Source: Cyanidioschyzon merolae (taxonomy: Eukaryota). From it: DNA of 64,000 nucleotides. The DNA lies in NCBI GenBank assembly GCA_000091205.1, contig AP006496.2, one strand, 5' to 3'. Numbering within the stretch: the first letter of the stretch is position 1; every line of letters begins with the position of its first letter. Both the position numbers and the translations under genes were made by a program. This document shows positions 1-64,000 of this stretch, in pieces. Below the pieces are notes generated by a model. The model saw only the letters and a list, made by a program, of their open reading frames with translations. It had not been told where the DNA came from and made no database searches.

Positions 1-5
1 TTCTG

Positions 6-1571
6 CTAGTCTTCGTCGTCGTCGTCGTCGTCGCCCGAAAGTGCCCCCCAGAGAGATTCTATGAATCCACCAGAGGTATCCGCGTCGGGTGATGTGTCCC
101 AGGCGCCCTCGTCGTAGCCAGCGTCGATATCGGTATCAAAGCTGTTGCCTTGCGATGGGTCCTCGACTCCGGGCTCGAACGTTGCCCAGGGATCTGCTGC
201 TTTGTCCGGATTCGGGCCAGTAGACGCTGCTCCGCCTCCTGATCCATCCTGAGCACCACGTTGCATCCATGGTGGTGTTTCGGTGCTGCCGCTTGCTGCT
301 GCCGCTTCAGCGCCGCTGGTTCCGGTGCTAGTCGCACTCGACGAAGATGTATCCGCGGGCGGCGCATCGTTCTCTGCTTTGGCAGCACCTCCGAATCCGG
401 GAATGGGTATCGGGAAAAAGAAAGGCATGTGGAACATACCAGGACTTCCGCTGTGTAGCGAGAAATAGTCGAAATCAATGCTAATGGCTGCTGCTAAAAT
501 AACTGCGCGTTTGGCCATGTCCAGCTCGCTCAGGCTGCAGTCCGAAGCGGTACTTGTCGATGCATACGGCGCGTAGAGTCGTCCAGCGTGCCCGTCATGC
601 TCCAGTGACTGACGATGACGTTCTCGTTCCCGCTGGAGAGCCTCCGCGGGAGTCTCTAGGCGGCTTGGTACGGCCGCCTGAGCGGGCTCCACCGGACCTG
701 AGGCCGAGGCTAGCGGGGCGCCCTCCGGTAAACCGAGCTTACGTTGCGCATCTGCGATAACGCCTTGAGGTGTCACTGCTGGGTCCATTCGAATCACGTA
801 CTGCCGGGCGTCCGTGAAAAGTTCTCTTCCGAGGCCTGTCCAGTCCTTATCAATCGAAGCGAGAACACCTGGCCCTTCCGTGGAACCCGCACCTTCACCT
901 CGAATGGGAAACTGAACCGATAAGAGAGGCGCGTCGATTTCGCCAAACTGACGACCTTGGGCATCGAACAGATCATAGCGACGACGCCACAGGTGCCAGT
1001 TCATATGCACTTCGCCAAGCAGTGGACCCACCGTGTCTCCAAACAAACGATACACCGAAATCGATGAGGAAATCAGGTACGCCGGTCGATGCACCCGAAG
1101 AACTGGCGTTCCCATTGCGTCCATGACCGTCGCCTGAAAAGCGCGATGTGTGCGGAGTGCTTGTCGTAAAATAGCTCGCCCAAGCGATGATTCCTCTGCA
1201 ATAAAGCCAACAATGCGTCCATCCGCCAGTCGAATGGCATACTTATTGGCTTGTTCGAATCCGATCAACAGGTTTCCCCATTCAATTTCGCGAGTCACGA
1301 CAAGAAGTGGATGGTCAAGCACCGAGGCGAGTTGCGAAATATCCGCTTGTGTCTCTGGAGTAACCGAGTCGGCCGCTTTATCCGCCTCAGCAGCAGCGTG
1401 CGGCTGCGCACCGTTCTCTGCAGGTACCGAAGGCGTCCGGGCCGGCTCCAGGGAGCTCTTGCGGCGCTGGACGACCAGGTTCCAGAGTGCAGCACCCCAG
1501 ACGCTCGCTGCTGGCGGAGTGAAAGTCTTTGCGTTGCTCAGCAACCACGACGCTGAGCTCAAGCTGCGCAT
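6..1571 (-). CDS. phospholipid scramblase family protein (PLSCR-like) with N-terminal extension, G/S/T-rich low-complexity segment and poly-Asp C-terminal tail
   Basis: 521-aa uninterrupted ORF; the stop codon is inside the window at 6-8. The core 'LLVVTREIEWGNLLIGFEQANKYAIR...KDWTGLGRELFTDARQYVIRMDP...AAAISIDFDYF' matches the scramblase beta-barrel and C-terminal helix pattern. The tail is DDDDDDDED, encoded by a (GTC)n tract at 11-37. Confidence 0.7.
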   Translation of the reverse strand: MRSLSSASWLLSNAKTFTPPAASVWGAALWNLVVQRRKSSLEPARTPSVPAENGAQPHAAAEADKAADSVTPETQADISQLASVLDHPLLVVTREIEWGNLLIGFEQANKYAIRLADGRIVGFIAEESSLGRAILRQALRTHRAFQATVMDAMGTPVLRVHRPAYLISSSISVYRLFGDTVGPLLGEVHMNWHLWRRRYDLFDAQGRQFGEIDAPLLSVQFPIRGEGAGSTEGPGVLASIDKDWTGLGRELFTDARQYVIRMDPAVTPQGVIADAQRKLGLPEGAPLASASGPVEPAQAAVPSRLETPAEALQRERERHRQSLEHDGHAGRLYAPYASTSTASDCSLSELDMAKRAVILAAAISIDFDYFSLHSGSPGMFHMPFFFPIPIPGFGGAAKAENDAPPADTSSSSATSTGTSGAEAAAASGSTETPPWMQRGAQDGSGGGAASTGPNPDKAADPWATFEPGVEDPSQGNSFDTDIDAGYDEGAWDTSPDADTSGGFIESLWGALSGDDDDDDED

Positions 1572-3364
1572 GGCTGGGTTGCGTCAGGCGGCCTCCAGAA
1601 CAGCGTTACCGCACCGGTAACGAGCCCTGCCAAAGTTCGTGCCCTCAACTCGAACCTCTTTGAATGATCGCGTAACCGCAACGTTTACCTTCCGGAATCC
1701 CAGCCGCTGCCAAGCTTCGGGTGTACAAAAACACTGGGCAATAAGGCGCGTAACAGCAGCGGTACCACAAAACTGACCTTCGGAGCACCCGTCAAGTCAA
1801 CGTACCTGAACGAGCACGGGGCGCCAAGGCGTGCTATAGCAGCGCTGGTGAAACCTTGACTTTTTCGGGACTGTTCCGCTGTCAAGCTTTGCACGTGAAC
1901 GAGCACTGGGCAGCGAGTCGTGCGCTAGCCACAAGTCTGGGCACAGGTCCGGAACAAGTCGCTGCTAAGCGCACCTGTACTCGTGGCGCACACATAACTT
2001 CGGGATATTGCGAGGCCGCGGAAGCTTCACGACGCACGCCCGGACAACAAGGCTAGAGCGCAAGCGTCGGACTTGATGAGAACGTTCTTGCGATCGCTAT
2101 GTGTGTCAAGTGTGTGCAACCGAACGGAGGTAGTCGGTAGCTGTGGCGTGCACCGAACACGGAACGGAAGCCTGTTGGCTGCTTCTCGGGGTCGGTGCTG
2201 GAGGCCCAGTGGCGAACTCGTGCCCCCGGCGCTATGCCCAGGAAGATTGCCAGTTATTTTCTTTCGGTATTGAGCGGTTCGGTTCAGGATTTTGAGCAGT
2301 TGCTCAGTCGATGAAGTGCTGATCAAACTGCTTCCCGGAGAGAGAAAGTGACTACGATAGAGCGCGACTGGAAACGCAAGGTGCACTTTGAAGAGCAGTT
2401 CGTGGGGCCTGGTGCCTTGGTTGCTGAAGCGTTTCGGAATACGCGATACATGCTGAACAATGCATGGAGAGTACCTGAACACGAAACATGAATGACATAG
2501 CGTGAAAAGCTTGAAACCTGGCAGCACAGCGTACTGCGATGACAAGCCGATGTCACGTTAGTGTTGCATTCGAGCCCTCGAGCCTACAGGCGGCGACATG
2601 GATGCCTCTCCACCTACTCGAGCAGACCTGGACACTGCTGCTGATTGTTCTATAGCTTTCTTCGCGACCGTCGTGTCTAGAGCTTGAAAGGTAGAGTAGG
2701 ATCTGGAGGCTGCTGCTGGTTGCTCTGGGCTTTATTCTCCATTCTCGTTTCCAGAGTTTTAACGGTAGCGCCGTTCGTGTGGGCTCTGACATTGTCGCTG
2801 AAGGCCATGGCGCTGCTGGGTGTTGTCCGCTTTCGCGCCTGATCGTCGTTTCCAATGTGAGCAACCGTGGCCGTCGCACCGGGTCATTCAGAGTACCTGC
2901 ATCCAAGACCTGCCATGCGACGCACTTTTTGATGCACAGCGCGAGTACTTTCACTGGAATGCGTCATTTGTTTTCTGAGCGCGTTCCGGCTGTAGGCATC
3001 GGGGGCGCGTTCGAGTGTGCATCCTCGGAGAGACCGAGGCTATGTGCTTCCACACAAGAAGCGATCTTCTGTGCTCTGCGCACAAAGTTTCCCTTTACCG
3101 CAACGTCAAACTTCTGCGAAACGAACCCACCGATGGTATGGTCACCAAGACGCCGATTCGTATGATCCGTATCACAAGTGCGCGAAGCCGCCACTTGCAC
3201 AGAGACTTTATCCATACCGCTTGGGATCCTAACCGCCTCCGCGATGCCGTCGACTCGATGCAATCGGGTTTCCAACTGGAATATCCGCAGCAGCACTCTC
3301 AGGAGCGGACGCTGGCGTGCAGCGCCTCCTATAACAAAAACCGCTCCCGCATCGTCCGCGCGAG

Positions 3365-4204
3365 TCACTGCGACAACTCGCTTGACAAGAGCGAATCGAT
3401 ACGTTCCTTCCATTCCTGCACTGTCCACGAACTTGATGCATTTAATTCCGGAATACCATTGATGTGTACTGTGGGCGTCACGTGAACCCCGCGAACACGA
3501 TGGTAGCGACACGCGAACTTGACATCAGCACCGACTGCGTTCCCGCTGTTGCCGGATGCAGTGAGCAGGCGTTCCGTAATCAGCGACGCGGACGATACAA
3601 CGCCGGCTTTCGCCAAGCACTGTGCCAACTCCTCGTAAACTTGGCGACGTGTCTTGTCGAGTACTTTCTCATCGACCCAGTCTTCCTGCTGCGCGAAGAG
3701 TGCAGCGCTCGCTTTCCAGAAACCCGCATCACCACTCACTTGCCGCGCTGCTAACGCTGCCTCGTGCATGTAGCAGGTCTGAGCGTGCCACGGTTGCGGC
3801 ACGAGGCCGAACGCAAACTGCACCCGCGAATCAGCACGATAGTGTGGCAGAACTTCCTGCCAGAGCGTTAGAAAAGCTTTTTTGCTGTAGGGGCAGTTGT
3901 AGTCCAGGAACACTTCGACGAGTACCTGCGGGTACGGGCGCTCGCCATAGAACGGTACCGTCACCGGCCGCTTGGGTAGCGGTGTAGCTGTACTGGTCGC
4001 TGCCATTCGAATGTCGATACGCAAGGATTTCGATAATAGCTTGTGAGCGCTAGTCCACGCACGTGTGTGCGCAAATCCGTAATACCGTCCAGTGCAGGCT
4101 CGGGGAGTCGCTGCTGCCGTTACCGCTGGTCTGCCTACTATCGCTTTCGAAAGGCTCGGTAGCGTCAGATAAGCAGTGCTCGTTACTTGGCACGAAAGAC
4201 GCAT
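3365..4204 (-). CDS. DsbA-like thioredoxin-fold (Thioredoxin_4) protein with monothiol CPYS motif
   Basis: 279-aa ORF. 'VLVEVFLDYNCPYSKKAF...' matches the DsbA-family pattern 'v.lvef.Dy.CPyC..f' but with CxxS. A C-terminal 'HVTPTVHINGI' is also present. An alternative start is the ATG at 4006 (MAATSTATPLPK...); the longer N-terminus could be a targeting peptide. Confidence 0.5.
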   Translation of the reverse strand: MRLSCQVTSTAYLTLPSLSKAIVGRPAVTAAATPRACTGRYYGFAHTRAWTSAHKLLSKSLRIDIRMAATSTATPLPKRPVTVPFYGERPYPQVLVEVFLDYNCPYSKKAFLTLWQEVLPHYRADSRVQFAFGLVPQPWHAQTCYMHEAALAARQVSGDAGFWKASAALFAQQEDWVDEKVLDKTRRQVYEELAQCLAKAGVVSSASLITERLLTASGNSGNAVGADVKFACRYHRVRGVHVTPTVHINGIPELNASSSWTVQEWKERIDSLLSSELSQ

Positions 4205-4736
4205 ATAGATCGGGACTCACGGTCCGCGAAGAACGTAAAGCAGTCTAGGAGGACGCTTGAGTGAACGCCAATAAAGCGGGCTCGGGGGTCGACGAGCGCT
4301 CTCGGGTGCGCTGAACGCGTTGCGCATGGTCCGGAGCACGTTTCTGGGGCACGGAGTGGAAGCCCATGCGCTTCTTCCCGATACCCCGGACAGCGTGTGC
4401 GTTTCGGAGAGCGCCCAGGGAGACTCGCGTACGACTCGTTAACCAGAAGGATAGCAGGTGCAGCGGCAGATGACGGTTCTGTGGAGGAGCAGCACGGTGC
4501 AGGTCGCTGAGCCTGGTTTGGGTCCAAGGAGTGCGTCCAGGCGCGAGCTGTTTCCGATAACCCCCAGTAGTCGGGTACCTGGAAGCGGCTAGCGAGGCTC
4601 GCTTCTGGACAAGGTACTGGGGGGCATGGCGCTCACCCAGACTGTTACTGAGGAGCGATGACGGAGCAGTTGGGGTGGGAGCTTTGCGGGCTTTGCTTGT
4701 CGCGAAGGATAGACGTTTTTATTCCCCATGGTTGTG

Positions 4737-7625
4737 CTACCAGGCCCGTTGAAGGCTTCCTTGTTCGAAGCGCCGCAGATCGGGGTAACGAACAGTGGCC
4801 CCGAGCCCAGCGCTAACACCACCTGGTTGTGAAGCTGCCGCCGCTGCTCCCGGAGCGGACGCAGACGATAGCGCAGCACCCGCACCTGCCGAGTCTTGCG
4901 GGTAAGGCAATCCCGCGTGGTAGCCAGTGAGTTGAGAGTTGATCGCGTTGAACATCTCCTGGAGTTTCTCGACACGTCGTCTTTCCTGGAGTAGTTCCTC
5001 GCGACGACGTTCGAGAGCTGCCCGCGCCTCAGCGATATTGAAGACATCGTTGAGGTCGCCGCCATAGAGACGGTCGAGCTTTTCGCGGCAGAAACGTGGG
5101 AACTCCTCTACAACTGGCATCAGGAAGAAGCAATTGAACTTGAGTTCTACAACTTTGGCAAAGTGCATCCGCCAGGCGTCGACAATATGGTCAACAAGCG
5201 AGGACACGACTGCCATGCTGGAGGGCGTCACGACGCGACTCAGGAGGAGGTCGTCCATGAACTGCAGGATGACTTCCTGAGCTGCAACGCGGCTGGGAAG
5301 GATCAGCTTACCATCCTTGCCGCGTTCTAGTTTCCGTGGCAGCATAACCCGTGACCCAGCGCTGCCTGCTAACCGCCCAGCAGCGGGATGCGCATACGCT
5401 TTCGCAGTTCCAGCACCTGCGCTCGTGCCGTCGGAGTCATGCGCTCCATATTGCTGACTCGCATAAAACTCATCCACTGCCTCGGAAGCTGCCTGTTCGG
5501 GACTAACCGGTGATCCGAATAGGCTCTCCTGAATTGCAGCCGGGGCGCCGAGCTCTTCAGCGACGGGCTGAAGGAAGCGCCGCAGTGCAGCCTTGCTGGG
5601 CTGGCTCAGGTTCCAAGTAACAAAACGCGTCATGCTCTCGAGGTCTTCGCGGCAAATGCGCTGCACGTTCGCGGCTGTTCGGTCCAAAAACTCACAGAAG
5701 ATCTGTTCCATAATGCGCCTGAATGGGATATCGAGTGCCTCGTTGAGGGTGAGATTATCACGCCTCATGATAAATTCGACGACCGGAAACATGCGTCGGA
5801 AAATATGTAGGCAACGCAGGGTTAGGCGCTCAAGGAGCGGATCGAAGGCATCGCGCGCTTTCTCCACCGCAATGACGCAAGCCGCTCGCATGTAGTTCGC
5901 ACCGTCGTGAGCGTCGTCGATACCAGTTGCGTTGACGATTTCCTCGGGTGTGACTGGTGGACGTTCCATCTCAGCGACAACAGTCTTAAATTCTCGGAGA
6001 GCGCGGTAGTACTGGGCACCACCAAAGAGCCGCGCTTCTTCGTTTTCCACGCGCGACTCGCCCCGGGACGAAATGGCCAGTCGTGCTATACCGCCAGCTT
6101 GCGCGGACTGAAGATTGGTACCAACACTTCCCAGGTCATGATAAGAGCCTCCACGAATGCGCTCATCGGCCAGAGATTCGCCCCAGAGTGTAGGCGGTGC
6201 GCGAATCGTGCCCTTGATGACGGCTGCGAGCCGGCGGAGAAAGTCTTCTGCGTAGACGCGCCCCTTTTCTTTTAGGCGCTCGAGACTCATGGACTCGAGC
6301 TCCTCGAGCGTGCGCCGGAGCGCCTGGTCGACGTTGCGGAACTCGCCCTGCAGCAAAGGCACTATAGATGGCACGCTTTGCATGTACCGAGTCTGCAAAA
6401 GGTCTTCCAGAAAAGCCCGTAACTTACTGACTCCTATGCGATCACGGAGCGCACGAGGAAGCGGCTTGCCGATTTTGCGCTCGATATAAGCACGATCTTC
6501 AGCTTCACGGCGGGCGATCGCTTGACGGAAGCGCTCGTTACTCTCAAAAACATGCTCCCGTGTATGGCCAACCCGCCCTGCCGGAACTGCCGTGTAGAAT
6601 GGACCTCCGAGAAGCTCCGGGTGGGCGTTCAGAACCGGGCGAGCGAGAAGAAACTGCTCAAGGTCGGCACCCAGTGCGAATTGTGGCAGCTTGGCGTCCA
6701 GCTTGGTGTTCACGAGCACCGTCCGAGACAAGTCCGGGTCGACCTGCATTGCAATACGTCGCGTCGTTGCCGTATGCCAGTCTGCTGTGTCCTCTAAGCA
6801 AAGGATGATGTACTCGGGGCGCGATATTTTTGCCAGCACCAGGTCTTCGACTTCGCGGCTCGCTTGAATAGCTTGTTGTTGCTGGGGATTTGCCCGGCGT
6901 CCAACCGGCGGTGGTGAGAGCAACCCCGGTGTATCAATAAGCGTCAAGTTTGGGCAGTATTTGTATTCTATGCGGATGATGATCTCCTCTGGGTCGAAGG
7001 AGCGAAACGGATCAGTTTCTAGTTTGAGATTCTCCGCCTCGATGTAGGCCTGGATTTCGGCAAGCGATCGCTGTTCTTCGCCTTGATCGGTGGAGAGAAA
7101 ACAGAGTGGCTGCGCACAGCGTGGATTGTACTGCATATGAAGCGTGACTGGCCGACGCGTTTTCGTGCCGCCACCGACGTGCGAGAACTGGAACCCAACG
7201 AGTGCCTCAATCAGTGCAGATTTTCCATCCGTTTGGTGGCCGATCACGACGATTGCAGGGGCGTCGAACGGTTTCTTGAAGTCCTGCGCCAGTGCATGCA
7301 GCAAGTTATATGCCGAGTAAAGCTCCTCGTGAGCAGAGGCGTTCAAAATCGTAGGATCCGCGTGTTCCCCTGACGTCGTGCCGAAAGACGTGCGGTTCAT
7401 CGTTCTCTCTTCGGCGAGTGGTGTACGCGGCGCGGCAAGACCTCCGCCAAGCGAGTTGTCGGCAACACGCGGCTGACGACGGCTCCCGAGCATTCCACTC
7501 GAATTCAAAGCGGCTTCGTTGGCATAGTTTGATGTACTCAGTCCACCACTCCCTGTACCGAAGTTTTCCCATGCGGGGTCAAAGTTCTCTTCCATTCCAG
7601 AGAGATTCAAACGCCTTGCGGTCAT
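4737..7625 (-). CDS. dynamin-related protein, DRP5/ARC5-like (organelle-division dynamin)
   Basis: 962-aa single ORF. GTPase motifs: 'AIVVIGHQTDGKSALIEALVGFQFSHVGGGTKTRRPVTLHM', 'YKYCPNLTLIDTPGL' and 'TKLD'. The N-terminal 'AYNLLHALAQDF' and the C-terminal 'ELKFNCFFLMPVVE' GED-like helix are characteristic of ARC5/DRP5 rather than classical dynamin. It has a low-complexity A/G/S-rich C-terminus. Confidence 0.8.
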   Translation of the reverse strand: MTARRLNLSGMEENFDPAWENFGTGSGGLSTSNYANEAALNSSGMLGSRRQPRVADNSLGGGLAAPRTPLAEERTMNRTSFGTTSGEHADPTILNASAHEELYSAYNLLHALAQDFKKPFDAPAIVVIGHQTDGKSALIEALVGFQFSHVGGGTKTRRPVTLHMQYNPRCAQPLCFLSTDQGEEQRSLAEIQAYIEAENLKLETDPFRSFDPEEIIIRIEYKYCPNLTLIDTPGLLSPPPVGRRANPQQQQAIQASREVEDLVLAKISRPEYIILCLEDTADWHTATTRRIAMQVDPDLSRTVLVNTKLDAKLPQFALGADLEQFLLARPVLNAHPELLGGPFYTAVPAGRVGHTREHVFESNERFRQAIARREAEDRAYIERKIGKPLPRALRDRIGVSKLRAFLEDLLQTRYMQSVPSIVPLLQGEFRNVDQALRRTLEELESMSLERLKEKGRVYAEDFLRRLAAVIKGTIRAPPTLWGESLADERIRGGSYHDLGSVGTNLQSAQAGGIARLAISSRGESRVENEEARLFGGAQYYRALREFKTVVAEMERPPVTPEEIVNATGIDDAHDGANYMRAACVIAVEKARDAFDPLLERLTLRCLHIFRRMFPVVEFIMRRDNLTLNEALDIPFRRIMEQIFCEFLDRTAANVQRICREDLESMTRFVTWNLSQPSKAALRRFLQPVAEELGAPAAIQESLFGSPVSPEQAASEAVDEFYASQQYGAHDSDGTSAGAGTAKAYAHPAAGRLAGSAGSRVMLPRKLERGKDGKLILPSRVAAQEVILQFMDDLLLSRVVTPSSMAVVSSLVDHIVDAWRMHFAKVVELKFNCFFLMPVVEEFPRFCREKLDRLYGGDLNDVFNIAEARAALERRREELLQERRRVEKLQEMFNAINSQLTGYHAGLPYPQDSAGAGAALSSASAPGAAAAASQPGGVSAGLGATVRYPDLRRFEQGSLQRAW

Positions 7626-10545
7626 GGCCGGGACAGCGCCAAACGCTTCGACAAGAGAGCGCCTCCTGGCATGCGCGCCGCCCTATCCGCTGTGGCGCCT
7701 TCATGTTTGGCGATTTGAAATTTCGAAAGCGCAGCGGCTGCCATCGACAGATGGCGCGAGCGCTGGAGGCGACAGCCATCGTCGAAAGTTCGTTCTGTCT
7801 CAAATTTTGATGCCTGTGTGCAGCAGCGAAGATCTGAAGCTCCAGCTCGTGGTCCCCGCAAGCGGGGCGCCTTCTATATACAAGGCTTGTGCGTCTTCCA
7901 AGTGCGAGGCGCAGAGAACGCTCGGATTCGTGAAAGAGCGCTTACCAGTGGCCTGCCGGCTGGCTCTGCTGCATACACGCGTGATGTAGAATGCCGGGCG
8001 GAAAGCTTGTAACGAACGTGGGCGCCTTCAGGTTCTACCATGTTCGGGGCGGTAAGCGCCAAGTGACTTGATCCCCTATCGATCCAGCGACACGCCGAGC
8101 GCTGAAACGTACGCGATACGGGTTTCTCACAGCCGGCCTCGTGCGGTTGGCGCCTCATAGTGGAATTTGGTGATACTTGCAGCAGCGAGCCAGCGAGTGG
8201 CGGAAGCGTACGGACTGCGCGAGGCGTCTAGCGTCACGCGGGGCCTCATGGAAGGCCTCGGGGCTGGCGCCTGGAGGTGATCCGCTGATGCAGCTCCAAG
8301 AGTATTATGCCTGAGAAGCACTGGAACGCTGTCATTAGGGTGATTTTTCACTCTTTGGCACAGGTCAGGTACTCTGCGGCAACGTGCGGAGCCAGTGTTT
8401 CCAAGACCATGAAGTTTGCTCCCGCCGTGAAAACGGGTGCAATGCTCGGCTCTGACTCCGGGCACCATCTCTGCATCCGCAGTGATCAGATCGGGTACTC
8501 TTGCTTTTGTGGTGCGGTCTTCGAATTTGCTCACCATTTTTTTAAAGCGATGCGGAATGTACACGTTACCATTGAGTGAAAGGCAGCAGTATCCGTACTG
8601 ATGCAGACAGACCTCTTATGAATTGTAGCGAATGGTGAGCAAGTAATGGGCAACGCCATCGTATTCGAATGCCGCGGATGGAACGGTTACGCGGCCGTGG
8701 AGATCTGCTCAGCAGATGATCCACAGCTTCTTTTCGGGAACAAAAACGTTTCTCGCCATACTCACCATGCATGCCGCTGGTTTGTTTCCAGAGCATTCCA
8801 GTACCTCACTGCGAGTCGCCGGTGAATCGCCTGCGGGCTGTATGATGGCGCGGTGGCGCTCCCGAAACCTGCGGATCTAGACACCCACTTGAACGCTCTC
8901 CTAAAGTCAGTTTCCTGCGTGCTTCGCATGTCGGCGATCGAATCGCCGTCCTTGAGCTCTACGTACTACAGCCCGATTTCTATCATATGCACTCGCCCGT
9001 TCGGTTATCATCGACCAATGGCGAGGATATCAATCCTTCATGATGGAACGGAAGACCTGAATCCTTGCCCCCAGAAAAGGGATCGGTTTGGAATCCACTG
9101 GGCCCCGCAATGCACTTCAGCTTGGACCCTGGTTCCCGTTGAATTCGCGTTCGCATTGTTCTTGGCAGCTAGGCTCGCTGAAGCCAGTGTGCAAGCATGC
9201 AGCTCGCTCGCCCACGAGCTACCGACTCTCTCTTCAGACTAGAAATATGTTGGCCTGGGAGCCAGAAATTTTTACATCTCCATGATTATCGCGCGGCAGG
9301 TGCGTGCGAGAGTATCTCCGACCTCCGTAAAAGTTTGACGCCTCGACGAATACTACTGAACTGGTTCCGTACCTAGATTGACGGCGGACCGAAAGCTGTT
9401 CGTTCCCAGTCCACAAATGGAGCATATTTTGCATCGAGCAATATTTTGGTGAACGTACTGCTTCGCGCTGTTCCAGCCGATCACGACAGAAGCGTTGCTG
9501 GCCAGCGCGATGCGTGTCATCCGCCTCACCCGATCGCATGCGTGCACGCAACACAGCACTGCGGCATCTGTTCCGATATGTCCCCGAATGAAGTGCTATA
9601 CTTTACCAAACGGACAGGCAAGGCTCGATTGGGTTTCCTGCCGTCTGCCCAGGATGCCCCGGACGACGCACGCGATGCGAGGTGTCGACCCCAAAATCGG
9701 CATGGACGCTGTCAAATGCTAGGCTAGGCGCTTCCACAGCGCAAGTCCGTCAGCGCATACGTGTCCACCGCTGCGCTGTGCAACGACAGGCTCGCATTCA
9801 GCGCCAACGGCCGATCCATCCTTGAACAGTGAACCCGCTTCGCAGAATTTGATACCAAAGAGGCATCGCCAGCGCAACAGTGATCCCGGCGCTTCCCGAT
9901 GTCTGCGTGTGTAGCAGAGCGCACGCCAACCGCACCCGTCACACGCGGCATGGGAACGCTAGGAGTGCAATGTACCGTTGCTCGATCACCGAGTCGCGCC
10001 AGAGCCCCAGCCGCGACTTGGAGATCGTGCGCCTCATCGGACACCTGAACGATCTGCGGGACGCATTTCCCGTTCACCGTTCACACTGGGAGCGAACATT
10101 CGCCCTCAAACGCTTACGGATTCCCATTATGCTAGCCATTTCGTGCAGTCCGCAGCCGCCTAGCCACGCACCCACAACGTTACCTGGTTGTCAAAGCGTG
10201 GCCGTGCGAATGTGCATCGATCGCCGCGCACGCACGCATGCGGCCGGCGGCGCGTCTACGATGCTGTAAGGATCTGCGATCGCGAGCGGCGCTTCTGTGA
10301 CATTCGTGCCGTTTAGGACGCGATCGTTACACGCGCCGTGCAGCGGCCAGCGCACGATCGTTTGGATTCAAATTCCCCCGCGTGTCGCGCAGCAGGCGGG
10401 GCGATTCGCGCGCGCGCAGCGCGGGCTGTGCACTGCGGCCGTTGCGCGGCACTGCTGTGCAGGTAGTGCGCTACGTTGTTGGCGTTCGCTACCGAAACCG
10501 CGACCCAAACGTTTCCTTCTCTTGCTGGTGAAGAAAGAATAGGTC

Positions 10546-11931
10546 ATGCGTGAGATACTGCATATTCAGGTTGGTCAGTGTGGAAACCAGATCGGGCGCA
10601 AGTTCTGGGAAGTGATCTCCGAGGAGCATGGGGTCGACGCCCAAGGCTTCTATCACGGCGACTCGGAGCAGCAGCTCGAACGGATCAGCGTCTACTACAA
10701 CGAGGCTAGCACTGGTCGCTATGTCCCGCGAGCGGTGCTCGTTGACCTTGAGCCAGGGACGATGGACGCAGTGCGCGCTTCCGAGTACGGTACGCTTTTC
10801 CGGCCCGATAACTTTGTCTACGGTCAGTCCGGTGCTGGGAACAACTGGGCGAAGGGTCACTACACAGAAGGTGCTGAGCTTGTTGACGCAGTGATGGATG
10901 TTGTTCGTAAGGAGTGTGAGAGCTGCGAGTGTCTGCAGGGATTTCAGGTTACGCACTCTCTCGGCGGCGGCACTGGTTCCGGCCTTGGGACGCTGCTTAT
11001 CAGCAAGATTCGCGAGGAGTATCCCGATCGGATGATGTGCACATACAGCGTGATGCCGTCCCCAAAAGTGAGTGATACTGTTGTGGAACCGTACAATGCA
11101 ACGCTTTCGATCCATCAACTTGTCGAGAACGCTGATGAGGTATTCTGCATTGACAATGAGGCACTCTACGATATTTGCCAGCGCACGCTGAAACTGACGA
11201 ATCCATCATACGCGGACCTGAACAAGCTGGTTTCCGGTGTGATGAGTGGAATCACCTGTTCCCTTCGGTTCCCTGGCCAGCTCAACTCAGATTTGCGCAA
11301 ATTGGCTGTCAATCTCATTCCCTTCCCGCGCTTACACTTCTTCTCGGTCTCCTTGGCGCCTCTGACGGCAACTGCAAGCACTGCATACCGTCACCTGTCT
11401 ATTGCGGATCTGACGCAACAAATGTTTGATGCGAAGAACCAGTTTGTGGCCTGTGATCCACGCCAGGGTCGTTACCTCACAGCAGCGGCTTACTTCCGCG
11501 GCTCGCGTATCTCGACCAAAGATGTCGATGAGCAGATGAGCATGGTGCAGAGCAAGAACTCGGCGTACTTTGTCGAGTGGATTCCGCACAATATCAAGAG
11601 CTCCGTGTGCGGCGTTCCACCGAAGGGTCTCGATATGTCCTGCGTGTTCGTCGGCAACACGACTGCCGTGCAAGAGATCTTCAAACGGGTCGGGGAGCAG
11701 TTCTCTGCCATGTTCCGGCGCAAAGCTTTCCTTCATTGGTACACAGGCGAAGGCATGGATCCCATGGAGTTCACAGAAGCAGAGAGCAATATGAATGACC
11801 TCGTAAGCGAGTACCAACAGTACGAGCAGGCCGTAGCAGAGGACGAAGATGAAGACGTTGAGCAGGAGTTTGGAGCCTACAGAACTGGCGAAGAGGACAG
11901 AACAGCTATCGAAAGCTCGATCATGAGTTAA
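10546..11931 (+). CDS. beta-tubulin, divergent, with C-terminal extension beyond the acidic tail
   Basis: 461-aa intronless ORF. It starts [17 protein letters not shown], and has the GGGTGSG nucleotide-binding loop and beta-tubulin-wide conservation throughout. The acidic tail '[31 protein letters not shown]' is about 15 aa longer than usual. Confidence 0.9.
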
Positions 11932-12708
11932 ACTAGCTATTTATCTGGTACATATCATTCATAAGCACATGTTTTTGCGTTGAAACCCGGTAAAACACTC
12001 ATGACGTTTTGTGTTGAATTGCAACCAGCACGTTATCGACCAGCTCTCGAACAAAACATCGCTTTATACGGGAGAAGTTGCTGCGGTATTGACCAGAGCG
12101 TACGAAAACTTGTGCAGGCAAAAAGTGTCTGGAGCGCGACATGCTCGGTACAAGGCAGCATCAGGAAGCGTACGGAGCCGCCGCTGCACACCGCGCCGGA
12201 CGCTCTTGACCTGAGATCAGCTCCTCGCCATAACGGATAATTCAAGTTCAGGTTTCGGCGTTACCAAAGTCTCCAGTGCGAAAGCATCTTTGGGCCACGG
12301 CTGTGAATGGCGAGACGCTTTTGTCGTCCAGTAGAGTTGCACAAGGCACTATTCAGAGCCACTTTCAAAGGCGACTGGGCTCGCGCTCAACACGCAGCGT
12401 GCACCTGGACAGCGCTCCTGAAGTTCATACAGAGCAAGTCCGGAACTCCTGTTCAGCACTTGCAGCGCACGTATAGAACATTCCCCAAGCGCCTACAGAG
12501 CTTTTATAGACCACCGCGCTCGAGTCCAGGCAGGCTCCGCTCAGCTGCATGGAACCTCAACGCCTCCGCTGAACTACAGAATCATCTCCGTTCGAGCGTT
12601 GACCTGTAGCCGGGCAGGATCCCGACATCCACCTGGCGTTGTCCTCGTGTGGTACTTTACATTACAGGAAACAGTTCCAATAGAAGGGCTGTTCTCAGTT
12701 TAGACTAC

Positions 12709-14178
12709 TTAACCGTACTGATCGTACTCTACACCGCTCGGGCAGTGCCGTACCCGACCACTCTCGGTTACCCTACCGACGATCTGAACACCGGGAACAC
12801 GCTCAGCCAACCAGCCACAGACCTGAGCAGCAGCGCTGGTTTCGACCACCAACACCATGCCCATGCCCATGTTAAATACACGATACATTTCCGCATCGCT
12901 GATAGATCCTGCAGCAAATTGCAGCCAGCGGAACTCCGGATGAACCGGCAACGGATTCTCAATATCAAAACCAAGATCTGATCGCCAACGCAGGAGGTTG
13001 CTGAGGCCACCGCCCGTGATGTGTGCGAGCCCGTGGAGCGCCTCATAGGAGCAAGGTGCTTGCGCGTGTTGCTCTCTGCAGAGACGCACAAGATCGGCTA
13101 TTGGGTTCACATAGATTGCCGTTGGGTACAGGAGCACCTGCCCCAGCGTGGTCATCGACCAAGTCGGTTGGTGCTCCTCGCCGGATACCATGAAACGCAT
13201 GCATGCTGACGCTTCTGTAGCTACATCGAAGGGTGGCGGTGCGTTCAGGTCAGCGCCTGAACGCGCCACAACTTTGCGAACCAGCGAATACCCGTTACTG
13301 TGAAGGCCCGATGAGGGCAGGCCTAGGAGCAAGTCACCTGGCTCGATGCGCCTACCGTCGAGCTGCGCTCCGCGTGGGAGCCAACCAAGCGCTGTTCCAC
13401 TCATGTCCAAGTGGGTCACCATATCCGGCAGACTAGCGGTTTCGCCGCCTGCTAGGGTAACGCGAGCAAGTCGACACGCTGCACCGAGTGCTTTCCCCAG
13501 TGTAGCCCAGAGGGCTGGTTCCGGATGCGGCGCTGCGATGTAGTCCACAAAGGCGAGTGGCTCCGCCCCGATACAAAGCAGATCGTTCACATTCATGGCA
13601 ACGCAATCGTACGGGATGCCATCATACAAACCGAGCTGTGTAGCGAGTACGAGTTTGGAGCCAACACCATCAGTGCATAGGGCGAGCAGTGTGTTTGGTC
13701 CAAAGTCGATCAAACCGGAGAAGCCCCCTAGTTGGTCGGCTGGCGCGCCTAGCGCAGGTGGGGTTCGGCCCGGTGCACCCAGCGCTTTGACAAGCGCTCT
13801 CACAGAGGCAGACTCGACGTCCAGATCCACGCCCGACTCTGCATAGCTCGGCGACGGAGCCGTTGCTTTTATCGCTGCAGCAGCAGCTATTCCAGGTCGT
13901 GTCCCCAGACCGCTTCTTCTGCGACAAACAAAGCGCACCGACGATCTCGAAGGTTGCGAATGACGTACTCGCGCTTTCACTTGGCGCGTGCTGGCCGCTG
14001 CTCGAAGACCAGGCGTGAAGAGCGCGTTCTTGAAGGCCACGATCGAGCGTTGACGTGAGGGCATTGCGAAGCGACCGCGTGAAGTGTTATGCTGTCTGGG
14101 GAATCCCGAAAACGCCTTTAATTGATTTCTCTGGTGCGCCAAACTTTCAAACTGCGTAAAATAGAGCGTTGTGTGCAA
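12709..14178 (-). CDS. purM: phosphoribosylformylglycinamidine cyclo-ligase (AIR synthetase, PurM), standalone, with about 100-aa N-terminal extension
   Basis: 489-aa ORF. 'YAESGVDLDVE', 'DGVGSKL', 'DCVAMNVNDLLCIGAEPLAFVDYIA' and 'LAGGETASLP' are PurM N- and C-domain signatures. The R/S/A-rich N-terminus is consistent with an organellar transit peptide. It is not fused to GARS or GART. Confidence 0.8.
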   Translation of the reverse strand: MHTTLYFTQFESLAHQRNQLKAFSGFPRQHNTSRGRFAMPSRQRSIVAFKNALFTPGLRAAASTRQVKARVRHSQPSRSSVRFVCRRRSGLGTRPGIAAAAAIKATAPSPSYAESGVDLDVESASVRALVKALGAPGRTPPALGAPADQLGGFSGLIDFGPNTLLALCTDGVGSKLVLATQLGLYDGIPYDCVAMNVNDLLCIGAEPLAFVDYIAAPHPEPALWATLGKALGAACRLARVTLAGGETASLPDMVTHLDMSGTALGWLPRGAQLDGRRIEPGDLLLGLPSSGLHSNGYSLVRKVVARSGADLNAPPPFDVATEASACMRFMVSGEEHQPTWSMTTLGQVLLYPTAIYVNPIADLVRLCREQHAQAPCSYEALHGLAHITGGGLSNLLRWRSDLGFDIENPLPVHPEFRWLQFAAGSISDAEMYRVFNMGMGMVLVVETSAAAQVCGWLAERVPGVQIVGRVTESGRVRHCPSGVEYDQYG

Positions 14179-15015
14179 CGCAAACCGAGCGACATGGTAA
14201 GAGGCGTATCAGCTGCACCCGTTTGCGATTGAAATGGAACGCTGAACTGTTTGCGCTTTTCATCCATTTCGATCGCTTTTCCGAACTTTTTGGGCGTGGA
14301 TGGCCTTGATCGTCAAAAAAAGGCAGCAATAGGGGCTCACGGATGCATACACGGTAATAGGAATTTTGGGCGTTATTTCGAAGTTGCTCCTTTCGCTGTT
14401 TGGTTTTGGAATTCGTTATTGCTCCGGATTCCAGATCATTTGCGACGACCTCGAATAACGCATTCGTAACATACCTGAAATCATTATCCAAAACAAGCGC
14501 ACAAGCCCCAAATATTCTGAATTCCTTGCGTGTGGATGCTCAAAGCTCGCATTCCTCAAGTTTTCGATCTTTCTGTTTCAGGGCATCTCGCGGACGCAGC
14601 AACTTGTGCCGCTCGATCGACGACGAAAAGAAAGTCAACTTCGTTCCCTAGAGGACTTGTTCAAAAGCTGATGCCGAAACCTTACTGAGCGTGTCAAGTC
14701 TTGTATTCGATTCCGTCCGAGTTACAAATTCTTCCCGCAGAAAAGCCCTACGAGGCGACAGTCGGAAAAGAACTACACTTTCGTGCGTATGCCCGTGTAC
14801 GACATCCTCGTTGATTGTATGCTGATACGGGTAGAAAGGCGAGGCATCAGCGGCTAAGAGCGGTCTCTCCTCCCGCCAAAGTCGCTTTGAAGCTCTCCGC
14901 GCATCGTCTCGCCAAGTCCGCAAGCCTGCGAAGCGATTCCTGTTAGCACCGAACGTCGACATCCTGGCATCGCAGCTAACGTTGCGCAAGCGTTACCGAC
15001 AAAGGCCTTCCTTGT

Positions 15016-17034
15016 TTGTATCCCTTTTTCTTCATGAATCAGGCTCGACTGATGAACTTGATTAGAAGCGTAAAGACCCATGTTTGTGCGGGATCACTGC
15101 AGAAGAGCGTTTACAGAGGGCTTTTGAGGAGGCAGTGGCTTCGTCGCTCGAGCAGCGCCGCTTCCGAGCAACCGCCTGCGTCGACAACGGCCTCCACAGC
15201 GACTCCGAGTCGTTCAACCGTGAAGCCTACCACACGGAATCACCGTCTCTCGCTATGGTACGTCGCGCTTGTGGTGCCATCCCTGACTTTGGGTGGTGTG
15301 CTCGTCGCGCTGGACTTGAACGATGCGTTTCGAGCACGGGCAGAGCGGCTCCTGCCGGGAACGACGCGCTGGCTCAGCCAGCTTACCGGGAAACCGTATG
15401 GTCAATCAAGCGAGAAAGATAGGATTCACAAAGCGACGGTCCAGCGTTCCCGGCTGCTTCACGCGGCTGCTACGCAGCTGGACAACGAGTTGCGTCTCGA
15501 GGAGGCACCGCCAACGGACAAGTCGTTCATAGGTCACGAGTCAACCGATAGTATACGAGCAGACGCAGAAACTGCTGCGACGCAGATCGCCTCGCATGAG
15601 AAAGACATGTTGAACATCTCCGCTTCGGCTGGTTTCGAAGAAGCACAATCTTCTGAATCAGCTGAACTCCAGGGAGCTGCAGATGAGGGATCTGCTACAT
15701 CTTCAGCGCATGCCTCCACGACGCAGCAGATGACTGCAGCCGAGTCGAGCGAGCACGAGGAGGCTTCACCGGTCAGCACAAAGCAAGCAAGCGCTTTGAC
15801 ATCGACGAGCACCACGTTAAGCGCGTCCACAGAAGCAGAGGCAACTGCGCAGCATGCCCCAGACACATCCGAGTTGTCCGCGTCGCGGGAACATATCCTT
15901 CCAACTGCCGTGGAAATGCAAGCGCTTGTCGAGCAACTTAGTGTGCTAGTTTTGGCAGAAGCCCTACGTGTACGGGAACTTGTGAAACCCCTAGAGTCGC
16001 AGTCTAAGTCCGGGTTACTTGGCGGACGCGGAGCGAATCCGGTGGAGCAACGACGTCAGCTGGCTTTAATGCTCATGAAAGAGGAAACCGCTCTCCAGCA
16101 GGACCTGGAACGGGCCCTGCGGCGTCTGGAAAAGCACCTACGGCAAGCGCTGGAGCCCCAAATCCTTGCCCAACTGCGTCCGCAGTTCGAGAAGGCCTGG
16201 AGCGACCACGAGGCTCTGCTGCGGCAGCAGATGCAAGATGAGCTCGATACACAACGATTGGCACTGCAGCGTGAGCAGGTCGATCGACTTTTAGAGTTGC
16301 AAATGTTGATGGAGCGCGTGGAGGCTCGAGCGCTCCGCGACCGCCTCTACAAACAGTATGCACACTGGGCGCAACGGACTGCGCTGTTGTGGCAGGCTCT
16401 CGCTGTGCGGCTCACGCGGGGAGAGCCATTTTTCGCTGAACTTTCGGCTATGCAACAAGCCTGGCGCTCATTAGCAACCTCCAAAGAAAACCCTGAAAGT
16501 TCGCTCGATACTTGGCAACAGTCCGCCGCCTTGGTTGAGTGCGTGCTCTCGGGTTTGGCCCCTGCCATTGCGATGCAGGGTATACCACCAGCGAGCGCTC
16601 TCCAGGAACGTTTCCTCAATCACGTCTTTCCGGAGAGCCGAGTCGCAGCGCTCATGCCGGCCAATCGAGGGGTCTGGGGTTACTGGCTGGCAAGAATAGC
16701 TGCCTGGTTGAAGACCAATCGACTTGAAGAGAACCTTGACCAAGTCAGCGTCATCCAGATTCTGGACGCCGAAGACGCAAGAGCGGAAGAGCAAACAAAG
16801 CCAGGCACAGGTTTGGCGCTAACGATGGAGCAGCGGCTGCTGTGGGCTCGCCGTTGCGTGGAACGCGGTGATCTTCGGCACGCGCTCCAGCACCTTCAGC
16901 AGATTCCTGCAGACTCACTGGTCTCGCGAATCTGTAAGGATTGGATGACGCAAGTTGAGCGATATCTTGTGACCGAACAGGCAGTCCGGATTATTCGCGC
17001 GGAGTCTACGAGCGTTACCGCAGCTTTGTGTTAG
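15016..17034 (+). CDS. MICOS subunit Mic60/mitofilin-like inner-membrane protein
   Basis: 672 aa. It has a basic N-terminus, then one TM segment 'LWYVALVVPSLTLGGVLVALDL', then a long coiled-coil and acidic/low-complexity middle. The C-terminal 'LLWARRCVERGDLRHALQHLQQIP...ICKDWMTQVERYLVTEQAVRIIRAE' fits the mitofilin C-terminal domain pattern. Confidence 0.5.
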   Translation: MYPFFFMNQARLMNLIRSVKTHVCAGSLQKSVYRGLLRRQWLRRSSSAASEQPPASTTASTATPSRSTVKPTTRNHRLSLWYVALVVPSLTLGGVLVALDLNDAFRARAERLLPGTTRWLSQLTGKPYGQSSEKDRIHKATVQRSRLLHAAATQLDNELRLEEAPPTDKSFIGHESTDSIRADAETAATQIASHEKDMLNISASAGFEEAQSSESAELQGAADEGSATSSAHASTTQQMTAAESSEHEEASPVSTKQASALTSTSTTLSASTEAEATAQHAPDTSELSASREHILPTAVEMQALVEQLSVLVLAEALRVRELVKPLESQSKSGLLGGRGANPVEQRRQLALMLMKEETALQQDLERALRRLEKHLRQALEPQILAQLRPQFEKAWSDHEALLRQQMQDELDTQRLALQREQVDRLLELQMLMERVEARALRDRLYKQYAHWAQRTALLWQALAVRLTRGEPFFAELSAMQQAWRSLATSKENPESSLDTWQQSAALVECVLSGLAPAIAMQGIPPASALQERFLNHVFPESRVAALMPANRGVWGYWLARIAAWLKTNRLEENLDQVSVIQILDAEDARAEEQTKPGTGLALTMEQRLLWARRCVERGDLRHALQHLQQIPADSLVSRICKDWMTQVERYLVTEQAVRIIRAESTSVTAALC

Positions 17035-17338
17035 GCGAGTCTCGAGAGCGAGTGATCCTTTCCGAAGAAATTTTCATATGCAGCAATCGCCCCTGTAGTC
17101 TGCTGACGGAAGAAGCACATTCTCGAGCGGGCAAGGTGCCAATTTTCAGCACGGGATGCAGCTTGTCGACATGAATTGCGTTCTTTGGGAAGTAGACGCG
17201 GCTTCTCGATCGCTGATGCAGTCTGTTCTCGGCGAGCAGCGGCATCGCTCGCGAGTGAGCCATGCTCGTTGATCCTTCAACGACCTGGAATGATCTGCTC
17301 TCGCGGGCACACCTTTCACAGGTGAGCACGAATGAAAC

Positions 17339-17812
17339 CTAGATTTCTTCCGGTACGGCGATATCGCTCGCTTCTTCACTGGTGTCCGCGCTGGGCAGGC
17401 TCGCCAAAGCCGCTAACGCTCTCCAGCGCAGTGCAACGGCTTCCAGGGTACCTCGCTGTCCACTTGGAGTATCCCATCCGAATGCAATGACGTTATCGGT
17501 AGTGTATACTAGATTCAGTCGTCTCCAGTCATGATCGGAGCCAGGAGCAGCGCTGCTTGGACCGATGACGGTAAACTGGGGGCAGTCTGTCGGACACGGA
17601 CCGCATGTCGGGCTAACGGACTCGTTCAGGGTGACCTGCTCGCCACAGAGGCGGTGACCTCGGAACGAACTCTCCCAGAGTTCACTTTCTGGTCCCTGTT
17701 GCTGTCCGGTGTCCGTGGCGCTCTTCCGCACAACCCAGTATGCCACGGAGTGCGCGGTCAGCGCACCGTCCCGAGCTATTGTACAGGGTAGACGAAAGAG
17801 ACCCTCTGACAT
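17339..17812 (-). CDS. hypothetical protein; weak ApaG/DUF525-like motifs
   Basis: 157-aa ORF in the gap between Mic60 and the hydrolase. 'FRGHRLCGEQVTL' and 'FGWDTPSGQRGTLEA' resemble ApaG 'VRGEGVVGEQPVL' and 'LETPSGTMQGTY'. This is weak. Confidence 0.25.
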   Translation of the reverse strand: MSEGLFRLPCTIARDGALTAHSVAYWVVRKSATDTGQQQGPESELWESSFRGHRLCGEQVTLNESVSPTCGPCPTDCPQFTVIGPSSAAPGSDHDWRRLNLVYTTDNVIAFGWDTPSGQRGTLEAVALRWRALAALASLPSADTSEEASDIAVPEEI

Positions 17813-18197
17813 GTGACTCGACTCCTCGGAAGCAAAAGCCCTCTCTCACGCTGCTGCGATGTGGTAAACCGTGTGTTGTTTTCGACGATGTGTCTTCTCG
17901 CGCGAGCAAGTCCCTGAAAGCAACAGTGTTCTTCTACAGTGCCGAGTTTTCGTGGACTACTCGGCGTTTCCGAAGTCGTACCTTCGCAAACAAGCGTGTC
18001 AATTCCTTGGAAGCAACAGGTTTATTCTTGACTGTCAAGTTCGTGTCACCGGATGCAAAGCCCAGCACAAAACCCGGAGCAAGTTCACCGGACCTTTCGA
18101 GCCTGTTCGGGGCTGTCGACTTGCACCGCTGCGCTCGCCGCTCGACGCCTTGTTCTGTTTTATGCGCTGCACACAAGCGAGACTGCGTTCTCCGTAA

Positions 18198-19145
18198 GTG
18201 GTTCTATGCTGCATGCACCCAGCCGCAGCACAACCTTCACGAATTGTCGTGTGCATTCATGGGTTTGGCGGATTCCGCTGGCAACTCGTACCGCTCGCGA
18301 GCTCCCTCAAGCGCTGCGGCTTCAACGTGTACAACTACGGCTACGCTGCCCGAAAGCACACGCTTGAGGAGCATGGACTGCACTTGGCAGCGTTCCTCGC
18401 TTCTATTGCCACTGAGTCCGGTCTCAGATCAGACGCTTTTCCGACACGACTCGGTTCCATCTCCTTCGTAACACATAGCTTCGGTGGCGTGGTGCTGCGG
18501 GAGGCGCTCACGGGTACCGCCTGGCACACGGCACGCTTGACGCCAGAGGCTGCACGTCGAGGGCGAGCAGTCTGTCTGGGACCACCGTTTGGTGGTGTTG
18601 CACTTGCCCGAGCGCTTCGACACCGTGAGGCTCACGGCCGAATGCCGTATCGAATTATCGAACGGCTTGCGAGGACACTACTGGGGCCTGCCGCGGGTCG
18701 TGAGTTGCTCGAAATGCCTGCCGAATGGTTTCTCCGCCGAGGAGGCATGCCCGATTCCATGCCTGTGTTGGTGATTGCCGGCGACATGGGACCCATTAAC
18801 CCACTTATTACGCGAACGCGGTCTCCCGAGGTCCGGTCCCAAGAGTCTGCATGGGGGCGTGGACAAATTATCAGCAGTGCAGCGTCGGAGGTTGCACCAA
18901 GTGATGGTATTGTGGGCGTTCATGAGACCTGGCTACCGAGTCGACATTGGTTCCTGCGGGTGCGGCTGCCTCATCACATGTTATTGTATGCGCCGTCTGT
19001 CATGGAGGCAACAGCGCAGTTCCTGCTCGCACAAGGTGATGATGCGTTGTTTGACTACAAACTCGCTGGTGTTGCGTTCAGGAACGAGAGGTACAAAGTA
19101 GCCGGAGACCCGGATACGGAAGCCGAGAGCACTGATCGACGTTGA
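18198..19145 (+). CDS. alpha/beta-hydrolase fold protein (putative lipase/esterase, DUF676/PGAP1-like)
   Basis: 315 aa. 'IVVCIHGFGGFRW' is an oxyanion/HG motif and 'SFVTHSFGGVVLREAL' is the GxSxG nucleophile elbow, both in the order expected for the fold. Confidence 0.6.
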   Translation: MVLCCMHPAAAQPSRIVVCIHGFGGFRWQLVPLASSLKRCGFNVYNYGYAARKHTLEEHGLHLAAFLASIATESGLRSDAFPTRLGSISFVTHSFGGVVLREALTGTAWHTARLTPEAARRGRAVCLGPPFGGVALARALRHREAHGRMPYRIIERLARTLLGPAAGRELLEMPAEWFLRRGGMPDSMPVLVIAGDMGPINPLITRTRSPEVRSQESAWGRGQIISSAASEVAPSDGIVGVHETWLPSRHWFLRVRLPHHMLLYAPSVMEATAQFLLAQGDDALFDYKLAGVAFRNERYKVAGDPDTEAESTDRR

Positions 19146-19272
19146 GCTAGTGTATGGAAGGTCGTTCTTGTGCAACTATTCGGAAGCACTAAGGCACGGC
19201 GTTGTGAACGGTGAGGCGTCGGCGCGAAATCCTCCAGACTGCCGCAAAGCTCTCTGCCGACCGCAAGGACCT

Positions 19273-19374
19273 GCATCTTCGTAGTCACGCGGTGTCCACG
19301 AAAGGATGACTATGCTGCGACCTTCATCTTCGTAGTCACGCGGTGTCCACGAAAGGATGACTATGCTGCGACCT
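19273..19374. repeat. 51-bp tandem duplication (x2)
   Basis: 'catcttcgtagtcacgcggtgtccacgaaaggatgactatgctgcgacc' occurs twice back to back, just downstream of the hydrolase gene. Confidence 0.8.
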
Positions 19375-19911
19375 GTCACCTGCTCGGGATCCGAGCCGCT
19401 CAGCGCCGAGCGCTGGTCAAGGACGCGAATGCGAGCTTCTTCTCTGTTCGATGCTGCATTCAGGAAAGACTTTAGGGGGCGTTCTACGTGGCATTAGGAA
19501 TGGCGACGCTCGGGATGGCCTCTTTCCGCAGCGGTTTGTTGTTCTACCAATACGAGCCTCTGTGCCTTGCAGCGGTTCCCGTTATCGAATGAAGCTTTTA
19601 CGAAGCAGATCTCAGCGGGAAACGCGGTAACTGTCGCAGTGTAGCGACGTCTCGAAAACTCGCATGTTCGGCGTGTTACGCGGCATCATCACAAAGCGAG
19701 GTTCTGGACACTGGCGATATATCGCCGAGTTTTGACTTGTTTCCAGAACATTTTCTTCGATTGACGAGCTTCAGCAGGCATGGAGTTGGGTCCTGCTTTA
19801 GAAGTCGGTGCTGCTCGCGAAACTTATGCCGCGGTCAGCACAGCGCTTCTGTGACGGGGAGCATGCAAGTCAGCTGGCTAGTCGCATTACTTTGCAGTGG
19901 ATCACGCTGCC

Positions 19912-20613
19912 TTACACGTTGAAATTGCTAGTCGAGTTATCCACAGATGAGCTGTTGTTCCAGAGAGGCTCCTCATCGAAGATGGACTCAGCCGAAGTGA
20001 GGAACTGGGCGAGGCTCGGCCCCGGCAGCGACCTGGATGCACGTCGAGCTCGCTTCACCACAGATGATTTTGCGCTTGTATCTGTCAACTTGTATGGAAG
20101 TGTCTCGTGCTCTGTGCGGACGTTACGCGGGTTCTGCATCTCTTGCATAAACCCAGTGATAGCTGCGTCAAGTTCGTCCGGGACGGAGCTCGGATTCTCG
20201 TGCGCTTGTGGCGCTATCAGGTCTGCATTTCGAACGAGCAGAGGTTCTGTTGAGTCGCTGCTCTCCAAGCTATATAGATGGGCATCTTTTCTCGGTCGGA
20301 GGGCGAACCTAGCGCGACACCGAGGACAGCACAGCAGGTACCGCCAGTTGCGGTGCTCCGATGGAGCGTGCACCGCAGTACTCGACTCTCGCCGAACGGT
20401 TAGCTTGCGTCCCCGCTGTATATAAGTCTGACACCGTAAACACTGCAGTGTGTAGGGCAGTACCAGTCGTTTCCGTTGCTGGGTCGTTGTGAGCACCGGG
20501 TGCGGGTGACGTTCCGAAACGGACGAAAACGGTGTTTGTGCGTCCGCTCCCCGTTTACGTTCTGTGCCAGGTGGCTCTGCGTTCATGTCCGAAATCTGTC
20601 GTCTGGAACACAA
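19912..20613 (-). CDS. Yju2/CWC16/CCDC130-like zinc-ribbon (DUF572) protein, putative splicing factor
   Basis: 233 aa. 'LVLPYTLQCLRCQTYIQRGRKLTVRRE...WRYLLCCPRCRARFALRPRKDAHLYSLE' parallels CCDC94/CCDC130 '...[21 protein letters not shown]...[25 protein letters not shown]'. The N-terminus does not match; an intron or a different start is possible. Confidence 0.4.
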   Translation of the reverse strand: MCSRRQISDMNAEPPGTERKRGADAQTPFSSVSERHPHPVLTTTQQRKRLVLPYTLQCLRCQTYIQRGRKLTVRRESSTAVHAPSEHRNWRYLLCCPRCRARFALRPRKDAHLYSLESSDSTEPLLVRNADLIAPQAHENPSSVPDELDAAITGFMQEMQNPRNVRTEHETLPYKLTDTSAKSSVVKRARRASRSLPGPSLAQFLTSAESIFDEEPLWNNSSSVDNSTSNFNV

Positions 20614-21774
20614 TTTTTACATGCGTCGAGCGCTCGCATAGTAAATAATGCCCTGCGAGGGTTCACAATGAACGCAGAAACTCTGAAATCCTGTCCTCAG
20701 CAACGGCGACGAAGCAGCTTGTCTACAGTGCGGCTCGTTGCTCACACGCAGCAGGTGTGCGTACTGGCGGAGGTGTCCAGCAAGTCACCTCAGAGGCAGC
20801 CAAGGTATTGTCGTTTCGTGCGCCGTCAAAGCTAATCTAAAGTCGGCGGGGCTTGGACGACCCTACGCGTCATTGTCCTGAAGGTCGAGAACAGCAATAT
20901 TCGCTGCACGATGCACCGACTGGAGAGCGATGTACGGATATACCGGTGAATGGGTGAGGGCTTCGTAGCGCACCTGCGGTACACCTGCTTGCTGGATGCT
21001 GCACAGAGCAGGCAAGGATATTCGTCTATGTCGATGCATGGAGTAGTTCTCGGTTGCATACCTGTTGAGCATCTTCCTCGGAAGACGATGTACATCTCAC
21101 TTGCAGCATGCGCTCGCCCCGATGGCAGACTCGCAAGCGCAGCACAGAAACTTGTGACTCGCAATATTCTGAGTCACTGAGCAAGCGGCAAGTCTGAGGG
21201 CACTTATTTGACAAGTGCACTGGAGAGGCACTCGTCTCGACACCGAAGAGTAGGAAATATCTGGATAGTCCTCAGCATGCGTCCAGTTGGTTGTGCGAGC
21301 CATTAGCGGATAGCGCTCAGTGGTCATCCTGAGGAACTTCCCCGTGATTATAAAAGTTACAGCGGTGACGGCCAGAGATTCACCTCGGAGGTTGTGGAAT
21401 AAGTTGATTCGTTTTCTAGATCAGCAGAGAACTCTTCCCATCTCACTCGTTCCAATGCAGCCGTACGGTAATATGATAGAGTCATTCCTCATGTACCTGC
21501 AGAGTGAGTATCCAGAGCTTGGTCTTTACGATGTGCTTCAAACTTTATAAGAGATGCCAGAACGCGTCTGGAAACGTGCCGAACACTCCAATGTGCTCGT
21601 CTTTCTTTCAAACCGAGGAGAGAGCCTCACGCCCCAACCGCGATACATCCGAGCCTCCGTCATGCTAGGCGGAACACGGCGGTCGAGGCTCAGGAGCTAT
21701 ATCGAGCCGTTTGCGTTTCGGGGGCCTTGATCTGGGCACTCGGCCGCTATCATTGACAGCTCCCTAGGAAACGC

Positions 21775-24147
21775 TTGAACATGTCCAAGCATCGTGGACG
21801 GGATCAAAAACGTGAGCCTCAAGAGCCGCAACGGCTGCTGCAGATGCACCAGAGCTATGCGCAGCTTTGGTCGCCTCCTTTGCCCAGAGTGACTGAACTG
21901 CGGTCTGCGGGGCCAGCAACACCGCCTCGGGTATACGTTGCAGCTCGGAGCACTTCAATGCCTGCAGCTCACGATAGAGGTTATGCTTTTTTGACGTCAT
22001 GGTCACCGAGTCTATCTCATCTAAGGCGGTTCACGCCTCAGCGAGGCTGGAGACAGCCCACACGTCGTTTCCAACGGACTTGCTCCGGGGCTGGGCGCCA
22101 GTACCAGACCGCTCGTCAGCGTCCTGAGCGGCACGGAGCACCACAGCTGAGCGCTAACGTAGACGATGGAGCAGCTGCAGTTGCTACTGCAGCTCCGGAG
22201 ATACGCACAGCTTTTGACGCACTCGTCATAGGTTCCGGGATTGGTGGACTGGTCACAGCGACGCAGCTGGCCCAGAGAGGCGCCAAAGTCGCTGTATTTG
22301 AGCGTTATTTGATTCCAGGAGGCTCCGCTGGTTTTTTTCGGCGCGGTGGCTACACTTTCGACGTGGGAGCATCCATGATCTTTGGCCTCGGAGAACAGCC
22401 TGGCTCCACGAACCTGCTAACTAAGGCACTCGCTGCAGTTGGCGAACACCTGGAAACCATCCCCGACCCGGTACAGATTCATTACCATTGCCCTGATCCT
22501 GTGCTGCAACATCTCCTTGTCTATCGAGATGAAAAGCGATGGCTGCAAGCGCTCACGGAGCGCTTTCCTGCAGAAAAAGAGGGGATTCATCGTTTCTACG
22601 GCGAGTGCTGGCAAGTGTTTCGAGCACTCAATGCATTGGAGCTGCGCTCTCTCGAGGAGCCTCGTTACCTCTTGCGAGTTTTTCGCCAAAATCCTGGTGC
22701 TTGTTTCACGCTCCTGCGCTACCTCGGGGTCAATGTCGGTACGATCGCTCGCAGGCACATCCGCGATGAGACCTTGCTCCGTTTTATCGATATTGATTGT
22801 TATGTATGGTCGGTGATGCCCGCGGATCGCACCCCAATGATCAATGCCGGTATGGTCTTCTGTGATCGCCACTATGGAGGCGTCAACTACCCTCGTGGCG
22901 GTGTAGGCCAGATTGCCCAGCGGCTTGCTGCAGGTCTCGAGAGGTGCTTTCCAGGCTGCAAGGTCTTTTACGGTGCTCGTGTGACCGAGATAGAGATGAT
23001 GTCGGATCCTAGTGCTCCAGGTGGCAAACGAGCGGTAGGCGTTCGGCTCGCGGATGGCAGGCGTTTTCGAGCCAGAGCTATTATTTCGAATGCAACACGC
23101 TGGGACACGTTTGGCCTTGAGCCAGAGACGGTGCAGGAAGTGGCTAGTGCGACCACCGCAGCGCATGCCTCGCTTCCGGTAGCAGCAGCGGTCGTTGCTG
23201 ACACACCAACACGCGGCAGCGTCGCGGACAACTCGGGAACGGTATTAGAAGCGCTGCTGCCTCAGAAGAGCCGTTCGTATGAACCTGCCGTATCGCCGGA
23301 ATTTTCATCACCCACGACGACAGTTTCTTCGCATGATCGCAAGACTGGAGAGCACTTTAGAGCTGCTGCAGCTGTTTCTGGAGCAGGCGCGCAAGAGTTT
23401 AGGCCAGGACGACGGGCACTCGTGAACGCTGAACACGTTCCGGAAATAGAGCGTCTCTGGTCGCAACTCTACGTGAAAGCACCTTCTTTCCTGTCGGTGC
23501 ATATCGGCGTTAGGAGAGATGCGCTCTCAAATAAGGATGGCAACCTCGAGGACTGCCATCATATCATTCTGGAGCGCTGGGAGGATATGGAGACAGCGCA
23601 TGGCGCGCTGGGCACGCTGTTTGTTTCGATACCCACAGTTCTCGACCAGAGCGTTGCCCCCGAGGGCCGCCACATCTTTCACGTCTTTACGCCATCGTGG
23701 ATGGAGGAGTGGAAACATTTATCGCCGACCGCGTACCGGGAGCAGAAGGAGCGCTATGCGGCGCGACTGTTGGAGCGTCTCGAGCCCCATTTTCCTGGAC
23801 TTGCTGCAGGCATCGAGGAAATGCATGTGGGGACGCCTCGCACGCACCGGCGTTTTCTAGGTAGGCAAGACGGAACCTACGGTCCAATGACGCATCGCCT
23901 GCTTCAAGGCTTATTCACGATGCCTTTCAACTGTACTGCAGTGCGTGGTCTGTACTGCGTCGGTGATAGCTCGTTTCCCGGCCAGGGTCTCAATGCGGTA
24001 GCGTTCAGCGGTTTCGCTGCTGCGCACCGAGTCGCTGCCGACTTGGGCCTGGAGCCGCGTTTACCGAAGTTCATTGACGATTGGCTTGTTGACTTGATTG
24101 CGATCAAGCGCGTGAACTGGTTTAGTCGCAGAATGCTTCGCACTTGA
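21775..24147 (+). CDS. FAD-dependent oxidoreductase, carotenoid isomerase (CRTISO)-like, with N-terminal extension and internal low-complexity insertion
   Basis: 790 aa. 'FDALVIGSGIGGLVTATQLAQRGAKVAVFERYLIPGGSAGFFRRGGYTFDVGASMIFG' matches the CRTISO dinucleotide-binding N-terminus nearly motif for motif. The C-terminal 'GLYCVGDSSFPGQGLNAVAFSG' is the FAD-binding tail. About 130 aa before the core and about 130 aa in the middle (A/S/T/P-rich) are low complexity. Confidence 0.75.
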   Translation: MNMSKHRGRDQKREPQEPQRLLQMHQSYAQLWSPPLPRVTELRSAGPATPPRVYVAARSTSMPAAHDRGYAFLTSWSPSLSHLRRFTPQRGWRQPTRRFQRTCSGAGRQYQTARQRPERHGAPQLSANVDDGAAAVATAAPEIRTAFDALVIGSGIGGLVTATQLAQRGAKVAVFERYLIPGGSAGFFRRGGYTFDVGASMIFGLGEQPGSTNLLTKALAAVGEHLETIPDPVQIHYHCPDPVLQHLLVYRDEKRWLQALTERFPAEKEGIHRFYGECWQVFRALNALELRSLEEPRYLLRVFRQNPGACFTLLRYLGVNVGTIARRHIRDETLLRFIDIDCYVWSVMPADRTPMINAGMVFCDRHYGGVNYPRGGVGQIAQRLAAGLERCFPGCKVFYGARVTEIEMMSDPSAPGGKRAVGVRLADGRRFRARAIISNATRWDTFGLEPETVQEVASATTAAHASLPVAAAVVADTPTRGSVADNSGTVLEALLPQKSRSYEPAVSPEFSSPTTTVSSHDRKTGEHFRAAAAVSGAGAQEFRPGRRALVNAEHVPEIERLWSQLYVKAPSFLSVHIGVRRDALSNKDGNLEDCHHIILERWEDMETAHGALGTLFVSIPTVLDQSVAPEGRHIFHVFTPSWMEEWKHLSPTAYREQKERYAARLLERLEPHFPGLAAGIEEMHVGTPRTHRRFLGRQDGTYGPMTHRLLQGLFTMPFNCTAVRGLYCVGDSSFPGQGLNAVAFSGFAAAHRVAADLGLEPRLPKFIDDWLVDLIAIKRVNWFSRRMLRT

Positions 24148-25547
24148 GTCAGCGTTTGCTACTGCCAAAGCCACAAGTTTTTTCGCTTCGTGTGTGTAAA
24201 CGGAAGACATCGATTCCAGTGCACTGCTTCGGAAAGTGATATGTGCTCGATCTCATAAACGGGCATTCATGTTGTTGAGAGGTTTTGACGCTGACCAGAG
24301 TCCGTGTAAACGCTGAATCCGATGAAGAGTCTGGCGGAACGGTGCAATGAAGGTCTACGACCGCTTCCTCGCGCGAGCGCCATCTGTCCGTCGTGGCGAT
24401 GTAGACTTTGGTATGTTGAGAAACAAAAGTTTCTCTATGAACAGCTCTGGTCATATGATGTGCTGCTGCGCATGCTGCTCTGAAGCGAAATGTGGTCGCC
24501 TACATGCACCGGCGTCGAGTCGTCCACGTTTCATGCCGACACCCTCCAGAAGAAGCGATCCAGCGTTGCTATTCTTTAAAAGCAAGTTGCCCACAGTGGT
24601 GTGTTCAGCGCAGTTGCGGGCAAGCACTAAGCGCATGGCTTCTAGAGGAGCAGACGAGCGAGTCAGAATGTCCCAGGAAGAAGCTCGACTTTGCTTGCTG
24701 GAAATAAAAGTATCTGTGGAGGGGTTATAGTTGCGGCTTCGATAAACAGCAGTGTTTACGACTCTGGGAGCGTGTTGATGGACTCAAGGGTCTTGTATTT
24801 CGAAAAGATTGCATGAATCAACGCGAGCACCAGTTTATGTATCCATACAAGCAACTATATCTGCATAGGTAAATGCATCAACGAAAGCATTTAGATATGG
24901 AAGCATTTAGATATCCATCTATGCATGTAGCTCATTGTTCGCTACATGTGGCACATTGGCGGGTGTCTGCGTATTCCTTTTATAAAAAGTGCACGAAAGA
25001 AACGTTCCTTCGCTGCAACCGGCAACAGGCGTTTTGGCGAGTTTTCATCCTCGCAGCTGGCTTGTAATGCGCCCGCTCTCGGGGGTGCATACGTGCAGTG
25101 CATTCCAAACCTGCTTTCGGGACGTTCATTCGCTTCTTCTGCGCATTCGCATATCAACTAGAGAGCTCTTCATCAGCTGCCAGATCCAAGACTGCCGGTT
25201 CGTCATAGCTCCTTGTCGTGGAGGCTCCCGCGCTGTGTAGGATGCGCTTCTCTAAGAATCATGTGGCTCTCTCTACGTTCCTCCGCCGCACACCAGAGAG
25301 CGCAACCCTGGTCGCGCAGCACAACTGCTTCTGAAGTAGCTACGAACAGCAGGTCTTTACTCGGCTGTGAAAACTTGTCCGCTTTTTGAGCAGCGTCGTT
25401 TCGGGGCGGGAGAAAAACCCACTGCGCCATGCTGAACGATCGCAAAGCAGGCGGGTATGCACTTGGCTTACGTCATGAGCTTTGTCGCTGGAACGCATGG
25501 AATACGCCAAATGCTTCTCGATTTGGTCTCGAACGTAAATGTCCTCG

Positions 25548-26549
25548 TTACGAAGATGTCGACGGTCGCGATGCTCGTGGGGGACCCCTGCGGCGACTGC
25601 GATGACGCGGCTTGGGCGAATGGTTTCCGCTTTCGCTGGACTGCTGCTCAGCAGCGGCATTCAAGGAGTTAGGAACCGCGTGCGAGGTTTCTGTAGCGGG
25701 CCCTGTTGTCGGTAGCGTTTCTGCTGTAGCATGCACCGTAGCTGTCGCTCCTAGTTTGTCCATTCCAGCAGTAGGTGTGCCTTCCGTGATCCGCGAACGA
25801 CGCCGAGGCCAGAGCTGGGCGAGCTGGAGCACAGAGGACAGGACGCCAGCAGCCCCTACAAGTGTCTGAGAATGCTGTCCTGGTTCGGCCATATTCAAGC
25901 CTACAAGGATGTCACATCCGTAACGCACAGCTCTGGCGAGCACGCCAGTCTCAAAGCTTCCGGGAGGTGGTCGCTCAGGCTCCAACGCAGTAGCTGCCAG
26001 TGCTGAGATCGAGTCCTTGGCACCCTTTTCATCAGAGCGTCGTTTCCGATTAAGAATAGACCAGAGCTGATAAACATAGAGCGCAAATGAGGCAAGGCTG
26101 GATAGGAGGAGGCTGTATCCCGCACAGCGACCCCAGAAGCGTGCGCGCTTTTGGCCAGGAGGTTCCAAAAACAGTCCCGTTCTGTATAACCAGACGAGAT
26201 GATCAAAACCAAAGTAACAGAAAAGGCCCAAATCAGCCAGCAGCTGCAAAATTGGTGTTCCAAAGATCAGTTCAAGTGTGCCGCCCTTTGTGGTGCGTTG
26301 GTGGTTCCAGTACTTTGCAAGCACGTTGAGGCCGCGAGCCAAACGAAAGAGCTTCCGACCATCTGCGAGCACCAGTTCCAAAGTGAGCGCTTTTTGTGCA
26401 AGTAGTGGAACACGCTCCGGATCTTTTATAAGCAGTTCAGTATAGGGTCCGCGCACGAACTTTGCAGTAAATTGAACCAGGCGGTAGACTTTATCACGAC
26501 CGTCGGTCGTTGCGAGCACCTCTCGCAAGCAACATACTTGGTGTTGCAT
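25548..26549 (-). CDS. PEX11: peroxisomal membrane protein PEX11-like
   Basis: 333 aa. 'TDGRDKVYRLVQFTAKFV', 'LADGRKLFRLARGLNVL' and 'LGLFCYFGFDHLVWLYRTGLF' match the conserved PEX11 N-terminal amphipathic and GRK/LW motifs. There is a basic S/R-rich C-terminal extension. Confidence 0.65.
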   Translation of the reverse strand: MQHQVCCLREVLATTDGRDKVYRLVQFTAKFVRGPYTELLIKDPERVPLLAQKALTLELVLADGRKLFRLARGLNVLAKYWNHQRTTKGGTLELIFGTPILQLLADLGLFCYFGFDHLVWLYRTGLFLEPPGQKRARFWGRCAGYSLLLSSLASFALYVYQLWSILNRKRRSDEKGAKDSISALAATALEPERPPPGSFETGVLARAVRYGCDILVGLNMAEPGQHSQTLVGAAGVLSSVLQLAQLWPRRRSRITEGTPTAGMDKLGATATVHATAETLPTTGPATETSHAVPNSLNAAAEQQSSESGNHSPKPRHRSRRRGPPRASRPSTSS

Positions 26550-28592
26550 GCCGAGAAAAAGTGGCTAGTGGCGGAATTGAAACACCTTTCAAGCGCACAT
26601 AACGTTCCGAAAGAGAAGAGACTGAGCTCCGCGGGTCACCGCAAACATAGTCTGTGCAAGTGTCGACGTACGACCGTAACGGAGATTGTTTGCAAAGACG
26701 AGGCAGATTTTCTTCGGAAACCGGCTGCGCACTCGACTGCGTTGGAAGATGAAGACCAGGGTCTGTGCACCATAGCGGAGACGAATCTCTGTTTTGATTG
26801 CTAAACAGTACATACATAAGGTGCATGTCTTGGTTTTAGGGAAATAGGGATCGTAAGCACGCGTAGAGACGAGCACTGGAGACGGCGTCGAGAAGTATGT
26901 TGGAAGCACCGACTCGTTGCAACGAGCGAGGTACCTCCAACCACGGCTCTTCAGGTTATTTTGCGCGTGGTGCAGCTGCTACCAACGAGATCCATGTACG
27001 AAAGGGACGTTAGTTTGTCGTTCATAGGTAGTATCGAGAAGAGGCGCCGGCAATCCGTCCACGCACTCGTGGGTGTAAGTTCGTGCTGCGCTCCGGACGT
27101 TGTATAGGGTCTGTCATGAACGCCGGCATTTTTCTAGAGGCTGCGCGGTGTACAGCGTCCAGTTCTTCGGCCGGTTTAAACGTGTGTGCGCTCAGAGAGA
27201 CAGGCTTTATGGTGCCACAGGCAAGCCGGCCTCATCAGCAGCGGACAAGACGTTTGAAAAAACTCTCGATGCGGCTATCCAAAGAAGTACGCAGCGGAAT
27301 GTTCTCAGTAATATCAGACTAGGAGAAACCATTATTGTCTATCGACTGCCGGGAAAAGTCTTTACCAGTGTTTCTTCAAGGCGCTCCAGCCCTGCTAGAT
27401 TTCTGAACTGTATGATACGAGTGCCTTGGTCTTTTCGAGCGTCCGATGCCCTACCTCCTGTCTAGTGATTTTATCGCGCAAGTCTTCCGCGTTTCACCAC
27501 AATACACACAAGAAACACAAAACGATCTCCTCGAAAGTTCGCTTGACACAAAGCTGTTGCACGCTCCGAACCAGGAGACGTTTCCGGACGCTGGTCGAGG
27601 CGTTCAAGTCTCGGTGCAGCACGTGCCTTCGCGCATGCTTACTAGTGTTTTCACGTTATCGCGAGTCACTTGCCTTCCATTGCCTCGCCATGTGATGCTC
27701 AGTCAGCATGAAGAATACCAGATCGTGCATGCGTCTATGTTTCATGCCCTGTTTCCCTGCAAGTTTCAGGATGCACCGGCGCTGTGTTCAAAAGGAGGTG
27801 AAAATGTCATGCAAAGCCGAGAGCGCAACTTCCGCCTGAGCATGCCATACGTCGACACCTGACGGAAGCTGCGAAACCCGGACTTGAACGCTCCCAGCAA
27901 TATTCCATCGACTGCTGTCATTTGAGCTCGAGTGACAGGAGATACCGATATATTGAACGTCGGAGATAAGCGTTCAGAAACGGAAGAGGCTGCAGAAAGA
28001 GCTCGCAAAATCTGGTATTCATCACAATGGGAGCAGACCCAAACTTTAGAGTGCACGCTCGAGTCAGCATGCCCCTTCCATTTGACTCTGAAATGGGTAT
28101 CAAGGACGAATCCTACGACTAGCACAGGTTTCCTGGGCGAACGCCGAAGATCAGGTCGCCGCTCCACGGCAGCGTTGCCATCCGCTAGACATGAGAGCTG
28201 ACGAGCTCATGCTACGAACGCTTCGCCAGCTCTTGGCTATGGAATACACAACACCGAATTCGAACACGAGACTGATTCCAGGGCAAGGACATCGAATCTC
28301 TGCGAAGCGATCGTCAGAGGCTTCTGGAATCGCATCAGAAGAGCAACTGTTAGGCTCGTCATTACTGGCTCACGCTCTGCTGACGTCGGTTCGTAACATC
28401 TCTCTATGAGCGTGCGGAGCACGCTGCGACGAGGCATGTCCGAATATGCTCATTCCAGGCGGCAGGCACTGTGTTAGGCCTCGCGGTAGCACCGGGACGA
28501 TGGCGCGCTTCCACCAGGTTCGCCTGCTTGCCATCGAACTCCTCAGTGCTCGCTGCGGTCATCTCGCCCGCCATGCAAGACACGGGAATAGT

Positions 28593-29873
28593 TCAGGTCT
28601 CCATGGGCATCGCACCTGGTAGCGGACGGACTTGTGGCAGTGGTCGCGGTGCCATGAATCCCACCAAGCGATCGTGAACGGTATACACGAGCCGCCGTCC
28701 CTTGCTAGCGTGGCGCTCTTCCGCAGCATACTTGCGCAGCCGATGCTTTGCCCGCTCAATGATGAGCGCTGTTGTTGGATCCAGATGTTCGTTGTGTATG
28801 AGGCTCGCCATGGTGCCTTTTGATCTTTCGGCCGGCAAAGAGCTCTTGTCCCAGTCATTCTCAGCGATTCGTTGCTGCATGATGCGATAGAAAAGTTCCG
28901 CGTCATCGAAATGCTCCGGATCATACCTACCGGAATTTCCCGCCTGTGCGACTCCTCTGTTGACAACCGGCTCACTTCCTTTGCGTCGGGCCTGGAAAAT
29001 GCGACGAATGCGTTCGCGAGAGTGCACGTCCGACAGCAGGCGCTGCAGCTGGCTTTCAAGACCCTGTCCCAAGGTCGTCAGCGCCTCGTTTCGCCCAGTC
29101 GTCGTTGGTGTTTGTTCAGGTACCACTATCTCTTGATGTATGCGCTCCAGTACGCTTTTACGCAGCCCAAGCAGCTTTTGGTGCCTCTGGGCCAGCGACG
29201 CCTCGAGCGCTTGGCTGCTCGCCGGTGCCTGTTGCGCCTGCTGGCCCGCCGCCTCGCGAAGCCACAACTCGAGCACTCTTCGCGCGGCAGTGGAAGACTG
29301 AACGCACAAATCCTGAGTTTCCGGACTGGATTCGCAGAAAGCTCTGTACAGTGGGGCATGCGGAAGCTTCGCTGCAGTCTGGAGTGGCTTGTGTAAGCGT
29401 GCGCGGGCCTCTAACAAAGCGTCAATCCGAGCACGCAGCTCTCGAGCTGTTGCCAACCAGGTCGTTGGATCGCTACTCTCTGTGGACGCTGTTTCCGAAG
29501 AACTTTCCGAACCATCCTCTGAGGAGCTGTCGCGGAGACTGTGCGGTCGTTTTCGCCGCATTTGTTCAAAGCAAAACTCGGTCGAGCTACAGCGAGTATC
29601 GAACGCTGTCAGTGCAGTGCAGTGCAGTGCCGTTCGAAACGTTCGCCGACTGCGACTGCGACTGCGACTGCTCGAGGACGCGCTGGCCTGGGACGTGCAC
29701 ACAACGACCAGTAGCTCCGTTCCGAAGTATTGGCGGTGGGTACCAGATCTTGGAGATATGGTGTGCAGTAATGGTTGCTTTCCTGTATGATGCTGTCCAA
29801 CGAGCGATTGGGGTTTTCTGCTCAGTATGACTGTTCTGTCCACCAAAAACTTGGCGAGGCGCGAGGCCGGCAC
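28593..29873 (-). CDS. AATF/Che-1/Bfr2 family nucleolar protein (TRAUB domain)
   Basis: 426 aa. The C-terminal 'PEHFDDAELFYRIMQQRIE...SKGRRLVYTVHDRLVGFMAP' matches the AATF/TRAUB motif '...ASKGRKIRY.VHEKLVNFMAP'. The N-terminus is acidic and serine-rich, as in Bfr2. Confidence 0.7.
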   Translation of the reverse strand: MPASRLAKFLVDRTVILSRKPQSLVGQHHTGKQPLLHTISPRSGTHRQYFGTELLVVVCTSQASASSSSRSRSRSRRTFRTALHCTALTAFDTRCSSTEFCFEQMRRKRPHSLRDSSSEDGSESSSETASTESSDPTTWLATARELRARIDALLEARARLHKPLQTAAKLPHAPLYRAFCESSPETQDLCVQSSTAARRVLELWLREAAGQQAQQAPASSQALEASLAQRHQKLLGLRKSVLERIHQEIVVPEQTPTTTGRNEALTTLGQGLESQLQRLLSDVHSRERIRRIFQARRKGSEPVVNRGVAQAGNSGRYDPEHFDDAELFYRIMQQRIAENDWDKSSLPAERSKGTMASLIHNEHLDPTTALIIERAKHRLRKYAAEERHASKGRRLVYTVHDRLVGFMAPRPLPQVRPLPGAMPMET

Positions 29874-32574
29874 GCGGCATCGAGTGCGGGGTACTCAGCC
29901 GCTGCTGCTTGTACAGAAACGTATATGAATCGTAAGTATAATTGGCAACAGATATCGAGACAGGTGTGCAGCAGCGAAGCCAGCCGCGATACAGGTACTC
30001 CAAGCGCACGCCCTGCTCAGTTCTGAGGGCGACTCCGAGGCGAGGTTGTTTGCGCGATCGCGACGTTGACGACGCCCTAGGACGGCATCATCGCCAGCGG
30101 GGGGACGCTCACGCATCGCAGAGCACCCGACCAGAGGCCAGTGACACTTCCAGGTGCTTGACACCCGAAATGAGGACCCAGCTTATGCTTCGTTCCTCGC
30201 TGCACGGTGCAGGTTCTCTGGCACATGGGATGGTTCTCAGTTTCTACACCGACGTCTGCATATTGCTTCCGTTTGACGGTGCAGAACCGATGGATCAAAG
30301 CAGGATACCCCGATGAGGCTACTTGTACCAGCCGTTTGGACAGGCACTTTGGTTTCTTCATGGGCGTTTCGATGCTCTCGCGCTCACAGTACAGTGCACC
30401 CGAATGGAAAAGCGACCTGGTCCATCTTGCGCTCCTACGGTAGTAGCGTTGACTACCCGCGCTAGAGGGAATCGCCAGTGCGTGTGCTGCTGTAGACTTG
30501 TTACAGAGGCGCGACGACTTTGCGATGACTCTCATGGTGTCGGTTGGAGGAAATATTGTTCTTCCAGCGAGTCTATCAGGTACCAGTGCGAAGCATTTCG
30601 AGGAGTTGCCTCTGTCGTGGCACCGTGTGGGACGGAAATCGGAGCGCCCAACACAGCGCTTTCCGTGAAGGTGCCGCAGCCGCCTTTTCACCTACTTTAC
30701 GCTCCAATTTCCATCTCAGATGCCATGCCAGCAAGAGGCACGCATCAGCCATACCTGGGGGCTTCTATGCCGCATCGACGTAACGTGGACGCTTGGCCGA
30801 TGTTGCGGCTCTGGGCAGTTTCGCCGCAGCCTTGCCCGAGAGCACGCATTCGCAGCTCGCCGTTGGGTGCGTGCCAGGCAATCAGTGCCCTATGGCCTGT
30901 TGCTGGGGTGCTGTCCAACATGTCACTGCGAGCGTGTCTGTTGGCGTCGATGCCGCTGCGCGATGCACGCATCGTGCACGACACGCATTCGCCGACACGG
31001 ATGCATGAACAGTTTGCAATGGGTGCTATGTGTACTGTAGACCGTTTGCGCAAGCTGCTAGTCGCTGTGCCTAGTGCTCTTCACGGACGCTTAGAAACGC
31101 AGCGAATCATAGTTTTTCAAGAATAAAATTTATTCCACTCTCCCTATGGTGCACTGCAGGAGATCGACATCACGATGCAATGCATAGTATAGATCGTGGA
31201 CGAATTGCCCGTACGAGATATATTCTTAACTGAACAGTGCACGGTGGAATGGATTTCTCCTTCAGGTCAGTCATAGCACCTTGCTCCAACGGTTGAGGAA
31301 CACTGGAAGAACCAAGAATATGCGCTCCGCGCCAAAACCCGATATTCTCAAAGCGTGCTTGCGGTCAACGATAGAACAACATCCGTAGATAACCTTTTAC
31401 GGAAACCAAAAGCGATGATAATAGACACCATGGGTGTGTCTGATACTCTATATCTTATTCGTGTGGTCCTGAAAAAACAGGGATAAAATCGCAAAAACGT
31501 CCTAGTTCAAGCACGGCCATCTTCGACCGAAATCGCAACGCCAGCGTTTCTGGAACGTCGCAATCGGGATGAAGCATGGGGGCGTCGGGTTGTTTCCTTT
31601 TTCTTCGACGAGACTCTGCTCGGATAAAACCGTCGGAGCGTATATGGGTATGCGCGGAGAGGGAGCCCGTTGTATGTACGACCGAAAGTCGAATGCGAGG
31701 CCCAAGCAGCAACAGCATTCACTTTGTCGAATTATTGATGACTTTCACCGGACACCTGGCTACGTTCCTCCGCTGAACCACAAGACATTTCACCATTCCG
31801 ATTGCGTCCGAGTTTTTGCCGATTCTGGCGGTTAATGGAGCTCCTTTTCATTCCTCTGTACAGCCCGCGGTTGAAACCCATCGAAGCAGAGTTTTCTCTT
31901 GTGATACGCAATGATCGCTGCATTGGGCGAATCGCTGCAGCGTTCATCACACAGTGACGTACGGAGACACAATTCGTCTCCCATCCGCAAGTCCTACTTC
32001 CTCCAGGAACGTCCTCGCCTACCGGCACAATGGAGTGTATTCGATTTCGAAAATAAGTGGATGCGCTGGGGTGCACACATCAGAACGTCGAAATGGAGGC
32101 GAAAGTTCGAGGACTTCTTGAATTGATGAGTTCCACCACAGGTAACGGACACGTGGAGTGCGTGAACCGAGACTTGCACGCCACGAATTATATGAGGCGA
32201 TGTGTTGTGCTGATGACGAGACTTAAAGAGCTGACGCCATCCAGCTTTGTGGAGCAGCCTCTCAGGCAGGAATTGCGCCTGGATGAACTGAAGCCGATAG
32301 CAGGTGAGCGATCCAAAAAGGCTGGGTGGTGTCAGCACGAGGGTATCCATTTCATCCACATGACCGTAGAACATTTTGCGTTTGACTTACATACATAGGT
32401 TCTATTCTGGAGTGACAGAAAGAGCTTGTGGTTGGCGATAACTCTATCCCAGTTCGTGGCAGACGTTATCTTCGGGCACCCGTGCTTGGTACGCGTCTTG
32501 CGACGTTCTAGTTGATCTTGAAAGCGCTGCTTGCACTGAATGGAGTGCGCCCCTGCGGATGCAAACGTGTACCT

Positions 32575-32790
32575 GTGCATGCATCGACGTTCATACAGTG
32601 CACGCATCGCTATGCATACGTTCATACAGTGCACACATCGCTATGCATACGTGTCCGTGCACGCATCGCTATGCATACGTTCATACAGTGCACGCATCGC
32701 TATGCATACGTTCATACAGTGCACGCATCGCTATGCATACGTGTCCGTGCACGCATCGCTATGCATACGTGTCCGTGCACGCATCGCTGT
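32575..32790. repeat. tandem array of a 28/31-bp unit, about 6.5 copies
   Basis: The units 'gtgcacgcatcgctatgcatacgttcataca' (31) and 'gtgcacgcatcgctatgcatacgtgtcc' (28) alternate head to tail with no spacers, about 250 bp upstream of the giant ORF. Confidence 0.8.
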
Positions 32791-33044
32791 TCGGCGCCCT
32801 GCGTGCTCGCCCGAAATCGTCACTGCGCTGCCTTGGCGCGCACGCGGGGTCCGGAAGCGGCAGTGCGCAGCGCACCGTTTTGGCTCCTCTTCGGGAGCGC
32901 GCTCTCGGCTACCAGTGCCGTTCTCTACCAAAAGTCATAGGGAAATAGGTGTGGTTGTTGATTTTGAAGAGGTTACCGAAGCAGTTGCAGTGAAAGAGCA
33001 CGTTGATTGGATATAACTTGTAGCAACGGGAAGCGCGCCTATGC

Positions 33045-36000
33045 ATGCAGTCAAGCGCTAGCGCCGCGGTGTGCGGTTCAGCAACCGTTGGGGATCCCAG
33101 TTCGCGGCGAATCAGTTTCATTCTTACACGAAGAGGATCCCTGGGACTTCAGGAACTCTGTACGGCGTGGGTAGGAACGGCACGCTCTATCCACGGAACG
33201 TGGATCTATCCTGACGGGAGCGGATCGAGCGTCACGGAGCGAGCCTCAGCGGACCGACGGAAAACCGGAGCGGTCAGCGAAAGTGCTGTTCACAGCAACG
33301 ACTGGTTTGAAGAAGCCACCCAGGTCACCCATACAATCGTCACTGAGCTTCTACCCGCGCGCTTTGAGATAGCACACGGCGCTCGCTTATTGTGTGCGAT
33401 AGCGACTGGCCACTGGATCCTGCGGGCATCATACCTGCGGGCATCCGCGAGTGCGGGCTGTTGGCTCGACAATGAGATCGACCATGAATGGGCAGCTTCA
33501 CTAGAGTCGCTGAGCGATGCAGAACGCAGCGTCGCGTCTGCCGCACGATGGTGGCGTGAGTCATTACAGAGCGGTCGGTGCAAACGCCTGTTGCAAGATT
33601 TGCGGGTTTATTTGCTCTGCCCAGCTGTCAACGGAGCATCTAATGAATCGCGGGGGAGGACGTGTGCCTCATGGATGGTCGCTGTTGCTTCCAATGCGCG
33701 CGCCGTTGCTGCCATTGTTCGGGCTACCGGTGCCGAGCTCTGCGGCGTCGGGTCAACCTGCACAGCGTCTGATCACTCGATCGATGTCGTTGTCGAAGTG
33801 TACAGCGAGAATGGGCAAAACAGAATTCCACCAAATACCAGTTGCCTTGAGATGCAACAAGGCCGATGGCTTAGCGCTCTGGATATTGTAGTGGGCCTCA
33901 TTGGCTGCGCTGACGAGCAGCTTCGCTTTGCTCAATTGCGAACGACTCGAAACATCCCAGGTTCGGAGAGTCATCATGCTACAAATAGTTGCAGATTCGG
34001 CTCTTCTGGCGGTGAGAATTCCACGTGCGTATCCGCGCTGGCATGGACGGAGACGGCGACTTCCACGAAGAACGAGGCGGTTCCGTCCAGTGACCCGTCG
34101 CCGTCTGCGGGTCGCCTGCGACAAAGTCCGGGTGAGCGGCAGGAATTGTCGGATGCGCCAGCGCCGGCGACCGTGCTTGCGGCTCAACGCGCTGAATGCC
34201 TCCAGCAGCGACCAAGCGGAGCGTTATCCGGCACGCTATCTCCAGATGGGAGCGTGCTCGAGTCAGCTTGCCATGATGATGATGCACTGGGAGAGGTACG
34301 GCACGGGGTCGGTGCACAGAGGCTCCCTTCAAACTCATTACTTTCGCAAGACGAGACGCATGCTGTCACTCTGAAGCATCCCGACACAACTGGCAACACC
34401 GGAATTTTTACATCATATGGCTCGACGCCCGTTGCTTCCAGCAACAACAGCAGCAGCGGCAGCTCTACCCGATCCGCTCGAATCGTGGCGACAAAATTCG
34501 CCGCGGCTCACGCTCTAGGTGAGTCAGAATCCCGAAGTAGCGGCGAGATTGCGCTGTTGCCTGCAGCAGATTCTGGGACTCTCACGGCACTCGAGGACGA
34601 GGCCCCCCTCGAGCAGCTGTCTGGCATTCGCCGGGACGGGATCACTCGGCAAGACCCAGACAACTCATGCAGCGCGTCGTTCACACGAGTCCTGGGTACG
34701 CTCAGCGAAGACAACCGCTCCTGCGCGCCGCTGAGCGACCACTCTCCGAGCGGGTCTATTGAGAACGCTTGCTGGCCACCGTACCGTCAGACTCCAGATG
34801 ATGCAGCTGCAGACGGGTCGGCAAGTCCCTTTGATGAGTTCGATCTCAAAGGCCTTTGGCAAGCGCGCGAACGAGCCACGGCTGCTTTGCCGGCGCACGG
34901 TACGCGGACGCTGTCGCCACGTAAGCGCCAACGTATTCATCAATCGATAGAAACGCACGACGGCACTTCACGCTGCACCACCAGAAGGGTTTTATTCGGC
35001 TCGATAGCGTCCCCGACGACGCCAGAGGGAGTGGCATCTCATTCAGTCGAAGCGCAGACAGCGGGAGCGTCTTCGCACCGGGCGCTTCCAGAGTCTCGAG
35101 CGCGCGTCGAAACTCGAGTGGAATCGCCCGAACGAATTCCTGTGGACAGCAAAGCGTCTCCGCGATCCTCGCTAGACTGTGATGATGTCTCCACAAGTTC
35201 CAGTCCGATGATGGCAAGTGTCTGCGGCAAGCGCATCAAGCATGAGCCATGTTCATGGCCAGAAACGCGCTCCCCTGGGACCACTCCAAAGACGGATACT
35301 CGCGTAACTGGCGCTTCCACCGCAACGAAATTGGAGACGGGTTCGATTTCCTCACCGGATGCCAAGTTCGGAACGTATGGCTCAACAGCGTGGGATGCGG
35401 TGCAACCGCTGCCCCGAACACACCTGGAGAAGAGAGTCTCGCCAGGGCCGCCACGGCGCCAAGCGCCCGCCCTGAGCCCGAAGTTCCACGTTGCAGCCTC
35501 TGATGCTCCAAGTGTCCTGAATCTTTCCCATTTGCTAGACCTGATCCAGGAATTCGAGAGCGCCGTTCAGCGTGATACGAACGAATGGCGACGTGCAGTT
35601 CTGACGCTTGGGTATTCACGAGCGACAAAAGCTCCGCTGTTTCTCCGGGTGGCGGCGCGGAACTTGCGCCGTCTTCGCTTGTTGATGGAGTCGGGTTGTG
35701 TGCGGGTGCCCATGTCGTACGGCAGACGACTGTGGTATGACAGCGGCGCTACAGACGCGCATCGACTGCAGGCAGCATCGTGGCTCTCGTTTGATGATGC
35801 AGCATGGTGCTTGCGTCGCTCGTCGCTGTTGCCGCCCAGGGATATGGGGCAATTCCGGGAGCGTCTCGTGCAGAGTGCCCGCATCCGGGCTCGCGGGCGC
35901 AGCGAGCTTCACCGCCTTGAACCTGTTCAGGCGATTGTCGGACTCGCTCGCGTTCCGCATCGACAACTATTGCGTCTGGCTCCGGATGCGCAACGACGCG

Positions 36001-39000
36001 TGCACACCCTGCGCCGCGTTGTGAGTCGCCAGTGGACTCGTGAGGCCGTTGCCTCCTGGTCAGAAGCGGCCCTCAAAGCGTGGCGAGATCGCCACGAGAA
36101 CGCAAATGCCTACTACTACCGGCATACCGATCCTGGTGAATTTGAGGGCGAGGAGACGCAGTCGCTCCACACGTGGACGCCTGCGGAACGGCGCCTATTT
36201 TTCGCTGAACTAGATCGCTGGCGTGCCAACCAATGGCGCCTAGGCACCTGCTGGGGCATTTTCAGCAAAGCGATTCCGTCACGATGCGGCTACCAGTGTT
36301 CCAATTTTTACCGGGCATGTATCCGCAGCGGCGAGATCCACGATCCAACGTACGGCTTCAATGCCCGAGGAGAGCTGAAGCGACTTTATCCGGAGCGCGA
36401 GGACCCGAACACGCGCGCTCCGCCTGACGCGCTGAATTGTCTCAGCGAGGTCTGGCAGTGGCCCGAGATCCAGTCCATGGAGCGGCAAGTCGATACGTGG
36501 ATTCGGGAACTGCATCCGAGCCTGGCTCTGAATGCAAATTGGTATCGACAGCAGCGCCCTGCAGGCGAACCGCAACGACGCAACGTGCGCGCTGCCTCTG
36601 GTGGACAGCGACAGGCGCGCAGTATTCGCCGCTCACTGCCAGCGACACACATCGACCTGCTTGGGTCGTACCCCGACGCATACATCACCACAACTGATGC
36701 AGCATACGAAGAAGCGGATGTGCGGCATCGACGCGAACGCAGACTCGCGTATCGTTCCGCCTCCGTCGCCTCGACAGGATGCTGTGTGGTCGCACCTGCA
36801 CCTGATCAGCGACGCCTTGAGTCGCGCACTGGCAGCCGCCAAACTTTGCGTTCTCGATCGCAAGCGGAAACGCCCGAACTGGCCTTTGTTGAGGTCGACG
36901 GAGGCGCGCTGATGGAAGTGATGCAAGCGCCCGCCGCAGACCCAGTGGCTGTACCGCAGCGGCGCCGTCTTCGACGTCTCGCCTCACCAGAATCCGACCT
37001 TGTTGACCAGGATGCATTTGGAGTCGATGACGCGCGCTGTCCTACTGTGGCATCTCCAGAGAGCCATAATGCAACAGCGATGCGGTATCAGCAGCGCCCG
37101 AATCGTATCGTTCTTGAGGCAGAGCATGCTGGCACCTCGCTGGGTGCACCATCAGGCCAGAGAAGCGACCGCTGCAATGCAAACCTCGACAAGGTTGCTA
37201 TTGGTGTCGTTCGCTCCATGCGCTCTATGACTGCCCGCAGGCAGCGACTAGAAAGCATTCTGGAACGGATTCGGGCAGGCAAGGCGTCCACGCGGGGACC
37301 AGCACCTGCGCCGGTGCATTCGCTGTTGCAGGCGTCCATGTCAGATGGCAAAGAAGCGTCCTTGTCGGGCAGCACTTCACCAGTGCATGAAGCTCCCGAC
37401 TGGCGCGTACAGCGCCTGCGTCACCTGGTTGGGGCAGCTGATCAGCCTCAGCGCACCGCGCTACTCCCAGCGTTGGAGGCATCTTCTGGAGCGGTCGGCG
37501 GAACATCGCAGAGGTTACCGGCACCGTTGGCGACAGCAGAGGGGCATTCTGGCCGCAAACGCCGCCAACCACAACGACTACTCATTGCTGGACAGACGGC
37601 GGCGACGACGACGACGACAGGAGCAGCAGCAGCAGCAGCAGCAGCGATGAACGCATCTGGTGCAATAGTGCCGCCGATGGAAACGGAGACCCGCTCTGCA
37701 CAGAGGTCAGCAGTCGCACAGCATTGTTACACGGAACAGATTGTACAAGAGACAGGAAACGACTTGCCGGGTGATGAAGGCGACGCTGCGCATCAGCGTA
37801 CAAGTCGATTCTGGGCGCACCAGCATCAGCAGCGTTCACCCGCGAGCATCGTACCTGCGTTCAGAGCCAGTAAGCAACAGACACGCCTCCCGGAATGGCG
37901 TCCGCAGACGCTTTCGGACCATTTGTTGCGACTTTGTCGATTGCTGGACTTGTCGTCGTCGTCGTCGTCGTCGTTATCGAATGCGTGGTGCGATAATGCG
38001 CTCGGGCTTCCACCAGCCGGGGTGCCGCTCGAACGGGCGACACTCGCGCACCCCGAGTGCTTCGACGCTGGCAGATCACACCCTCTACCGCTGATTGTCG
38101 CGGAACGTTCGACTGTGACGGCAGCAGGGACGCGCTCGCAGGCTACAGATTCGTGGAATGCTGCTGACGCTTTTATTGACGGCTTGGACGGTGTGGATGC
38201 GTCGTCGTCGTTGTTGCAGCAGGACAGCGCGCCGCCAGCAACCGCTACAGACGCAGCTGGACGCAGCCGGTATGCTGGCGATAACCCAGACTCTAGCTTC
38301 TACGCAGCCTGGAGTGGCTACTTGAATCAAATGTTGCAGAGAATCCTTCAACGGCGCTGCGGGGATGCTCCTGCAGATCCGCATGCGGAAACGAATGTGA
38401 GCGGTGCGTGGAACGCGCACGACGAGCATGCTTCTGGAACCGGTGCGTCGCAAGCGTGGAGCTGTTCGCTTTCGACACGCGACACGAGCTGCCAGTTCAC
38501 GCTCTGGCCGATGTTGCAAACGCTGTTGGAACGGCTGGCGAACGACGTGGTGCTCTTGTACACGGACGCGGACCCAGTGCTAGGACAGTGGCTGCGACAA
38601 TCGGGTTCTCGCTTCGCCGATGGTCAAGAGGGAGCGGAGCCCGCTCTCCCGCACCTCATACAGCTGGTGATGCGATTGACGGCGCTGCATGCCGACACGC
38701 AAGTCGTTGTGGCGGCGCATTCGCTGGCGACGTGTGTGCACGAGGCGCTCGACGGCACCAGTGCCTCGTCGTCGGGAATATGTTGCGCGCGAGACGCCCT
38801 GTGGATAGCCGTCGCTGTTGGTCTTGAGCGAGCATCGGCAGCGCATGTTCGTCTCCCGACGTTACCGTTGACGATTCCGCAAACGATACCGGTAACCGCT
38901 GCAAACGCGGCGGAAAGCGTGAATGAGCAAGCAAATGCCCAGCAGCAGCTACGTTCGGCACTACGTCTTTTCTGCTGGCACCTGCTTTGTAGCGAAGCGC

Positions 39001-40588
39001 TTCATTGTGCGCCCGTGTTGCTGACAAGTCCGATGTGCTGGCGCCTTGGAGCATCGGCGCTGGCCGAAAGCCTCCAAGGATGGCGGACACTGCGTCAGGA
39101 ATGCACGTCGTCGTCGTCGTCGTCGTCGTCGTCGGGGTCAGCAACGTTGACGATGCCTGCGTTGGCGGCGCTTCTCGCACGCTGGCATGAGCGGGTGCTT
39201 GCGTGCTGCACCCGACACTGGCGCCAGGTTGTGAATGCGGCATGTACGCATCATACTGGCGGCTTCTCGTTGGACACCTGTGCTCCGCTGCTGGAGCAGG
39301 CGCTTCACCTCGGCGCTGAGGCCGCGACCTGGATCGCTTTTCCGCTAGCAACCACCACGAACGCTGAAACAACACTAGGACATGCTGCTCAGCGTCGGCT
39401 TGGTCGTCATGATTGGCGTCTGCAGGCACAGGCGCTGGACGAATGGGCCACGGAGCTGATGCGACCGTTCAGTCCCGAAAGTGACGCGCTTGGCTGCACG
39501 GTGCTGCGTCCTGCTGCTGCTGCTGCTGCTGCTGCTGCCGCCGCCGCCGATTATGATGGTAATCATAACGACGGTCATGATGATCACGGTACACCCGCAT
39601 CGCTCCAAAATATCTGCAATGTTGACTCGTCAACCGCTGTAGTTGCCCTGGCGGGCGTACCCAATGCATGGCATTCGAATACGCTGGGTGCGCCGTTTTC
39701 GCAGCCGTCCACATCAGTCGACGGATTCTATGTCCAGGGCGCTGCGGCGCTGAGCGCACCTGTCACTCTTGGCGCGTTATTTGGCGTGCTACGCTCTGCT
39801 CTGGAGATGTTGGCCGTCTGGAGAACAAGCTGCTGGCAGCGTTTCATCACCAATGCATCGAGTCCGGTGGCAGCATGCAGCGTGGTGGTGGACGACGCGA
39901 ACGCCACCCATGCTGGAGCGCGCTTGCTAGCCAGCACACTCGAACGACGCTGGCTGCAGTTGCTACGCGCGTCGTTGGCACGTCTCTGGCAGGTCAGCGG
40001 GCCCGCAGACGACACAGCAGGCGATGGTGTCTGCCACTGGATCGACCGTAGCTACGGCCCATATGTGTTCTACCTGTACGGGACAGCGCTGCTGGCGCAG
40101 ATGCTCCCTGATCCAGAACGGCAGGCACTCTACAGACAGGTGCGGCATCGCTGCCCTAACTGGATACTGCCGACGCTCCTGCGTCTACACGGGGCGTTTA
40201 TGATATGGTGCTGCACTCGTGTGCGATTCCTCGAGACGTCGCAGCATGCGGCATCATCTGCAAACGAAACGGCGATGGCGTCTCCAGGCAGTGCAACGCC
40301 GCCGCTGCTGCTGCTGCTGCTGCATGGACTTGTCCATGTGCATGCGACGGAATGGGTGACGCTTTCGCAGCAATTGCTGCGCTGGCTGGAGACGGCTGGT
40401 GCGGCACCAGCCGGATTGCTTCCGTCAGCGGGTATGGCGTATGCATCGGAACGCGCGCCCCTGCCGGCAGTCTTGGCGCAACGCGTCCTTGCGCAGCGGC
40501 TCGAGACCAACCGCGTGATGCTTGGACAGATTCCAGCGCTCGATCATGTGACCGCATGGGTCGAGCGTTGCGTGGCAAGCAGCAGCAA

Positions 40589-40620
<32 letters not shown>

Positions 40621-43559
40621 ACAACACCATCCCGAGTGTCGGCAAATGTGCGATTGGCGCGTCCACTTGGACGTGCTGGGAGACGCTGTGGCAAGCGCTG
40701 CCTTGGTACTGGACATGGCTGACGCGAGTCTTGGAAAACGCTGCGCTTGGGAGCAGCGGATCGACTGCGCCCAGCACGCGGTACGCGATCACGCCTGCAC
40801 TAAGCATGGTCACCAGCGGTGTCGTTGTACGCGTCGCCCGTTTCATTCAAGTGGTACTGGCGAGTGCGCTGCTCGAGCTGACGCCCTGTGCAGAGAGCGC
40901 AGGCGCCCAGTCGGATGATGCGCGGGATCCACCGCGTGACCCAGACGCATGGATATGGGCACCAGAAATGACGGCAACGACAACGGTCGACTGGTGGGCA
41001 GCACACACCCAGCGCGCACTGCTGTTACACGCGATTGGCCCGTCGAGTGAGCGCCTCGCCGCGTTTCTCGAGCTGGTGCTTCCGCAAAACCAGTCTGGTG
41101 CTGCTGGTAACTCGACTGGTCTGCTCTGGTTTGTTCCAGCGTCACTGCAGGAGGCACACGCGCACCTCGTTGCCGATATGGTGCGTCTCTTGCATCAGGT
41201 CGAAGGCGCTGCGACGGTCCATCGTTTCTTGACGCGGCTGACGCCTCTCCTTGGAGGACGCTCTGAATACCTGGAAAGCTGGACGGGCATTCGGGCCTGT
41301 CAACGGCGTTGGTCGATCGGATTTCTCACTCGACTGGTGTTTTTGGCGAAACTGCAAGAGCCGGTACGCATACCTGGCAACGTGCACGCTCCCAGAGGCG
41401 TATCAGCGTCCGAAATCCACTGCTGCGGCAGCGACGAATGCAGCGAGACTGCTGACGCTTACGGAGCGCTGGGCGAGTCGTCGGCAAACGCTCTGTGTAG
41501 CGACCAGGAGGCAGCACTGCGACTGGCGGCCGCGTTGCAGCATCTTCTGACACAGACGCTGCTGCATGGACTGGTAGCCTCGCCGCTGCTTTGGGCCTCG
41601 GAACAGGCCGGCGCTCGTGAACGACCGGCCAGTCGCCTATGGTCGAGCATGGAGCCGCTTGTGCGCGCCCTTTGCCAGAGCGGCGATGTTGAAGACGAGG
41701 ATGCAGGAGCAGCAGCAGCAGCAGCAATGCCGTCGTGGCCGCTCTTTCTGGCGCGGTATGCAGCACGCTTCTGCAACGGGCTGGTGCGGCATCCAGCGAC
41801 AAGCGTAGCAACATCGACAACAATAGCGGCTGCAGCACCGCTGACGCATGTGCGGCACCTCTGGCTACCGTTGCTGGCGCGTTTGCGGCAGCTGGTGCCT
41901 ACAGCTTCGGCTGCGACGGTTAACAGCGAAACAAGCTGGCGCCGGCACCAGGTGTCGACGCTGCTGGCCAAGCTGGTAGACGAGCTGGAGGCGCTGCTGA
42001 CAAGTGCGCTCGCCTGGAATCATATGTGGTTGCAGGGGCGGCGTGCGGCAGTCACGGGTGATGAAACACCTGCTCTGTCGCGAGCTGCTCTGCAACTGTT
42101 CCAGTACCTCGTGGAGTTTGCTGGTATTCTTTTGGTGTTGTGTGCGCGCCTTTTGCGGGTACCAGGGCGCGCTCCGTTCTGGTCGCGAGTGATTCGTCTT
42201 GGTCGTCGAGCGCTGGAGGAGTACGCAAACATCGTTGCTGGTCAACGGCGGCAACTGCTACAGACAGAAACGTCCTATGCGCCTGGTAGGTCGCGTTCCC
42301 TGGAACACTTGCGTTGTGTCTGGATCGCTACGGTATTGCGAGGTCTCGCCCAGATGGATCTAGTGCCTAACGATAGCTACTATGCGAGTTTTCGGCGACA
42401 CTTGATTGCGGCAAGCCTCGCCCAGGATGCCCTGGATGCGCTTGTACTGGGTCTATGGCCTGGTTTGTCACCGACTTTGTTGCAGCAGCCGGTCGGCGAG
42501 AGCACGGCTGCCAGGTCCGAACGACCAGCGGTTGGTGCTTGTGTTCGCGAGTCGGATGCCGCTGCTGAGGCGACTGCGTTGCTCGCCCTGCTCGATTGGT
42601 ACTGTCGACCGGAGACGCTGTTCCCTGCAGGCACTGCTGCTCTGCAGCGACTGGAACGTTTTCAACAGGAGTGGCTAAGCGATCTGTGCAGCCGGTGCCT
42701 AGCCCAGGCGCAGTCCGAGCGTTGTGTGAACCTGTTGCAGCGCTGGCTCCAAGGTCGGCTTTTGACGTGTACCCGTCAGTCGTGCTTGTCGCATCTCAGC
42801 GGTGCTGTGTATTACGCAACGATGGCGAGAACGCTTGCCGTTGCCTGGTGGTCCGGTTGCATGCGCCACGTTGCTGTGCGTCTGAATCACGCAGGTTCAC
42901 CATCGATGACGACGACGACGACGACGACGCCAGAACAGCAACAACAACAACAACAACACAGGGCGGCGTTGCGCCCTGCAGACCGAGTGGCGACGGAAGT
43001 GATCAGCGACCAGTGCTCGGGCCGACGATTTGCACAGCGTTTTCGCAACAGCGTCGACTTGGCTGCTGCTCTAATGGAGTGGCTCGCGGCAAGCACCCGA
43101 GTGGATGCCCCCGCTCAAGCGACATGCGAGGAGACGTTGGCATTGCTGCTGGAAGCGCTAGCTGCACATGTCAGTGCCGGTTCATGTCCACATTGCGGTG
43201 ACGATCCAAGTCCGGCATCGATATCGTCTGACGAGCGCGTGCAGTTGCTACGTCGTCGACTGGCGGAACAGCGAGCACGCTCTGCCTGCGCAGCGGTACA
43301 CGCGGTATGGACGGATCATCTGGAGCGACTCGCTCGCAAGGAAGCGATGGACGCCAAGTTGTTTACCCATCCTAGTTGTTGTCGAAACTGGCTGGTGATA
43401 CAAGTCAATGACGTAGTGGAGAGAGCGGCTTGCTGGCGTCGGCGACCCGGTGATATCTGGCGGACCGCTGGACCTAGCGTCTTCGATGGAATGAAAGACG
43501 CTACGACGACGACGAGGACGCCACCGCCATGGTTGTGCTGGTCTGTACCTGAACGCTAA
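33045..43559 (+). CDS. giant low-complexity nuclear-type protein with Myb/SANT-like domain (possible N-terminal BRCT-like fold)
   Basis: Uninterrupted 10.5-kb ORF of 3504 aa. There is a SANT-like 'WTPAERRLFFAELDRWRANQWRLGTCWGIFSKAIPSRCGYQCSNFYRACI' around aa 1015. The N-terminal 'LLCAIATGHWILRASYLRASASAGCWLDNE' is BRCT-like but weak. Many homopolymer tracts (polyQ, polyA, polyS, polyT, polyD) are encoded by CAG, GCT, TCG, ACG and GAC runs. Confidence 0.6.
37604..37644 (+). repeat. (GAC)n(CAG)n trinucleotide tract inside the giant ORF
   Basis: 'gacgacgacgacgacag gagcagcagcagcagcagcagcag' encodes RRRRRQEQQQQQQQ. Similar tracts occur at about 39100-39135 (TCG)n, 39510-39550 (GCT/GCC)n and 42905-42958 (GAC)n(CAA)n. 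Confidence 0.8.
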
Positions 43560-43910
43560 CCGGATCAGAATGGATGTTGAGAACGGGAACGTTGGCTTCG
43601 ATGCTCATTTCCTGTACTTGACGGAGACTCGCGGGGTTTTTCTCGCTGTCATGGTGGCACAAGGCGACGTGTACAGCGCGTCCAAGGTGATTCTTGTAAA
43701 TAGACTGTGTGTTCTGGGATCAGTCGTGCAACGCTGCGTAGACGCCGGAACGCTAGTCCAGATTCAAGACTAGACTCGTGAAGCAGTAACGCCAAAGACG
43801 CGGGCATTGATCCTGAACTCTGAGTCCGAGCTCTTTCCCGGTTTTGTGTTACCAAAGCGAGAATAGATTAGGAGGAACTGGTGTTTGTTTGAGTAGATGT
43901 ACTGGAATTC

Positions 43911-44487
43911 TCTTCTCGCATGCAATAGATCGTGTTGCTAGATAGTTGCTCCTTATCAAAGAATGCGGGAAACGGATCCAAGTACTGAATAAAGTGTACT
44001 AGTCAAGGTGGACTTGCCAGTAACAGATCCTCTCTAACCCCAACGTGCTGACCTCTTTCTTCTCGCATGCAATAGATCGTGTTGCTAGATAGTTGCTCCT
44101 TATCAAAGAATGCTGGAAACGGATCCAAGTACTGAATAAAGTGTACTAGTCAAGGTGGACTTGCCAGTAACAGATCCTCTCTAACCCCAACGTGCTGACC
44201 TCTTTCTTCTCGCATGCAATAGATCGTGTTGCTAGATAGTTGCTCCTTATCAAAGAATGCTGGAAACGGATCCAAGTACTGAATAAAGTGTACTAGTCAA
44301 GGTGGACTTGCCAGTAACAGATCCTCTCTAACCCCAACGTGCTGACCTCTTTCTTCTCGCATGCAATAGATCGTGTTGCTAGATAGTTGCTCCTTATCAA
44401 AGAATGCTGGAAACGGATCCAAGTACTGAATAAAGTGTACTAGTCAAGGTGGACTTGCCAGTAACAGATCCTCTCTAACCCCAACGT
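43911..44487. repeat. 147-bp tandem repeat, about 3.9 copies (intergenic satellite-like array)
   Basis: The motif 'tcttctcgcatgcaatagatcgtgttgctagatagttgctccttatcaaagaatgc...' restarts at 43911, 44058, 44205 and 44352, a period of exactly 147. The copies are near-identical. The array lies between the giant ORF and the AVL9-like gene. Confidence 0.85.
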
Positions 44488-44697
44488 CGACATCGCAATA
44501 GCGCAAAAACGACCCGCCACCGACGTCGGCGCTTCTGTTGGACGCGAACTGAACGTTGACAACGCTTATTGGCCATTTGAGTTTGTTTTCGTGTCGAATA
44601 CCGGAGTGGTAAAGTGTTCAGCCGCTCTTTTGGATCTTAGAAGACTGCTGCTGCTGCTGCTGCTAGTTGAGTTCCACAACGTGCCCAAGGGCGTAGC

Positions 44698-46731
44698 GTG
44701 GGCGTGTGCAGAAGCACCGAAGAAGGGGTGCTCGTGGCAGAGGGCATGCTCACCGGCTGGACCGTGCACTCGCCGACGGTTCTGAGCTGGGTTCTCGTCG
44801 GGTTTCACGCCAAACATGGACACCAAATTGAATGTGCAGAGTTAGCGGATGAGCTGTCGGTGAACTGGCAAGTGAACCAGCCAGAAGAACGCTCCGGAGC
44901 TTCAGCGCAGAACCTCAGCAATGACTGGCTTCGCGAGGTGGCCGTGCGAGCGCTTCCCGACGGTGCCCATGAACGCGACCACGACATCGTGTACTTCACC
45001 GTTCGACACTGCGTCACTGTCGACACGTTGTACGGTGTAGCTTGCTACCGACAGCGTCAGGTGGACTGCAGTCGCATCGCTAGCGCTGAGGAGGCTGCTG
45101 CAACAGCCCGAGGTCTCGTCCAAAAGTCTGTGGTATTGTTGAGTCGCTGGCCTCTGTATGCGCTTCTAGCGAGTCGACTAGAGCCGGTGGTTGCCAGTTA
45201 CTTTGCGAAACATAACTTTGGGCAGGTAGACTGCTTCCGGACCTTGGTTACGACGCTGAATGAAGAGGTAGCGGCTGCATTGGGCGACCCTGAAGTGCAA
45301 CGACTGCCGGTATCGACACCAGTGCCAGTGCAGCGACTACCAGCGTGCCTGGATCGCTACGTCTTTGGCGACACGTGTCTCCAACAGCTGGTGACGCGGC
45401 TTCGACGGGACTTGTTGCGCCTGATCAAACTCGTTTTATTAGAAAGGCGCGTTTTGGTCGTTGGGTCACCAGTCGAGCTCGTGGCTAAGGCAGTGCTTTC
45501 GCTGGTCAGCGTTTTCCCGGCCGAGTGTCTGGAGCCGCCACCGAACTCGGGGCGGGACGCTGCACTTGACCTAGCGACGTGCTGTACACTAGCACAACTT
45601 CCTTTTGGTCTGTTCGACCTGTATGGAAGCACGGGCGTGATTCGTGTTGAACCGTATGTGCCGCTGGCGTCTCTACAACCAACGTTAGCCGAACGAGACG
45701 CTGATACTGCTGCTGCCACAACAACGCGCTGGATCGTTGGGGTATCTACACCTGTCGGTCGACTATTTGCGGATGCTTGTCGGTCTGCTGGGGTCTTTGA
45801 ACGCTCACCGGTGCGATCCCTATTCGTAACAGGGCGCTCGGCGTCTGCGCAGACACCACACTCGGTACCTGAGTCGATGTCTCCGGAGCGCAGCGACACC
45901 AGGCCAGCCAAGGCTTCGTGGCGGCCGATGAACGCCTTCCCGCAGCCGCCAGATGCACTGGTGCACCTTGAGCGAGGTCGGGTCTATTTCACGCCGGAAC
46001 TCGCGTCACTTTTAGAGCTAACTCGTTCAGAGAAACGTTTCATAGATGAGCTGGTCCATGCGACTGCACGCGGAGCACTGAACGAGTCAGCAGTGCGAGC
46101 ACGCCTTCAATGGTACATCGTGAAGCTTGCCTTGATAGCTGCAGTGGCTGGTGATGATGCCCCCATGCCCGCTGAACAGCAACCTGCTCTGATCGATGAA
46201 CTAGGTCTCCCGTTTTTCCAGCACTGGAATCGTCATACAACGCATTTTCGACGCTGGCACGCTTCATTGCATAGGGCACATGCGACGCTGCGACGCAACG
46301 CACTGGGACATGTGTTGCGGTACGCGTCGAGCATGCCGACTGCCGTCGATGAACAACAGCAACAACAACATTCGATGCGCGCCTCCTTCGAGGAGCTGGA
46401 CGCGGGGCTGGGGCTGCATTCGCTTCGCCAGGCTTGGATGCGCTGGTGGCGCTCCGCTACCTCCACGGACGATACTCGACGGCAGTCGTCGTGGAGAGTG
46501 CATCACGGAACTGCGGTCACTCGAGTCGAGAGCCGTGGAGCCAGCGATGCTTGGCAGCGCTCCTGGGCACTGCCGTCCATCTCCGCGGGTACCATTGCCG
46601 ACGAAGCATGGGCGTCATCTGGCGAAGCGTCAACGATTCCGCAGGCGAAAGCGCACCTGATGACGCCAGCGGTTGCCGCTGCCTTCACGTCGACGGATAT
46701 CACGTTATTGCGGGATCGCTTGTCGCCCTGA
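44698..46731 (+). CDS. AVL9/DENND6-like (DENN-related longin-fold) protein
   Basis: 677 aa. The N-terminal 'VLVGFHAKHGHQIECA' resembles AVL9/DENND6 'vvGFhH.rG.eiEy'. A central 'LLERRVLVVGSPVELVAKAVLSLVSVFP' matches the DENN-core motif 'LLtEkkilf.S...'. The rest is low complexity. Confidence 0.45.
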   Translation: MGVCRSTEEGVLVAEGMLTGWTVHSPTVLSWVLVGFHAKHGHQIECAELADELSVNWQVNQPEERSGASAQNLSNDWLREVAVRALPDGAHERDHDIVYFTVRHCVTVDTLYGVACYRQRQVDCSRIASAEEAAATARGLVQKSVVLLSRWPLYALLASRLEPVVASYFAKHNFGQVDCFRTLVTTLNEEVAAALGDPEVQRLPVSTPVPVQRLPACLDRYVFGDTCLQQLVTRLRRDLLRLIKLVLLERRVLVVGSPVELVAKAVLSLVSVFPAECLEPPPNSGRDAALDLATCCTLAQLPFGLFDLYGSTGVIRVEPYVPLASLQPTLAERDADTAAATTTRWIVGVSTPVGRLFADACRSAGVFERSPVRSLFVTGRSASAQTPHSVPESMSPERSDTRPAKASWRPMNAFPQPPDALVHLERGRVYFTPELASLLELTRSEKRFIDELVHATARGALNESAVRARLQWYIVKLALIAAVAGDDAPMPAEQQPALIDELGLPFFQHWNRHTTHFRRWHASLHRAHATLRRNALGHVLRYASSMPTAVDEQQQQQHSMRASFEELDAGLGLHSLRQAWMRWWRSATSTDDTRRQSSWRVHHGTAVTRVESRGASDAWQRSWALPSISAGTIADEAWASSGEASTIPQAKAHLMTPAVAAAFTSTDITLLRDRLSP

Positions 46732-47563
46732 TAGCAATGACGACACTCATCGCGCGGGAGAGGCGGTGGAGGTGGCGCTCTATGAGCAGCACAGATATTT
46801 CTCGATGTATCATTGTAAACGCGGGACTTGTAGATTCGTGTCTTTGGCACCAACGGACACCTCTTCTGTACAGAGCGGTGCATGCTGGAATGCTTGTACC
46901 AGTTTATCCTTATTGTTTTCGTTTGTTTCTCGTGCAAGGAGTTCAATAAAAGGAATGTGTCTCGTGGACTGGACAGAGATCGCGGAAAGCTTTGATGTTG
47001 TGGTCGCTATTGGCTTGCGATAATGAGCGACCTGACTATCCCAGGGCTCGGTATTGTCGAGCGTTGGGCATGCGCGCTCTCAGGGCCGTATCGAGAAGCG
47101 CGGAATACCTGGCACACTTCATGCCGTGAGCACACGAGCGATCCAGTGGCACACGCGGACGATCTTTGGTAGGTGTACATGGTGCTGCACTGGGGTTGCA
47201 AAGCGTTTCTTCTGCATGAAGGCAAGAGGCGTGCATTCGCTAACTTGTTCAATGCGTTGGAAAATAAAAAATGACTCCCAATTCGCGTCATGTGGTGGTA
47301 GCCTCCAGCGATGGATGTGCGGTTGCGCGCAAGAGCTGCCTGGTCTCTGCTGCTTCGAGGAGCGCGTAGAACGAGTGCAGGAATCGATGCTGCAAGATTC
47401 ACGTCAACTCATTCAGGACGACGTACAGGCATCACGAGCTCTGGTCAAAATTGAAATACGTAGAGAAGAAGAGAGCGCAACAGAGACGGATGCATGAAAT
47501 GGTGTACGGTATGCTGAGCGTACGTCAGCATGGGTTCCAAGTGAATCCAACGGGCTTGCACAG

Positions 47564-47590
47564 GTGTGTGTGTGTGTATGTGTTTGTGTG
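47564..47590. repeat. (TG)n microsatellite
   Basis: gtgtgtgtgtgtgtatgtgtttgtgtg. Confidence 0.8.
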
Positions 47591-47953
47591 ATTCCATCAG
47601 CTACGAAGCACCCATGTACGTTCTATATGGGGAATCGCATGCCCCGACGAACACCGGAAATGTATTGTGCTTCGAGAGCGCCCGTCGGTTTTGTGTGGAG
47701 CGAACTGGCGAGTGAATCGTTTAGTACTCAGTTTGGGCCCTGCGCTGAAACGCTGCAGAGTTTCGATGCAAAGTATCAGTTGCCAGAATCGAGGCGTTGA
47801 AATCTCGCTTGGATCGAGGCACTCTTCTGGTGCGGTCAACAGCCAAGCAAGGCTGGGGCACCATACAGATACACCGGCAACGGAGTTCCTGGAATTTTCG
47901 TGAACAAAAATGGTGTCCCGTGATCCCATGCTCCAGAGTCCAGATCGTTGGGG

Positions 47954-48742
47954 TTAGGATACAGGCTCCACGCTGGCCATGATGCCCTCTGCTAGCAGAC
48001 GTCCACAGCAGCACTCGGCGAGCCGCTCACTCGGCATGAGCACCTCGGCTCGTCCGCACCGCTCCAGTATTCGAGCGGTCGCCACGGCCGTGCCAAAGCC
48101 CATTTGCGGGACATGGCTTACGAGAGCGCGCACAACGTGCTCCGTGGAGTGGCCCTGCTCGAGCGTCTGTGCTCGGAAGAGCACAACTCGATAGACCGGC
48201 GCGCGTATCGTCCAGTTTTCGGGGCCTGTGGTCGACGGCTGGGCGCTGCTGGCTCCAGCGGCGCTGGGCGCAGCGGCGACAGCAGCGTTCGCCGGAGCGC
48301 TGCGACTGGACTCTCCCTTAGTATCACGGAAGAAAGACGGCAAGCGTTGGACGCGTTCCAACTCGCGAGCAGAGGCGCGCGGAGCGCCTCGTCGTCGGGC
48401 AGCAAGCCACGCTGCCGTGGTCTCCAACAGCACCATCAGCTGCACGCGAACAACTGCAGGCGCAGGTCGAGCCGGTTGTGCGTTTCCGTGAGGACTCCCA
48501 TTGGGCGTTGCTGCGTGCTGCTCAGGAGGTTGCCCAAAACGACGCTCCTCATCAACACCGTCGTCACTGCTGCCGCTCGCCGCTGTACTAGCGTAACACG
48601 AACAGCGCCGACGCTTCGGAGCAACCACGCCCGCGGGCGCTCCGCTGACGCTCCAACGGTGCCCAGGTTGTAGGCGTTGCAAGGTACACACGACGAAAAC
48701 CATACCGGTGTTTACGCCAGAGTCGAGCGTCACGATGTGCAA
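47954..48742 (-). CDS. organellar ribosomal protein bL12 (L7/L12)-like; alternative assignment ClpS-like adaptor (same alpha/beta fold)
   Basis: 262 aa. The N-terminus is basic and A/S-rich (targeting-peptide-like). An Ala-rich hinge 'APANAAVAAAPSAAGASSA' is followed by 'VYRVVLF...VVRALVSHVPQMGFGTAVATARILERCGRAEVLMPSERLAECCCGRLLAEGIMASVEP', which aligns with the L12 C-terminal domain 'FDVILK...[21 protein letters not shown]...AEALKKALEEAGAEVEVK'. ClpS 'YKVILVNDDYTPMEFV...' is a weaker alternative. The real start may be internal (e.g. M at about 48436). Confidence 0.4.
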   Translation of the reverse strand: MHIVTLDSGVNTGMVFVVCTLQRLQPGHRWSVSGAPAGVVAPKRRRCSCYASTAASGSSDDGVDEERRFGQPPEQHAATPNGSPHGNAQPARPAPAVVRVQLMVLLETTAAWLAARRRGAPRASARELERVQRLPSFFRDTKGESSRSAPANAAVAAAPSAAGASSAQPSTTGPENWTIRAPVYRVVLFRAQTLEQGHSTEHVVRALVSHVPQMGFGTAVATARILERCGRAEVLMPSERLAECCCGRLLAEGIMASVEPVS

Positions 48743-48789
48743 CTTTCAGCAACACTTATGCGCAGTAGATAGTACGTACGGGCGCCGCA

Positions 48790-51700
48790 GCCAAACGCCT
48801 TTCGAAAGTCGAACGACGTCGGGCGTGTACAGTAGCGGCGACCGGCGGCCTAGACGTAACGCTTCCAGCTGGTGTGCAGACGCCTCCCAGCGTTTCTCGG
48901 CGGGCCACGTACTATTTCTTCTAATTTCGTCTCATATACTTCTACTTTTCGAGATTGTCCAACAAAATTCCCTCTTGTCTACTCTGGAGGTCTGTTCTCC
49001 AGCACTGCCCATCTCCGGATATTGATAGCGGCGTTAAAGTCACGATTCACAAAATCCATACGTCTCCTGCAATCTCTGGTTGTACTTTCTGATGCAAGTA
49101 GTCCACGAACTTTCGCTCTCCTTTCAATTTGCTCTTCCGTCAGCGGTTCGTGCTTTGCTATTTCCGAACGGCTCGTTGGCACTTTTCCATCTCCACTGTC
49201 TGAAGTGTACAACCCATTTCATGGTGTGTATAGGACGTTCGGAACTCATGTACAGGTATCGTGAAGAAACGCCTTGCGCACTCTTTGTATGTTCTTGCCG
49301 TTGGAACTGGCGCAGTCCCTTTTTTCGACGCCGAGCACCCTGCTCTGTACGCTACTACGAGCCTCTGACTTTCATCCTCCTTCAGGGCGCTCAACTGATT
49401 GAAAAAATTCGCGAACGCCCGCTGCTTCCCACAATACAAGTTCATTCACAAACGAGCCCACCGGGGCTTGGTATACTCCTCCCACAGCGCCTCCCAATGA
49501 GCAGCGCGAACTTTCATGAATTTCCGAAAAGCTTCAAAGTCCGCTCCTCGGCTAGTCACCTCGCTCAAAGCTTCCATGTGATCCTTCACTCCTGAATTCC
49601 ATTTCTCGATTTTCTTCCTTGCATTCATTATACCGGATTCTCGATAGTATCTTGGTCTCGAGAACCTCAAAAGACGCATGTCTCTCTAACGAAAGTTACC
49701 ACCAGTACTATCTTCCGCACGCTTCGGTGCTGCGATGGTGATGATATTCGTATTCCCGGGGTCCGCGCCAACGACAAAGTCGTTATCTTGTACTTTCTGT
49801 GCCGCAGGATCCGCCTTCTTGTTTTCTTCATGCTTCGTCGCGCCAACGACAAAGTCGTTATCTTCCACTTTCTGGGTCGCAGGATCCTCCTCTTTCTTTT
49901 CTTCATGCTCCGCCGCGTCAACGACAATGTGGTTATCCTCCACCTCCTGCGTCGCAGGATCCTCCTCTTTCTTTTCTTCATGCTCCGCCGCGTCAACGAC
50001 AAAGTCGTTATCCTCCGTCTCCTGCGTAGCAGGGTGCGCCTCCTTCTCATCTTCATGCCTCGCCGCATCAACGACATGGTCGTTATCTTCCACCTCCTGC
50101 ATGAGAGGATCCTCCTCTTTGTTTTCTTCATCCTTCGTCATGGGCGCAGTCGAGGGCGGAATTGGACGATCTTTCTTCAACCGCCGATAGTGTATACACA
50201 TGGCTACTCCATCGGTTTCGATCAACCCAGTAAATACCTTTTGTTTGGTCTCTTTGAGACGTTTGAAATTGAAGATATTCTTCCAGTACGTCTCCCGGTT
50301 ATCACCGGAGAACTCCTTGTTGCTAACATTGAACTCCGGACAGATCTCCTTCATGATGCCATGAAGGATCCTGGAGTCGATACTCACAAAATGTGACTTG
50401 ATGTTGCACAACGGAACCACGTTGAACCGCTTACCCATTAGGAAAGCCTTCTGTCTCTCCCACTCTTCATTTTTCCTCACTCAGCTTCATCTCCGCCTTG
50501 CGTTCGAGTTCTCGATTCAGGAATACGAAATAGAGCAGGATGAGTTGATAGCATCTTTTTTCATCTTTTTTGAACTCTGATATTTTTTCTGTTGGATTCG
50601 CCAGCCCCATGACTGCACGGTGCTCTTGTATAACCGCACGGATTACAGAAGCCTCATTCGTGCTCTCGTTTGGCGCCTTCTTGTCGACAAATTCGACCTC
50701 ATCTTCATACTTTCGATCGTTCGTGATGCCATTGATAATCGCCCATATTCCTTTGCGAGACAGGCCCGGGTAGAGTGGAAACACGGTGCGTATTATGAAA
50801 CGTTCGAGGTTCATTGTCAAATGGTTCTTCAGGTTCGTGATGTGCTTCATCGCCCCGTAGCCGTAAATACCCCGGTCACCCTTGTATCGAGTACCGTTGA
50901 AGCTGTAAAAGGGATGTTTTTCGTGGGGGCCATGCACTAGCACATTTTCCCTCCGCGTTTTCTCTCCACCAAGCATCAGGTGTCGAATAAAGGTGATGTC
51001 GAAAAACTCGTCTGGAATCTCGACCGTTTCGATGTGCGTCACGTCTTTGTACATCTCCCTCGCCAAATGCATCAGCCCTGACGACGCCTTGACAATACTC
51101 TTGGAGTACGAGTCGACGCGTTTTTCGATAGCGTCTCGCAACTTTTCCCTGTACGGATCCTTGATATGGCCAAGAAGAAAGGCTCTCATCACCTTCTCGT
51201 CGTACAGTCGTCTTTCTTGCCGCCTTCGACGTAGGACCTCTCCCCTTCGGTTCTTTTTCTTCTCCTTTTCTTCTGGGCTCGGCACTGTTTTTCGTTTTTT
51301 CTGGCAGCCAGCGATACTGGGCCTCCAGGATCGTCGACTTGCTTTTTCATAGCTTTCCTTTTTCAGTTTTTTTAAATGAACCCGCTGTGAATGCTTCGGT
51401 TATATACTGCGAAAAAACACTTGGCCAGACTTGTTTGAGGGTTGAAACACCAATGAACTGAAAACTATATTTTTGTTCGACTCCGACGCAAATACAACTT
51501 TTACAGCTGAACAACACGCTCCTGGTCAGCATCGCGGTTCCTTTCAACGGCGGCATGTGCATCGCGTCAGTTGACTGCCTGATCTCCGAGATGCGTTCAT
51601 TAAGCGCAATGCGTCCATCGCACGAGACGCCACTCCAGTCGATGAAGGACACGTGTCCGACACCCCGCATTGGCACATGCGTGTTCGCATCGCATTGCAG

Positions 51701-51790
51701 CCAAACTAAAGTATCGTAGATAGGAAACTCACGTAGAACGATCTCTTGCTATAGACGCTGTCGCTGGTGCCGAAGCTACTGCCCATCGCA
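48790..51790 (-). mobile_element. Fanzor/TnpB-like (OMEGA-family) nuclease element, copy 1; AT-richer than surroundings; frame-disrupted
   Basis: The encoded protein pieces carry a basic NLS-like N-terminus (EKEKKKNRRGEVLRRRRQERR), the RuvC-I motif '[15 protein letters not shown]', the mid motif 'VHEFRTSYTHHE' and the RuvC-III motif 'FVNRDFNAAINIRR'. Non-coding homology to copy 2 extends about 500 bp 5' of the ATG and about 190 bp 3' of the stop. Local GC is clearly lower than the flanks. Confidence 0.65.
48979..51350 (-). pseudogene. Fanzor/TnpB-like RuvC nuclease coding region, copy 1 (split into 5 ORF pieces by frameshifts)
   Basis: The ORF pieces are 50467-51285, 49686-50480, 49446-49679, 49158-49445 and 48979-49212, all on the minus strand, and concatenate into one Fanzor-like protein. 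The breaks after KLSEEK and after EKCQRAVRK are absent in copy 2. The breaks at GNFR/MRLL and near the N-terminal MKKQ ORF are shared with copy 2. Confidence 0.6.
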
Positions 51791-52563
51791 GTACCGCCTG
51801 GACATACATGGAAATGTTGGGACCTAACGCGATACCTCGTGATGCTTCTATCAAAAGCGTAGCGTTCTCTGCGGCTTACCGTTGTGTGGATGACGTATGC
51901 ATCACTCTTCTCACTAGGAATTTCGTTAGTTTTATTCATCGTAACCAAACTAGGTACGGTGGGATTCCTGAACACGGACATACGTTTAATGCCGATGCTT
52001 GTCACGCATGCTACACTGACGCTGGAATGAGGAACTGACCTGAATTGTGCTTCTATCCTGCGTCATAGGCTGGTACTGATGACCGTTCAAGTCATTTCCA
52101 TGCTGCTGTCGTTGTCTAACTTATGGTGCCTGCTTCGTCCTCCGGATCCGGTGATCTTGGCAGAGGCATAGCACACTCGACCGGCCCCCTGCTATCGGTT
52201 TCAGCTTCTCCTTGTTCACCTCTGGCCTGGGAGGTTCCCCCAGAAAGTTGGACCGCGTCAGCTCCGCCGGTCGCGCGTTCATCACCATTCATCATCTGAT
52301 ATTGATGGCGTTTTGTCTGAAACGCTCGTGATAGAGCTGAGGTCAAGAAGCGATCAATCTTGACCGACGCTATCAAACGAGCGGTACCAGAAGCTGAGGG
52401 CTGCAGCCGGCACCAGGTGCTCTGATGCCTACATGCTGGCCGTGAATAGTGCGTGACGAAGTCGCACAGCATGCCACGGTTTCCTAGTACGTAAACCAAG
52501 CACGTATTCGAAACGTTCGGGTTCAGTGTGATGACGAGTCGCCGCTACGGCATTCTGGGAAAA

Positions 52564-53079
52564 TCATCCGAGTGCGCTATGGTTGTTCGAACATCGAGCA
52601 TCATCACGTGTATGGGTGCGTTTCACTGCACGAGTTGCAACGATCATCGAATCCACCATCATCCAAAAGTGACGAAAATTTACAAGCGTACCGGGCTCGC
52701 ACCTCCAGGTCAGGACGTGCCCACCAGCACGCAAACAAATTTCGTGCCCTGCTGTGCTTTCACCAAAAACGAAAGGAAACATGCGTTTCCTCGACCAGGG
52801 ATAGAGGGTTCCGAATTCCTTCAGATACTGCCGATGTTTCGTCCGAACCCAGACCAGCATCTGCAGTGTGCCCACGAGCATACACAGGATGCCTGCGATT
52901 GTTCGCATCATCGAGATCAATCCTACCCACGCCAGTACCTCAAATATGCAGTTCGGATACGACACGAACTCGAAAAGCAAGCCGAATGGGATCCGCCACC
53001 AGCAGCGGCCGCGAAACCCGATTGCAAACCGCTCCCGCAAGCCATTTGGGCAAACGAGTGGTGCAGCGCGCATATTCAT
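52564..53079 (-). CDS. 3-oxo-5-alpha-steroid 4-dehydrogenase (SRD5A/polyprenol reductase) C-terminal-domain protein
   Basis: 171 aa. 'RIPFGLLFEFVSYPNCIFEVLAWVGLI...RTKHRQYLKEFGTLYPWSRKRMFPFVF*' matches the SRD5A C-terminal signature 'GG.feyvS.PNY.gE..eW.G.......H..Y...F..YP..RkalIPfif'. It is shorter than full-length family members; the N-terminal TM helices were not found. Confidence 0.45.
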   Translation of the reverse strand: MNMRAAPLVCPNGLRERFAIGFRGRCWWRIPFGLLFEFVSYPNCIFEVLAWVGLISMMRTIAGILCMLVGTLQMLVWVRTKHRQYLKEFGTLYPWSRKRMFPFVFGESTAGHEICLRAGGHVLTWRCEPGTLVNFRHFWMMVDSMIVATRAVKRTHTRDDARCSNNHSALG

Positions 53080-53664
53080 ATAATGCAGCAGCAGTAGCAG
53101 CAGCAGAGTGCATCTAGGGGTGTGCGTGGATGGTGAGCATGCGTTGCGCAGCTACGATGTGCTTTCGTTGAATGCGGCAGATAGCTGCATGGATCGTTGC
53201 GTGCGGTGCGCTGCTGTGATGCGCTTTACGGGCGGCGTTCGGGAAACCTGCTTTTGCCTCACGGGAGCGCGCGTCAGTGTCGAGTAGCCCGTCGGCAGGG
53301 CCGGACAGCATCTCTTGCAAACGAGTCCGCTGGCAGCGAATCGAGCAGGCGATACGACGTTGCGCTCGTCATCGGATATCGGCACTGCAAGGCACACGGA
53401 TACCTGTAGAGCTCGTAGTTGATCGGTCTGCAACACGGTTCGGCATGCGCCTCGCCAGGGAACTGCAGAGCAAGTGTGTGCGTGCACAAACGATGCGCGC
53501 TCTGGGCTGGAAAACGACGCTGCGTCGCAGCTTGTGTCCGCAAAATATACGTACTCCTCTGGTTCGGTATCGGAAACCGCAGTAGCTACTCGCGCAGGTG
53601 CTGCTGACACAGGTATCGATTGCGCGGCGCCTGAGCGCAATATCCAACCGCCGCGACTCTGCGC

Positions 53665-54240
53665 TCACATGTGCGCTTCGATGCCACGGAGGATTTCTTC
53701 GGCCTTGGCGCCGTTAATCGTGAGCACGCGGTCACCATTCTTGTAGAAATGAAAGCTCGGTACGCTGCGAATACCAGCGGCCTTCATCATCATAGATGTT
53801 TCCTTGGACTTATCCCCCACCACTTTTAAGAACACCACGTCGGTGTACTCCTCACTCCATGATTCCATCTTCGGTTCCATGAGTTTGCACGGCCCGCACC
53901 AGGTGGTCCCGTAATCGACAACAATGAGCTTGTTCCCCGCTTCCGACAGGATGCGTTCCATTTCCTCTTGTGAATCAACTTCCCGAACCGCCATCCTAGG
54001 CCGAAGCGAACCCAGAGGCCTGCGGCGGCTGTAGCTGTAGCTGCAGCGGTGGTGGTGGTGGTGGTGGTGTCCAGACCCAACGCCCTGCTGCACCGTTCCG
54101 AGGGCGTGTCGGCGCCATAGCGGCGCTTTACTGCCACTAGCAAGCAAGGCCCGTGTACACACCGCGCCACTACCGAGGTCAGCGCGTTTCCCGACCGATC
54201 CCGCAACAGGTACTGATACAAAGCAACTGATTCCTACCAT
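53665..54240 (-). CDS. TRX: thioredoxin (WCGPC active site); core domain from ATG at 53994, upstream in-frame 82-aa extension with (His)7 may be a presequence
   Basis: 'LIVVDYGTTWCGPCKLMEPKMESWSEEYTDVVFLKV...GIRSVPSFHFYKNGDRVLTINGA' is a canonical thioredoxin. The longer ORF adds an R/S-rich N-terminus containing HHHHHHH encoded by (GTG)n. Confidence 0.8.
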   Translation of the reverse strand: MVGISCFVSVPVAGSVGKRADLGSGAVCTRALLASGSKAPLWRRHALGTVQQGVGSGHHHHHHHRCSYSYSRRRPLGSLRPRMAVREVDSQEEMERILSEAGNKLIVVDYGTTWCGPCKLMEPKMESWSEEYTDVVFLKVVGDKSKETSMMMKAAGIRSVPSFHFYKNGDRVLTINGAKAEEILRGIEAHM

Positions 54241-54425
54241 TTCCGTCTCTCAGGGTCCTGCTTGTGTGGAGTACACGTTGCCCAGCAAAGCACCAGCGTA
54301 GAGCAGTCGCCACAACGATCTCCGCGCCTGTGCGCTGCGGCTGGCGCACTGCCGCATCTCATCGAGGCGAGATCGCGGCGCCTGGAAGTGGACATCAGCG
54401 GCGGCAGCGGCGGCAGCGGCAGCAG

Positions 54426-54626
54426 GTGTCACGAGCACGGGGTGCGGACATATACCAACGAACATACGGTGTGTCGATGGGTGCTGCTTTGGGTGTCACG
54501 CGCACGGGGTTCCGAAGTATATCAGTGAACATACGATGTGTCGATGGGCGCTGCTTTGGGTGTCACGCGCACGGGGTGCGGACGTATATCAGTGAACATA
54601 CGGTGTGTCGATGGGCGCTGCATTGG
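54426..54626. repeat. 67-bp tandem repeat x3 upstream of the thioredoxin gene
   Basis: The unit 'gtgtcacgcgcacggggtgcggac.tata.cagtgaacatacggtgtgtcgatgggcgctgctttgg' is repeated three times contiguously, about 190-430 bp 5' of the thioredoxin ORF. Confidence 0.8.
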
Positions 54627-56406
54627 ATGAGCGTCGATTGCGATCGTTTGCCAGATGAAGCATTTCTAGAAGCGGATGTACACCTCCTAACGCATGATAT
54701 TTCCTGTATGGATGCGTCCGTTGCTTGACAAGGCCAGGGTGATCTCGACTTCGGATCGGATGCTGTTGATGATACGCCAATGATCGAGAGATCATTCGGG
54801 TATCGAAAGCATGATCGGTCTCGTGTACCAGATAGATTGCAATCGCGAATACTGGAACCGAGGAGCACCCCAGTACGCGAGCGCTCGCAACACGTGTCCC
54901 CACTGAGCGAGCGCCTCACTGGGCGACATCGGCCTCGTGGTGAAGCGTCGCAGCGTGCCCCTATTCATAAGCAACGACGATGCTGCAGTCCTGGCGCTGC
55001 GATTGTGCCGTTTGTGGTCTGCTAGTATTATTTTGACACGGTTCGACACCTGATACCGAGGGCTCGCGCTGCCGCGGGATGCCCAGCTCCGGTTTTCGAT
55101 CCCCGCCTTCGAGCGCTGCCTTTCGGATTCAACGACCGGCTCAGCAGCGAGACTAGTGACGAATCGTCTGAAAGCGCTGCTAGGACGCTGCGCACTGCCT
55201 CTGTGTACACGCGTAGGCGGTGGGTATCTGGATGCGACGCGCTCGGCTTTGCTCAGCGGAGCGCTTTTGTGCAACCATTGCGCATGTTGCTGCTCGGTTG
55301 CGACTTGGTCTGGATGGCAGTCTATTCGAGTCTGAAAGTCACGCATTAGGTCATGAGGGTCATTTTCACTTTAGTGACATGCAAAACGGAAAGCAGGTAC
55401 TCAATGTTCCAATGGGGTTTGCTTGCGTGCATCCATAGACGGCCCGCATCAAGCTTCCGCTCGATGCTGTTTCTGGCGCTGAGCATCGCGGGCACGCGGC
55501 ACTCGGCACTGTGAGGTGAGCAGCGACCTGCGCGAGCGCAACACATTACGGCCGCAGGAAGAGGTGTCGATCAAAGGGGTCGAACGGATTCCACTGCCCA
55601 TGGGTCACTCGGTGAAGCCGTTCGCATGTACCCGTTCCCAGTCATCATCAGCGTGTTGGGTATCGATCAGCGTTTGCGTTTCGCGCTTGAAGCAACTGCC
55701 TCTCTTCATATACCACGGATGCATCCGTATGCTCGGCTTGTATGGACCACGAACTGGATCCCATGTCAAGCAGGCAAACGGACGCGCTCTTTCGTGACCA
55801 ATACACAGCATCTGCTGAGCGTCGCTCGATCGCTTTCTTCCTTCCAGTCCGCGAATGCTCCGATGCGTGCTCGTTCGACGCGAAGTCGCACCAGAGAAAC
55901 TGCATCGAACAGAGTCCGTCATGCATCGTCGCAGGAAACACAGCATTATCATAAACACGCACGCTGCCTCGGGTCTTTTGAGCCTTGCGCACATCAAAAG
56001 TCAACAGGCCCGCTGCCGGGTGCATCGCGACGATCGTCAGCGATCAGTGCGTACCGTCCGAGATCGTGATTCCCTAACCAGCATGAGCGCGTCGTTCCTT
56101 GTACATCATCCACACTATAGTGCTGCGTCATCCACGCTCAGTGCTCACACGACGCGCCCAGCTCTAACAGATGCGCCGCCTGACTATTGCGCAGACAACC
56201 GGAGGCACACATCCGCGAAACCAGACATCGCCGGTATTTCCCCAGGCAAGTCATTTGCTGAACGCGCGGTCATTCAAGGGAGCCTATCGGGAAATGCCTA
56301 GAAATGACGAGCCCCTATGGCAGGTGCATGAGCCTTCACTGCCACCGTTCTATGCCTTCTGTCCTGAGACGCGCCGGCGCTGTCGCGGCCGTCGGTAAGC
56401 CAGCGC

Positions 56407-57075
56407 TCAAGCACCAGCGCTGTAACAATGCTGGCTGGGATCCGAGCCCAAGATGACGTAGGTGTAAATTTCGTCGTTCAGCATTTGTGCGGTATACGAT
56501 GCGATAAACTTGTACCGACCAGAGGTCAGCGCTGAACGGAATACCCGTTCCATCTCTGGAACCACCAGCATTGCAGCTTCAAAGGCCTCCCGTCCAAAGA
56601 GGCCCTCGCCGCCGTATGCATACGGACTCGACCAGTTGAAATAGTGCGCTGGCAACTTTGTGGCATGCGCAGCGCCCATATAGTCGGTGCTGGTCCAGCC
56701 GCCCACGGCGAGCGCTGACTCGACAGCTGCCCGTCCGAGCGCACTGCAGTTGCCAGCGGCCACGTCTGCTATCGGACACTCCACCATGTTATCCACGACG
56801 TTCGCAGCACCAATGATCAGTCCCTTGTTCAGACACAGGTCATGATCAAGGTCTGCAAGCGCATTCATGATGGTAAAGTCGTATTGCGACACGTTCAGGG
56901 CCATAGCGTCGGTCTCGTTGATGTAGATGCCACCGAGCGCCCTGCTCGGCACCCGCAGGATACTCTCTTCGAGCGTCTCGAGGTTCAGCGGCGTAACCAC
57001 TGTCGCAGCACAACGAGACAAACATCCCGCAAGCCCCCACAGGCTAAGAAAAGCGAAAAGAAGCCACGCTCGCAT
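56407..57075 (-). CDS. secreted protein, paralog A of a small family (signal peptide, N-glycosylation sites, conserved C-terminal LGxDPSQHCY)
   Basis: 222 aa from the ATG at 57075, which starts 'MRAWLLFAFLSLWGLAGC' (a signal-peptide-like hydrophobic N-terminus). It shares 'LN.SQ..FT..NAL..L...LCLN', 'CSAL', 'GWTST', 'YFNWS' and 'LGSDPSQHCY' with the ORF at 62544-63191. The ORF-track extension to 57528 is probably non-coding. Confidence 0.5.
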   Translation of the reverse strand: MRAWLLFAFLSLWGLAGCLSRCAATVVTPLNLETLEESILRVPSRALGGIYINETDAMALNVSQYDFTIMNALADLDHDLCLNKGLIIGAANVVDNMVECPIADVAAGNCSALGRAAVESALAVGGWTSTDYMGAAHATKLPAHYFNWSSPYAYGGEGLFGREAFEAAMLVVPEMERVFRSALTSGRYKFIASYTAQMLNDEIYTYVILGSDPSQHCYSAGA

Positions 57076-57439
57076 ATTAATCAGAACAGAGCCACGTTCC
57101 AGGAAAAACAGCAATGTCTCTATCGTGGGTGGTGCTGCATTGGGGATCAAGGCGCACCGCGTGTGCGTGCGTCTGTGCGCGGAGCGCCCTGCGGCGAACA
57201 GGCCCCGGTGCAGGCCCTGCGAGACGCCGCGGTGGCACCACCGGCGCACGCCTCGGGAGCCGGCACACTCGATCCGTGGCGATCGAACAGGCCCAGCGGC
57301 AGCGCCAAAATGGGCGTTCGGGACGTCGGCGGCGCCACCAGCATCAGCGATCGGCGCCAGATTAGGAAGCGATGCGTGCCGGCGCGCGCTGTTTCCGACG
57401 TTCCAGGCGTCGACGCGTCGATGTCGGTGGTGGTGGCTG

Positions 57440-60250
57440 CGGGCGCCTGCATCTCCACTTAGGTGAGGGCGGTACTGAGATGGGCAGGAGCGTCGGCACC
57501 AGCGACATAGCATAGAGCAGGAGTGCATTCTACGTGAATTTCCAATCTAGGACACCTGATTTCAGCTGCAGTGCGATGCGAACACGCATGTGCCAATGCG
57601 GCTTCGGACACGTGTGCTTCATCGATCGGAGCAGCGTCTCGTGCAGTGCACGCATCGCGCTCGGTGAGCGCACCCCGGAGATCAGGCAGTCCATTGACGC
57701 GACGCGTATGTCGCCAATGAGGGGAAACGTGATCTTGATCAGTAACGTGTAGCCGCAATGTAAAATTGTAATTTCATTGAGTTCGTATCCAGGTATAGTT
57801 TTTATTTCAATTGTGCTTCACCCTTAAAACAAGCGTAGTCAAGTGTTTTCTCGCGGTATATAACAGAAGCGTTCAAAGAACGTTCTTTTTCAAAAAAAAA
57901 TCTAAAAAAAGGAAAGTTATGAAAAAGCAAGTCGACGATCCTGGAGGCCCAGTGTCGCTGGCTGCCAGAAAAAACGAAAAACAGTGCCGTGCCCAGAAGA
58001 AAAGGAGAAGAAAAAGAACCGAAGGGGAGAGGTCCTACGTCGAAGGCGGCAAGAAAGACGACTGTACGACGAGAAGGTGATGAGAGCCTTTCTTCTTGGC
58101 CATATCAGGGATCCGTACAGGGAAAAGTTGCGAGACGCTATCGAAAAACGCGTCGACTCGTACCCCAAGAGTATTGTCAAGGCGTCGTCAGGGCTCATGC
58201 ATTTGGCGAGGGAGATGTATCGCGACGTGACGCACATCGAAACGGTCGAGCTTCCGGACGAGTTTTTCGACATCACCTTTATTCGACACCTGATGCTTGG
58301 CACAGGGGAAGCGCGGAGGGAAAATGTGCTAGTGCATGGCCCCCACGAAAAACATCCCTTTTACAGCTTCCAGGGTAATCGATACAGCGATGACGGAAAT
58401 ATTTACACATGCGGGGTAATGAAGTACATCACGAACCCGAAGAACCATTTTACAGTGAACCTCGAACGTTTCATGATACGCGCCGTGTTTCCACTCTACC
58501 CGGGCCTGTCTCGCAAAGAAATACGGGCGATTATCAATGGCATCACGAAGGATCGTAAGCATAAAGATGAGGTCGAATTCGTCGACAAGAAGCCGTCACG
58601 CAGGAGCACGAATGAGGATTCTGTAATCCGTGCGGTTGTACAAGAGCACCGTGCGGTACTGGGGCTGGCGAGTCCAACGGAAAAGATATCAGATTTAAAA
58701 AAAGATAAGGAAAGATACTATCGCCTCGTCCCGCGATATTTTGTGTTTCTGGACCGAGAGCTCGAACGCAAGGCAGAGGTGAAGCTGAATGGGAAAAATG
58801 ACGAGTGGGAGAGACGGAGGGCTTTCCTAATGGGAAGCGCTTCAACCTCGTTCCAATGTGCAACATCAAGTCACATTTTGTGAGTATCGACTCCAGGATC
58901 CTTCATGGCATCATCAGGGAGATCTGTCCGGAGTTCGATATAAGGGAGACAGAGTTCACCGGTGAAAACCGGGAGACATACTGGAAGAATATCTTCAATT
59001 TCAAACGTCTCAAAGTGACCAAACAAAAGGTATTTACTGGGTTGATCGAAACCGATGGAGTAGCCATGTGTATACACTATCAGCGTTTGAAGAAAGATCG
59101 TCCTGGTCCGCCCTCGGCGAACCACGAAGATGAGACGGAGGCGGTTCCTGCCACGTAGAAAGTGCAGGAAAACGACTTTGTCGTTGGTGCGGCGAAGCAT
59201 AAAGATGAGGAGGAGGAGGATCCTGCGACGCATGAGGTGGAGGATAACGACTTTGTGGTAGGCGTGAACCCCGGGAACACGAATATCATAACCATCGCTG
59301 TATCCAAGCGTGCAGAAGATGGTACTGACGGCAACTTGCGTCAGAAGACATGCGACTTTTGAGGTGCTCGAGAGCAAAATGCTATCGAGAATCCGGTATC
59401 ATGAATGCAAGGAAGAAAATTGAGACATGGAATGCAGTAATGAAGGATCACCCGGAAGCTTTGAGCGAGGTGACGAGCCGCGGCGGGGACTTTAACGCTT
59501 TTCTGAAAATCATGAAACTTCGCGTTGCTCGTTGGGATGCGCTGTGGGAGGAGTATACAAAGCCTCGGTGGGCTCGTCAACGTATGAAACTATACTGTGG
59601 TAAGCGGCGCGCGTTCGCGAATTTTTTCAATCAGTTGAGCGCCCTCAAAGAGGATGAAAGTCAGAGGCTCGTAGTAGCATACGGAGCAGGGCGCTGGAAG
59701 ATCCAAAAAAGGACTACGCCAGCTCCATCGACAAGAACGTATAAGGAGTGTGCACGGCGTTTTGCTACAATACCTGTTGATGAGTTCCGAACATCGTATA
59801 CACACCATGAACGGTGATGTACGCTCCAGAGAGTCGAGATGAAAAAGCGCCAGAGGAGCCCTGAGGATATAAAAAAGTACGGAGCGCAAACGGAAGAGCA
59901 AATGGAAAGGAAAGCGAAAGTTCGTGGACTGATCGCATTGGCGAGTACAATCAATGGCAAGAAACGTATCGAATTCGTGAACCGAGACTTTAACGCCGCC
60001 ATCAATAGAAGGAGATGTGCGGCGATGGAGACGAGACCTGCGGAGTTGACAAGAGAGAATTTTATGGGGCAACCTCTCAAGGTGGAATTATACGATACGA
60101 AGCTGAAGTCAGTAGTAGGTGGCCGGTCGAGAAAGACGGGGAGGCGTCTGCATTTCAGTTGGAGACGTCTCGTCTAGGACGAGTTCGCCGCCACTGCTGT
60201 ACACCGCTGGCGGCAGCGTTGTTCTTTTGGAAAGCGTTTGTTGTTCGTGG
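57440..60250 (+). mobile_element. Fanzor/TnpB-like (OMEGA-family) nuclease element, copy 2, inverted relative to copy 1
   Basis: It has the same architecture and flanking non-coding homology as copy 1 at about 80-90% nucleotide identity. The RuvC-I motif reads '[15 protein letters not shown]' (Asp to Asn). The RuvC-III motif 'FVNRDFNAAINRRR' is present. There is an in-frame TGA at 59816-59818. Confidence 0.65.
57919..60180 (+). pseudogene. Fanzor/TnpB-like RuvC nuclease coding region, copy 2 (frameshifts plus in-frame stop)
   Basis: The ORF pieces are 57984-58883, 58805-59158, 59162-59362, 59350-59817 and 59839-60177. There is a 1-bp deletion in 'ggaaag' after AFLMG relative to copy 1, and a TGA within '...THHER*CTLQRVEM...' where copy 1 reads HHEMGCTLQTVEM. 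Confidence 0.6.
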
Positions 60251-62543
60251 TGCTCTTGCCGTTTGTCTCATGCGCGTTTGAAGGTGCGAATTTAGCAAGT
60301 CGAGTTGGGCTCGTCACGGGTGTGTGTGCACCGCAGGCGCGGGCAACGTGGTACACGACGCTCGTACCTCCACGGATGCTTCCAAGTGAACCACTGGTGC
60401 CGGACTGGTGTTCCTCTCAGAGATAGTGGTTTAACCGTTTCCGTTTCCCCGCGGTTGCTGAGCGCAGAAGGGACAGCTTTGCTGTACGAATGGACGAATA
60501 TCGCTTCGAGGTGCACTGTCCAGCATACCGGGCATAGAGGCTGATAGATCGGGCGCTTTGGTATCGGTGCGTTGCGAAACCGCGCAAGGTTCAAGAAGCA
60601 TGCAGTCCGCTTTACTTTCTGGATTTTTGGCACCAGTGCCCATATACGGTTGCTCGAACCGAATACAGTGCTTTCGCTAGGCGCTAGCGGCAACGGAGCT
60701 CAATGATCATGCGCTGCTCCAGTGTCAGAGAGAAATGGAGCTGGTGTGCTGATTCGGGTGTATTCGCTGAAGTTTTGATTTCTTTCCCTTGTGATGCGCA
60801 CCAGCTTTTGCGGACATCTTCCGCGCCCGCTTCCTTTTCGTATCTCGCATATCGGCCTCGGAATACGCCGGTGCCGTGTCTCGCCTCAGCTGCGGTGTCA
60901 GCAGCGGAAGGATGTTGATGACAGCGTTGGAGCCCGCGTTTCGTTGTTTCCCACTGCTGTTGGAGCATTTTACGCAGAGGCGCAAGTTCCTATCTACGAT
61001 TCGCTTTCCTTTTTCTGCTTCATTGTATGGAGCGTCGGTGTGCTCTTCACAGCCGTCATACGTGACTGTGGTGAGGTGTTTTCGTATATCCATCACTAGA
61101 CCCTTTCTCCTCCTCCTCCAAGGTTTTTTTGCGATGTGGCGCATGAACGCTTGCATCAGCGCTCGGTACGTGTCCTCGACTGGTACAGATGGCTCTTTTC
61201 GATGTTTTCATCAGGCGCCGCGCCCGGTGCTGTGCCCAGTGATCACGGCTCGCGTCAGACGATTCCCTCGGCGAGTACTCTGTCCACCGCACATGCAAGC
61301 GAAGGCTGTTCCACTCGATACGGGATTAGCGGCACCCGATATCGTCCGTAATCAAACAAGTGCGGGAAGGGTAATCCAGTTTAGAGAAAAGTTGAGAACA
61401 TTCGATCCGTCTCCGTTCCCTTCGCGCACAGCAATGACGCACTCTCTAAAGGGAGCGGTCGCTTCGATGACGCAAGTCGCACTCTGAATCCAAGACGATT
61501 TTCCATGCGAACACACGGGACGAGAGCCCGCTGGAGCAGTTCCCGCAAAATGTTTCGTACAGGTGTGAGATTTCTTTTCGTAGACGACCGCTAAAAGAGG
61601 CGGATTTGTGTTTTTCGAACGGAATCGATAAATTGACATGACAAGTTCAGTGGTCTTTTGGCAAGAGTTTTTGATCAAGAGGTCATGGTGCGACGTCGAG
61701 GATGCTTCTGCGTCATTCCAGCGGGGCGAGTTGCCGCGCGCACGAGTTTCCATGCAGGATATTGATCGAAAACTTGAAGAATACATGGTTTGAGCGTGGG
61801 GCACGTAGGGATCGGAAAAGGACGGAGGAACACAGGTATGCATTGGATAACGATATCGGTTATTTCACGAACCCTCGCTCGAGGGCGTCGCAAATCATCG
61901 CGATTCAACGGACGTCACGAATTCCAGCTCTGTACTGTATCGAAAGAGCCTCCCAAAGTAAATATGGCCGAGAATCACTGACCTACATATCCATCCGTAC
62001 GCCCGTATTGTTGCGCTTAGAATACCGCGGTTGTAGACCCAAGAACGCGTTCGGAATAGAGTCGGAAAGCAGGAGCAGAGTGAGCAGTTCAGTGCTCCAG
62101 TTGAGAGCCTGGCACGCGTATGAGCTCGACGCGCGCATCCATCGCCTGCCGCCGTGCACGGCAATTTGCCAGCGGCGGAAATCATCGCGCCATCGACAGG
62201 AGCCACTGTGCGCGCTGAACGACGTCGCCTTGCTGTGGGCGCGCCTCGACCCGAACGCGTCGGTGTTTGCTTCACAAAATCGCGTGCAGCAAAGGCATCG
62301 AAAGACGGGGATTCGGAGCGGCTCATGAGCGCGCGCACCATGGAATGCGTGACACGTGTCCCACAGCGGCGCGGTGACGTGCACGTGCCGAATTTGGCAG
62401 CGCTGTGTGTTGTATTGGGATGTGGATGCGGTGCGAAACGCTCGGTGTGTATCGACACGAACGCATTTGCATGTTTTTTTGCGACTGTAGCAGATACTTC
62501 AAGGCTAACCTGTGTCTTCGACTACAAGTCGTTTATTATTCCG

Positions 62544-63191
62544 ATGGTTTCGAACAGGTCTGCGTTTAGGCTAGCCGTGCTCGCTCTTGCGCTGATACTC
62601 TTTACTATGATCTGGGACGCTGCTGTCTATCGGGGAACCTCAGCGCTGCCGCTGAGCACCCAGGTACGCGCTGCAGAGAACAGAACGCACCACCTCCCCG
62701 ATGCCGTTGCAGCGGCGCTCAACTACACGCAGTTCGAGTACACGCTCGCAAACTCACTGTATAAAATCAACCCGCATATATGCCTGAACTATGCCTTGTC
62801 AGTTGCGGCAGCGAACCTGGCGGATCTCCTCACCTACTGCACGCCAGATCAGGTTGGGAATAACAGCTGTAGCGCTCTGACGCCCGGTGCTATCGCTCGG
62901 ACGCTGCTCGCTGCGGGATGGACCAGCACGAATATCCAGCTCGTGGACCTCGCAGCCAAGGTGCCAGCAAGGTATTTCAATTGGTCGACCAGTGACGGGC
63001 TCTCGGGTCTGCAAGCGTACCACGTCGGTCTTCAAGCTGCACCATACGTTGTGAACCAACTGCGGCCTTACCTACATAGTGGACAACTCAACCTGGTTGG
63101 GGTAGGTGCAGTGGCTCTCCGCACAGACTACGTGTACGCGATGGTTGCCCTGGGCGGGGATCCATCGCAACACTGCTACGAAGCGAGCTAG
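62544..63191 (+). CDS. secreted protein, paralog B of the same family as 56407-57075
   Basis: 215 aa from the ATG at 62544, which starts 'MVSNRSAFRLAVLALALILFTMIW' (signal peptide). It has several N-x-S/T sites and the same conserved blocks, ending 'LGGDPSQHCYEAS*'. Confidence 0.5.
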   Translation: MVSNRSAFRLAVLALALILFTMIWDAAVYRGTSALPLSTQVRAAENRTHHLPDAVAAALNYTQFEYTLANSLYKINPHICLNYALSVAAANLADLLTYCTPDQVGNNSCSALTPGAIARTLLAAGWTSTNIQLVDLAAKVPARYFNWSTSDGLSGLQAYHVGLQAAPYVVNQLRPYLHSGQLNLVGVGAVALRTDYVYAMVALGGDPSQHCYEAS

Positions 63192-64000
63192 TGAACGGCG
63201 TATCGTGGCATGCAGGCATCGGGCTTGCGAACGGGCGCATGGTGTCGATCTGCACGGTGAGCGGGATGTACGAGGCGCTGCCCATCACTGCGCACAGCGG
63301 TACCCCATGGGAATGCTCGCTCCGCGCTGTGACGCAGCGAGTGCCGGCGACAGACACCGTGCCATGCCGTGCTGTGCTTTGCTGCCTGTGTATTGGAAAC
63401 GTGTATGGTTGGAATCCTCGGTGCTGGAGCACCGACAAACTCGACACCTTGGAGTATCGCCATGTGAGCTATGCGGATACGGGACACGCGTGCGTGCAGA
63501 CGTGTCCGTGCATCGACGCTTGTGACAGCGCCACGAAGGCTAGCGTGCGATCCTTGGTATCTTGGCGCCTTCTGCAGGCACCAGGCGCCGCCGACGGAAA
63601 GCGCATCGGGGCATGTTCTGCACGCAATGGTGCTCGCTCTCGAGAGCGTGCTGCGGGAGATACGGACGGCATTCGAGTGCAAACCAGCGGTGGACGTGAC
63701 GTGGGATCCGCATCGTGTGTTTATTAGCTTTTGTCTGCTGCAGTCGGATGTCGTTTCTATGTCGTCGACGCGAATGCTCCCTATCACATTTCTGGGGTAT
63801 TTTTGGGACACCCACTTTTACTAGCAGCCCACTGATGCGCACCGTCTCTCGGCAGGATGAGGCAGCATCGATTCCGAGGCGTGCGCGTCGCGACTCGGCT
63901 GCACGCACTGGCGGGCATGCAGCTCGATGCATGCATGCATGCGGTCAAGTTGAAGCGGCTGCTGAACGCATTTTACGGGATGATCATATCGACTGCCTGT

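Follow-up and report, generated by a model that had tools for sequence, protein, structure and literature searches.

What kind of beta-tubulin is encoded at positions 10546–11931 of the 64-kb stretch of Cyanidioschyzon merolae DNA analysed here (the window)? The predicted protein combines a recognisable tubulin core with uncommon residues and a long C-terminal tail. An earlier note, made from the letters of the window alone, had left two readings side by side, a specialised paralog or a divergence of the whole lineage. We addressed the question by establishing the identity of the gene, by locating its uncommon residues against a broad set of beta-tubulins, and by asking which of these features recur in related red algae.

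Identity of the gene

The open reading frame (ORF) is single, uninterrupted and intronless; it comprises 461 codons with an ATG start and a TAA stop, and specifies a 461-amino acid (aa) product. An exact-sequence look-up showed that this product is identical to the beta-tubulin of C. merolae 10D (BAM81345.1 / XP_005537381.1 / BAC67666.1), and that the identical protein sequence is present in independent depositions, on 66 contigs. Cloning primers have been published for the beta-tubulin locus CMN263C (PMC8052221), and both matched the ORF with no mismatches, the forward primer at 10546–10573 (+) and the reverse primer at 11900–11925 (−). Upstream, the other strand (4737–7625, −) encodes a 962-aa dynamin with a Dynamin_N match, which fits cmdnm2/CMN262C, the plastid-division dynamin. 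Because of the protein identity, the primer matches and the dynamin neighbour, the window was assigned to C. merolae chromosome 14 and the gene to an annotated locus in experimental use. The ORF is CMN263C, a beta-tubulin gene already annotated and used experimentally; the 461-aa sequence, the primer sites and the CMN262C neighbour are the same in strain 10D, and no difference from the ORF studied was found.

10546..11931, + strand: beta-tubulin coding sequence, locus CMN263C (exact protein match, primer matches)

Beta-tubulin family features

The view of the earlier note that the core is beta-tubulin was borne out by domain and structure searches alike. Two Pfam domains were recognised, Tubulin (PF00091) at 222.7 bits against a cutoff of 33, and Tubulin_C (PF03953) at 128.9 bits against a cutoff of 26.6.

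10552..11181, + strand: GTPase (nucleotide-binding) domain, aa 3–212 (Pfam PF00091, E 6.2e-66)
11326..11691, + strand: tubulin C-terminal (intermediate) domain, aa 261–382 (Pfam PF03953, E 1.6e-37)

The best 60 matches among solved structures (PDB) were beta-tubulin chains in 60 of 60 cases, with E <= 1e-235 and end-to-end alignment; the top match, 6u0h_B (E 2.5e-242), was aligned from residue 1 to ~441. A 1-aa insertion near aa 320 of the CMN263C protein was the sole gap relative to the solved beta chains. Database matches with names given by their sources were nearly all beta-tubulins. The protein carries the motifs GQCGNQ (aa 10–15) and NNWAKG (aa 99–104), the tubulin signature GGGTGSG (aa 140–146) and DNEAL (aa 203), all in columns that were invariant in a 27-sequence alignment, as well as the beta-type N-terminus MREI (aa 1–4). 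Beta- and alpha-tubulins are distinguished by the T7-loop/H8 motif, which holds a Lys in the former and the catalytic Glu in the latter. In CMN263C this segment reads LRKLAVN (aa 250–256), with the beta-type residue K252.

Compared with canonical solved beta-tubulins such as 6u0h_B, 6tis_B and 4i4t_B, CMN263C has the same fold domains, GTP-binding motifs and H12, with ~77–80% identity over aa 1–441. It differs from them by nine deviations at columns conserved at 90% or more, by a rewritten M-loop region, by the 1-aa insertion at ~aa 320, and by a tail that is 13–16 aa longer and has a non-acidic end. An AlphaFold2 model computed from the 27-sequence alignment reached a mean pLDDT of 48.8, with the entire C-terminal half below 50, and was too poor for statements on tail disorder or M-loop geometry.

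Extent and location of divergence in the core

To place the uncommon residues, ~120 beta-tubulins were projected onto the query; removal of the cyanidiaceans and a 92% identity filter left a comparison set of 38–39 sequences from animals, fungi, oomycetes, alveolates, plants, other red algae and metagenomes. The core was defined as 430 columns, of which 266 were at least 90% conserved in these 38–39 sequences. CMN263C deviated at 9 of the 266 conserved columns (E128, S269, I286, D288, Q299, F300, G356, V375 and P406). Its identity to the consensus was 82% (other taxa, 84–93%) and its mean pairwise identity 77% (comparison proteins, 77–84%). On a midpoint-rooted neighbour-joining tree its root-to-tip distance was 0.103, with most other tips at ~0.08 (range, 0.05–0.11). 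Judged by these sequence measures, CMN263C is best described as a moderately long branch and not as a strongly divergent tubulin.

This picture is milder than that drawn before. The earlier note had stated that many normally invariant positions differ, and had quoted peptides from the protein in support. The quoted peptides are all present in ORF 10546..11931, yet none of the nine conserved-column deviations lies in the three quoted segments (including MCTYSVMPS). Every invariant or near-invariant column within these segments was retained, as counted over 38 beta-tubulins (E27, H28, G29, G34, Y36, G38, Q43, G57, Y59, T166, S168, V169, P171 and S172). The differences that the segments do contain occupy widely varying columns, C165 being found in 23/38, R58 in 15/38 and Y167 in 8/38 of the comparison proteins. 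Q33 and F35 were the only residues of the quoted segments unseen elsewhere in the 38, and both fall in highly variable columns. As worded, the statement on invariant positions was therefore not borne out.

The more telling residues lie elsewhere. When rare residues were defined as those present in at most 1 of the 38 comparison beta-tubulins, 30 were counted in the core of CMN263C, and 10 of these fell within aa 267–301, which comprises the M-loop (S7–H9 loop) and the loop after H9 (Fisher one-sided p = 3e-5, for a region picked post hoc). Under the textbook bounds of the M-loop (aa 270–286), rare residues occupied 5 of 17 positions, as against 25 of 413 elsewhere (Fisher one-sided p = 0.004).

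11344..11448, + strand: lineage-specific cluster of rare residues, aa 267–301 (per-column counts, 38 beta-tubulins)

The M-loop makes the lateral contact between protofilaments and lines the taxane pocket. The sequence of this region includes KNQFVA in CMN263C, where the consensus reads KNMMAA; the lateral-contact tyrosine, Y281, and the flanking motifs PRLHFF and LTQQMFD are retained.

The C-terminal tail

The second claim of the earlier note, that the tail continues ~15 aa past the usual acidic end, agreed with our measurements, and the added stretch finishes in non-acidic sequence. The CMN263C tail after EYQQY is 35 aa long; the mode among the ~120 beta-tubulins collected was 19–22 aa, so that the tail is ~13–16 aa longer. 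Asp and Glu account for 13 of its 35 residues, and aa 432–441 form an uninterrupted acidic block. The distal 20 aa (442–461) are only partly acidic and include two Arg.

11824..11868, + strand: proximal tail with the usual acidic block, aa 427–441 (tail comparison)
11869..11928, + strand: distal tail extension, ~15–20 residues past the canonical tail, aa 442–461 (tail lengths)

Other intact beta-tubulins in the sample had tails of up to 28–32 aa. Those of Cladochytrium tenue (P0107, 32 aa) and Drosophila (P0047/P0048, 30–31 aa) resemble the CMN263C tail in that the proximal block is acidic and the extension behind it less so. The cyanidiacean tails, at 35–37 aa, exceeded all other intact tails of the sample and had no sequence kinship to those of Cladochytrium or Drosophila. 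The long tails in the latter two show that the length of the tail is only loosely fixed within the family. Saccharomyces cerevisiae Tub2 (457 aa) has another long, partly non-acidic tail.

One further entry was set apart. The Galdieria phlegrea protein P0088 (457 aa) has a basic and hydrophobic C-terminus after EYQQY (KKLLLKMNLMLTLMRKPIENRKTFQHGKRHNL), which suggests that the 3′ end was mis-modelled in the public annotation, through a missed intron or a frameshift, and that this is not a real tail.

The uncommon features in cyanidiacean relatives

We then compared CMN263C with the beta-tubulins of other red algae, whose total and tail lengths were as follows.

Cyanidiococcus yangmingshanensis (KAF6002661.1/KAK4531434.1): 461 aa, tail of 35 aa
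Cyanidium caldarium (CDCA16G4278): 462 aa, tail of 36 aa
A further cyanidiacean (public sequencing run): 463 aa, tail of 37 aa
Galdieria partita: 444 aa, tail of 19 aa
Compsopogon: 444 aa, tail of 19 aa

Core identity to CMN263C was 99.5% in Cyanidiococcus, 93.9% in Cyanidium, 90.1% in the further cyanidiacean, 78.6% in Galdieria and 77.5% in Compsopogon. Thirteen of the 30 rare residues (Q33, K227, S267, S269, L270, T276, I286, Q299, F300, G356, C366, V375 and P406, the last at the start of the H11–H12 loop) were common to all four cyanidiaceans and different in both Galdieria and Compsopogon. The cluster at aa 267–301 showed the same distribution, being kept in Cyanidium and in the further cyanidiacean and absent from Galdieria and Compsopogon. 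Two signature strings, SIADL and GMDPME, were confined to the six cyanidiacean sequences among the 244 collected; neither was present in the remaining 238. The Cyanidiococcus and Cyanidium proteins are orthologs that match CMN263C in the M-loop signature, P406, G356, Q299–F300 and tail length.

The two parts of the tail behaved differently. In the proximal part, identity to CMN263C was 9–10/15 in Cyanidium and the further cyanidiacean and 8–9/15 in Galdieria and Compsopogon. In the distal part, length was kept and identity was 17/20 in Cyanidiococcus, 4/20 in Cyanidium, where the sequence is Gly/Ala-rich, and 6/20 in the further cyanidiacean. The sequence of the distal tail thus appears to be weakly constrained.

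On the neighbour-joining tree, the four cyanidiaceans formed one clade adjoining other red algae, with root-to-tip distances of 0.10–0.11. The phylogeny that the earlier note had proposed as a check thereby points to a lineage trait. The comparison of tails, also proposed there, gave a divided result, the length of 35–37 aa being shared and the distal sequence not (4–6/20 in Cyanidium and the further cyanidiacean). Possession of this exact sequence by the whole lineage, which the note had taken as the mark of a lineage trait, was essentially found, with one qualification: the whole lineage has the tail length and the proximal acidic block in common, and the exact distal tail recurs in the sister genus Cyanidiococcus only.

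Since the core oddities and the long tail are found in Cyanidioschyzon, Cyanidiococcus and Cyanidium and not in Galdieria or Compsopogon, they arose after the Galdieria split and were fixed in the lineage. Of the two readings left side by side at the outset, lineage-wide divergence is upheld by the presence of the features in three other cyanidiaceans, and the paralog reading runs against a literature that knows one locus. CMN263C is almost certainly an ordinary, known beta-tubulin, whose odd features belong to the Cyanidioschyzon/Cyanidiococcus/Cyanidium lineage and not to a specialised isotype.

Relaxed constraint or adaptation

In C. merolae, tubulin is expressed in part of the cell cycle only, and microtubules are organised solely during division (PMC8052221). 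CMN263C is induced in G2-M (PMC2646357), and a C-terminal fusion, CMN263C-sfGFP, labels both poles and spindle and is gone in G1 (PMC8052221). The primer positions show that the cloned insert, expressed as a working GFP fusion, runs to the penultimate codon (PMC8052221). According to the literature, the organism has five kinesins, no dynein and no myosin. The earlier note had further linked the tail with polyglutamylation and polyglycylation, an angle that gained no support: no paper found in our literature search connects C. merolae with either polyglutamylation or TTLL, and cilia are absent from the organism.

From these data a sequence of events may be proposed. The CMN263C protein, its GTP-binding fold intact, pairs with the alpha-tubulin CMT504C, and the heterodimers assemble into microtubules. 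These exist around mitosis only and make up the spindle and polar structures; the gene is switched on in G2-M. So small a role, confined to the spindle (no cilia, dynein or interphase array, and five kinesins), may have shifted the constraint acting on the tubulin. The shift would have permitted a rewriting of the lateral-contact loop that is now fixed and conserved in the lineage; the lengthened distal tail would drift freely, whereas the acidic block of the proximal tail, on which motors and microtubule-associated proteins (MAPs) rely, is kept. Such a shift in constraint on a spindle-only tubulin is the most likely cause of the odd features, as far as sequence comparison can indicate. The 13 conserved lineage residues, seen across sequences that are 90–99% identical, are equally compatible with adaptive change.

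The mitosis-only tubulins of Naegleria, which diverge mainly at lateral contacts (PMC9036621), offer a parallel, in that their beta-tubulins combine use in the mitotic spindle only with lateral-contact divergence, as CMN263C does. The parallel has its limits: the Naegleria mitotic tubulins are true extra paralogs and far more divergent, whereas CMN263C is a sole beta-tubulin with ~77–80% identity to canonical proteins.

Adaptation could have produced the same features, if the sole housekeeping gene had been re-tuned and the M-loop rewrite, the E-to-P change at 406 and the extended tail had been selected, possibly for lattice stability at 42–57 °C or for interaction with a diminished complement of kinesins and MAPs. 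Under selection, the concentration of rare residues in the lateral-contact M-loop (5/17 vs 25/413, p = 0.004) would be expected, as would their strict conservation among cyanidiaceans that differ at 6–10% of core sites and the maintenance of a 35–37-aa tail length though not of its sequence. The preferential divergence of the Naegleria mitosis-only tubulins at lateral contacts (PMC9036621) points the same way. However, in Galdieria, which is equally thermoacidophilic, the M-loop is canonical and the tail 19 aa long, distal tails of different genera agree at only 4–6/20 positions, and the bulky C-terminal sfGFP is compatible with incorporation into the spindle (PMC8052221). On balance, we regard adaptive re-tuning as possible, although unlikely. 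Thermoacidophily as a simple cause is weakened, because the thermoacidophile Galdieria keeps the canonical M-loop and the short tail.

A more comprehensive form of the same idea would treat the rewritten M-loop (S267, S269, L270, T276 and I286), Q299–F300, P406 and the 35–37-aa tail as one package, an adaptive re-engineering of the microtubule lattice and its outer surface to suit a minimal cytoskeleton that consists of the spindle only and works at high temperature. We hold this to be doubtful. If it were true, lateral-contact strength, dynamics or motor interactions would be measurably different, and the gene would still be the known CMN263C.

Copy number

The copy number of the gene was considered from several sides. 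No other tubulin-like sequence was found in the 64-kb window. Among the best 120 matches, which reached down to Galdieria-level similarity, there was no second protein from C. merolae, Cyanidiococcus or Cyanidium. A query with the C-terminal half (aa 256–461) returned short fragments and chimeric gene models, missed the query's own cluster and yielded no new cyanidiacean, and was useless as a paralog census. A cell-cycle microarray study lists one locus per class, namely CMT504C (alpha), CMN263C (beta) and CMN304C (gamma) (PMC2646357), and a 2026 paper speaks of "the beta-TUBULIN ORF" for each of three cyanidiophycean species (PMC13353863). The main text of a tubulin-family survey makes no mention of red algae (PMC4202323). 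That CMN263C is the single beta-tubulin of C. merolae is well supported by the literature and by the lack of a second match among the best 120.

These results bear directly on the reading of CMN263C as a specialised paralog, one of several isotypes, whose tail would have diverged to suit one given microtubule array or one given set of motors and MAPs. Isotype-specific tails are the rule in animals, and the CMN263C tail is indeed unusual in length and composition relative to most beta-tubulins. A specialised isotype should carry features that the housekeeping ortholog of related species lacks; the rare residues and the tail length were found in three related taxa, in orthologs from three other cyanidiacean genomes or assemblies. 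In addition, each cyanidiacean contributed one protein to the best 120 matches, the literature names one beta-tubulin locus (PMC2646357, PMC13353863), C. merolae has one kind of microtubule array, in mitosis only (PMC8052221), and the 64-kb window holds no second copy. A paralog is very improbable on this evidence.

An artefactual tail (a sequencing frameshift, read-through or a missed 3′ intron, with a canonical acidic true end), for which the aberrant basic C-terminus of the related entry G. phlegrea P0088 (457 aa) could be cited, has a negligible probability and was rejected, because the tail runs in frame straight through the acidic block, is identical in independent depositions (66 contigs), recurs at 35–37 aa in four taxa, and belongs to an ORF that was cloned to its penultimate codon and gave a working GFP fusion.

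Flanking sequences and other features of the window

The segments that flank CMN263C were assigned as follows.

11932..12131, + strand: 3′ flank of the beta-tubulin gene (+1 to +200), in wide use as terminator/polyadenylation cassette of C. merolae transformation vectors (coordinates inferred from the stop codon)
7626..10545, no strand assigned: 2.9-kb spacer between the divergent ORFs of cmdnm2/CMN262C (4737–7625, −) and beta-tubulin

For the 3′ cassette, 197 or 250 bp located downstream of the ORF for beta-tubulin have been used (PMC13353863). The spacer contained no ORF of at least 150 aa and presumably holds the promoters of both genes. Both cmdnm2/CMN262C and CMN263C belong to the G2-M-induced group (PMC2646357), so that one bidirectional cell-cycle promoter may serve the two genes. 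About 130 bp upstream of the tubulin ATG there is a GC-rich stretch, TTCGCGCGCGCGCAGCGCGGG.

Several ordinary single-exon housekeeping genes were recognised elsewhere in the window, whose 64 kb yielded no tRNA genes.

6-1571, − strand: scramblase
12709-14178, − strand: N-terminally extended AIR synthase (PurM)-like protein
15016-17034, + strand: mitofilin/MIC60
25548-26549, − strand: PEX11

The most GC-rich part of the window (0.60–0.625) contains a giant ORF of 3504 aa (33045–43559, +), which had no Pfam match at 1e-5; its sole match was a weak BRCT-like one, between aa 110–182 and SLF1/TopBP1 chains (E 5e-6 to 3e-4). Tandem repeats lie on both sides of this ORF. A 31-bp unit repeated 6.8 times (90% matches), in which periods of 59 and 90 bp are nested, occupies 32587–32788, ~260 bp upstream, and a near-perfect 147-bp unit repeated 3.9 times (99% matches) occupies 43911–44487, between the giant ORF and an Avl9-like ORF (44698–46731).

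A 75-bp (25-codon) unit is repeated five times at 49763–50137, inside ORF 49686–50480 (−), and a related unit occurs 1.9 times in reverse complement at 59115–59256, just downstream of ORF 57984–58883 (+). This arrangement suggests that the two ORFs, which had no Pfam match, are inverted paralogous repeat-protein genes. The repeat pair coincides with sign flips of both GC skew and AT skew at 48–52 kb and 58–60 kb. Two further short tandem repeats were found, a 51-bp unit at 19268–19375 (2.1 copies) and a 67-bp unit at 54425–54626 (3.0 copies).

Significance for the minimal cytoskeleton

As a discovery the locus has little value, since CMN263C is annotated, has been GFP-tagged as a spindle marker, and supplies with its 3′ flank a standard terminator of C. 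merolae vectors. What has changed is the picture of the protein. It is an ordinary, mildly long-branch beta-tubulin, and its real peculiarities are an M-loop region specific to the lineage and a distal tail that is long and evolves fast; both post-date the Galdieria split and have no link to an isotype. For the study of minimal cytoskeletons, they provide a short list of residues for mutation in a genetically tractable organism with one beta-tubulin and five kinesins.

Follow-up and report, generated by a model that had tools for sequence, protein, structure and literature searches.

MMS22L–TONSL works at stressed replication forks, and MMS22L has gone unrecognised in the red-algal lineage and in plants (PMC9409234). 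Yeast Mms22 has as partners the BRCT scaffold Rtt107 and the Rtt101–Mms1 ligase (PMC11697250, PMC3128540). For plants, TONSOKU has been reported and a recognisable MMS22L has not. TopBP1 and SLF1, both of the replication-stress or DNA-damage response, carry tandem BRCT phosphopeptide readers (TopBP1 BRCT7/8, 3al2 and 7cmz; SLF1 BRCT1/2, 8ir2). In a full-text search, MMS22L or Mus7 turned up together with 'SANT domain' in just one paper, which names each term once. To our knowledge, neither BRCT nor SANT modules have been described for human or yeast MMS22L/Mms22.

Here we analysed a 64,000-nt stretch of Cyanidioschyzon merolae 10D chromosome 14 (the window), in which one giant ORF encodes a BRCT module, an extended SANT domain and a long helical tail (Table 1). 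Judged from its sequence, the product is best read as a scaffold for replication stress or chromatin, and probably as an MMS22L that has diverged and is fused to a BRCT module, a reading that takes about half of our confidence.

A giant single-exon gene conserved in synteny

An earlier note on this DNA had described an uninterrupted 10.5-kb ORF of 3,504 aa, and its coordinates were exactly confirmed, from ATG to stop on the plus strand. The open frame begins at 33024, 21 nt upstream of the first ATG (33045). Given the stop-trinucleotide frequency in the window (0.0255), 3,504 open codons have a chance probability of ~5e-40, and the runner-up open frame across all six frames of the window reaches 981 codons; the length is indeed 'far beyond chance', as the note had held. 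GC content across the ORF is 55–62%, which lowers the density of stop codons. Codon-usage log-odds placed the ORF frame first in 11 of 11 windows of 900 nt. The frame is intronless in the sense of a single open ORF, but this is not remarkable, the C. merolae genome reportedly being nearly free of introns.

The gene lies between an AATF-like gene and Avl9; the neighbourhood includes Avl9 and PEX11-like genes. The exact 3,504-aa sequence was absent from the protein collection searched, and the literature held no mention of locus tags CMN270C–CMN274C or of the domain motifs. The ORF is intact in environmental strains L001 (3,503 aa) and L002 (3,495 aa). A syntenic ortholog (P0032, assembly GCA_041825655.1; L005/L006), annotated as a hypothetical protein, is likewise intact at 3,455 aa, is followed by Avl9 and aligns end to end with the C. 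merolae protein at 37% identity. On this sequence evidence, the ORF is one genuine giant single-exon gene.

Two Galdieria proteins, both annotated 'Myb-like domain-containing protein', share with C. merolae and P0032 the order of BRCT region, long-form SANT and long helical tail: G. partita GJQ10894.1 (P0034, 2,216 aa) and G. yellowstonensis KAK4526358.1 (P0190, 2,577 aa). They match the C. merolae SANT domain at 46–47% and its BRCT region weakly (26% identity for P0034, alignment A4), and their tails are not demonstrably alignable to that of C. merolae. None of the three relatives is characterised.

Between the domains lie two fast-evolving, predicted disordered linkers. The first has 64–71% disorder-promoting residues, 13–35% identity to P0032 with gaps and a pN/pS of 0.76; the second has 13–33% identity and a pN/pS of 1.28. 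The helical segment before the SANT domain has 35–67% identity to P0032, with AF2 helices at pLDDT 55–84.

Table 1 Features of the ORF, by position in the window
Feature	Position	Strand	Evidence or remark
Complete single-exon CDS, 3,504 aa + stop	33045..43559	+	ORF, codon usage, intact in strains and ortholog
N-terminal BRCT region, aa ~20-290	33102..33914	+	phmmer vs PDB, 4-sequence profile
Linker 1, aa 301-840, predicted disordered	33945..35564	+	
Helical segment before SANT, aa 841-984	35565..35996	+	kept only in the C. merolae/P0032 pair
Extended SANT/Myb 'long form', aa ~985-1165	35997..36539	+	family search, alignment A3, AF2
Three-helix SANT core, aa ~1040-1100	36162-36344	+	
Linker 2, aa 1171-1800, predicted disordered	36555..38444	+	bears polyT/polyA and polyS tracts
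All-alpha C-terminal region, aa 1801-3504, candidate divergent MMS22L/Mus7-like solenoid	38445..43556	+	
(ACG)n polyT5 then (GCA)n polyA8	37605..37646	+	polyA one codon shorter in L001, L002, L003
(TCG)7 polyS	37953..37973	+	one codon shorter in L001 and L002
(TCG)9 polyS	39108..39134	+	TRF: L001 10.7 copies (interrupted), L002 6.7
(GCT)8(GCC)4 polyA12	39513..39548	+	TRF copies window/L001/L002 = 12.0/10.0/11.0
(CTG)6 polyL	40305..40322	+	copy number identical in all strains
(AGC)6 polyS in S/N-rich tract	40590..40607	+	7-codon deletion in L001 and L002
(GCA)6 polyA	41709..41726	+	L001 one codon longer
Motif 'HLRCVWIATVLRGLAQMDLVPNDSYY', aa 3088-3123	42306..42413	+	recurrent weak alignments
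(ACG)7 polyT then (CAA)n polyQ7	42909..42956	+	

Homopolymer tracts differ in length between strains

The protein had been described as dominated by homopolymer tracts, a picture that did not hold: runs of at least four identical residues make up 81 aa, or 2.3% of the protein, and windowed entropy is ordinary (3.6–4.1 bits per 100 aa). Nor was the list of polyQ, polyA, polyS, polyT and polyD accurate throughout, because no polyD run exists (the maximum is DDD) and a polyL run had been missed. The ORF holds ten period-3 arrays of 6.7–13.3 copies; at a score of at least 40, nine of the window's 13 such arrays fall within this ORF, which is 16% of the window.

The prediction of repeat-length instability was borne out when tract lengths were compared among the window, L001, L002 and L003. 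Eight of ten coding tracts vary in length between environmental strains, always in frame, and all indels among these four sequences lie within trinucleotide tracts. In the polyT–polyQ tract at 42909..42956, L001 has six extra T/M codons, and polyQ is longer by one in L001 and by two in L002. All ten homopolymer tracts are absent from the syntenic ortholog, which marks them as recent slippage products and not a defining feature; P0034 and P0190 lack them as well. They are best seen as replication-slippage insertions in tolerant loops and linkers whose lengths shift between strains and which would be no part of the protein's function. The locus offers a clean natural case of trinucleotide-tract length polymorphism inside a coding gene across environmental strains, and a giant homopolymer-rich ORF, as first described, is otherwise ordinary.

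The N-terminus is a BRCT module of the TopBP1/SLF1 type

What had been suggested as a possible BRCT-like N-terminus found clear matches. With a single sequence against the PDB (phmmer), aa 110-182 match the SLF1 BRCT (5.4e-6) and TopBP1 BRCT7/8 (3e-4); with a 4-sequence profile, the values improve to 5e-10 for TopBP1 BRCT7/8 and 1.3e-9 for SLF1. Pfam BRCT models gave no match on the C. merolae protein. Identity to P0032 across the region is 43–72%.

The region is laid out as a repeat a with a 40-aa insert, a linker helix with the motif 'ARWWRESLQ' and a putative repeat b. The inter-repeat linker helix aligns, and the SLF1 match extends as far as the first part of repeat b; when aa 180-300 were searched as a profile against the PDB, no BRCT came up at E <= 10. 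Such a linker helix within the BRCT matches is an element only of tandem BRCT pairs. Every sequence of alignment A4 has Arg114, and in the profile alignment this residue falls at the Lys of TopBP1 'NEK', which we take to be the phosphate-contacting site of canonical tandem BRCTs. The S/T-G position lies outside every alignment and is unconserved in Galdieria. By these alignments, the N-terminus is a BRCT module of the TopBP1-BRCT7/8 / SLF1 type.

An extended SANT domain of a large pan-eukaryotic family

The SANT/Myb-like segment singled out earlier (WTPAERRLFF...) proved real by AF2, by alignment and by family matches, so that domain support beyond low complexity was found both here and in the BRCT region. 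AF2 modelled most of the core at pLDDT 93–98, as a three-helix bundle with a conserved aromatic core like that of solved SANT/Myb domains; Foldseek of the model against the PDB found nothing significant. Against PF00249 (Myb_DNA-binding), the whole protein scored 13.6 bits and a 150-aa piece 20.5 bits, both below the gathering threshold of 24.4 bits, and 26 of 61 members of its family match PF00249 at E <= 1e-3 (best 2.9e-8).

It extends beyond the core on both sides, with an N-terminal helix-turn (WS..A...AW....N.NAYYYR) and a C-terminal extension (L..VWQWPE....ER.VD.WI.ELHP). The elements of the long form, WS.A...AW..R..N.NAYYYR, a core with an 'NGW.IG' insert and L..VW...EV...E..V..W....H, are all aligned in the C. 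merolae protein, and E values against other long-form members run from 1e-27 to 1e-63. Among 1.84 billion representatives, 645 matched the extended domain, and for 267 the E value was <=1e-10. Identity to P0032 is 83–92%, strains differ in the core (aa 1040-1100) by three synonymous and no non-synonymous changes, and the domain is basic, with a net charge of about +5. As judged by sequence, the extended SANT is a large, highly conserved, uncharacterised pan-eukaryotic family. Unlike the SANT/Myb domains of CoREST, N-CoR, ZZZ3, Ada2, c-Myb and RADIALIS, it scores below Pfam gathering and has conserved flanks, the N-terminal 'NPNAYYYR' and the C-terminal 'W...EV...E..V..W....H' helices; because of these flanks we regard it as a separate, apparently unnamed family. 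With more than 600 representative clusters, it has neither name nor assigned function as far as we searched.

Among 61 members, fusion partners were U-box (18), MT-A70 (7), C5 DNA methylase (2), MMS22L (2) and CUE (1), and early-diverging fungi fuse the long form to MT-A70 methyltransferases. Fusions to MMS22L, BRCT, U-box, MT-A70 and C5-methylase differ by lineage, a pattern which hints that the domain has a common role in targeting to chromatin or DNA those enzymes that act on newly replicated chromatin.

A conserved helical tail and its possible resemblance to MMS22L

Towards the C-terminus, a conserved, all-helical region that takes up about half of the protein had escaped notice before. 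This predicted helical tail of ~1,700 residues is conserved in the C. merolae lineage and its sister lineage, with blocks of 50–65% identity to P0032 at aa 2340-2400, 2640-2760, 2820-2880 and 2940-3240. AF2 on aa 2280-3300 with two sequences gave an all-helical model at pLDDT 34, too low for a fold search.

The link to MMS22L comes from proteins with the same SANT. In Gefionella P0037, the extended SANT is followed by Pfam Mus7 (3e-15), MMS22L_N and MMS22L_C, and P0042, an unassigned metagenomic ENA protein, matches MMS22L_N at 1.4e-7; both exceed the Pfam MMS22L thresholds. The tails of Gefionella, Balamuthia and Anaeramoeba are mutually homologous (1e-19, 1e-13), and in these three and P0042, all of them protist-grade proteins, the extended SANT lies upstream of the MMS22L/Mus7 region. 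By alignment, the C. merolae SANT is the same long form as in these four MMS22L-like proteins. The long form is by sequence not diagnostic of MMS22L, because of the fungal MT-A70 fusions and a second, non-MMS22L extended SANT copy in Balamuthia (P0052).

Galdieria supplies a clear tail match. With an HMM built from the four MMS22L-like tails, the P0034 tail scored 14.7 bits, with a maximum of 3.8 in 300 local shuffles and no score for the reversed tail; the match sits on the MMS22L_N core motifs (FW..N..V ... NW.LV..L), and hhalign gave P = 0.0012 over 741 collinear columns. The C. merolae tail scored -0.3 and 1.6 bits against two MMS22L-like HMMs, values matched by 1 of 1000 and 0 of 1000 local shuffles, and the P0032 tail was matched by 19 and 15 per 1000; as shuffling destroys helical periodicity, beating shuffles could reflect generic helical-repeat character. 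In hhalign with thin profiles, the combined C. merolae and P0032 tail gave P = 0.1–0.14 against MMS22L-like proteins and P = 0.07–0.11 against Galdieria, so these profiles do not demonstrate that the C. merolae and Galdieria tails are homologous, and the case for it rests on shared architecture; two-sequence HMMs have no power even on pairs believed homologous. Weak matches of the tail to MMS22L-like proteins are recurrent and collinear: the motif 'HLRCVWIATVLRGLAQMDLVPNDSYY' was paired time and again with ~aa 1752-1775 of Gefionella P0037, within its MMS22L_C part, and with aa ~1868-1885 of the Galdieria protein, none of these alignments being individually significant (P 0.016–0.1).

Direct searches were negative. 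The Pfam MMS22L/Mus7 models (PF09462, PF14910, PF14911) had no match on the C. merolae protein or its pieces at E <= 10, on P0032 at E <= 0.01, on either Galdieria protein or on excised candidate MMS22L_N regions of red algae. Phmmer of the C. merolae tail against the PDB found nothing, and pairwise BLAST of that tail against Gefionella and Galdieria found nothing significant. Word-indexed searches, run with aa 801-1300, with aa 2230-3030 and with the MMS22L region of Gefionella, each gave one match at most. Not even P0032 and P0037 came up, probably because these searches were overwhelmed by low-complexity words. By eye, aa ~1860-2010 resemble the MMS22L_N core in four motifs (FW / F.W /.W.L); no program supported this, and we therefore do not count it as evidence.

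These results bear on a serious contender, somewhat short of probable in our view, in which the protein is a BRCT–SANT chromatin scaffold specific to Cyanidiophyceae, with a tail unrelated to MMS22L and the SANT domain as a mobile chromatin-targeting module. The promiscuity of the extended SANT (U-box, MT-A70, C5 DNA methylase, CUE, MMS22L), its fungal MT-A70 fusions and a C. merolae tail with no significant Pfam or hhalign match to anything all fit it. It sits less well with a Galdieria protein of the same architecture that matches the MMS22L_N core far above shuffles, with a C. merolae tail ranking at or above the top of 1000 shuffles, and with weak matches that are collinear and recur at the same motif.

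Discussion

Of the suggestion that the protein is a 'chromatin or transcription scaffold', the first half stands, a chromatin or genome-maintenance scaffold being the best reading; the transcription half is disfavoured. We reject, as improbable, a transcription factor of the Myb type that binds specific sequences and has long activation or low-complexity regions: the Myb-like domain is a single repeat, its third helix (GYQCSNFYRACIRSG) resembles what we take to be the SANT 'QC.NFY' type rather than a Myb recognition helix, family partners are enzymes and repair scaffolds instead of transcription-factor architectures, and transcription factors do not typically carry BRCT modules and a helical tail of 1,700 aa. 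Still less probable is a telomere protein akin to Rap1. The pairing of BRCT with Myb is classic for Rap1/TERF2IP, and the domain order, BRCT then Myb, is the same, but the BRCT matches the tandem type of TopBP1-7/8 and SLF1 and not Rap1, no Rap1_C (RCT) or other Pfam match was found, the SANT is of a family of its own, over 600 members strong, with MMS22L, U-box and MT-A70 as partners, and the protein is 5–10 times the length of any Rap1. An artefact, be it a frame that stays open by chance in GC-rich DNA or a set of genes run together in the reading, might draw on the high GC content and on an ORF known here from DNA alone, but is refuted for practical purposes by the chance probability, codon usage in every window, an ORF kept across 63% amino-acid divergence with conserved synteny, strain indels that are all multiples of three, and conserved domains at both ends and in the middle of the protein.

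Under the preferred reading, a divergent BRCT-fused MMS22L, the protein would be a giant modular nuclear scaffold for genome maintenance. Its BRCT module would dock on a partner that carries phosphate, be it a histone tail or a phosphoprotein of the checkpoint or of replication stress, and its basic SANT-like domain would anchor it on DNA or nucleosomes. The helical tail would serve as an effector-recruiting platform, most likely a divergent counterpart of the MMS22L/Mms22/Mus7 solenoid. The protein might then act at stalled or broken replication forks, by analogy with MMS22L–TONSL through promoting RAD51-dependent recombination, or by analogy with yeast Mms22 as an adaptor of the Rtt101–Mms1 ubiquitin ligase. 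The fused BRCT could substitute for the separate BRCT scaffold Rtt107, which recruits Mms22 in yeast.

Possible, if on balance doubtful, is a joint reading of the sequence in which the protein is the missing red-algal MMS22L with an ancestral SANT architecture and a captured BRCT pair, the SANT being a chromatin-targeting module. If true, it would supply the MMS22L that the red-algal branch of Archaeplastida has seemed to lack and would preserve an ancestral 'extended-SANT + MMS22L' architecture lost in opisthokont model organisms, to which Cyanidiophyceae would have added a TopBP1/SLF1-type BRCT pair. An Rtt107-like BRCT recruiter and an Mms22-like platform, separate in yeast, would be merged in one polypeptide. 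The extended SANT would then be a module, not described before, that targets proteins to nascent or replicating chromatin and is common to MMS22L, MT-A70 (6mA), C5 DNA methyltransferases and U-box ligases. The gene gives red algae a candidate replication-stress scaffold of the MMS22L type that can be put to the test, and C. merolae is genetically tractable by gene targeting.

Set against known systems, the protein differs from Rap1/TERF2IP in BRCT subtype, Myb family, size and the lack of an RCT domain. Unlike TopBP1 and SLF1, it has an insertion of ~40 aa in repeat a, a repeat b undetected by sequence and an otherwise unrelated remainder; it can be aligned with them at E ~1e-9 along the linker helix (A.RWR...Q) and the latter half of repeat a, and it has a basic Arg114 where TopBP1 carries the 'NEK' Lys. 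Compared with MMS22L (human), Mms22 (S. cerevisiae) and Mus7 (S. pombe), it is 2–3 times longer, bears BRCT and SANT modules and has no direct Pfam or significant profile match, but it resembles them as a large, predicted all-helical scaffold, and a Galdieria protein of the same architecture matches the MMS22L_N core motifs.

Gene structure and conservation

The 10.5-kb ORF proposed in the earlier note was recovered with its coordinates exact (Table), and because its frame opens just 21 nt upstream, position 33045 is the first ATG. Given the window's stop-trinucleotide frequency (0.0255), the probability of 3,504 open codons is ~5e-40; across six frames, the second-longest open frame in the window has 981 codons. 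Codon-usage log-odds, trained on eight Pfam-supported genes from the window, were best in the giant-ORF frame in 11 of 11 windows of 900 nt. Three shorter ORFs within it had negative codon-usage scores, identifying them as chance ORFs of GC-rich coding DNA (GC 55-62% in the giant ORF, 48-63% in the window).

Neighbouring ORFs were identical to C. merolae 10D beta-tubulin (BAM81345), CMN269C (BAM81351) and the chloroplast-division dynamin CmDnm2 (BAM81344), which places the window on C. merolae chromosome 14. Further flanking ORFs (scramblase, mitofilin, PEX11-like protein, AATF, Avl9) are ordinary eukaryotic housekeeping genes, all intronless and using both strands. Matsuzaki et al. are said to have found, in 2004, that introns are absent from nearly all C. 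merolae genes. As almost every gene lacks them, the intronless state of the giant ORF is not notable by itself.

A metagenome scan returned four loci 98-99% identical to the giant gene, two of which span it fully with intact ORFs (3,503 and 3,495 aa). With aa 1-1200 as the query, an exhaustive HMMER search returned a 3,455-aa 'hypothetical protein' (P0032, E = 2e-218), a diverged syntenic ortholog with 37% identity in full-length alignment. Its gene, in GCA_041825655.1, is again a single ORF without interruption, and Avl9 comes next on that strand, the order seen in the window. The giant gene is real, single and conserved. The exact 3,504-aa translation of 33045-43556 had no entry in a 15-billion-protein collection that includes neighbouring C. 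merolae proteins with GenBank accessions; the explanation is a different deposited gene model or a missing entry. A word-indexed homolog search did not return the 37-50%-identical P0032 either.

Identity along the P0032 alignment sets out the architecture of the giant protein (Table). Besides its BRCT module and extended SANT domain, it has two linkers that evolve fast and a helical tail that is conserved. Among strains, pN/pS, calculated from small counts, was ~0.45 for the SANT block, 0.51 for the C-terminal half, and 0.76 and 1.28 for the linkers.

Table. Coordinates of the giant ORF, overlapping ORFs and protein regions
Feature	Position	Strand	Description
Giant ORF	33045-43559	+	3,504 codons + stop
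Overlapping ORF	38656-39429	-	Inside giant ORF, other strand; size range of the three 200-257 aa
Overlapping ORF	40205-40918	+	Inside giant ORF, other frame; size range of the three 200-257 aa
Overlapping ORF	42596-43201	+	Inside giant ORF, other frame; size range of the three 200-257 aa
Protein region	aa 1-240		43-72% identity to P0032
Protein region	aa 301-840		13-35% identity to P0032
Protein region	aa 961-1140		67-92% identity to P0032
Protein region	aa 1201-1800		13-33% identity to P0032
Protein region	blocks within aa 2340-3240		50-65% identity to P0032

Homopolymer tracts and tandem repeats

The earlier note described the protein as dominated by homopolymer tracts, which was overstated: runs of at least four identical residues make up 81 aa (2.3%), and sequence entropy is normal. 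Such runs comprise the expected polyA (four), polyS (three), polyT (three) and polyQ (one), plus one polyL, but no polyD. Nearly pure trinucleotide arrays encode them, as had been proposed, and period-3 arrays are enriched in the giant ORF (9 of the window's 13, within 16% of its sequence). The predicted length instability was confirmed, since all indels between strains have lengths divisible by three and fall inside a tract: polyA 1527, polyS 1643, polyS 2022-2030, polyA 2157, an S/N tract at 2516-2525, polyA 2889, polyT 3289 and polyQ 3298 (aa positions). P0032 contains no homopolymer run of at least five residues and, where C. merolae has its tracts, shows gaps or ordinary sequence, so the C. 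merolae tracts are recent, lineage-specific slippage insertions.

Tandem repeats also occur elsewhere in the window. A 31-bp minisatellite (32587-32788, 6.8 copies, also readable with 59- or 90-bp periods) lies ~260 bp upstream of the giant-ORF ATG, with about 3 copies in environmental-strain locus L001 (9633-9744) and 5.8 in L002 (9571-9744). Between the giant-ORF stop and Avl9, 3.9 copies of a 147-bp unit, the length of a nucleosome core, occur at 99% identity (43911-44487), and the unit is also present at the end of L002 (20840-21107). Related arrays of a 75-bp (25-codon) unit lie ~9 kb apart in opposite orientation (49763-50137 and 59115-59256), the reverse complement of one consensus matching the other by eye; this suggests either a pair of paralogous genes that contain the repeat or an inverted duplication. 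At 54396-54626, 3.3 copies of a 9-bp unit precede 3.0 copies of a 67-bp unit, and a 51-bp unit (x2.1) is tandemly repeated at 19268-19375.

BRCT and extended SANT domains

The suspected BRCT-like N-terminus was borne out by phmmer against PDB, in which aa 110-182 matched the SLF1 BRCT pair (5.4e-6) and TopBP1 BRCT7/8 (3e-4); a profile of four sequences (window protein, P0032 and two Galdieria) matched them at 1.3e-9 and 5e-10, respectively. Within the aligned stretch lie the latter half of one repeat and the inter-repeat linker helix characteristic of tandem BRCT pairs (ARWWRESLQ in the giant protein vs AMRWRKKIQ). Invariant Arg114 aligns with the Lys of the TopBP1 'NEK' motif, a position that contacts phosphate in canonical tandem BRCTs. 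No second repeat was detectable in the giant protein, where the hydrophobic pattern makes one plausible.

The single Myb/SANT-like segment noticed earlier is a real domain. It scored below threshold for Pfam Myb_DNA-binding (20.5 bits vs 24.4), yet 645 of 1.84 billion cluster representatives were homologous to aa ~985-1165 (267 at E <= 1e-10), and in an AlphaFold model from 36 aligned sequences most of the core was at pLDDT 93-98. Its relatives (P0034-P0181; alignments A2 and A3) form a large eukaryotic family, apparently without a name, in which conserved extensions flank a three-helix core. The short form has RLxLDDAL in front and usually a U-box behind; the long form, carried by the giant protein, contains an NGWxIG insert together with the C-terminal element L..VW...EV...E..V..W....H. 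Partners in 61 members were U-box (18), MT-A70 (7), MMS22L_N (2), C5 DNA methylase (2), Mus7 (1) and CUE (1), which points to a possible common role in targeting DNA-modifying and ubiquitin enzymes to chromatin or DNA. MMS22L cannot be diagnosed from the long form, which is fused to MT-A70 in Calcarisporiella and Bifiguratus, the two early-diverging fungi examined.

The C-terminal tail and its possible link to MMS22L

A low-confidence model (pLDDT 34) showed the C-terminal half as all-helical, and sequence searches of Pfam and PDB gave no match for it. In Gefionella okellyi P0037 (2,101 aa), a long-form SANT near the N-terminus precedes Pfam Mus7/MMS22 (3e-15), MMS22L_N (4e-8) and MMS22L_C, and the metagenomic protein P0042 exceeds the MMS22L_N threshold. 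Homology (1e-19, 1e-13) also links the Gefionella tail with those of Balamuthia P0066 and Anaeramoeba P0185, all three being related to one another. An extended SANT lies N-terminal to the MMS22L region in all four proteins, spanning several protist lineages, and this order may be ancestral for MMS22L.

After P0032, the SANT domain was best matched by Galdieria partita P0034 (2,216 aa; 46-47% identity). The N-terminal BRCT of the giant protein is likewise shared by P0034 and by the N-terminus of the G. yellowstonensis protein, seen in P0112, a fragment whose cluster also contains full-length P0190 (2,577 aa); we regard these as the orthologs in Galdieria. Against an HMM of four MMS22L-like tails, the Galdieria tail scored 14.7 bits at the FW..N..V ... 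NW.LV..L core, the site of the Gefionella MMS22L_N match; none of 300 local-composition shuffles exceeded 3.8 bits, and reversing the sequence left no hit. In hhalign the Galdieria tail aligned over 741 collinear columns (P = 0.0012). For the C. merolae tail, the link appears only marginal: scores of -0.3 and 1.6 bits, equalled by 1/1000 and 0/1000 shuffles (19/1000 and 15/1000 for P0032), hhalign P = 0.1-0.14, and a motif at aa 3088-3123 found at the same place in all tail comparisons. Two-sequence HMMs were without power, and Pfam MMS22L/Mus7 was negative across the red-algal proteins.

Function

We give even weight for and against the tail being a highly diverged MMS22L/Mus7-type solenoid. 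The main rival, a Cyanidiophyceae-specific BRCT-SANT chromatin scaffold with a tail unrelated to MMS22L, is somewhat less probable. Readings as a Rap1-like protein, as a Myb transcription factor or as an artefact ORF are disfavoured.

The C. merolae genome has been public since 2004; literature searches found no paper on the giant protein and no description of its BRCT, extended-SANT and probable MMS22L architecture, of the protist 'SANT-MMS22L' architecture or of the extended-SANT family. According to PMC9409234, plants have no MMS22L ortholog, which makes a red-algal candidate of some interest.

With an MMS22L-type tail, the giant protein would be a scaffold in replication stress. MMS22L-TONSL, which binds nascent chromatin, promotes fork repair that depends on RAD51 (PMC9409234), and yeast Mms22 is an adaptor of the Rtt101-Mms1 ligase that acts via the BRCT scaffold Rtt107 (PMC3128540, PMC11697250). 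Yeast has a BRCT recruiter, Rtt107, and a separate Mms22 platform; a fused BRCT pair in the giant protein would place both within one chain.

Follow-up and report, generated by a model that had tools for sequence, protein, structure and literature searches.

Is a pair of nuclease-bearing elements, inverted around host genes, a composite mobile unit or the trace of separate insertions of one family, and can either member still make its protein? The question is raised by a stretch of 64,000 nucleotides (hereafter the window) from chromosome 14 of the red alga Cyanidioschyzon merolae 10D, six of whose ORFs are identical to C. merolae 10D proteins BAM81343-81357. The answer argued for below is that the locus very probably holds two CMe-1A elements, both old and each decayed on its own, inverted around the thioredoxin gene and CMN280C. 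CMe-1A is a non-autonomous family whose members bear a gene for Fanzor1, a eukaryotic TnpB-like nuclease, but none for a transposase.

The element pair and its surroundings

Two repeats of about 3 kb face each other head to head, copy 1 on the minus strand (48784-52175) and copy 2 on the plus strand (57450-60248). The repeat finder returned 14 inverted-repeat segments, 48846-51816 against 57450-60181, with complementarity of 75-93% (the longest 910 nt, at 90%), and global alignment of the copies gives a single colinear unit. GC content is 0.47-0.51 within both units, as against 0.55-0.67 in the flanks. A preliminary description had reported two AT-richer copies of about 3 kb placed head to head with their 5′ ends facing inward, and all of this is borne out. 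The bracketed segment, put there at 5.6 kb, has to be shortened: copy 1 with its 5′ leader reaches 52175 and a fragment of an older element occupies 52176-52310, and therefore the bracketed non-element DNA is about 5.1 kb. What had been taken for an SRD5A-like gene is so in part, as the ORF at 52564-53079 has a Steroid_dh domain of which only the C-terminal half is present, plus a read-through tail; in the collection searched its exact sequence had no NCBI or UniRef record. The features are collected in Table 1, for which the start of the core was placed from an alignment of 27 copies.

Table 1. Features of the two CMe-1A copies and related fragments (window coordinates)
Feature	Position	Strand	Basis or remark
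Copy 1, core of CMe-1A (5′ hairpin, decayed Fanzor1 gene, structured 3′ end)	48784-51610	-	consensus 661-3169 = window 51595-48796, 85-86% (blastn)
Copy 1, class-B 5′ leader	51611-52175	-	76-89% shared with L017, L036, L060, L038, L062; consensus lacks this leader
Copy 1, Fanzor1 pseudogene	48850-51350	-	ATG at 51350 to TAG at 48852-48850; alignment to consensus coding sequence
Copy 1, five tandem 75-nt units (acidic 25-aa repeat) just before RuvC-I	49763-50137	-	direct-repeat family D1
Copy 1, 3′-terminal stem-loop, one mismatch	48794-48820	-	fold z-score -0.7
Remnant of an older CMe-1A copy (3′ region), abutting the copy-1 leader on its upstream side	52176-52310	-	69% to copy-2 3′ region (~59997-60131)
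Copy 2, truncated class-B 5′ leader (~200 bp vs ~565 bp)	57450-57653	+	80% to 51816-51600; common to L017, L036, L060, L062, L074
Copy 2, core of CMe-1A	57654-60248	+	consensus 648-3169 = window 57656-60236, 84-87% (blastn)
Copy 2, stem-loop at core start, GCGCTC-GGT-GAGCGC	57657-57671	+	read by eye in the 5′ ends of 42 copies
Copy 2, Fanzor1 pseudogene	57919-60177	+	alignment to consensus coding sequence; repaired translation 75% to CMe-1
Copy 2, acidic 75-nt repeat as in copy 1, two units	59115-59262	+	direct-repeat family D3
Copy 2, 3′-terminal stem-loop, weakened	60213-60243	+	fold z-score -1.1
Putative gene-conversion tract, 300 bp	50989-51288 = 57981-58280	- (copy 1)	copies 95-99% identical
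Third CMe-1A fragment, short and old, outside 48790-60250	32090-32339	+	consensus 2835-3087, 70% (blastn)

Family identity

To which family do these elements belong? Both match the CMe-1A consensus at 84-87% nucleotide identity over about 2.5 kb (blastn). CMe-1A has a published Fanzor1 consensus of 3169 bp; its members number about 150 per genome, are old and diverged (about 80% to the consensus), have neither terminal inverted repeats nor a transposase gene, are of undetermined target-site duplication and in some cases retain intact ORFs (Bao & Jurka 2013, Mobile DNA 4:12; PMC3627910, where CMe-1 is assigned to Fanzor1). The family was thus already described in 2013 and the pair is not a new find. 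At the protein level the repaired copy-2 translation and the published CMe-1 protein share 75% identity, and a PDB profile search with 58 relatives returned Fanzor1 chains only (PpFz1 at 1.8e-22, SpuFz1 at 1.6e-12 and GtFz1 at 1.3e-9). For the fold, the protein modelled with AlphaFold was a relative, P0001, which shares 68% identity with the repaired window protein and stands in for it (pLDDT 82, pTM 0.80); in Foldseek the top seven matches to this model were Fanzor1 structures (E = 2e-16 to 6.5e-14), with Cas12 proteins next at 7e-3 or worse, a ranking that places it with the Fanzor1 fold of REC, WED, RuvC and NUC lobes. Because these four independent lines agree, the identity of both elements as Fanzor/TnpB-like RuvC-nuclease elements, first proposed from motifs, is supported.

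The motifs themselves are found in both copies: a RuvC-I region of 13 residues (49769-49731 in copy 1, 59261-59299 in copy 2), EFRTSYTHHE (49247-49218 and 59782-59811), and VNRDFNAAINI at 49050-49018, which in copy 2 ends differently, as VNRDFNAAINR at 59977-60009. Both copies hence have the (D/H)EFRTS of RuvC-II and the NRDFNAAIN of RuvC-III, which align with their counterparts in PpFz1 and SpuFz1, and among the 58 relatives E656 is invariant and D725 at least 90% conserved. The RuvC-I DPG, conserved in the family alignment, is seen in copy 1 as GADPGNT, and the catalytic positions of that copy are still D, E and D; in copy 2 the Asp has become Asn (GVNPGN, codon 59267-59269) and the catalytic Asp is lost. 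Fanzors are told from TnpBs by a DPG RuvC-I and by a Glu six residues before the zinc-finger position (Yoon et al. 2023), and the family has both.

What of the zinc finger? A CxxC between RuvC-II and RuvC-III is absent in 57 of the 58 clade members, CMe-1 has HH-x3-C-x10-C in the region, and where the finger is absent an RGLLWCxST motif is conserved. As the clade is without the CxxC zinc finger, the Pfam TnpB zinc-ribbon model Cas12f1-like_TNB misses the family, with a best E of 0.23-0.24, and the HMM test proposed in the preliminary description, if made on that model alone, would have wrongly refuted the Fanzor/TnpB reading. Since the profile and fold evidence is strong, the absence is read as a probable derived loss within Fanzor1, and the nuclease-lobe architecture of the clade may differ, the CCCC zinc finger of SpuFz1 and ISDra2 TnpB being absent. 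That a large Fanzor1 clade is without this motif is a new observation, to the side of the question of the pair.

Two insertions or one duplicated copy?

The alternative to two insertions is a local inverted duplication of one copy, or a composite transposon mobilising the 5-kb segment. There is something to be said for it: the copies are only 5 kb apart and inverted, both have the class-B type of leader and the codon-17 frameshift, and they share a 300-bp tract at 95-99%. Yet the class-B leader occurs at five or more further loci, and the frameshift falls within a variable poly-A run and is shared by 20 of 57 copies. Overall the copies are 84.3% identical to each other, 83-85% to unrelated copies and 86% to the consensus, and, judged against 56 copies from hot-spring metagenomes, neither is the closest relative of the other; they also differ in leader length, in repeat number and in their lesions. 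The tract is the only similarity specific to the pair. In a four-way comparison its two 150-nt windows stand at 0.99 and 0.95 against 0.69-0.92 in all others, not above identity to unrelated copies, a sliding-window comparison of the copies covers it too, and on contig L003 the corresponding pair reaches only 0.82-0.87 across it. It is best read as putative gene conversion between the two copies.

Against a composite, the family encodes no transposase and is without terminal inverted repeats, and in the pair itself both nuclease genes are dead. Beyond the element termini the copies are no longer homologous, every contig from another sample has the same junctions, and the bracketed segment is seen only in its present context (10 contigs). 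A recent inverted duplication is rejected for the pair, an ancient one followed by long divergence keeps a small residue of probability, and duplication or composite origin taken together is improbable. Of the two geometries first offered, two independent insertions of one family fits and a composite arrangement does not; the inverted layout would then have come from two insertions, with no composite mobile unit involved.

Can either copy make the protein?

The preliminary description had each copy encoding a protein, which holds for their ancestors only. Both copies are now pseudogenes, with no intact ORF and the protein split over five ORF fragments in each. Copy 1 has 1-nt deletions at codons 17 (~51300) and 627 (~49174), a 2-nt deletion at codon 293 (~50474), the stops TAG 49688, TGA 49448 and TAG 48981, and 300 nt of extra repeat units relative to the consensus; the stretch equivalent to this acidic repeat is disordered in the P0001 model (pLDDT <50). 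Copy 2 has 1-nt deletions at codons 17 (~57969), 306 (~58832) and 457 (~59345), an in-frame TAG near 59156 and a TGA at 59815.

As we consider elements whose intact ORFs survive in some copies (PMC3627910), is it conceivable that these are alive, with the lesions being introns, sequencing errors or programmed recoding, and that functional Fanzor1 is made? Several of the lesions are single-base and one is in a homopolymer run. However, frameshifts or stop codons number at least five in each copy and lie in different places, the in-frame TAG and TGA replace sense codons of the consensus, and intact relatives (P0001 and a 747-aa ORF in L028) are continuous through the lesion positions. Moreover, the remaining ORFs of the window run on without a break over long stretches, the longest for 3504 aa, copy 2 is covered by metagenome contigs at 99-100% identity, and its catalytic Asp is gone. 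Living copies are thus very improbable indeed, and neither copy can make the Fanzor1 protein. Whatever they still do is probably passive only, in that either could recombine or undergo gene conversion with its partner or with the other genomic copies, roughly 150 in number.

An assembly artefact, a danger named in the preliminary description, is unlikely because nine independent metagenome or read-set contigs (98.7-99.7%) show the same junctions, joining the bracketed segment, at identical positions, to one copy or to both (L011 and L012 enter the copy-1 core from the thioredoxin side, at 98.7-99.5% identity, and L004-L010 enter copy 2); and though the 94.9-kb metagenome contig L003, at 99-100% to the window from 60350 down to ~51560, continues beyond that point into a different core copy (~85%) and a different flank, so that some assemblies disagree at copy 1, this could equally be a chimeric metagenome contig or a real strain rearrangement, and with copies too diverged at 84% to collapse, a collapsed or mis-joined repeat has next to no probability.

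The ends of the element

The last ~110 nt of the element have stem-loops whose pairing is kept across variants, with G-U pairs that favour the sense strand. The 3′ stem, faint in both window copies (Table 1), has z-scores of -2.3 to -4.5 against shuffled sequence in eight of the 10 other copies folded, and at other loci it comes in at least two sequence variants with pairing kept. At the 5′ end of the core, variants read by eye are GCGCTC/GAGCGC, GCGCG/CGCGC, GGCG/CGCC and AGCGCG/CGCGCT, and the copy-1 equivalent, at ~51607-51593, is degraded. No Rfam family reached the gathering threshold in the window. Such pairing-conserving stem-loops at both element ends are a new side observation.

Upstream of the core things are fluid. 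The 5′ 635 bp identical to TE-N2_CMe occur in neither copy nor anywhere else in the window, and about half of 80 metagenome copies are also without that part and have other leaders instead. With four or more different leaders seen ahead of the core, any placing of the true 5′ terminus is tentative; that 5′ leaders are interchangeable among copies is also a new observation, made in passing.

Comparison with known systems

The CMe-1A consensus is of the same family and the same host species as the window copies. Both of these differ from it in lacking the first ~650 bp (the TE-N2_CMe part), with a class-B leader instead, in extra 75-nt repeat units, in being pseudogenes, and in a 3′ end that, with 59 copies compared, lies about 12 nt beyond the published one.

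Fanzor1 is also borne by Tc1/mariner elements (PUl-1 of Pythium; Bao & Jurka 2013), and P0040, the most distant relative from word-indexed homologue searches (33% identity, 91% coverage), is encoded directly downstream of a DDE_3 (Tc1/mariner-type) transposase ORF, whereas CMe-1A consensus copies have no transposase ORF, terminal inverted repeats or recognisable TA duplication. There is a likeness also to the Helitron2-type, non-autonomous Fanzor1 elements CRe-1, CRe-2 and CRe-3 of Chlamydomonas and to bacterial IS200/IS605 TnpB elements, which like CMe-1A have stem-loops at or near both ends, though of the CMe-1A hairpins the 3′ stem alone was compared with shuffled sequence and the 5′ stem was read by eye. 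In common also are the lack of terminal inverted repeats, a nuclease gene pointing to the structured 3′ end, and a 3′ hairpin ~12 nt from the terminus. [quoted passage not shown]

For the protein the relevant systems are the experimentally characterised SpuFz1 (8GKH), PpFz1 (9CF0) and GtFz1 (9CER). The P0001 model has a like fold (target-normalised TM-score up to 0.72) at only 13-14% sequence identity (Foldseek), and the CMe-1A clade has the same RuvC D-E-D with DPG and the NRDxNAAxN of RuvC-III. Unlike them it is without CxxC (57/58), has RGLLWCxST instead and a disordered acidic repeat before RuvC-I, and its nuclease role is putative. By homology to these three and to TnpB, we infer that the ~734-aa protein of an intact family member would cut DNA under RNA guidance, as a RuvC (D-E-D) endonuclease of the Fanzor1/TnpB type, and that the guide RNA it carries would be transcribed from the structured 3′ end and read into the flanking DNA.

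Identity of the inverted pair

As seen both in global alignment and in a repeat-finder scan of the window, the two copies are one colinear unit in opposite orientation with their 5′ ends inward: 14 inverted-repeat segments, the longest of 910 nt at 90% complementarity, tile 48846-51816 versus 57450-60181 at 75-93% complementarity, and GC is 0.47-0.51 within both units versus 0.55-0.67 around them. The reading of a head-to-head pair in the preliminary description, made from sequence alone, is correct and the observation solid, and the three motifs quoted there were all found in both copies. Where it went too far was in having each copy encode a protein, as the frame is broken and the protein is split over five ORF fragments, in differing frames, per copy.

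Is the family new? CMe-1A in C. merolae, ~150 copies each ~80% identical to a 3169-bp consensus, has been described as encoding a 734-aa Fanzor1 (the CMe-1 protein) and as being without terminal inverted repeats, its target-site duplications not having been determined by those authors; the first 635 bp of the consensus is a separate repeat, TE-N2_CMe (Bao & Jurka 2013, PMC3627910). When the consensus from that paper's supplement was aligned to the window, it matched both copies and a third, short and old fragment (see the table) which lies ~700 bp upstream of the 3504-aa ORF. Aligned over its full length, the repaired copy-2 translation shares 75% identity with the published CMe-1 protein. From the consensus match and the protein identity, the element is therefore the known family, and with Fanzor1 in C. 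merolae already published in 2013 the pair is not a discovery.

Lesions were called by alignment to the consensus coding sequence, and both copies are dead. Only the codon-17 change is common to the two. As a sign of the pair's common descent it was rejected: it sits in an A6/A7 run of variable length that breaks frame in many family copies, and 20 of 57 aligned copies have the length of the window copies, the run being a mutational hot spot and not a shared-descent marker. Exact-sequence lookup of element ORF fragments in the collection searched found two, in JGI/IMG records only with none in NCBI or UniRef; three others tested were absent. Just two of 82 copies have all three motifs in one ORF of >700 aa, those of metagenome contigs L028 (747 aa, its ATG falling in N-terminal sequence not related to CMe-1) and L001 (722 aa).

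Coordinates of the elements, their lesions and neighbouring features (window positions unless a contig is named)
Feature	Position	Strand	Detail
Copy 1	48784-52175	-	consensus 661-3169 = 51595-48796, 85-86% identity
Copy 1 frameshifts	codons 17 (~51300), 293, 627		-1, -2, -1 nt
Copy 1 premature stops	49688; 49448; 48981		TAG; TGA; TAG
Copy 1 acidic 75-nt repeat	49763-50137		five units, four extra
Copy 1 RuvC-II to RuvC-III	49247-49018		stretch without CxxC zinc finger
Copy 2	57450-60248	+	consensus 648-3169 = 57656-60236, 84-87% identity
Copy 2 frameshifts	codons 17 (~57969), 306, 457		-1 nt each
Copy 2 premature stops	near 59156; 59815		TAG; TGA
Copy 2 RuvC-I			Asp to Asn
Copy 2 acidic 75-nt repeat	59115-59262		two units
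Copy 2 RuvC-II to RuvC-III	59782-60009		stretch without CxxC zinc finger
Third CMe-1A fragment	32090-32339	+	consensus 2835-3087, 70% identity
CMe-1A 3′-region remnant	52176-52310	-	directly upstream of copy-1 leader
High-identity tract	57981-58280 vs 51288-50989		300 bp, 95-99% identical
Clustered differences	58550-58640		short patches, copy 2
SRD5A-like ORF	52564-53079	-	Steroid_dh profile positions 73-150 of 150
67-nt tandem units	54425-54629		three units, 86-89% identical
CMN280C	56407-57528	-	annotated 373-aa ORF; start in copy-2 leader (57450-57528)
Divergent segment of L003	L003 12650-20576		versus window 51560-48790
DDE_3 transposase ORF	L002 588-1466		Tc1/mariner-type
P0040 ORF	L002 1501-3459		ENA metagenome

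A Fanzor1 clade without the zinc finger

The Pfam scan gave no significant hit for ten ORF fragments, the repaired protein or intact relatives, its best score being E = 0.23-0.24 to Cas12f1-like_TNB, and PF26935 (DUF8286), a precomputed hit, was not recovered in it; the case is a worked example of motif reading alone catching a TnpB-like nuclease missed by Pfam. A homologue search with the repaired copy-2 translation gave 40 relatives, nearly all in JGI metagenome records, the source samples of the intact ones being, we take it, from hot springs. The best, P0001 (752 aa), has 68% identity over 95% of the query, and a distant intact relative, P0040 (652 aa), 33% at 91% coverage; a second word-indexed search found mainly near-identical fragments and added little diversity. 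An exhaustive profile search yielded 2760 cluster representatives at E <= 1e-3, 358 of them at E <= 1e-30. Against the PDB a profile of four close relatives had one marginal match only (E = 0.013), and significant matches needed a 58-member profile of mostly full-length members, which retrieved three distinct sequences, all Fanzor1 (Parasitella 1.8e-22, Spizellomyces 1.6e-12, Guillardia 1.3e-9), in alignments spanning the DPG, DEFRTS and NRDxNAAxN motifs. Among the signatures that distinguish Fanzors from TnpBs are the DPG motif and the glutamate position (Yoon et al. 2023), and rhodophytes are among the listed Fanzor hosts (Jiang et al. 2023). An AlphaFold model of P0001 built on the 58-member alignment (pLDDT 82, pTM 0.80) is disordered only in the acidic repeat, and with it Foldseek placed seven PDB Fanzor1 structures on top (E = 2e-16 to 6.5e-14, target TM-score up to 0.72), Cas12 proteins coming after them at E 7e-3 or worse. 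Profile and fold searches thus put in Fanzor1 what had been proposed as a Fanzor/TnpB-like nuclease.

One feature sets the clade apart. SpuFz1 and ISDra2 TnpB have in common a CCCC zinc finger, whereas in alignment A3, of 58 relatives, 57 have no CxxC between RuvC-II and RuvC-III and RGLLWCxST is conserved instead. We read the absence as a derived loss within Fanzor1 and do not count it against membership. The Fanzor papers searched for zinc do not speak of a clade without the finger, and its absence could be useful in tests of whether intact CMe-1 protein acts as an RNA-guided nuclease. Directly before RuvC-I is an acidic 25-aa (75-nt) tandem repeat whose unit number varies between elements, the published consensus having one; disorder is predicted for the equivalent stretch in P0001, residues 374-470.

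Origin of the inverted geometry

Might the arrangement be an assembly artefact? The same junctions recur, at 98.7-99.7% identity, in nine contigs of other samples, and so an artefact is unlikely and the insertions are older than the divergence of these strains. Empty sites were sought in contigs of related strains; every one carried the insertions, and no target-site duplication could be defined. One 94.9-kb metagenome contig, L003, is 99-100% identical to the window from 60350 to ~51560, the start of the copy-1 core (the part with the Fanzor1 gene and structured 3′ end), and beyond it has a different, ~85% identical CMe-1A core and a different flank with glutaredoxin, PRPP synthetase and RRN3. 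At the switch, either the strain has rearranged through the repeat or the contig is a chimera. The window's version at copy 1 is supported by contigs L011 and L012, and among 80 loci there was no independent second contig for either core type.

Did the two copies arise from one another? They are 84.3% identical, each being 83-85% identical to unrelated copies and 86% to the consensus, a pattern as would be expected for a star-like old family. Their lesions and repeat-unit numbers differ, as do their leaders, the interchangeable DNA 5′ of the core (~565 bp in copy 1 and ~200 bp in copy 2), and their homology stops at the element ends. The class-B leader which both have is also at L017, L036/L060, L038 and L062, and so is a subfamily marker rather than a duplicated flank. 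The only pair-specific signal is the 300-bp high-identity tract in surroundings of 69-92% identity; in the same tract the copy that takes the place of copy 1 in L003 shares just 82-87% identity with its own partner. We interpret the tract as putative gene conversion, and the clustered differences in copy 2 point to further ectopic conversion. The C. merolae genome is otherwise very streamlined, and at these inverted dead copies it may be open to reshaping by ectopic recombination.

Surrounding genes

Six window ORFs are exact matches to C. merolae 10D proteins within BAM81343-81357: dynamin-related protein (CmDnm2/DRP5), beta-tubulin, CMN269C, a thioredoxin-like-fold protein (BAM81343), a thioredoxin f-like protein and CMN280C. 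Long uninterrupted ORFs on both strands, up to 3504 aa, fit a genome that is nearly intron-free. No tRNA genes were found in the window, and no Rfam family there reached the gathering threshold. The supposed SRD5A-like gene does have Steroid_dh similarity; it is not a full gene, just the C-terminal half followed by a 66-aa read-through tail, and its exact sequence occurs, in the collection searched, in ENA and JGI records only with none in NCBI or UniRef. The fragment recurs with class-B leader and core at a second locus, L038 (1704-2640), at 85-89% identity, which could be gene-fragment capture or segmental duplication; L038 as an orthologous locus was rejected, as both outer flanks differ. 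For CMN280C, translation from the Met at 57075 would yield a protein whose N-terminus resembles a signal peptide (MRAWLLFAFLSLWGLAGC) and whose length, 222 aa, is that of the versions called in metagenomes, and so the annotated N-terminus is probably over-extended. The tandem 67-nt units between the thioredoxin gene and CMN280C are kept in contigs of other strains.

Element anatomy and a tentative model

Eighty copies with flanks, gathered from metagenomes and mapped to the CMe-1A consensus, refine the family ends. About half start at consensus 1-4 and the remainder at 646-690, and in all of them the core opens with a GC-rich stem-loop, with variants, judged by eye, of GCGCTC/GAGCGC, GCGCG/CGCGC, GGCG/CGCC and AGCGCG/CGCGCT. 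Leaders of at least four unrelated kinds precede the core: TE-N2_CMe forward, TE-N2_CMe inverted, class B and class C1. At 16 loci with the TE-N2_CMe 5′ end (e.g., L057 189, L086 1562, L055 1215) a T-rich motif, roughly GATTTYTTTY, directly precedes consensus position 1 in unrelated flanks; it may be the true terminus or else reflect a preference for certain target sites. At the other end similarity runs ~12 nt beyond the published consensus (TTTGyTGyyGGy) and then ends. The 3′-region remnant next to the copy-1 leader suggests a possible tandem or nested insertion; at L043 and L046 TE-N2_CMe comes 56 bp after the CMe-1A 3′ end.

The last ~110 nt contain a hairpin that spans the stop codon, a stem around the conserved CTACTGTACAC, and a stem-loop at the terminus. 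The stem at the terminus is of two sequence types in different registers, with further pairing-preserving variants, e.g., TTCGA/TCGAA to TTCTA/TAGAA. The two registers left RNAalifold with hardly any consensus structure over the 3′ 300 nt, and per-sequence folds were used in its place. In 8 of the 10 other copies folded, z-scores versus shuffles are -2.3 to -4.5; those of the window copies are -0.7 and -1.1, and so their terminal stems are eroded. The pairing favours the sense strand, as U-G pairs in the 3′ stems would be A-C mismatches on the other one.

The additions to a known family are modest: refined termini, modular leaders, zinc-finger loss and a conversion tract. A single reading of them is offered tentatively, and we think it rather improbable as a whole. 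The mobile unit of CMe-1 would be not the 3.2-kb consensus but a 2.5-2.6-kb core bounded by stem-loops, whose conserved pairing would be a hallmark of single-strand (IS200/IS605- or Helitron2-like) transposition; the core would land beside, or join, TE-N2_CMe in either orientation or a class B or class C1 leader; its structured 3′ end would also serve a large zinc-finger-less Fanzor1 clade as guide-RNA scaffold; and gene conversion among copies would be ongoing.

How does this compare with known systems? P0040, the most distant relative from the two word-indexed homologue searches, has its ORF 35 bp downstream of the DDE_3 transposase ORF, the classic transposase-nuclease layout of mariner-borne Fanzor1 elements. 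For CMe-1A, a structured 3′ end is as would be expected, by analogy, of the guide-RNA scaffold at the end of a TnpB/Fanzor transposon, and it would fit as well the single-strand hairpin ends of IS200/IS605 or Helitron2.

Follow-up and report, generated by a model that had tools for sequence, protein, structure and literature searches.

Two repeats in a 64,000-nt window of Cyanidioschyzon merolae 10D chromosome 14 (the window being the whole stretch of DNA analysed) carry Fanzor-like open reading frames that are broken at several points. The question raised by this locus is whether the breaks conceal short spliceosomal introns, a conserved ribosomal frameshift or a non-ATG start, or whether they record the decay of a gene. 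Neighbouring proteins in the window exactly match those of C. merolae 10D (beta-tubulin, CMN269C, CmDnm2, a thioredoxin f-like protein and CMN280C); the Fanzor fragments have no NCBI protein record, and the genes flanking them carry the consecutive accessions BAM81356 and BAM81357. Comparison with other members of the family makes it very probable that both repeats are dead copies of the CMe-1A (non-TIR) Fanzor1 gene, encoding a TnpB-like protein with a RuvC nuclease, and that neither splicing, recoding nor unusual initiation is involved. The family content of the window amounts to two copies and two relics, of which the following were delimited:

48786..52176, minus strand: copy 1 (Fanzor1, CMe-1A); its decayed ORF is preceded by a 5' region of about 825 nt and followed by some 65 nt of 3' tail
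57442..60250, plus strand: copy 2, beginning about 477 nt upstream of its ATG
47146..47708, plus strand: older, strongly degraded remnant of a third family member, covering its C-terminal part (tblastn, 30-47% identity to query residues 593-773)

Copy 1 was delimited at its 5' end by the onset of homology to six other copies of the family, and at its 3' end by the point where family homology ends and a covariance-model match also sits. Copy 2 is 5'-truncated compared with copy 1. The two copies are inverted with respect to each other and share 88% nucleotide identity; a larger segmental inverted duplication was considered and rejected, as the homology between them ends at the element ends. The relic at 47146..47708 also adjoins two orthologues of copy 1 in metagenome contigs (L027 and L041).

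Both window repeats are members of the Fanzor1 family CMe-1A. As described by Bao and Jurka in 2013 (Mobile DNA 4:12; PMC3627910), this is an element of about 3 kb that is present in some 150 copies in the 10D genome, about 80% identical to their consensus, and has no TIRs, with TIRs and TSDs recorded as absent or undetermined. The window copies agree with that description in organism, in being a multi-copy element of about 3 kb without TIRs, in their approximate 80% identity to consensus, and in having a TnpB-like ORF with RuvC D-E-D motifs; they are the same in kind, the window contributing two decayed representatives and relics. Absent from that paper (PMC3627910) are the catalogue of lesions, the indel hot spot in the poly-A tract and the gene conversion between copies, all set out below. 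In metagenomes 51 related loci were found, and a second, word-index homology search with alignment returned mainly further pseudogene fragments from the same populations.

The original prediction had called the ORFs Fanzor, and this is borne out by profile comparison. A profile of 53 family sequences, including the protein P0001 from metagenome locus L001, matched solved Fanzor1 structures in the PDB: those of Parasitella parasitica Fz1 (PpFz1, 9cf0; E = 5e-24), Spizellomyces punctatus Fz (SpuFz, 8gkh; 5e-16) and Guillardia theta Fz1 (GtFz1, 9cer; 1e-11). The alignment covers the DPG, DEFRTS and NRD..A.N motifs, so that the RuvC-I, RuvC-II and RuvC-III segments are shared, and the preceding domain is aligned too. 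The structures were reached only with this profile, which was built after an exhaustive HMM search: no significant Pfam family emerged for the separate ORF fragments or for the repaired 811-aa protein, and phmmer of the repaired protein, as also a 7-sequence profile, found no match among PDB sequences. The window copies share 63-77% identity with P0001-P0044, and the catalytic triad Asp-Glu-Asp of the family (D484, E656 and D725 in P0001 numbering) is invariant or nearly so in the 53 sequences. An AlphaFold2 model of P0001 from a 26-row alignment had a mean pLDDT of 41.9 and a pTM of 0.28, too poor to confirm the fold, so that Fanzor membership rests on sequence profiles and the literature.

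Copies 1 and 2 were placed in a codon-aware alignment, 30 further copies from hot-spring metagenomes served for polarising the comparison, and each lesion was polarised against nine other family members and a consensus. Every internal stop and every indel in the two-copy alignment falls in one copy only, giving four or five private inactivating lesions per copy. Those of copy 1 are one 2-nt deletion, one 1-nt deletion and three nonsense substitutions; the features of its ORF, in the direction of reading, are:

50467..50485, minus strand: private 2-nt deletion relative to consensus (GAGT--GAGGAAAAATGA), bringing the TGA at 50469-50467 into frame; the same in L009, L027 and L041
49763..50137, minus strand: tandem repeat that keeps the frame, with 5.0 units each 75 nt (25 aa) long, immediately 5' of the RuvC-I motif
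49761..49763, minus strand: RuvC-I catalytic Asp codon GAC (VGADPGNTN), kept; the column is nearly invariant in the 53-sequence alignment
49686..49688, minus strand: private nonsense TAG (consensus CAG), with no frame change; the same in L009, L027 and L041
49446..49448, minus strand: private nonsense TGA (consensus CGT or CGA), from the alignment
49174..49175, minus strand: private 1-nt deletion, CCAAC-GAGCC against consensus CCAGCGGAGCC, from the alignment
48979..48981, minus strand: premature TAG (consensus TGG), 43 codons ahead of the family stop
48850..48852, minus strand: family stop codon TAG, common to copy 2 and the consensus, from the alignment

Copy 2 has two private 1-nt deletions and two nonsense substitutions, and has in addition lost the RuvC-I catalytic Asp:

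58834..58835, plus strand: private 1-nt deletion after AFLMG (ATGGG-AAGCGC); the same in L010, L034, L035 and L047
59115..59256, plus strand: 75-nt tandem repeat, 1.9 units only
59156..59158, plus strand: private nonsense TAG (CAG in copy 1), within the 25-aa repeat
59267..59269, plus strand: RuvC-I catalytic Asp>Asn (GAC>AAC); the exact motif also in L035 and L047
59345..59346, plus strand: private 1-nt deletion, CAG-AAGAC against consensus CAGAAAGAC
59815..59817, plus strand: private nonsense TGA (consensus GGG or GGA)
60175..60177, plus strand: family stop codon TAG

Copy 1 thus keeps ADPGN, HEFRTS and NRDFNAAIN, while the first Asp of copy 2 is lost (VNPGN). The last three lesions of copy 1, and in copy 2 the TAG within the repeat and the Asp>Asn change, had been overlooked in the original prediction, and several of those it did report needed adjustment. 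The extra base of copy 1 is a true frame-breaking indel at 'GAGTGAGGAAAAATGA' (around 50478) and is +1 relative to copy 2, but against the family consensus it is a 2-nt deletion, copy 2 having at this site an in-frame 3-nt deletion. The 'a' said to be missing from copy 2 after AFLMG is indeed a 1-nt deletion, but the lost base is the third position of a Gly codon, G or T in relatives and not clearly 'a'. The in-frame TGA of copy 2 is present, one base away from the 59816-59818 first given.

That the private breaks reflect pseudogenisation, one of two explanations offered originally, is supported by the consensus polarisation of the lesions. The other was that the 1-bp indels are homopolymer sequencing or assembly errors in ORFs that are otherwise intact, and some of them do touch short A or G runs (GGAAAAAT, GGGG>GGG, AAA>AA). 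However, several lesions are substitutions or lie outside long homopolymers: five are nonsense substitutions, and the deletion at 49175/49174 falls in a GG dinucleotide. All the lesions of copy 1 recur identically in three independent metagenome contigs (L009, L027 and L041), which are orthologous loci 98.3-98.8% identical to it without gaps, and all those of copy 2 in four orthologous contigs (L047, L035, L010 and L034), the Asp>Asn motif being exact in two of the four. Because the same indels and stops are found in these seven independently assembled contigs, 1.2-1.7% divergent elsewhere, the lesions are not sequencing errors, and that explanation is extremely unlikely. A RIP-like mutational process, raised since two lesions are CAG>TAG, was rejected, 134 of the 305 differences between the copies being transversions. 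Between copies 1 and 2, dN/dS is 0.47 at a dS of 0.26, which fits a divergence that accrued partly without constraint. Copy 1 is nowhere open for more than 303 codons, and copy 2 nowhere for more than 325.

Two discontinuities had been described as lying at the same positions in both copies. For the first, between KRAEDxTxGNxR and MRLLRxSR, this is not the case, since two different private lesions are involved: CAG>TAG at 49688-49686 in copy 1, and in copy 2, where the CAG is intact, the 1-nt deletion at 59345/59346, 4 nt downstream. The family consensus is uninterrupted here (GNLRQKDMRLLRF). With about 5 x 5 lesion pairs in 2.4 kb, the chance of two falling within 5 nt is, as a rough estimate, about 0.1, and the near-coincidence is therefore unremarkable.

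The second break is common to both copies. As first noticed, the long ORF PSPEEKEKKK is read in each of them in another frame than the short ATG ORF MKKQVDDPGGPVSLAARKNEKQ (ATG 51350-51348 in copy 1 and 57919-57921 in copy 2), and what parts the ATG from the main frame is the loss of one nucleotide from a poly-A tract (A7 to A6). The relevant features are:

51294..51350, minus strand: genuine start ATG (51350-51348) and first 19 codons (MKKQVDDPGGPVSLAARKN), up to the poly-A tract
51294..51300, minus strand: A6+C tract (A_AAA_AAC), 1 nt below the consensus A7; the same state in the orthologue L009
57969..57975, plus strand: A6+C tract with the same 1-nt deletion as copy 1, downstream of the ATG at 57919-57921; the same in L010 and L047
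51187..51191, minus strand: TGATG, where the frameshifted ATG ORF ends on a stop that overlaps the first main-frame ATG (MRAFLLGH); this ATG is not positionally conserved in L001

In L011, L012, L028 and L005 the main ORF is read in frame from the same ATG as that of copy 1. When further copies were compared, as had been proposed, the majority consensus of 32 distinct copies, drawn mostly from environmental relatives rather than from the roughly 150 copies of strain 10D, proved continuous across both breaks, open from this ATG across the poly-A tract, via the uninterrupted sequence given above, to the common stop. Between flanking anchors the tract varies from 15 to 20 nt, and among 22 copies 10 are in frame, eight at -1 and four at +1.

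Short introns common to the copies had been one reading of these breaks. GT..AG candidates are limited to two, of 17 and 38 nt: excising GTATCGCTGGCTGCCAG (17 nt, 51317-51301) or a 38-nt GT..AG segment from 51338 would formally join the frames. The same nucleotides are, however, read as codons (DDPGGPxSPAAR) in the in-frame copies, and the other supposedly shared break involves no frame discontinuity in copy 1 or in the consensus. Typical spliceosomal introns are longer than 17-38 nt. With one break reduced to two private lesions and the consensus continuous at both, in a host genome that has only 27 introns (PMC4829280), removal of introns to restore the frame is scarcely credible.

As regards recoding, the slippery-like stretch noted at this break is real: both copies have A_AAA_AAC (51300-51294 and 57969-57975), a heptamer of the X_XXY_YYZ type that is correctly phased to the ATG frame, as it also is in L001, L009, L010, L024 and L047. 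A -1 programmed ribosomal frameshift, or transcriptional slippage, would give MKKQVDDPGGPVSLAARKN|RKTVPSPEEK. L001, a metagenome relative 63% identical, combines the A6 state with a main frame open for 752 codons, so that some copies may tolerate the -1 state; a premature stop also removes the last 34 or so codons of L001. Against a functional signal, AGA AAA AAA C turns into the in-phase heptamer whenever it loses one A, so that the motif is a side effect of the deletion. In 10 of the 22 copies, as in the consensus, the frame is simply continuous; the phases are spread 10:8:4, which is what a neutral indel hot spot would give, and relatives do not conserve the two-frame layout. No stimulatory RNA structure was found in the 113 nt downstream of the heptamer, which fold like shuffled sequences (MFE -16.4 against a shuffle mean of -16.2 kcal/mol, z = -0.06), and each window copy has four or more other inactivating lesions, so that recoding would rescue neither. 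In -1 frameshifting IS1 and IS3 transposases (A_AAA_AAG-type) an A-rich X_XXY_YYZ heptamer likewise lies between a short frame and the main ORF; in CMe-1A, by contrast, that layout is unconserved, no stimulatory structure is predicted and the consensus has a single frame. The conserved ribosomal frameshift originally suggested thus finds no support, and a functional one in these copies is very improbable. For copies such as L001 there is an equally slender chance that low-level -1 frameshifting or polymerase slippage joins the ATG to the Fanzor frame; if true, the A6 state would act as an IS-like switch throttling the expression of a eukaryotic TnpB relative.

It might alternatively be proposed that the main ORF starts at the downstream ATG (MRAFLLGH; 51189-51187 and 58080-58082), the MKKQ... 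frame being a regulatory uORF coupled to it through TGATG. The upstream stop does overlap that ATG by one base in both copies, and the 53-aa product has been called as a gene on 22 metagenome contigs. The downstream ATG is nevertheless not conserved: L001 has GTG at this site and an ATG two codons earlier. The distant homologue P0045 and the 53-sequence consensus both have some 25-30 residues ahead of the equivalent position. Upstream of the ATG, comparison of the window copies with L001 gave five synonymous among 15 changed codons in the main frame, against one of 12 in the uORF frame, by codon-by-codon reading, so that the main frame is the better fit. The in-frame copies read from the upstream ATG, and the non-ATG start once suggested finds no support, other copies using this same ATG in frame. 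A uORF arrangement is accordingly very improbable.

The preferred explanation remains decay of a single gene. The ancestral gene was very probably one uninterrupted ORF of about 800 codons, running from the ATG of 'MKKQVDDPGG' to the stop common to both copies and encoding, in order, a K/R-rich N-terminus, a variable 25-aa tandem repeat and the RuvC D-E-D motifs. Every discontinuity is a fixed mutational lesion, namely the private ones plus the common contraction from A7 to A6 in a hypermutable poly-A tract 17 codons past the ATG, which uncouples the start codon from the main frame. We infer that this contraction was either inherited from a common source copy or spread by gene conversion, which is documented between the copies, the first 300 nt or so of both ORFs having been homogenised; the other steps are directly visible in the sequence comparison. 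With its private lesions and the common A-tract frameshift, neither copy has an intact translatable ORF and, as far as can be read from the DNA, neither can make a functional protein; what the locus displays is very probably pseudogene decay of the ordinary kind in a known family. Its fragments are best regarded as two Fanzor1 (CMe-1A) pseudogenes, rather than as split, intron-bearing or recoded genes, and apparent 'shared' breaks between repeat copies need to be polarised against other members before introns or frameshift signals are named. A complete ORF was found in none of the 32 full-length family copies sampled, so that obtaining an active protein would require its resurrection from the consensus.

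The consensus protein differs from the solved Fanzor1 nucleases in its variable 25-aa tandem repeat ahead of RuvC-I and in having no zinc-ribbon cysteines (THHELGC..., RGLLALVST). In place of the CxxC...CxxC of the zinc ribbon (TNB, PF07282) it reads DEFRTSYTHHELGCTLQ...RGLLALVSTT, without cysteine pairs; PF07282 has no match in P0001 and matches in 18 of 53 distant relatives. This absence is best read as a derived loss in the subfamily and, given the profile homology, is no ground for exclusion. The window copies differ from those nucleases further in being pseudogenes, with a candidate omegaRNA only. Bacterial TnpB (IS200/IS605, IS607) belongs to the same RuvC fold family and has a structured segment at the element 3' end, as CMe-1A putatively does, whereas the present family has a eukaryotic host, a far longer N-terminal region and, in the subfamily, a degenerate TNB zinc ribbon. 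No TnpA partner was seen in the window.

The putative structured segment of CMe-1A is a hairpin, conserved 25-65 nt past the stop at the end of family homology:

48786..48827, minus strand: 3'-terminal hairpin of copy 1, at the end of family homology (covariance model, 61.5 bits)
60205..60249, plus strand: 3'-terminal hairpin of copy 2, with variant arms (GCGTTGTTC / GGAAAGCGT), identical in L010 (covariance model weak, 14.4 bits)

On the 3' 170 nt RNAalifold found no compensatory change and no more than 11 weak pairs, and Rfam gave only two sub-threshold snoRNA matches, taken as noise. MAFFT could not reconcile the two registers in which the hairpin occurs; CGTTCGA-type hairpins score strongly with the covariance model, and those of CGTTTTTC or GTTGTTC type weakly. 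The hairpin shows compensatory changes, helix 2 being 93.9% paired with five of 11 pairs changed on both sides, in an alignment that was itself fitted to the model. This 3'-terminal hairpin is the obvious place to seek a candidate omegaRNA of the family.

The window is eukaryotic DNA with few introns, and it has long unbroken ORFs that encode tubulin, dynamin, scramblase, mitofilin and PEX11. It contains exact matches to the strain 10D proteins beta-tubulin, CMN269C, CmDnm2/DRP5, thioredoxin f-like protein and CMN280C, and its Fanzor fragments are without protein calls in the 10D annotation. These fragments belong to two inverted copies, copy 1 (minus strand) and copy 2 (plus strand), which are 88% identical across ~2.7 kb, and they reflect the ordinary decay of an already described Fanzor1 family. 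Bao and Jurka described this family, CMe-1A, in C. merolae as ~150 copies of ~3 kb with ~80% identity to the consensus, no TIRs and TSDs undetermined (PMC3627910). Single-sequence searches for Fanzor homology found nothing. An exhaustive profile search gave 3,258 representative relatives, mostly of 600-650 aa, and in a 53-sequence alignment the catalytic Asp, Glu and Asp of the three RuvC motifs were invariant or nearly so. The profile of this alignment matches the Fanzor1 structure from Parasitella parasitica (9cf0, E = 5e-24), as well as those from Spizellomyces punctatus (8gkh, E = 5e-16) and Guillardia theta (9cer, E = 1e-11), and 18 of the 53 members, all distant relatives, match PF07282, so the Fanzor label originally given to these ORFs was correct. 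P0001, the protein of the related metagenome locus L001, has no PF07282 match, and neither does the CMe lineage itself. The CMe lineage differs from other Fanzor/TnpB proteins in that the zinc-ribbon cysteines between RuvC-II and RuvC-III are replaced (consensus DEFRTSYTHHELGC..., RGLLALVSTT; copy 1 49150-49260, minus strand). The AlphaFold model was too poor for use.

Both copies were aligned and translated column-wise in a single reference frame, and lesions were polarised site by site against nine other family copies. Element limits were taken from homology to other family members.

Elements, lesions and common stop of the two Fanzor1 copies
~48786-52176, minus strand: copy 1 element (homology limits)
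~50478, minus strand: copy 1, frame-breaking indel (two-copy alignment)
49688-49686, minus strand: copy 1, TAG (CAG>TAG), frame unchanged
49448-49446, minus strand: copy 1, TGA
49175/49174, minus strand: copy 1, 1-nt deletion
48981-48979, minus strand: copy 1, premature TAG
48852-48850, minus strand: stop common to copies 1 and 2, position in copy 1
~57442-60250, plus strand: copy 2 element, 5'-truncated (homology limits)
58834/58835, plus strand: copy 2, 1-nt deletion after AFLMG, third base of the Gly codon lost
59156-59158, plus strand: copy 2, TAG
59267-59269, plus strand: copy 2, Asp>Asn at the RuvC-I catalytic position
59345/59346, plus strand: copy 2, 1-nt deletion, CAG intact and one base of the next codon gone
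59815-59817, plus strand: copy 2, TGA

All internal disruptions in the two-copy alignment are copy-specific. At 'SEEKNEEW', copy 1 is short by 2 nt and copy 2 by one whole codon relative to the nine other copies. The original prediction also held that two breaks were shared by both ORFs; the first of these (KRAED...GNxR / MRLLR) dissolves into two private lesions, 4 nt from each other and unrelated, and since copy 1 carries CAG>TAG where copy 2 has lost a single nucleotide, it is a coincidence and not a common feature. A majority consensus built from 32 distinct full-length copies is a single open frame from the ATG (MKKQVDDPGGPVSPAARKKRKTVPSPEEKEKKKNQKGEALRRRRQERRLYDEMVVKACLLGHIKDPYREK...) to the tandem-repeat region, and a separate 3'-half consensus, including ...VDEFRTSYTHHELGC...FVNRDFNAAINIRRC..., is open to the stop common to both copies, so that the family has ordinary codons at both supposedly shared positions. 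Of the 32 copies sampled, none has a complete ORF. The best, L001, has a 752-codon open main frame, marred by a one-base-short poly-A tract at the N-terminus and by a premature stop that costs the last ~34 codons. Between the window copies dN/dS is 0.47 (dS 0.26), consistent with constraint in active ancestors followed by neutral decay.

A homology search gave 46 relatives, nearly all ORF fragments from JGI hot-spring metagenomes tagged DUF8286; a protein from Gonium pectorale and a distant protein from ENA were also found. Scanning metagenome contigs yielded 51 related loci. Seven of them come from environmental relatives of strain 10D and are orthologous to one of the window copies: L009, L027 and L041 to copy 1 (98.3-98.8% identity, gap-free), and L047, L035, L010 and L034 to copy 2 (97-99%). 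These carry each lesion of their copy base for base, with the Asp>Asn motif exact in two of the four that match copy 2. Such identity across seven loci contradicts the suggestion of homopolymer sequencing or assembly errors and indicates, from the sequence comparison, that the indels and stops are real and predate the split of these strains; the alternative reading of the private breaks, as pseudogenising mutations, is borne out.

The N-terminal break is the only one truly common to both copies: in each, the ATG of MKKQVDDPGGPVSLAARKNEKQ lies one base out of phase with the long frame (V)PSPEEKEKKK. The A-rich tract between the conserved GCTGCCAG and ACAGTG varies from 15 to 20 nt across the family, and among distinct copies its phase is in frame in ten, one base short in eight (including both window copies, their orthologues, L001 and L024) and in the third phase in four. 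The poly-A run within it is A7 in the consensus and A6 in the window copies, and in copies such as L011, L012, L028 and L005 the same ATG opens directly into the main frame. The break thus stems from the loss of 1 nt, common to both copies, in a hypermutable poly-A tract. Short spliceosomal introns had been proposed instead. Only two GT..AG intervals, of 17 and 38 nt, could restore the frame, and their nucleotides encode DDPGGPxSPAAR in in-frame copies; with just 27 introns in C. merolae (PMC4829280), introns at the breaks are considered excluded. The one reading here with any novelty is that copies such as L001 tolerate the -1 state through recoding. Its sole positive support is the originally flagged heptamer A_AAA_AAC, whose phase in the window copies suits a -1 slip, but loss of one A from AGA AAA AAA C creates this heptamer automatically, and the 113 nt that follow it are no more stably folded than shuffled controls (z = -0.06). 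We regard such recoding as highly improbable.

At the start of the ORF (first ~300 nt; 51050-51350 against 57919-58220) the copies are 99% identical, compared with 88% overall, and in 50814-51161 the copy 1 orthologue L009 has the copy-2 base at 29 of its 33 differences from copy 1. Together these patterns show active gene conversion between the inverted copies, which could have spread the A6 state; inheritance of A6 from one source copy would explain it as well. The L028 locus (Ga0080006_1136386) has a 5' flank 97.5% identical to that of copy 1 (window 51351-53650), an element body just 86% identical and an unrelated 3' flank. Its lesions differ from those of copy 1 (A7 in frame, one frameshift). 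This combination reflects either a metagenome contig made chimeric by assembly across the repeat or, in that strain, ectopic recombination between copies of the family.

An in-frame 75-nt tandem repeat (25 aa, acidic) lies directly upstream of RuvC-I (49763-50137, minus strand; 59115-59256, plus strand), with 5.0 units in copy 1, 1.9 in copy 2 and other numbers in relatives; the end of every unit duplicates the strand preceding the catalytic Asp (DNDFVV(G/D)A-like). A hairpin lies 25-65 nt past the family stop, where homology between family copies ends (48786-48827, minus strand; 60205-60249, plus strand), and is found at the same position in L001, L003, L017, L036, L042 and others. Its arms vary by subfamily (CGTTCGA/TCGAACG, CGTTTTTC/GAAAAACG, GCGTTGTTC/GGAAAGCGT) with pairing kept, and in an alignment fitted to the model helix 2 is 93.9% paired, 5 of 11 pairs being changed on both sides. 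It has no match in Rfam and is a candidate right-end or omegaRNA structure of this family.

Two other stretches, 47146-47708 and 32075-32251, both on the plus strand, are relics of this protein family's C-terminal part in a far more decayed state (30-47% identity, tblastn); the former, ~1.1 kb from the copy 1 3' end, also adjoins orthologues L027 and L041. A 67-nt tandem repeat unrelated to the Fanzor copies (54425-54626; three units, 86-89% identical) separates the thioredoxin gene from CMN280C. Copy 2 is flanked by divergently oriented paralogues, CMN280C (56407-57528, minus strand) and the ORF at 62154-63191 (plus strand), which share 37% identity (164 aa aligned, E = 2e-33). At 57442-57528 the annotated N-terminus of CMN280C overlaps the copy 2 5' end, and since metagenome gene calls of its cluster are often shorter (197-252 aa), the true start may lie further downstream than annotated.

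Follow-up and report, generated by a model that had tools for sequence, protein, structure and literature searches.

The window analysed here, a 64,000-nucleotide stretch of chromosome 14 of Cyanidioschyzon merolae 10D, contains two copies of a Fanzor element whose similarity continues past the stop codon of copy 1, raising the question of whether the element's 3′ tail encodes an omega-RNA scaffold. The original prediction, made from the sequence alone, was that about 190 bp beyond this stop are non-coding and form such a scaffold, with a guide immediately outside. C. merolae, a model alga that is thermo-acidophilic, has a tiny genome with almost no introns and carries out homologous recombination efficiently. 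We found that a conserved, structured, non-coding segment lies at the 3′ end of the ORF, abuts the right end of the element and is followed by variable sequence, and that this non-coding part is limited to 48788-48852 in copy 1 (65 nt) and 60175-60252 in copy 2 (78 nt), from the stop codon shared by the family onward. The segment is a candidate scaffold for the omega-RNA of an already known family and has decayed in both copies of the window; in copy 1 it is preceded by a coding relic (Table 1).

Table 1. Features of the two CMe-1A copies and their surroundings in the window.
Feature	Position	Strand	Remarks
CMN276C, ClpS-core-domain protein, host gene downstream of copy 1	47954..48703	-	exact match to BAM81355.1
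Flank just outside copy 1, expected source of the guide should the RNA be made	48768..48787	-	placed from the boundary position and known Fanzor1 omega-RNAs (PMC10432273); within the CMN276C 5′ region
Copy 1, CMe-1A Fanzor1 pseudogene	48788..52176	-	5′ limit from homology to L016, L054 and L062; 3′ limit from the multi-copy boundary
SL2 terminal hairpin (CACGCCCGACGUCGUUCGA-CUU-UCGAAAGGCGUUUGGCUG), copy 1	48788..48827	-	48.4 bits, covariance-model match; 3′ base is the element end
SL1 stem-loop remnant, copy 1	48833..48852	-	2-nt deletion and substitutions relative to the family form
Stop codon (TAG) common to most family copies	48850..48852	-	copy-2 equivalent 60175-60177 (+)
Last 42 codons of the Fanzor C-terminus, no longer translated (TRGNFVGQSRKVEVYETKLEEIVRGPPRNAGRRLHTSWKRYV)	48853..48978	-	tblastn in frame through the stop
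Premature TAG (copy-1 stop)	48979..48981	-	TTG (Leu) in copy 2; conserved Leu in distant homologues
Copy 2	57450..60252	+	pseudogene with several frameshifts; 5′-truncated relative to copy 1
Copy-2 counterpart of the copy-1 tail: Leu codon, 42 codons and shared TAG stop	60046..60177	+	
Copy-2 stop and post-stop region	60175..60252	+	SL1 remnant 60175-60196, linker 60197-60201, SL2 60202-60252 with 8 G.U pairs; 34.2 bits

Two relics of the Fanzor1 family CMe-1A

Both window copies belong to CMe-1A, a Fanzor1 family already described by Bao and Jurka in 2013 (PMC3627910). The assignment was made by match to the published description: the two agree in organism, host genes of the window being exact matches to C. 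merolae 10D, in size (~3 kb), in the presence of a single Fanzor1 ORF, in the identity between copies (~80%), in the absence of TIRs and in TSDs that could not be found. The ~150 copies reported in the C. merolae genome (PMC3627910) are also consistent with the more than 400 related stretches that we found in related metagenomes, from which 80 loci were fetched and 42 represent distinct insertion sites. Most of the sampled family copies are pseudogenes.

The encoded protein upholds the initial identification of the copies as Fanzor elements. The RuvC residues D398, E569 and D636 are invariant in the family protein alignment (A4), where the split motif takes the forms D (xDPG), E (DEFRTS) and D (RDxNAAxNI), and the window copies carry GADPGN, EFRTS and NRDFNAAINI. 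The family profile matched GtFz1 (9cer; E=5e-4) in a profile search of the PDB; a profile was needed to reach this structure, since single-sequence phmmer against the PDB returned no matches for the Fanzor protein. The top seven PDB matches obtained by Foldseek with an AF2 model of a family member (P0043; pLDDT 63, low-confidence C-terminus) were all Fanzor1 (SpuFz1, GtFz1 and PpFz1; E 3e-14 to 3e-11, TM 0.42-0.60), the best being SpuFz1 (E=2.8e-14). No CxxC pairs of a C4 zinc finger (TNB) are visible in A4 between E569 and R635, a region in which the P0043 model is of low confidence, and a local Pfam search gave no match for the Fanzor proteins, which carry only a precomputed DUF8286 (PF26935) tag.

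Frameshifts and in-frame stops leave neither window copy with an intact ORF; in copy 1 the lesions are a frameshift near 50470-50480, an in-frame TGA (49446-49448) and the premature TAG. Since their ORFs are broken and their hairpins degraded, both copies are decayed relics of family members and are unlikely to act today. From the edge of copy 1 it is 46 bp to the mechanical ORF start (48742) and 85 bp to the annotated ATG (48703) of CMN276C, which is on the same strand, in agreement with the proposed insertion in the 5′ region of this gene. No empty site was found at the orthologous ClpS loci of related strains, all of which hold the same insertion at 97-99.5% identity.

Coding origin of most of the tail

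The reported homology past the copy-1 stop was borne out: in a global alignment, the reverse complement of 48788-48978 and 60052-60252 are identical in 141 of 206 columns (z=12.8 over shuffles), and the shared strings quoted in the original prediction are present in both copies. Its extent in copy 2 had been given as the last 100 amino acids of the ORF and needed correction, the homologous part being the last 43 codons (60046-60174) plus 75 nt. The description of the tail as non-coding fails for 48853-48978, which continues the Fanzor reading frame and can be aligned with copy 2 codon by codon, the encoded amino acid differing at 17 of the 42 tail codons. This stretch is kept as protein in the distant homologues P0043 and P0045, and homologues at 28-41% identity end in RPxxLxRxxFxGQxL...VG..R. 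In addition, a third, diverged Fanzor fragment in the window (32075-32338), which has 44% amino acid identity to the copy-2 C-terminal ORF, runs through the same C-terminus.

No excess RNA structure was detected in the 129-nt coding tail, either in the family consensus (z=-0.3) or in the window copies alone (z=0.29 and -1.56), and RNAalifold found almost none. A hairpin in the last 12 codons (GGCGUCU/AGACGUU) was rejected because variation in one of its arms is not compensated by the other, conserved arm. The tail thus keeps its standing as a candidate scaffold from the shared stop onward and loses it over ~129 of the ~190 bp, which are coding and lack excess or conserved structure. The similarity of the two coding tails reflects common descent of coding sequence, and a nonsense mutation from TTG to TAG at 48979-48981 severed the last 42 codons of the CMe-1A nuclease from translation. 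For annotation, this removes a false "non-coding conserved element", since the flagged region consists for the most part of coding sequence from a pseudogene.

The premature stop recurs within the family. A stop is present at this codon in 12 of the 42 independent copies, where distant homologues conserve Leu, and the second base of the codon is the most variable of the 903 aligned columns; next in variability is a column 14 nt upstream, which falls in the loop of a perfect CTGGAG/CTCCAG hairpin. The TAG-bearing copies were not supported as a single clade, as the tree is star-like with TAG scattered across it. It is conceivable, if very improbable, that active masters carried TAG at this position, producing a truncated or read-through isoform or marking a processing site of the omega-RNA precursor, in which case the 129-nt tail would have acted at the RNA level in a prolific subfamily.

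Boundary and terminal hairpins of the right end

Across the 42 independent insertions, conservation falls from ~0.7-0.9 to ~0.3 at 48788-48793 in copy 1 and at 60252 in copy 2, and the element terminates in ...GGTG. Similarity stops at this edge in these insertions, indicating that it is the true end of the element and that the outer boundary in the original prediction was correct to within 2-3 nt. Because the loci were chosen for carrying the C-terminus, completeness of the 3′ end among them is partly a result of selection. In two distant relatives (L083 and L084) the downstream regions are long (>190 nt) and not obviously of the same layout.

The post-stop region consists of a short stem-loop, SL1 (family form UAGGGCGGG-UUU-CUCGCC-A-CUA), a 5-nt linker and a terminal hairpin, SL2, of 17-19 bp. 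The right end begins at the true stop codon of the family, and the last base of SL2 is the last base of the mobile unit. The 68-nt post-stop consensus folds at -38.3 kcal/mol (z=-6.5). Folded singly, the post-stop regions of the two window copies are no more stable than their dinucleotide shuffles (z=-0.49 and -0.32); it is the family that supports the structure, and not the window copies. Mean folding energy is lower for the sense than for the antisense strand (-18.1 vs -12.5 kcal/mol, p=1.5e-6), with ~3 G.U pairs per hairpin, and strand-biased mutation was ruled out as the source of this G.U excess because substitutions fall symmetrically on the two strands (C>T 5.6%, G>A 5.5%). When arms were swapped between copies, independently of any alignment, own arms paired at -21.1 kcal/mol and arms across copies at -16.5 kcal/mol, a result reached in 0 of 10000 permutations. 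The covariance model gave 37 matches in 268 kb, all but one of them (36) at Fanzor 3′ ends and one per element. By pair counts, 84.5% of cells are paired, changes on both sides occur in 20 of 28 pairs and both-sided-change cells number 47 (shuffles, 17 +/- 3; slid controls, 7-16), in an alignment that was fitted to the covariance model and is therefore biased towards structure. In the whole 275-nt alignment of 40 copies MAFFT misaligned the variable arms, so that RNAalifold recovered just a 4-bp SL1 core and a weak helix of four pairs, a difficulty solved by the covariance model and the arm-swap test. Taken over the family copies, the right end carries a conserved, co-varying and sense-strand-specific structure at the place where the scaffolds of Fanzor omega-RNAs lie. 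An Rfam 15 scan of 47500-61500 returned nothing relevant, with two sub-threshold, snoRNA-like chance matches, both elsewhere in the window.

At the opposite end of the element, where a TAM would be expected, the 5′ ends form subfamilies without clear limits, and TGAT is found at four of seven beta-type 5′ junctions. A search for TSDs in the 12 copies with both ends found none, the longest shared word averaging 5.25 for own ends and 5.13 for mismatched pairs. A right-end-like sequence (GGTGGTGGTG) just upstream of the 5′ limit of copy 2 had an alignment score equal to the shuffle mean and was attributed to chance, and tblastx detected no match between the ~900-nt 5′ region and the DDE_3 ORF beside the distant relative L084. 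In three alpha-type copies, the 5′ end of one element lies 14-20 nt downstream of the right end of another copy. A resident guide would direct cleavage at this spacing, a hint that insertion beside existing copies may be RNA-guided.

Possible roles of the right end and comparison with known systems

In active members of the family, the ~65-nt segment is most likely an omega-RNA scaffold transcribed on the sense strand, and this RNA would bind the Fanzor protein and run 15-20 nt into the flank as a guide, as in SpuFz1 and PpFz1. Alternatively, the terminal hairpin could be a DNA-level transposition signal, that is, a single-stranded DNA hairpin for an HUH or rolling-circle transposase acting in trans (as at IS200/IS605 ends or in the 3′ hairpin of Helitron and Helitron2), and not, or not only, an RNA scaffold. 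We regard this as possible but rather unlikely. When a hairpin lies on the sense strand at the end of a transposon, it could just as well function as single-stranded DNA, and this one is specific to one strand and sits at the extreme end of an element that has no TIRs (PMC3627910) and no detectable TSDs; moreover, the 3′ end is constant while the 5′ limits vary, and a second hairpin with apparent compensatory changes occurs near the 5′ end of one subfamily. Nevertheless, the end is ...GGTG and not CTRR, no RepHel or Y1 transposase gene was found in or beside any sampled copy, the conservation extends to SL1 and the linker, which fits the layout of Fanzor1 omega-RNAs, and the paper by Bao and Jurka that defined Helitron2 (PMC3627910) does not assign CMe-1A to any class. 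Since both roles coexist in IS605, a DNA signal is in any case compatible with a scaffold at this end.

The post-stop hairpins might instead be an ordinary 3′-UTR element of the Fanzor mRNA, acting in termination, 3′-end formation or stability without guide function. Stable 3′ hairpins can shield transcripts, and the structure is on the sense strand and starts at the stop codon; however, in 36 elements its end coincides with that of the element, so that any poly(A) signal would have to be supplied by random flanks, there is no conserved T-run or poly(A)-like motif, and the layout is that of known Fanzor1 omega-RNAs. This explanation is accordingly improbable. A scaffold that spans all ~190 bp beyond the copy-1 stop and overlaps the ORF end, in the style of bacterial TnpB, would find parallels in ISDra2 TnpB and GtFz1, whose omega-RNAs overlap the ORF end (PMC10432273), and would suit both the unusual conservation (0.93) of GGAGGCGTCTGCAC in the last 14 codons and the apparent continued spread of copies with TAG. 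Yet the coding tail is conserved as protein in distant homologues and has neither excess structure nor an appreciable RNAalifold signal, and its one hairpin is uncompensated, leaving little room for this proposal. Finally, the tail could be functionless and its similarity merely the recent common ancestry of two repeat copies, since both are pseudogenes with near-neutral divergence in a family whose tree is star-like. But neutral decay under strand-symmetric mutation would not be expected to produce copy-specific complementarity, compensatory changes, strand-specific pairing or indels that compensate each other between subfamilies, which makes an absence of function extremely improbable.

The favored assignment of the right end as an omega-RNA scaffold leaves knowledge of the Fanzor mechanism unchanged. 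The one abundant Fanzor family of C. merolae was published in 2013, a decade ahead of the demonstration that Fanzors are RNA-guided, and its compact (~65 nt), co-varying two-hairpin end offers a concrete omega-RNA candidate for a red-algal Fanzor1. CMe-1A might also yield a heat- and acid-adapted nuclease. The paper that described the family (PMC3627910) is older than the discovery of omega-RNA and contains no right-end structure or RNA; in the literature searched, there is no earlier account of the SL1/SL2 end, of the exact 3′ boundary or of the recurrent premature stop.

Among known systems, CMe-1A shares with Helitron2, by which Fanzor1 is often carried, a hairpin at the extreme 3′ end that is kept by compensatory mutations, but it has no RepHel gene in the sampled loci and no demonstrable asymmetric terminal inverted repeat (ATIR). 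Membership in Helitron or Helitron2 was rejected on these grounds and on the GGTG end, the ATIR candidate TACAGGTTAGGC matching the expected TACAGTAGTGGC at 8 of 12 positions. With ISDra2 TnpB (IS200/IS605) it has in common a RuvC nuclease of the same superfamily, an element without TIRs or TSDs, a hairpin at the end and an RNA, here a candidate, from the right end with its guide outside the element. In contrast, CMe-1A resides in a eukaryotic host and has no TnpA (Y1) partner, and its coding tail is without detectable structure, whereas the bacterial omega-RNA overlaps the ORF by >100 nt. The omega-RNAs of SpuFz1 and PpFz1, composed of SL1, one SL2 and the guide, lie just after the stop codon (Saito 2023, PMC10432273; Xu 2024, PMC11423790; PDB 8GKH, 9CEU-9CF1). 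There is no sequence similarity between these RNAs and that predicted for CMe-1A, SL2 of CMe-1A is much longer than that of PpFz1 (17-19 bp vs 4 bp resolved), and SpuFz1 elements carry inverted repeats of 30 nt and have a target of the CA/TA type, whereas CMe-1A lacks TIRs. Nevertheless, SpuFz1 is the protein closest in fold to the modeled family member, and the predicted CMe-1A RNA resembles those of SpuFz1 and PpFz1 in its scaffold of ~65-75 nt, its SL1 of about 7 bp, its single SL2 and the position of a guide read from the flank.

Degraded Fanzor1 copies and the extent of the element

A ~3-kb repeat occurs twice in the window, in opposite orientations, and the two copies are 80-85% identical. 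Split RuvC motifs of TnpB/Fanzor proteins, including FVNRDFNAAINIRR, are present in the broken reading frames of both, and since each has its own frameshifts and in-frame stops, which differ between the two, each is a pseudogene. Exact matches to proteins of C. merolae 10D, from the CMN locus-tag series of an 852,727-bp chromosome, were obtained for five host ORFs of the window and, separately, for the ClpS-core gene. The single Fanzor1 family described for this genome, CMe-1A, comprises ~150 copies of ~3 kb, each ~80% identical to the consensus; it lacks TIRs, its TSDs were not determinable, it was left unclassified, and its 5' 635 bp corresponds to another element, TE-N2_CMe (Bao & Jurka 2013, PMC3627910). 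Copies 1 and 2 fit this description. The protein family bears the DUF8286 tag, a seven-member family profile matched the Guillardia Fanzor1 (9cer, E=5e-4), and the seven best PDB matches of the AlphaFold model (pLDDT 63) of an intact, distant member, P0043, were solved Fanzor1 structures, with SpuFz1 at the top (E=2.8e-14). Within the ORF, just ahead of the RuvC-I motif, a 75-nt tandem repeat encodes an acidic 25-aa unit whose number also varies among other family members. Two other, far more diverged Fanzor fragments probably remain from an older family.

Coordinates of copies 1 and 2, their right end (the 3' end of the element) and other features of the window
Feature	Position	Strand	Description
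Copy 1	48788-52176	minus	
Copy 2	57450-60252	plus	
Shared stop	48850-48852; 60175-60177		TAG common to most family copies; copy 1; copy 2
SL1	from shared stop		UAGGGCGGG-UUU-CUCGCC-A-CUA
Linker	between SL1 and SL2		CUGUA
SL2			17-19 bp; CAC-variable-GNCGUCGUUCGA / CUU / UCGAACGGCGNU-variable-GUG
Covariance-model match, copy 1	48788-48852		48.4 bits
Covariance-model match, copy 2	60175-60252		34.2 bits
CMN276C	ATG at 48703	same as copy 1	ClpS-core protein; ORF adjoining tail
75-nt repeat, copy 1	49763-50137		5 units
75-nt repeat, copy 2	59115-59262		2 units
Diverged Fanzor fragment	32075-32338	plus	contains C-terminus; 44% aa identity to copy-2 C-terminal ORF
Diverged Fanzor fragment	47283-47480	plus	mid-RuvC part; 36% aa identity to copy-1 mid-ORF piece
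Truncated Fanzor C-terminal fragment	52177-52360	minus	RuvC-III to 'GGRS'; immediately precedes the 5' end of copy 1
ORF between copy 1 and thioredoxin f gene	52564-53079	minus	matches only C-terminal half of steroid 5-alpha-reductase domain (Pfam positions 73-150 of 150); may be a truncated host gene
Tandem repeat	44000-44487		perfect 147-nt repeats, 3 overlapping copies of 194 nt; unrelated to Fanzor element
Tandem repeat	54425-54629		67 nt, 3 copies, 86-89% identical; unrelated to Fanzor element

A scan of JGI metagenomes returned >400 related stretches, of which 80 loci were fetched and reduced by flank comparison to 42 distinct insertion sites. Across these sites, column conservation was ~0.8-0.95 up to and including the end of the ORF, ~0.7-0.9 past the stop, and fell to ~0.3 at window position 48788-48793. 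At the orthologous locus, short contigs from metagenomes end at 48791 and 48820, close to or on the repeat edge, a usual outcome of assembly at repeat boundaries. The collapse of conservation and the contig breaks together indicate that the outer boundary is a true element end, as originally predicted. The start codon of CMN276C follows 85 bp downstream of this end. Related strains carry the same insertion at 97-99.5% identity, indicating that it predates their divergence; no empty site was found at the orthologous locus among the strains examined, all of which have the insertion.

The fragment upstream of copy 1 recurs in the same arrangement at an independent locus, L016 (1-184, 87% identity), and in L054 (9-86) a complete, well-preserved SL1+SL2 right end lies ~20 nt ahead of the next element's 5' end; thus, head-to-tail pairing with 14-20 nt between the elements is seen repeatedly in the alpha subfamily. 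The beta subfamily (L063, L064, L025, L060, L021, L001, L002) has a ~900-nt 5' region of its own, which opens with a T-rich tract about -905 to -925 nt from the ATG; TGAT stands before this tract in 4/7 copies, and after it comes a hairpin, ATGACAA-AACG-TTTACAT, which in L064 is ATGAAGA/TCTTCAT, with apparently compensatory changes. The Fanzor gene for P0045, a distant relative with 40% identity, is closely preceded on its own strand by a fragment of a DDE_3 (Tc1/mariner-type) transposase (L084:852-1265); nothing related to it was found in the CMe-1A 5' region.

The coding part of the tail

Homology between the copies continues past the copy-1 stop to 48788, with 141/206 columns identical (z=12.8), and the shared strings quoted in the original prediction are present. 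The in-frame alignment of the copy-2 C-terminal ORF passes through the copy-1 TAG (48979-48981), which is TTG in copy 2, and reaches 48853; the two tail translations agree in 25/42 residues, and both terminate at the shared TAG. In addition, the far more diverged fragment at 32075-32338 matches the copy-2 ORF through the same C-terminus, and intact homologues of only 28-41% identity share the C-terminal end RPxxLxRxxFxGQxL...VG..R. Because of this agreement, 48853-48978 is, by its sequence, the C-terminal coding end of the Fanzor gene, cut off by a nonsense mutation. The tail had been described as non-coding throughout, which fails for these two-thirds and holds for the remaining ~65 nt. RNA structure showed no excess in the coding part (consensus z=-0.3; window copies z=0.29 and -1.56), RNAalifold predicted almost nothing there, and the proposal of a TnpB-style scaffold that extends >100 nt into the ORF finds no structural signal. 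The sole local hairpin candidate lacked compensation.

The codon of the premature TAG is hypervariable in the family (TTG, CTG, TAG, TCG, TGG, CGG, AAG, CAG, ATG, AGG), with a stop in 12/42 copies. Its second base (alignment column 811; T15, A14, G7, C6) varies more than any other of the 903 columns, at 1.89 bits where the columns average 0.46. Next in variability is a column 14 nt farther upstream, within the loop of a CTGGAG...CTCCAG hairpin.

Paired hairpins at the right end

The family consensus fold begins at the shared stop and spans the last 65-78 nt of the element as two stem-loops, SL1 and SL2, the last base of SL2 being exactly the element boundary. The 68-nt consensus folds at -38.3 kcal/mol, compared with -19.7 +/- 2.9 in shuffles (z=-6.5), and, averaged over 42 copies, the sense strand folds at -18.1 kcal/mol and the antisense strand at -12.5 (Wilcoxon p=1.5e-6), with ~3 G.U pairs per hairpin. 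Since substitutions in the family are strand-symmetric, this sense-strand excess does not arise from mutation bias. Among copies with a recognisable hairpin, the 5' and 3' arms of one copy pair better with each other than arms combined across copies do (-21.1 vs -16.5 kcal/mol, z=-6.8, 0/10000 permutations). With four copies as its input, a covariance model gave 37 matches in 268 kb: 36 each mark the 3' end of a different Fanzor element, and the 37th lies at the end of a tandem upstream copy; neither diverged window fragment was matched. In the alignment, which had been fitted to this model, 84.5% of cells are paired and both sides change at 20/28 pairs (47 cells; shuffles gave 17 +/- 3 and slid controls 7-16). 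Taken over the family, these results favour a maintained structure. Folded singly, the two window copies do not surpass shuffles (z -0.49 and -0.32), and SL1 is damaged in both.

In many loci a Fanzor CDS stretch, GTGTACACTATCGGCG, ~1.0-1.4 kb upstream of the shared stop, is complementary (13/16) to the tail linker CGCCACTACTGTACAC, for example at L071:2588 (minus-strand match); this is probably due to a GTGTACAC palindrome.

Alternative roles and comparison with known omega-RNAs

The terminal hairpin could also serve an HUH-type transposase in the form of single-stranded DNA. It is strand-specific and sits on an element without TIRs or detectable TSDs; variable 5' limits and, in one subfamily, a second hairpin close to the 5' end are consistent with such a role, but the element end is not CTRR and no HUH-type transposase lies within or beside any sampled copy. 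Since DNA-hairpin and RNA roles coexist in IS605, such a role is compatible with the RNA reading. A plain 3'-UTR role for the hairpins, or a tail without any function, agrees poorly with these data.

The last ~65 nt is a well-supported candidate for the omega-RNA scaffold of this known Fanzor1 family; in the window it survives only as a relic. An Rfam search returned no family for the CMe-1A right end, and its RNA sequence lacks similarity to known Fanzor1 omega-RNAs. The TnpB scaffold reaches >100 nt into the ORF, an overlap for which the CMe-1A coding tail gives no backing. SL1 comprises seven base pairs in the Fanzor1 complexes that have been solved (PMC10432273; PMC11423790), and the omega-RNAs of PpFz1 and of SpuFz1, the nearest fold to the CMe-1A family protein, share with the CMe-1A right end the same position, size and order of two hairpins.
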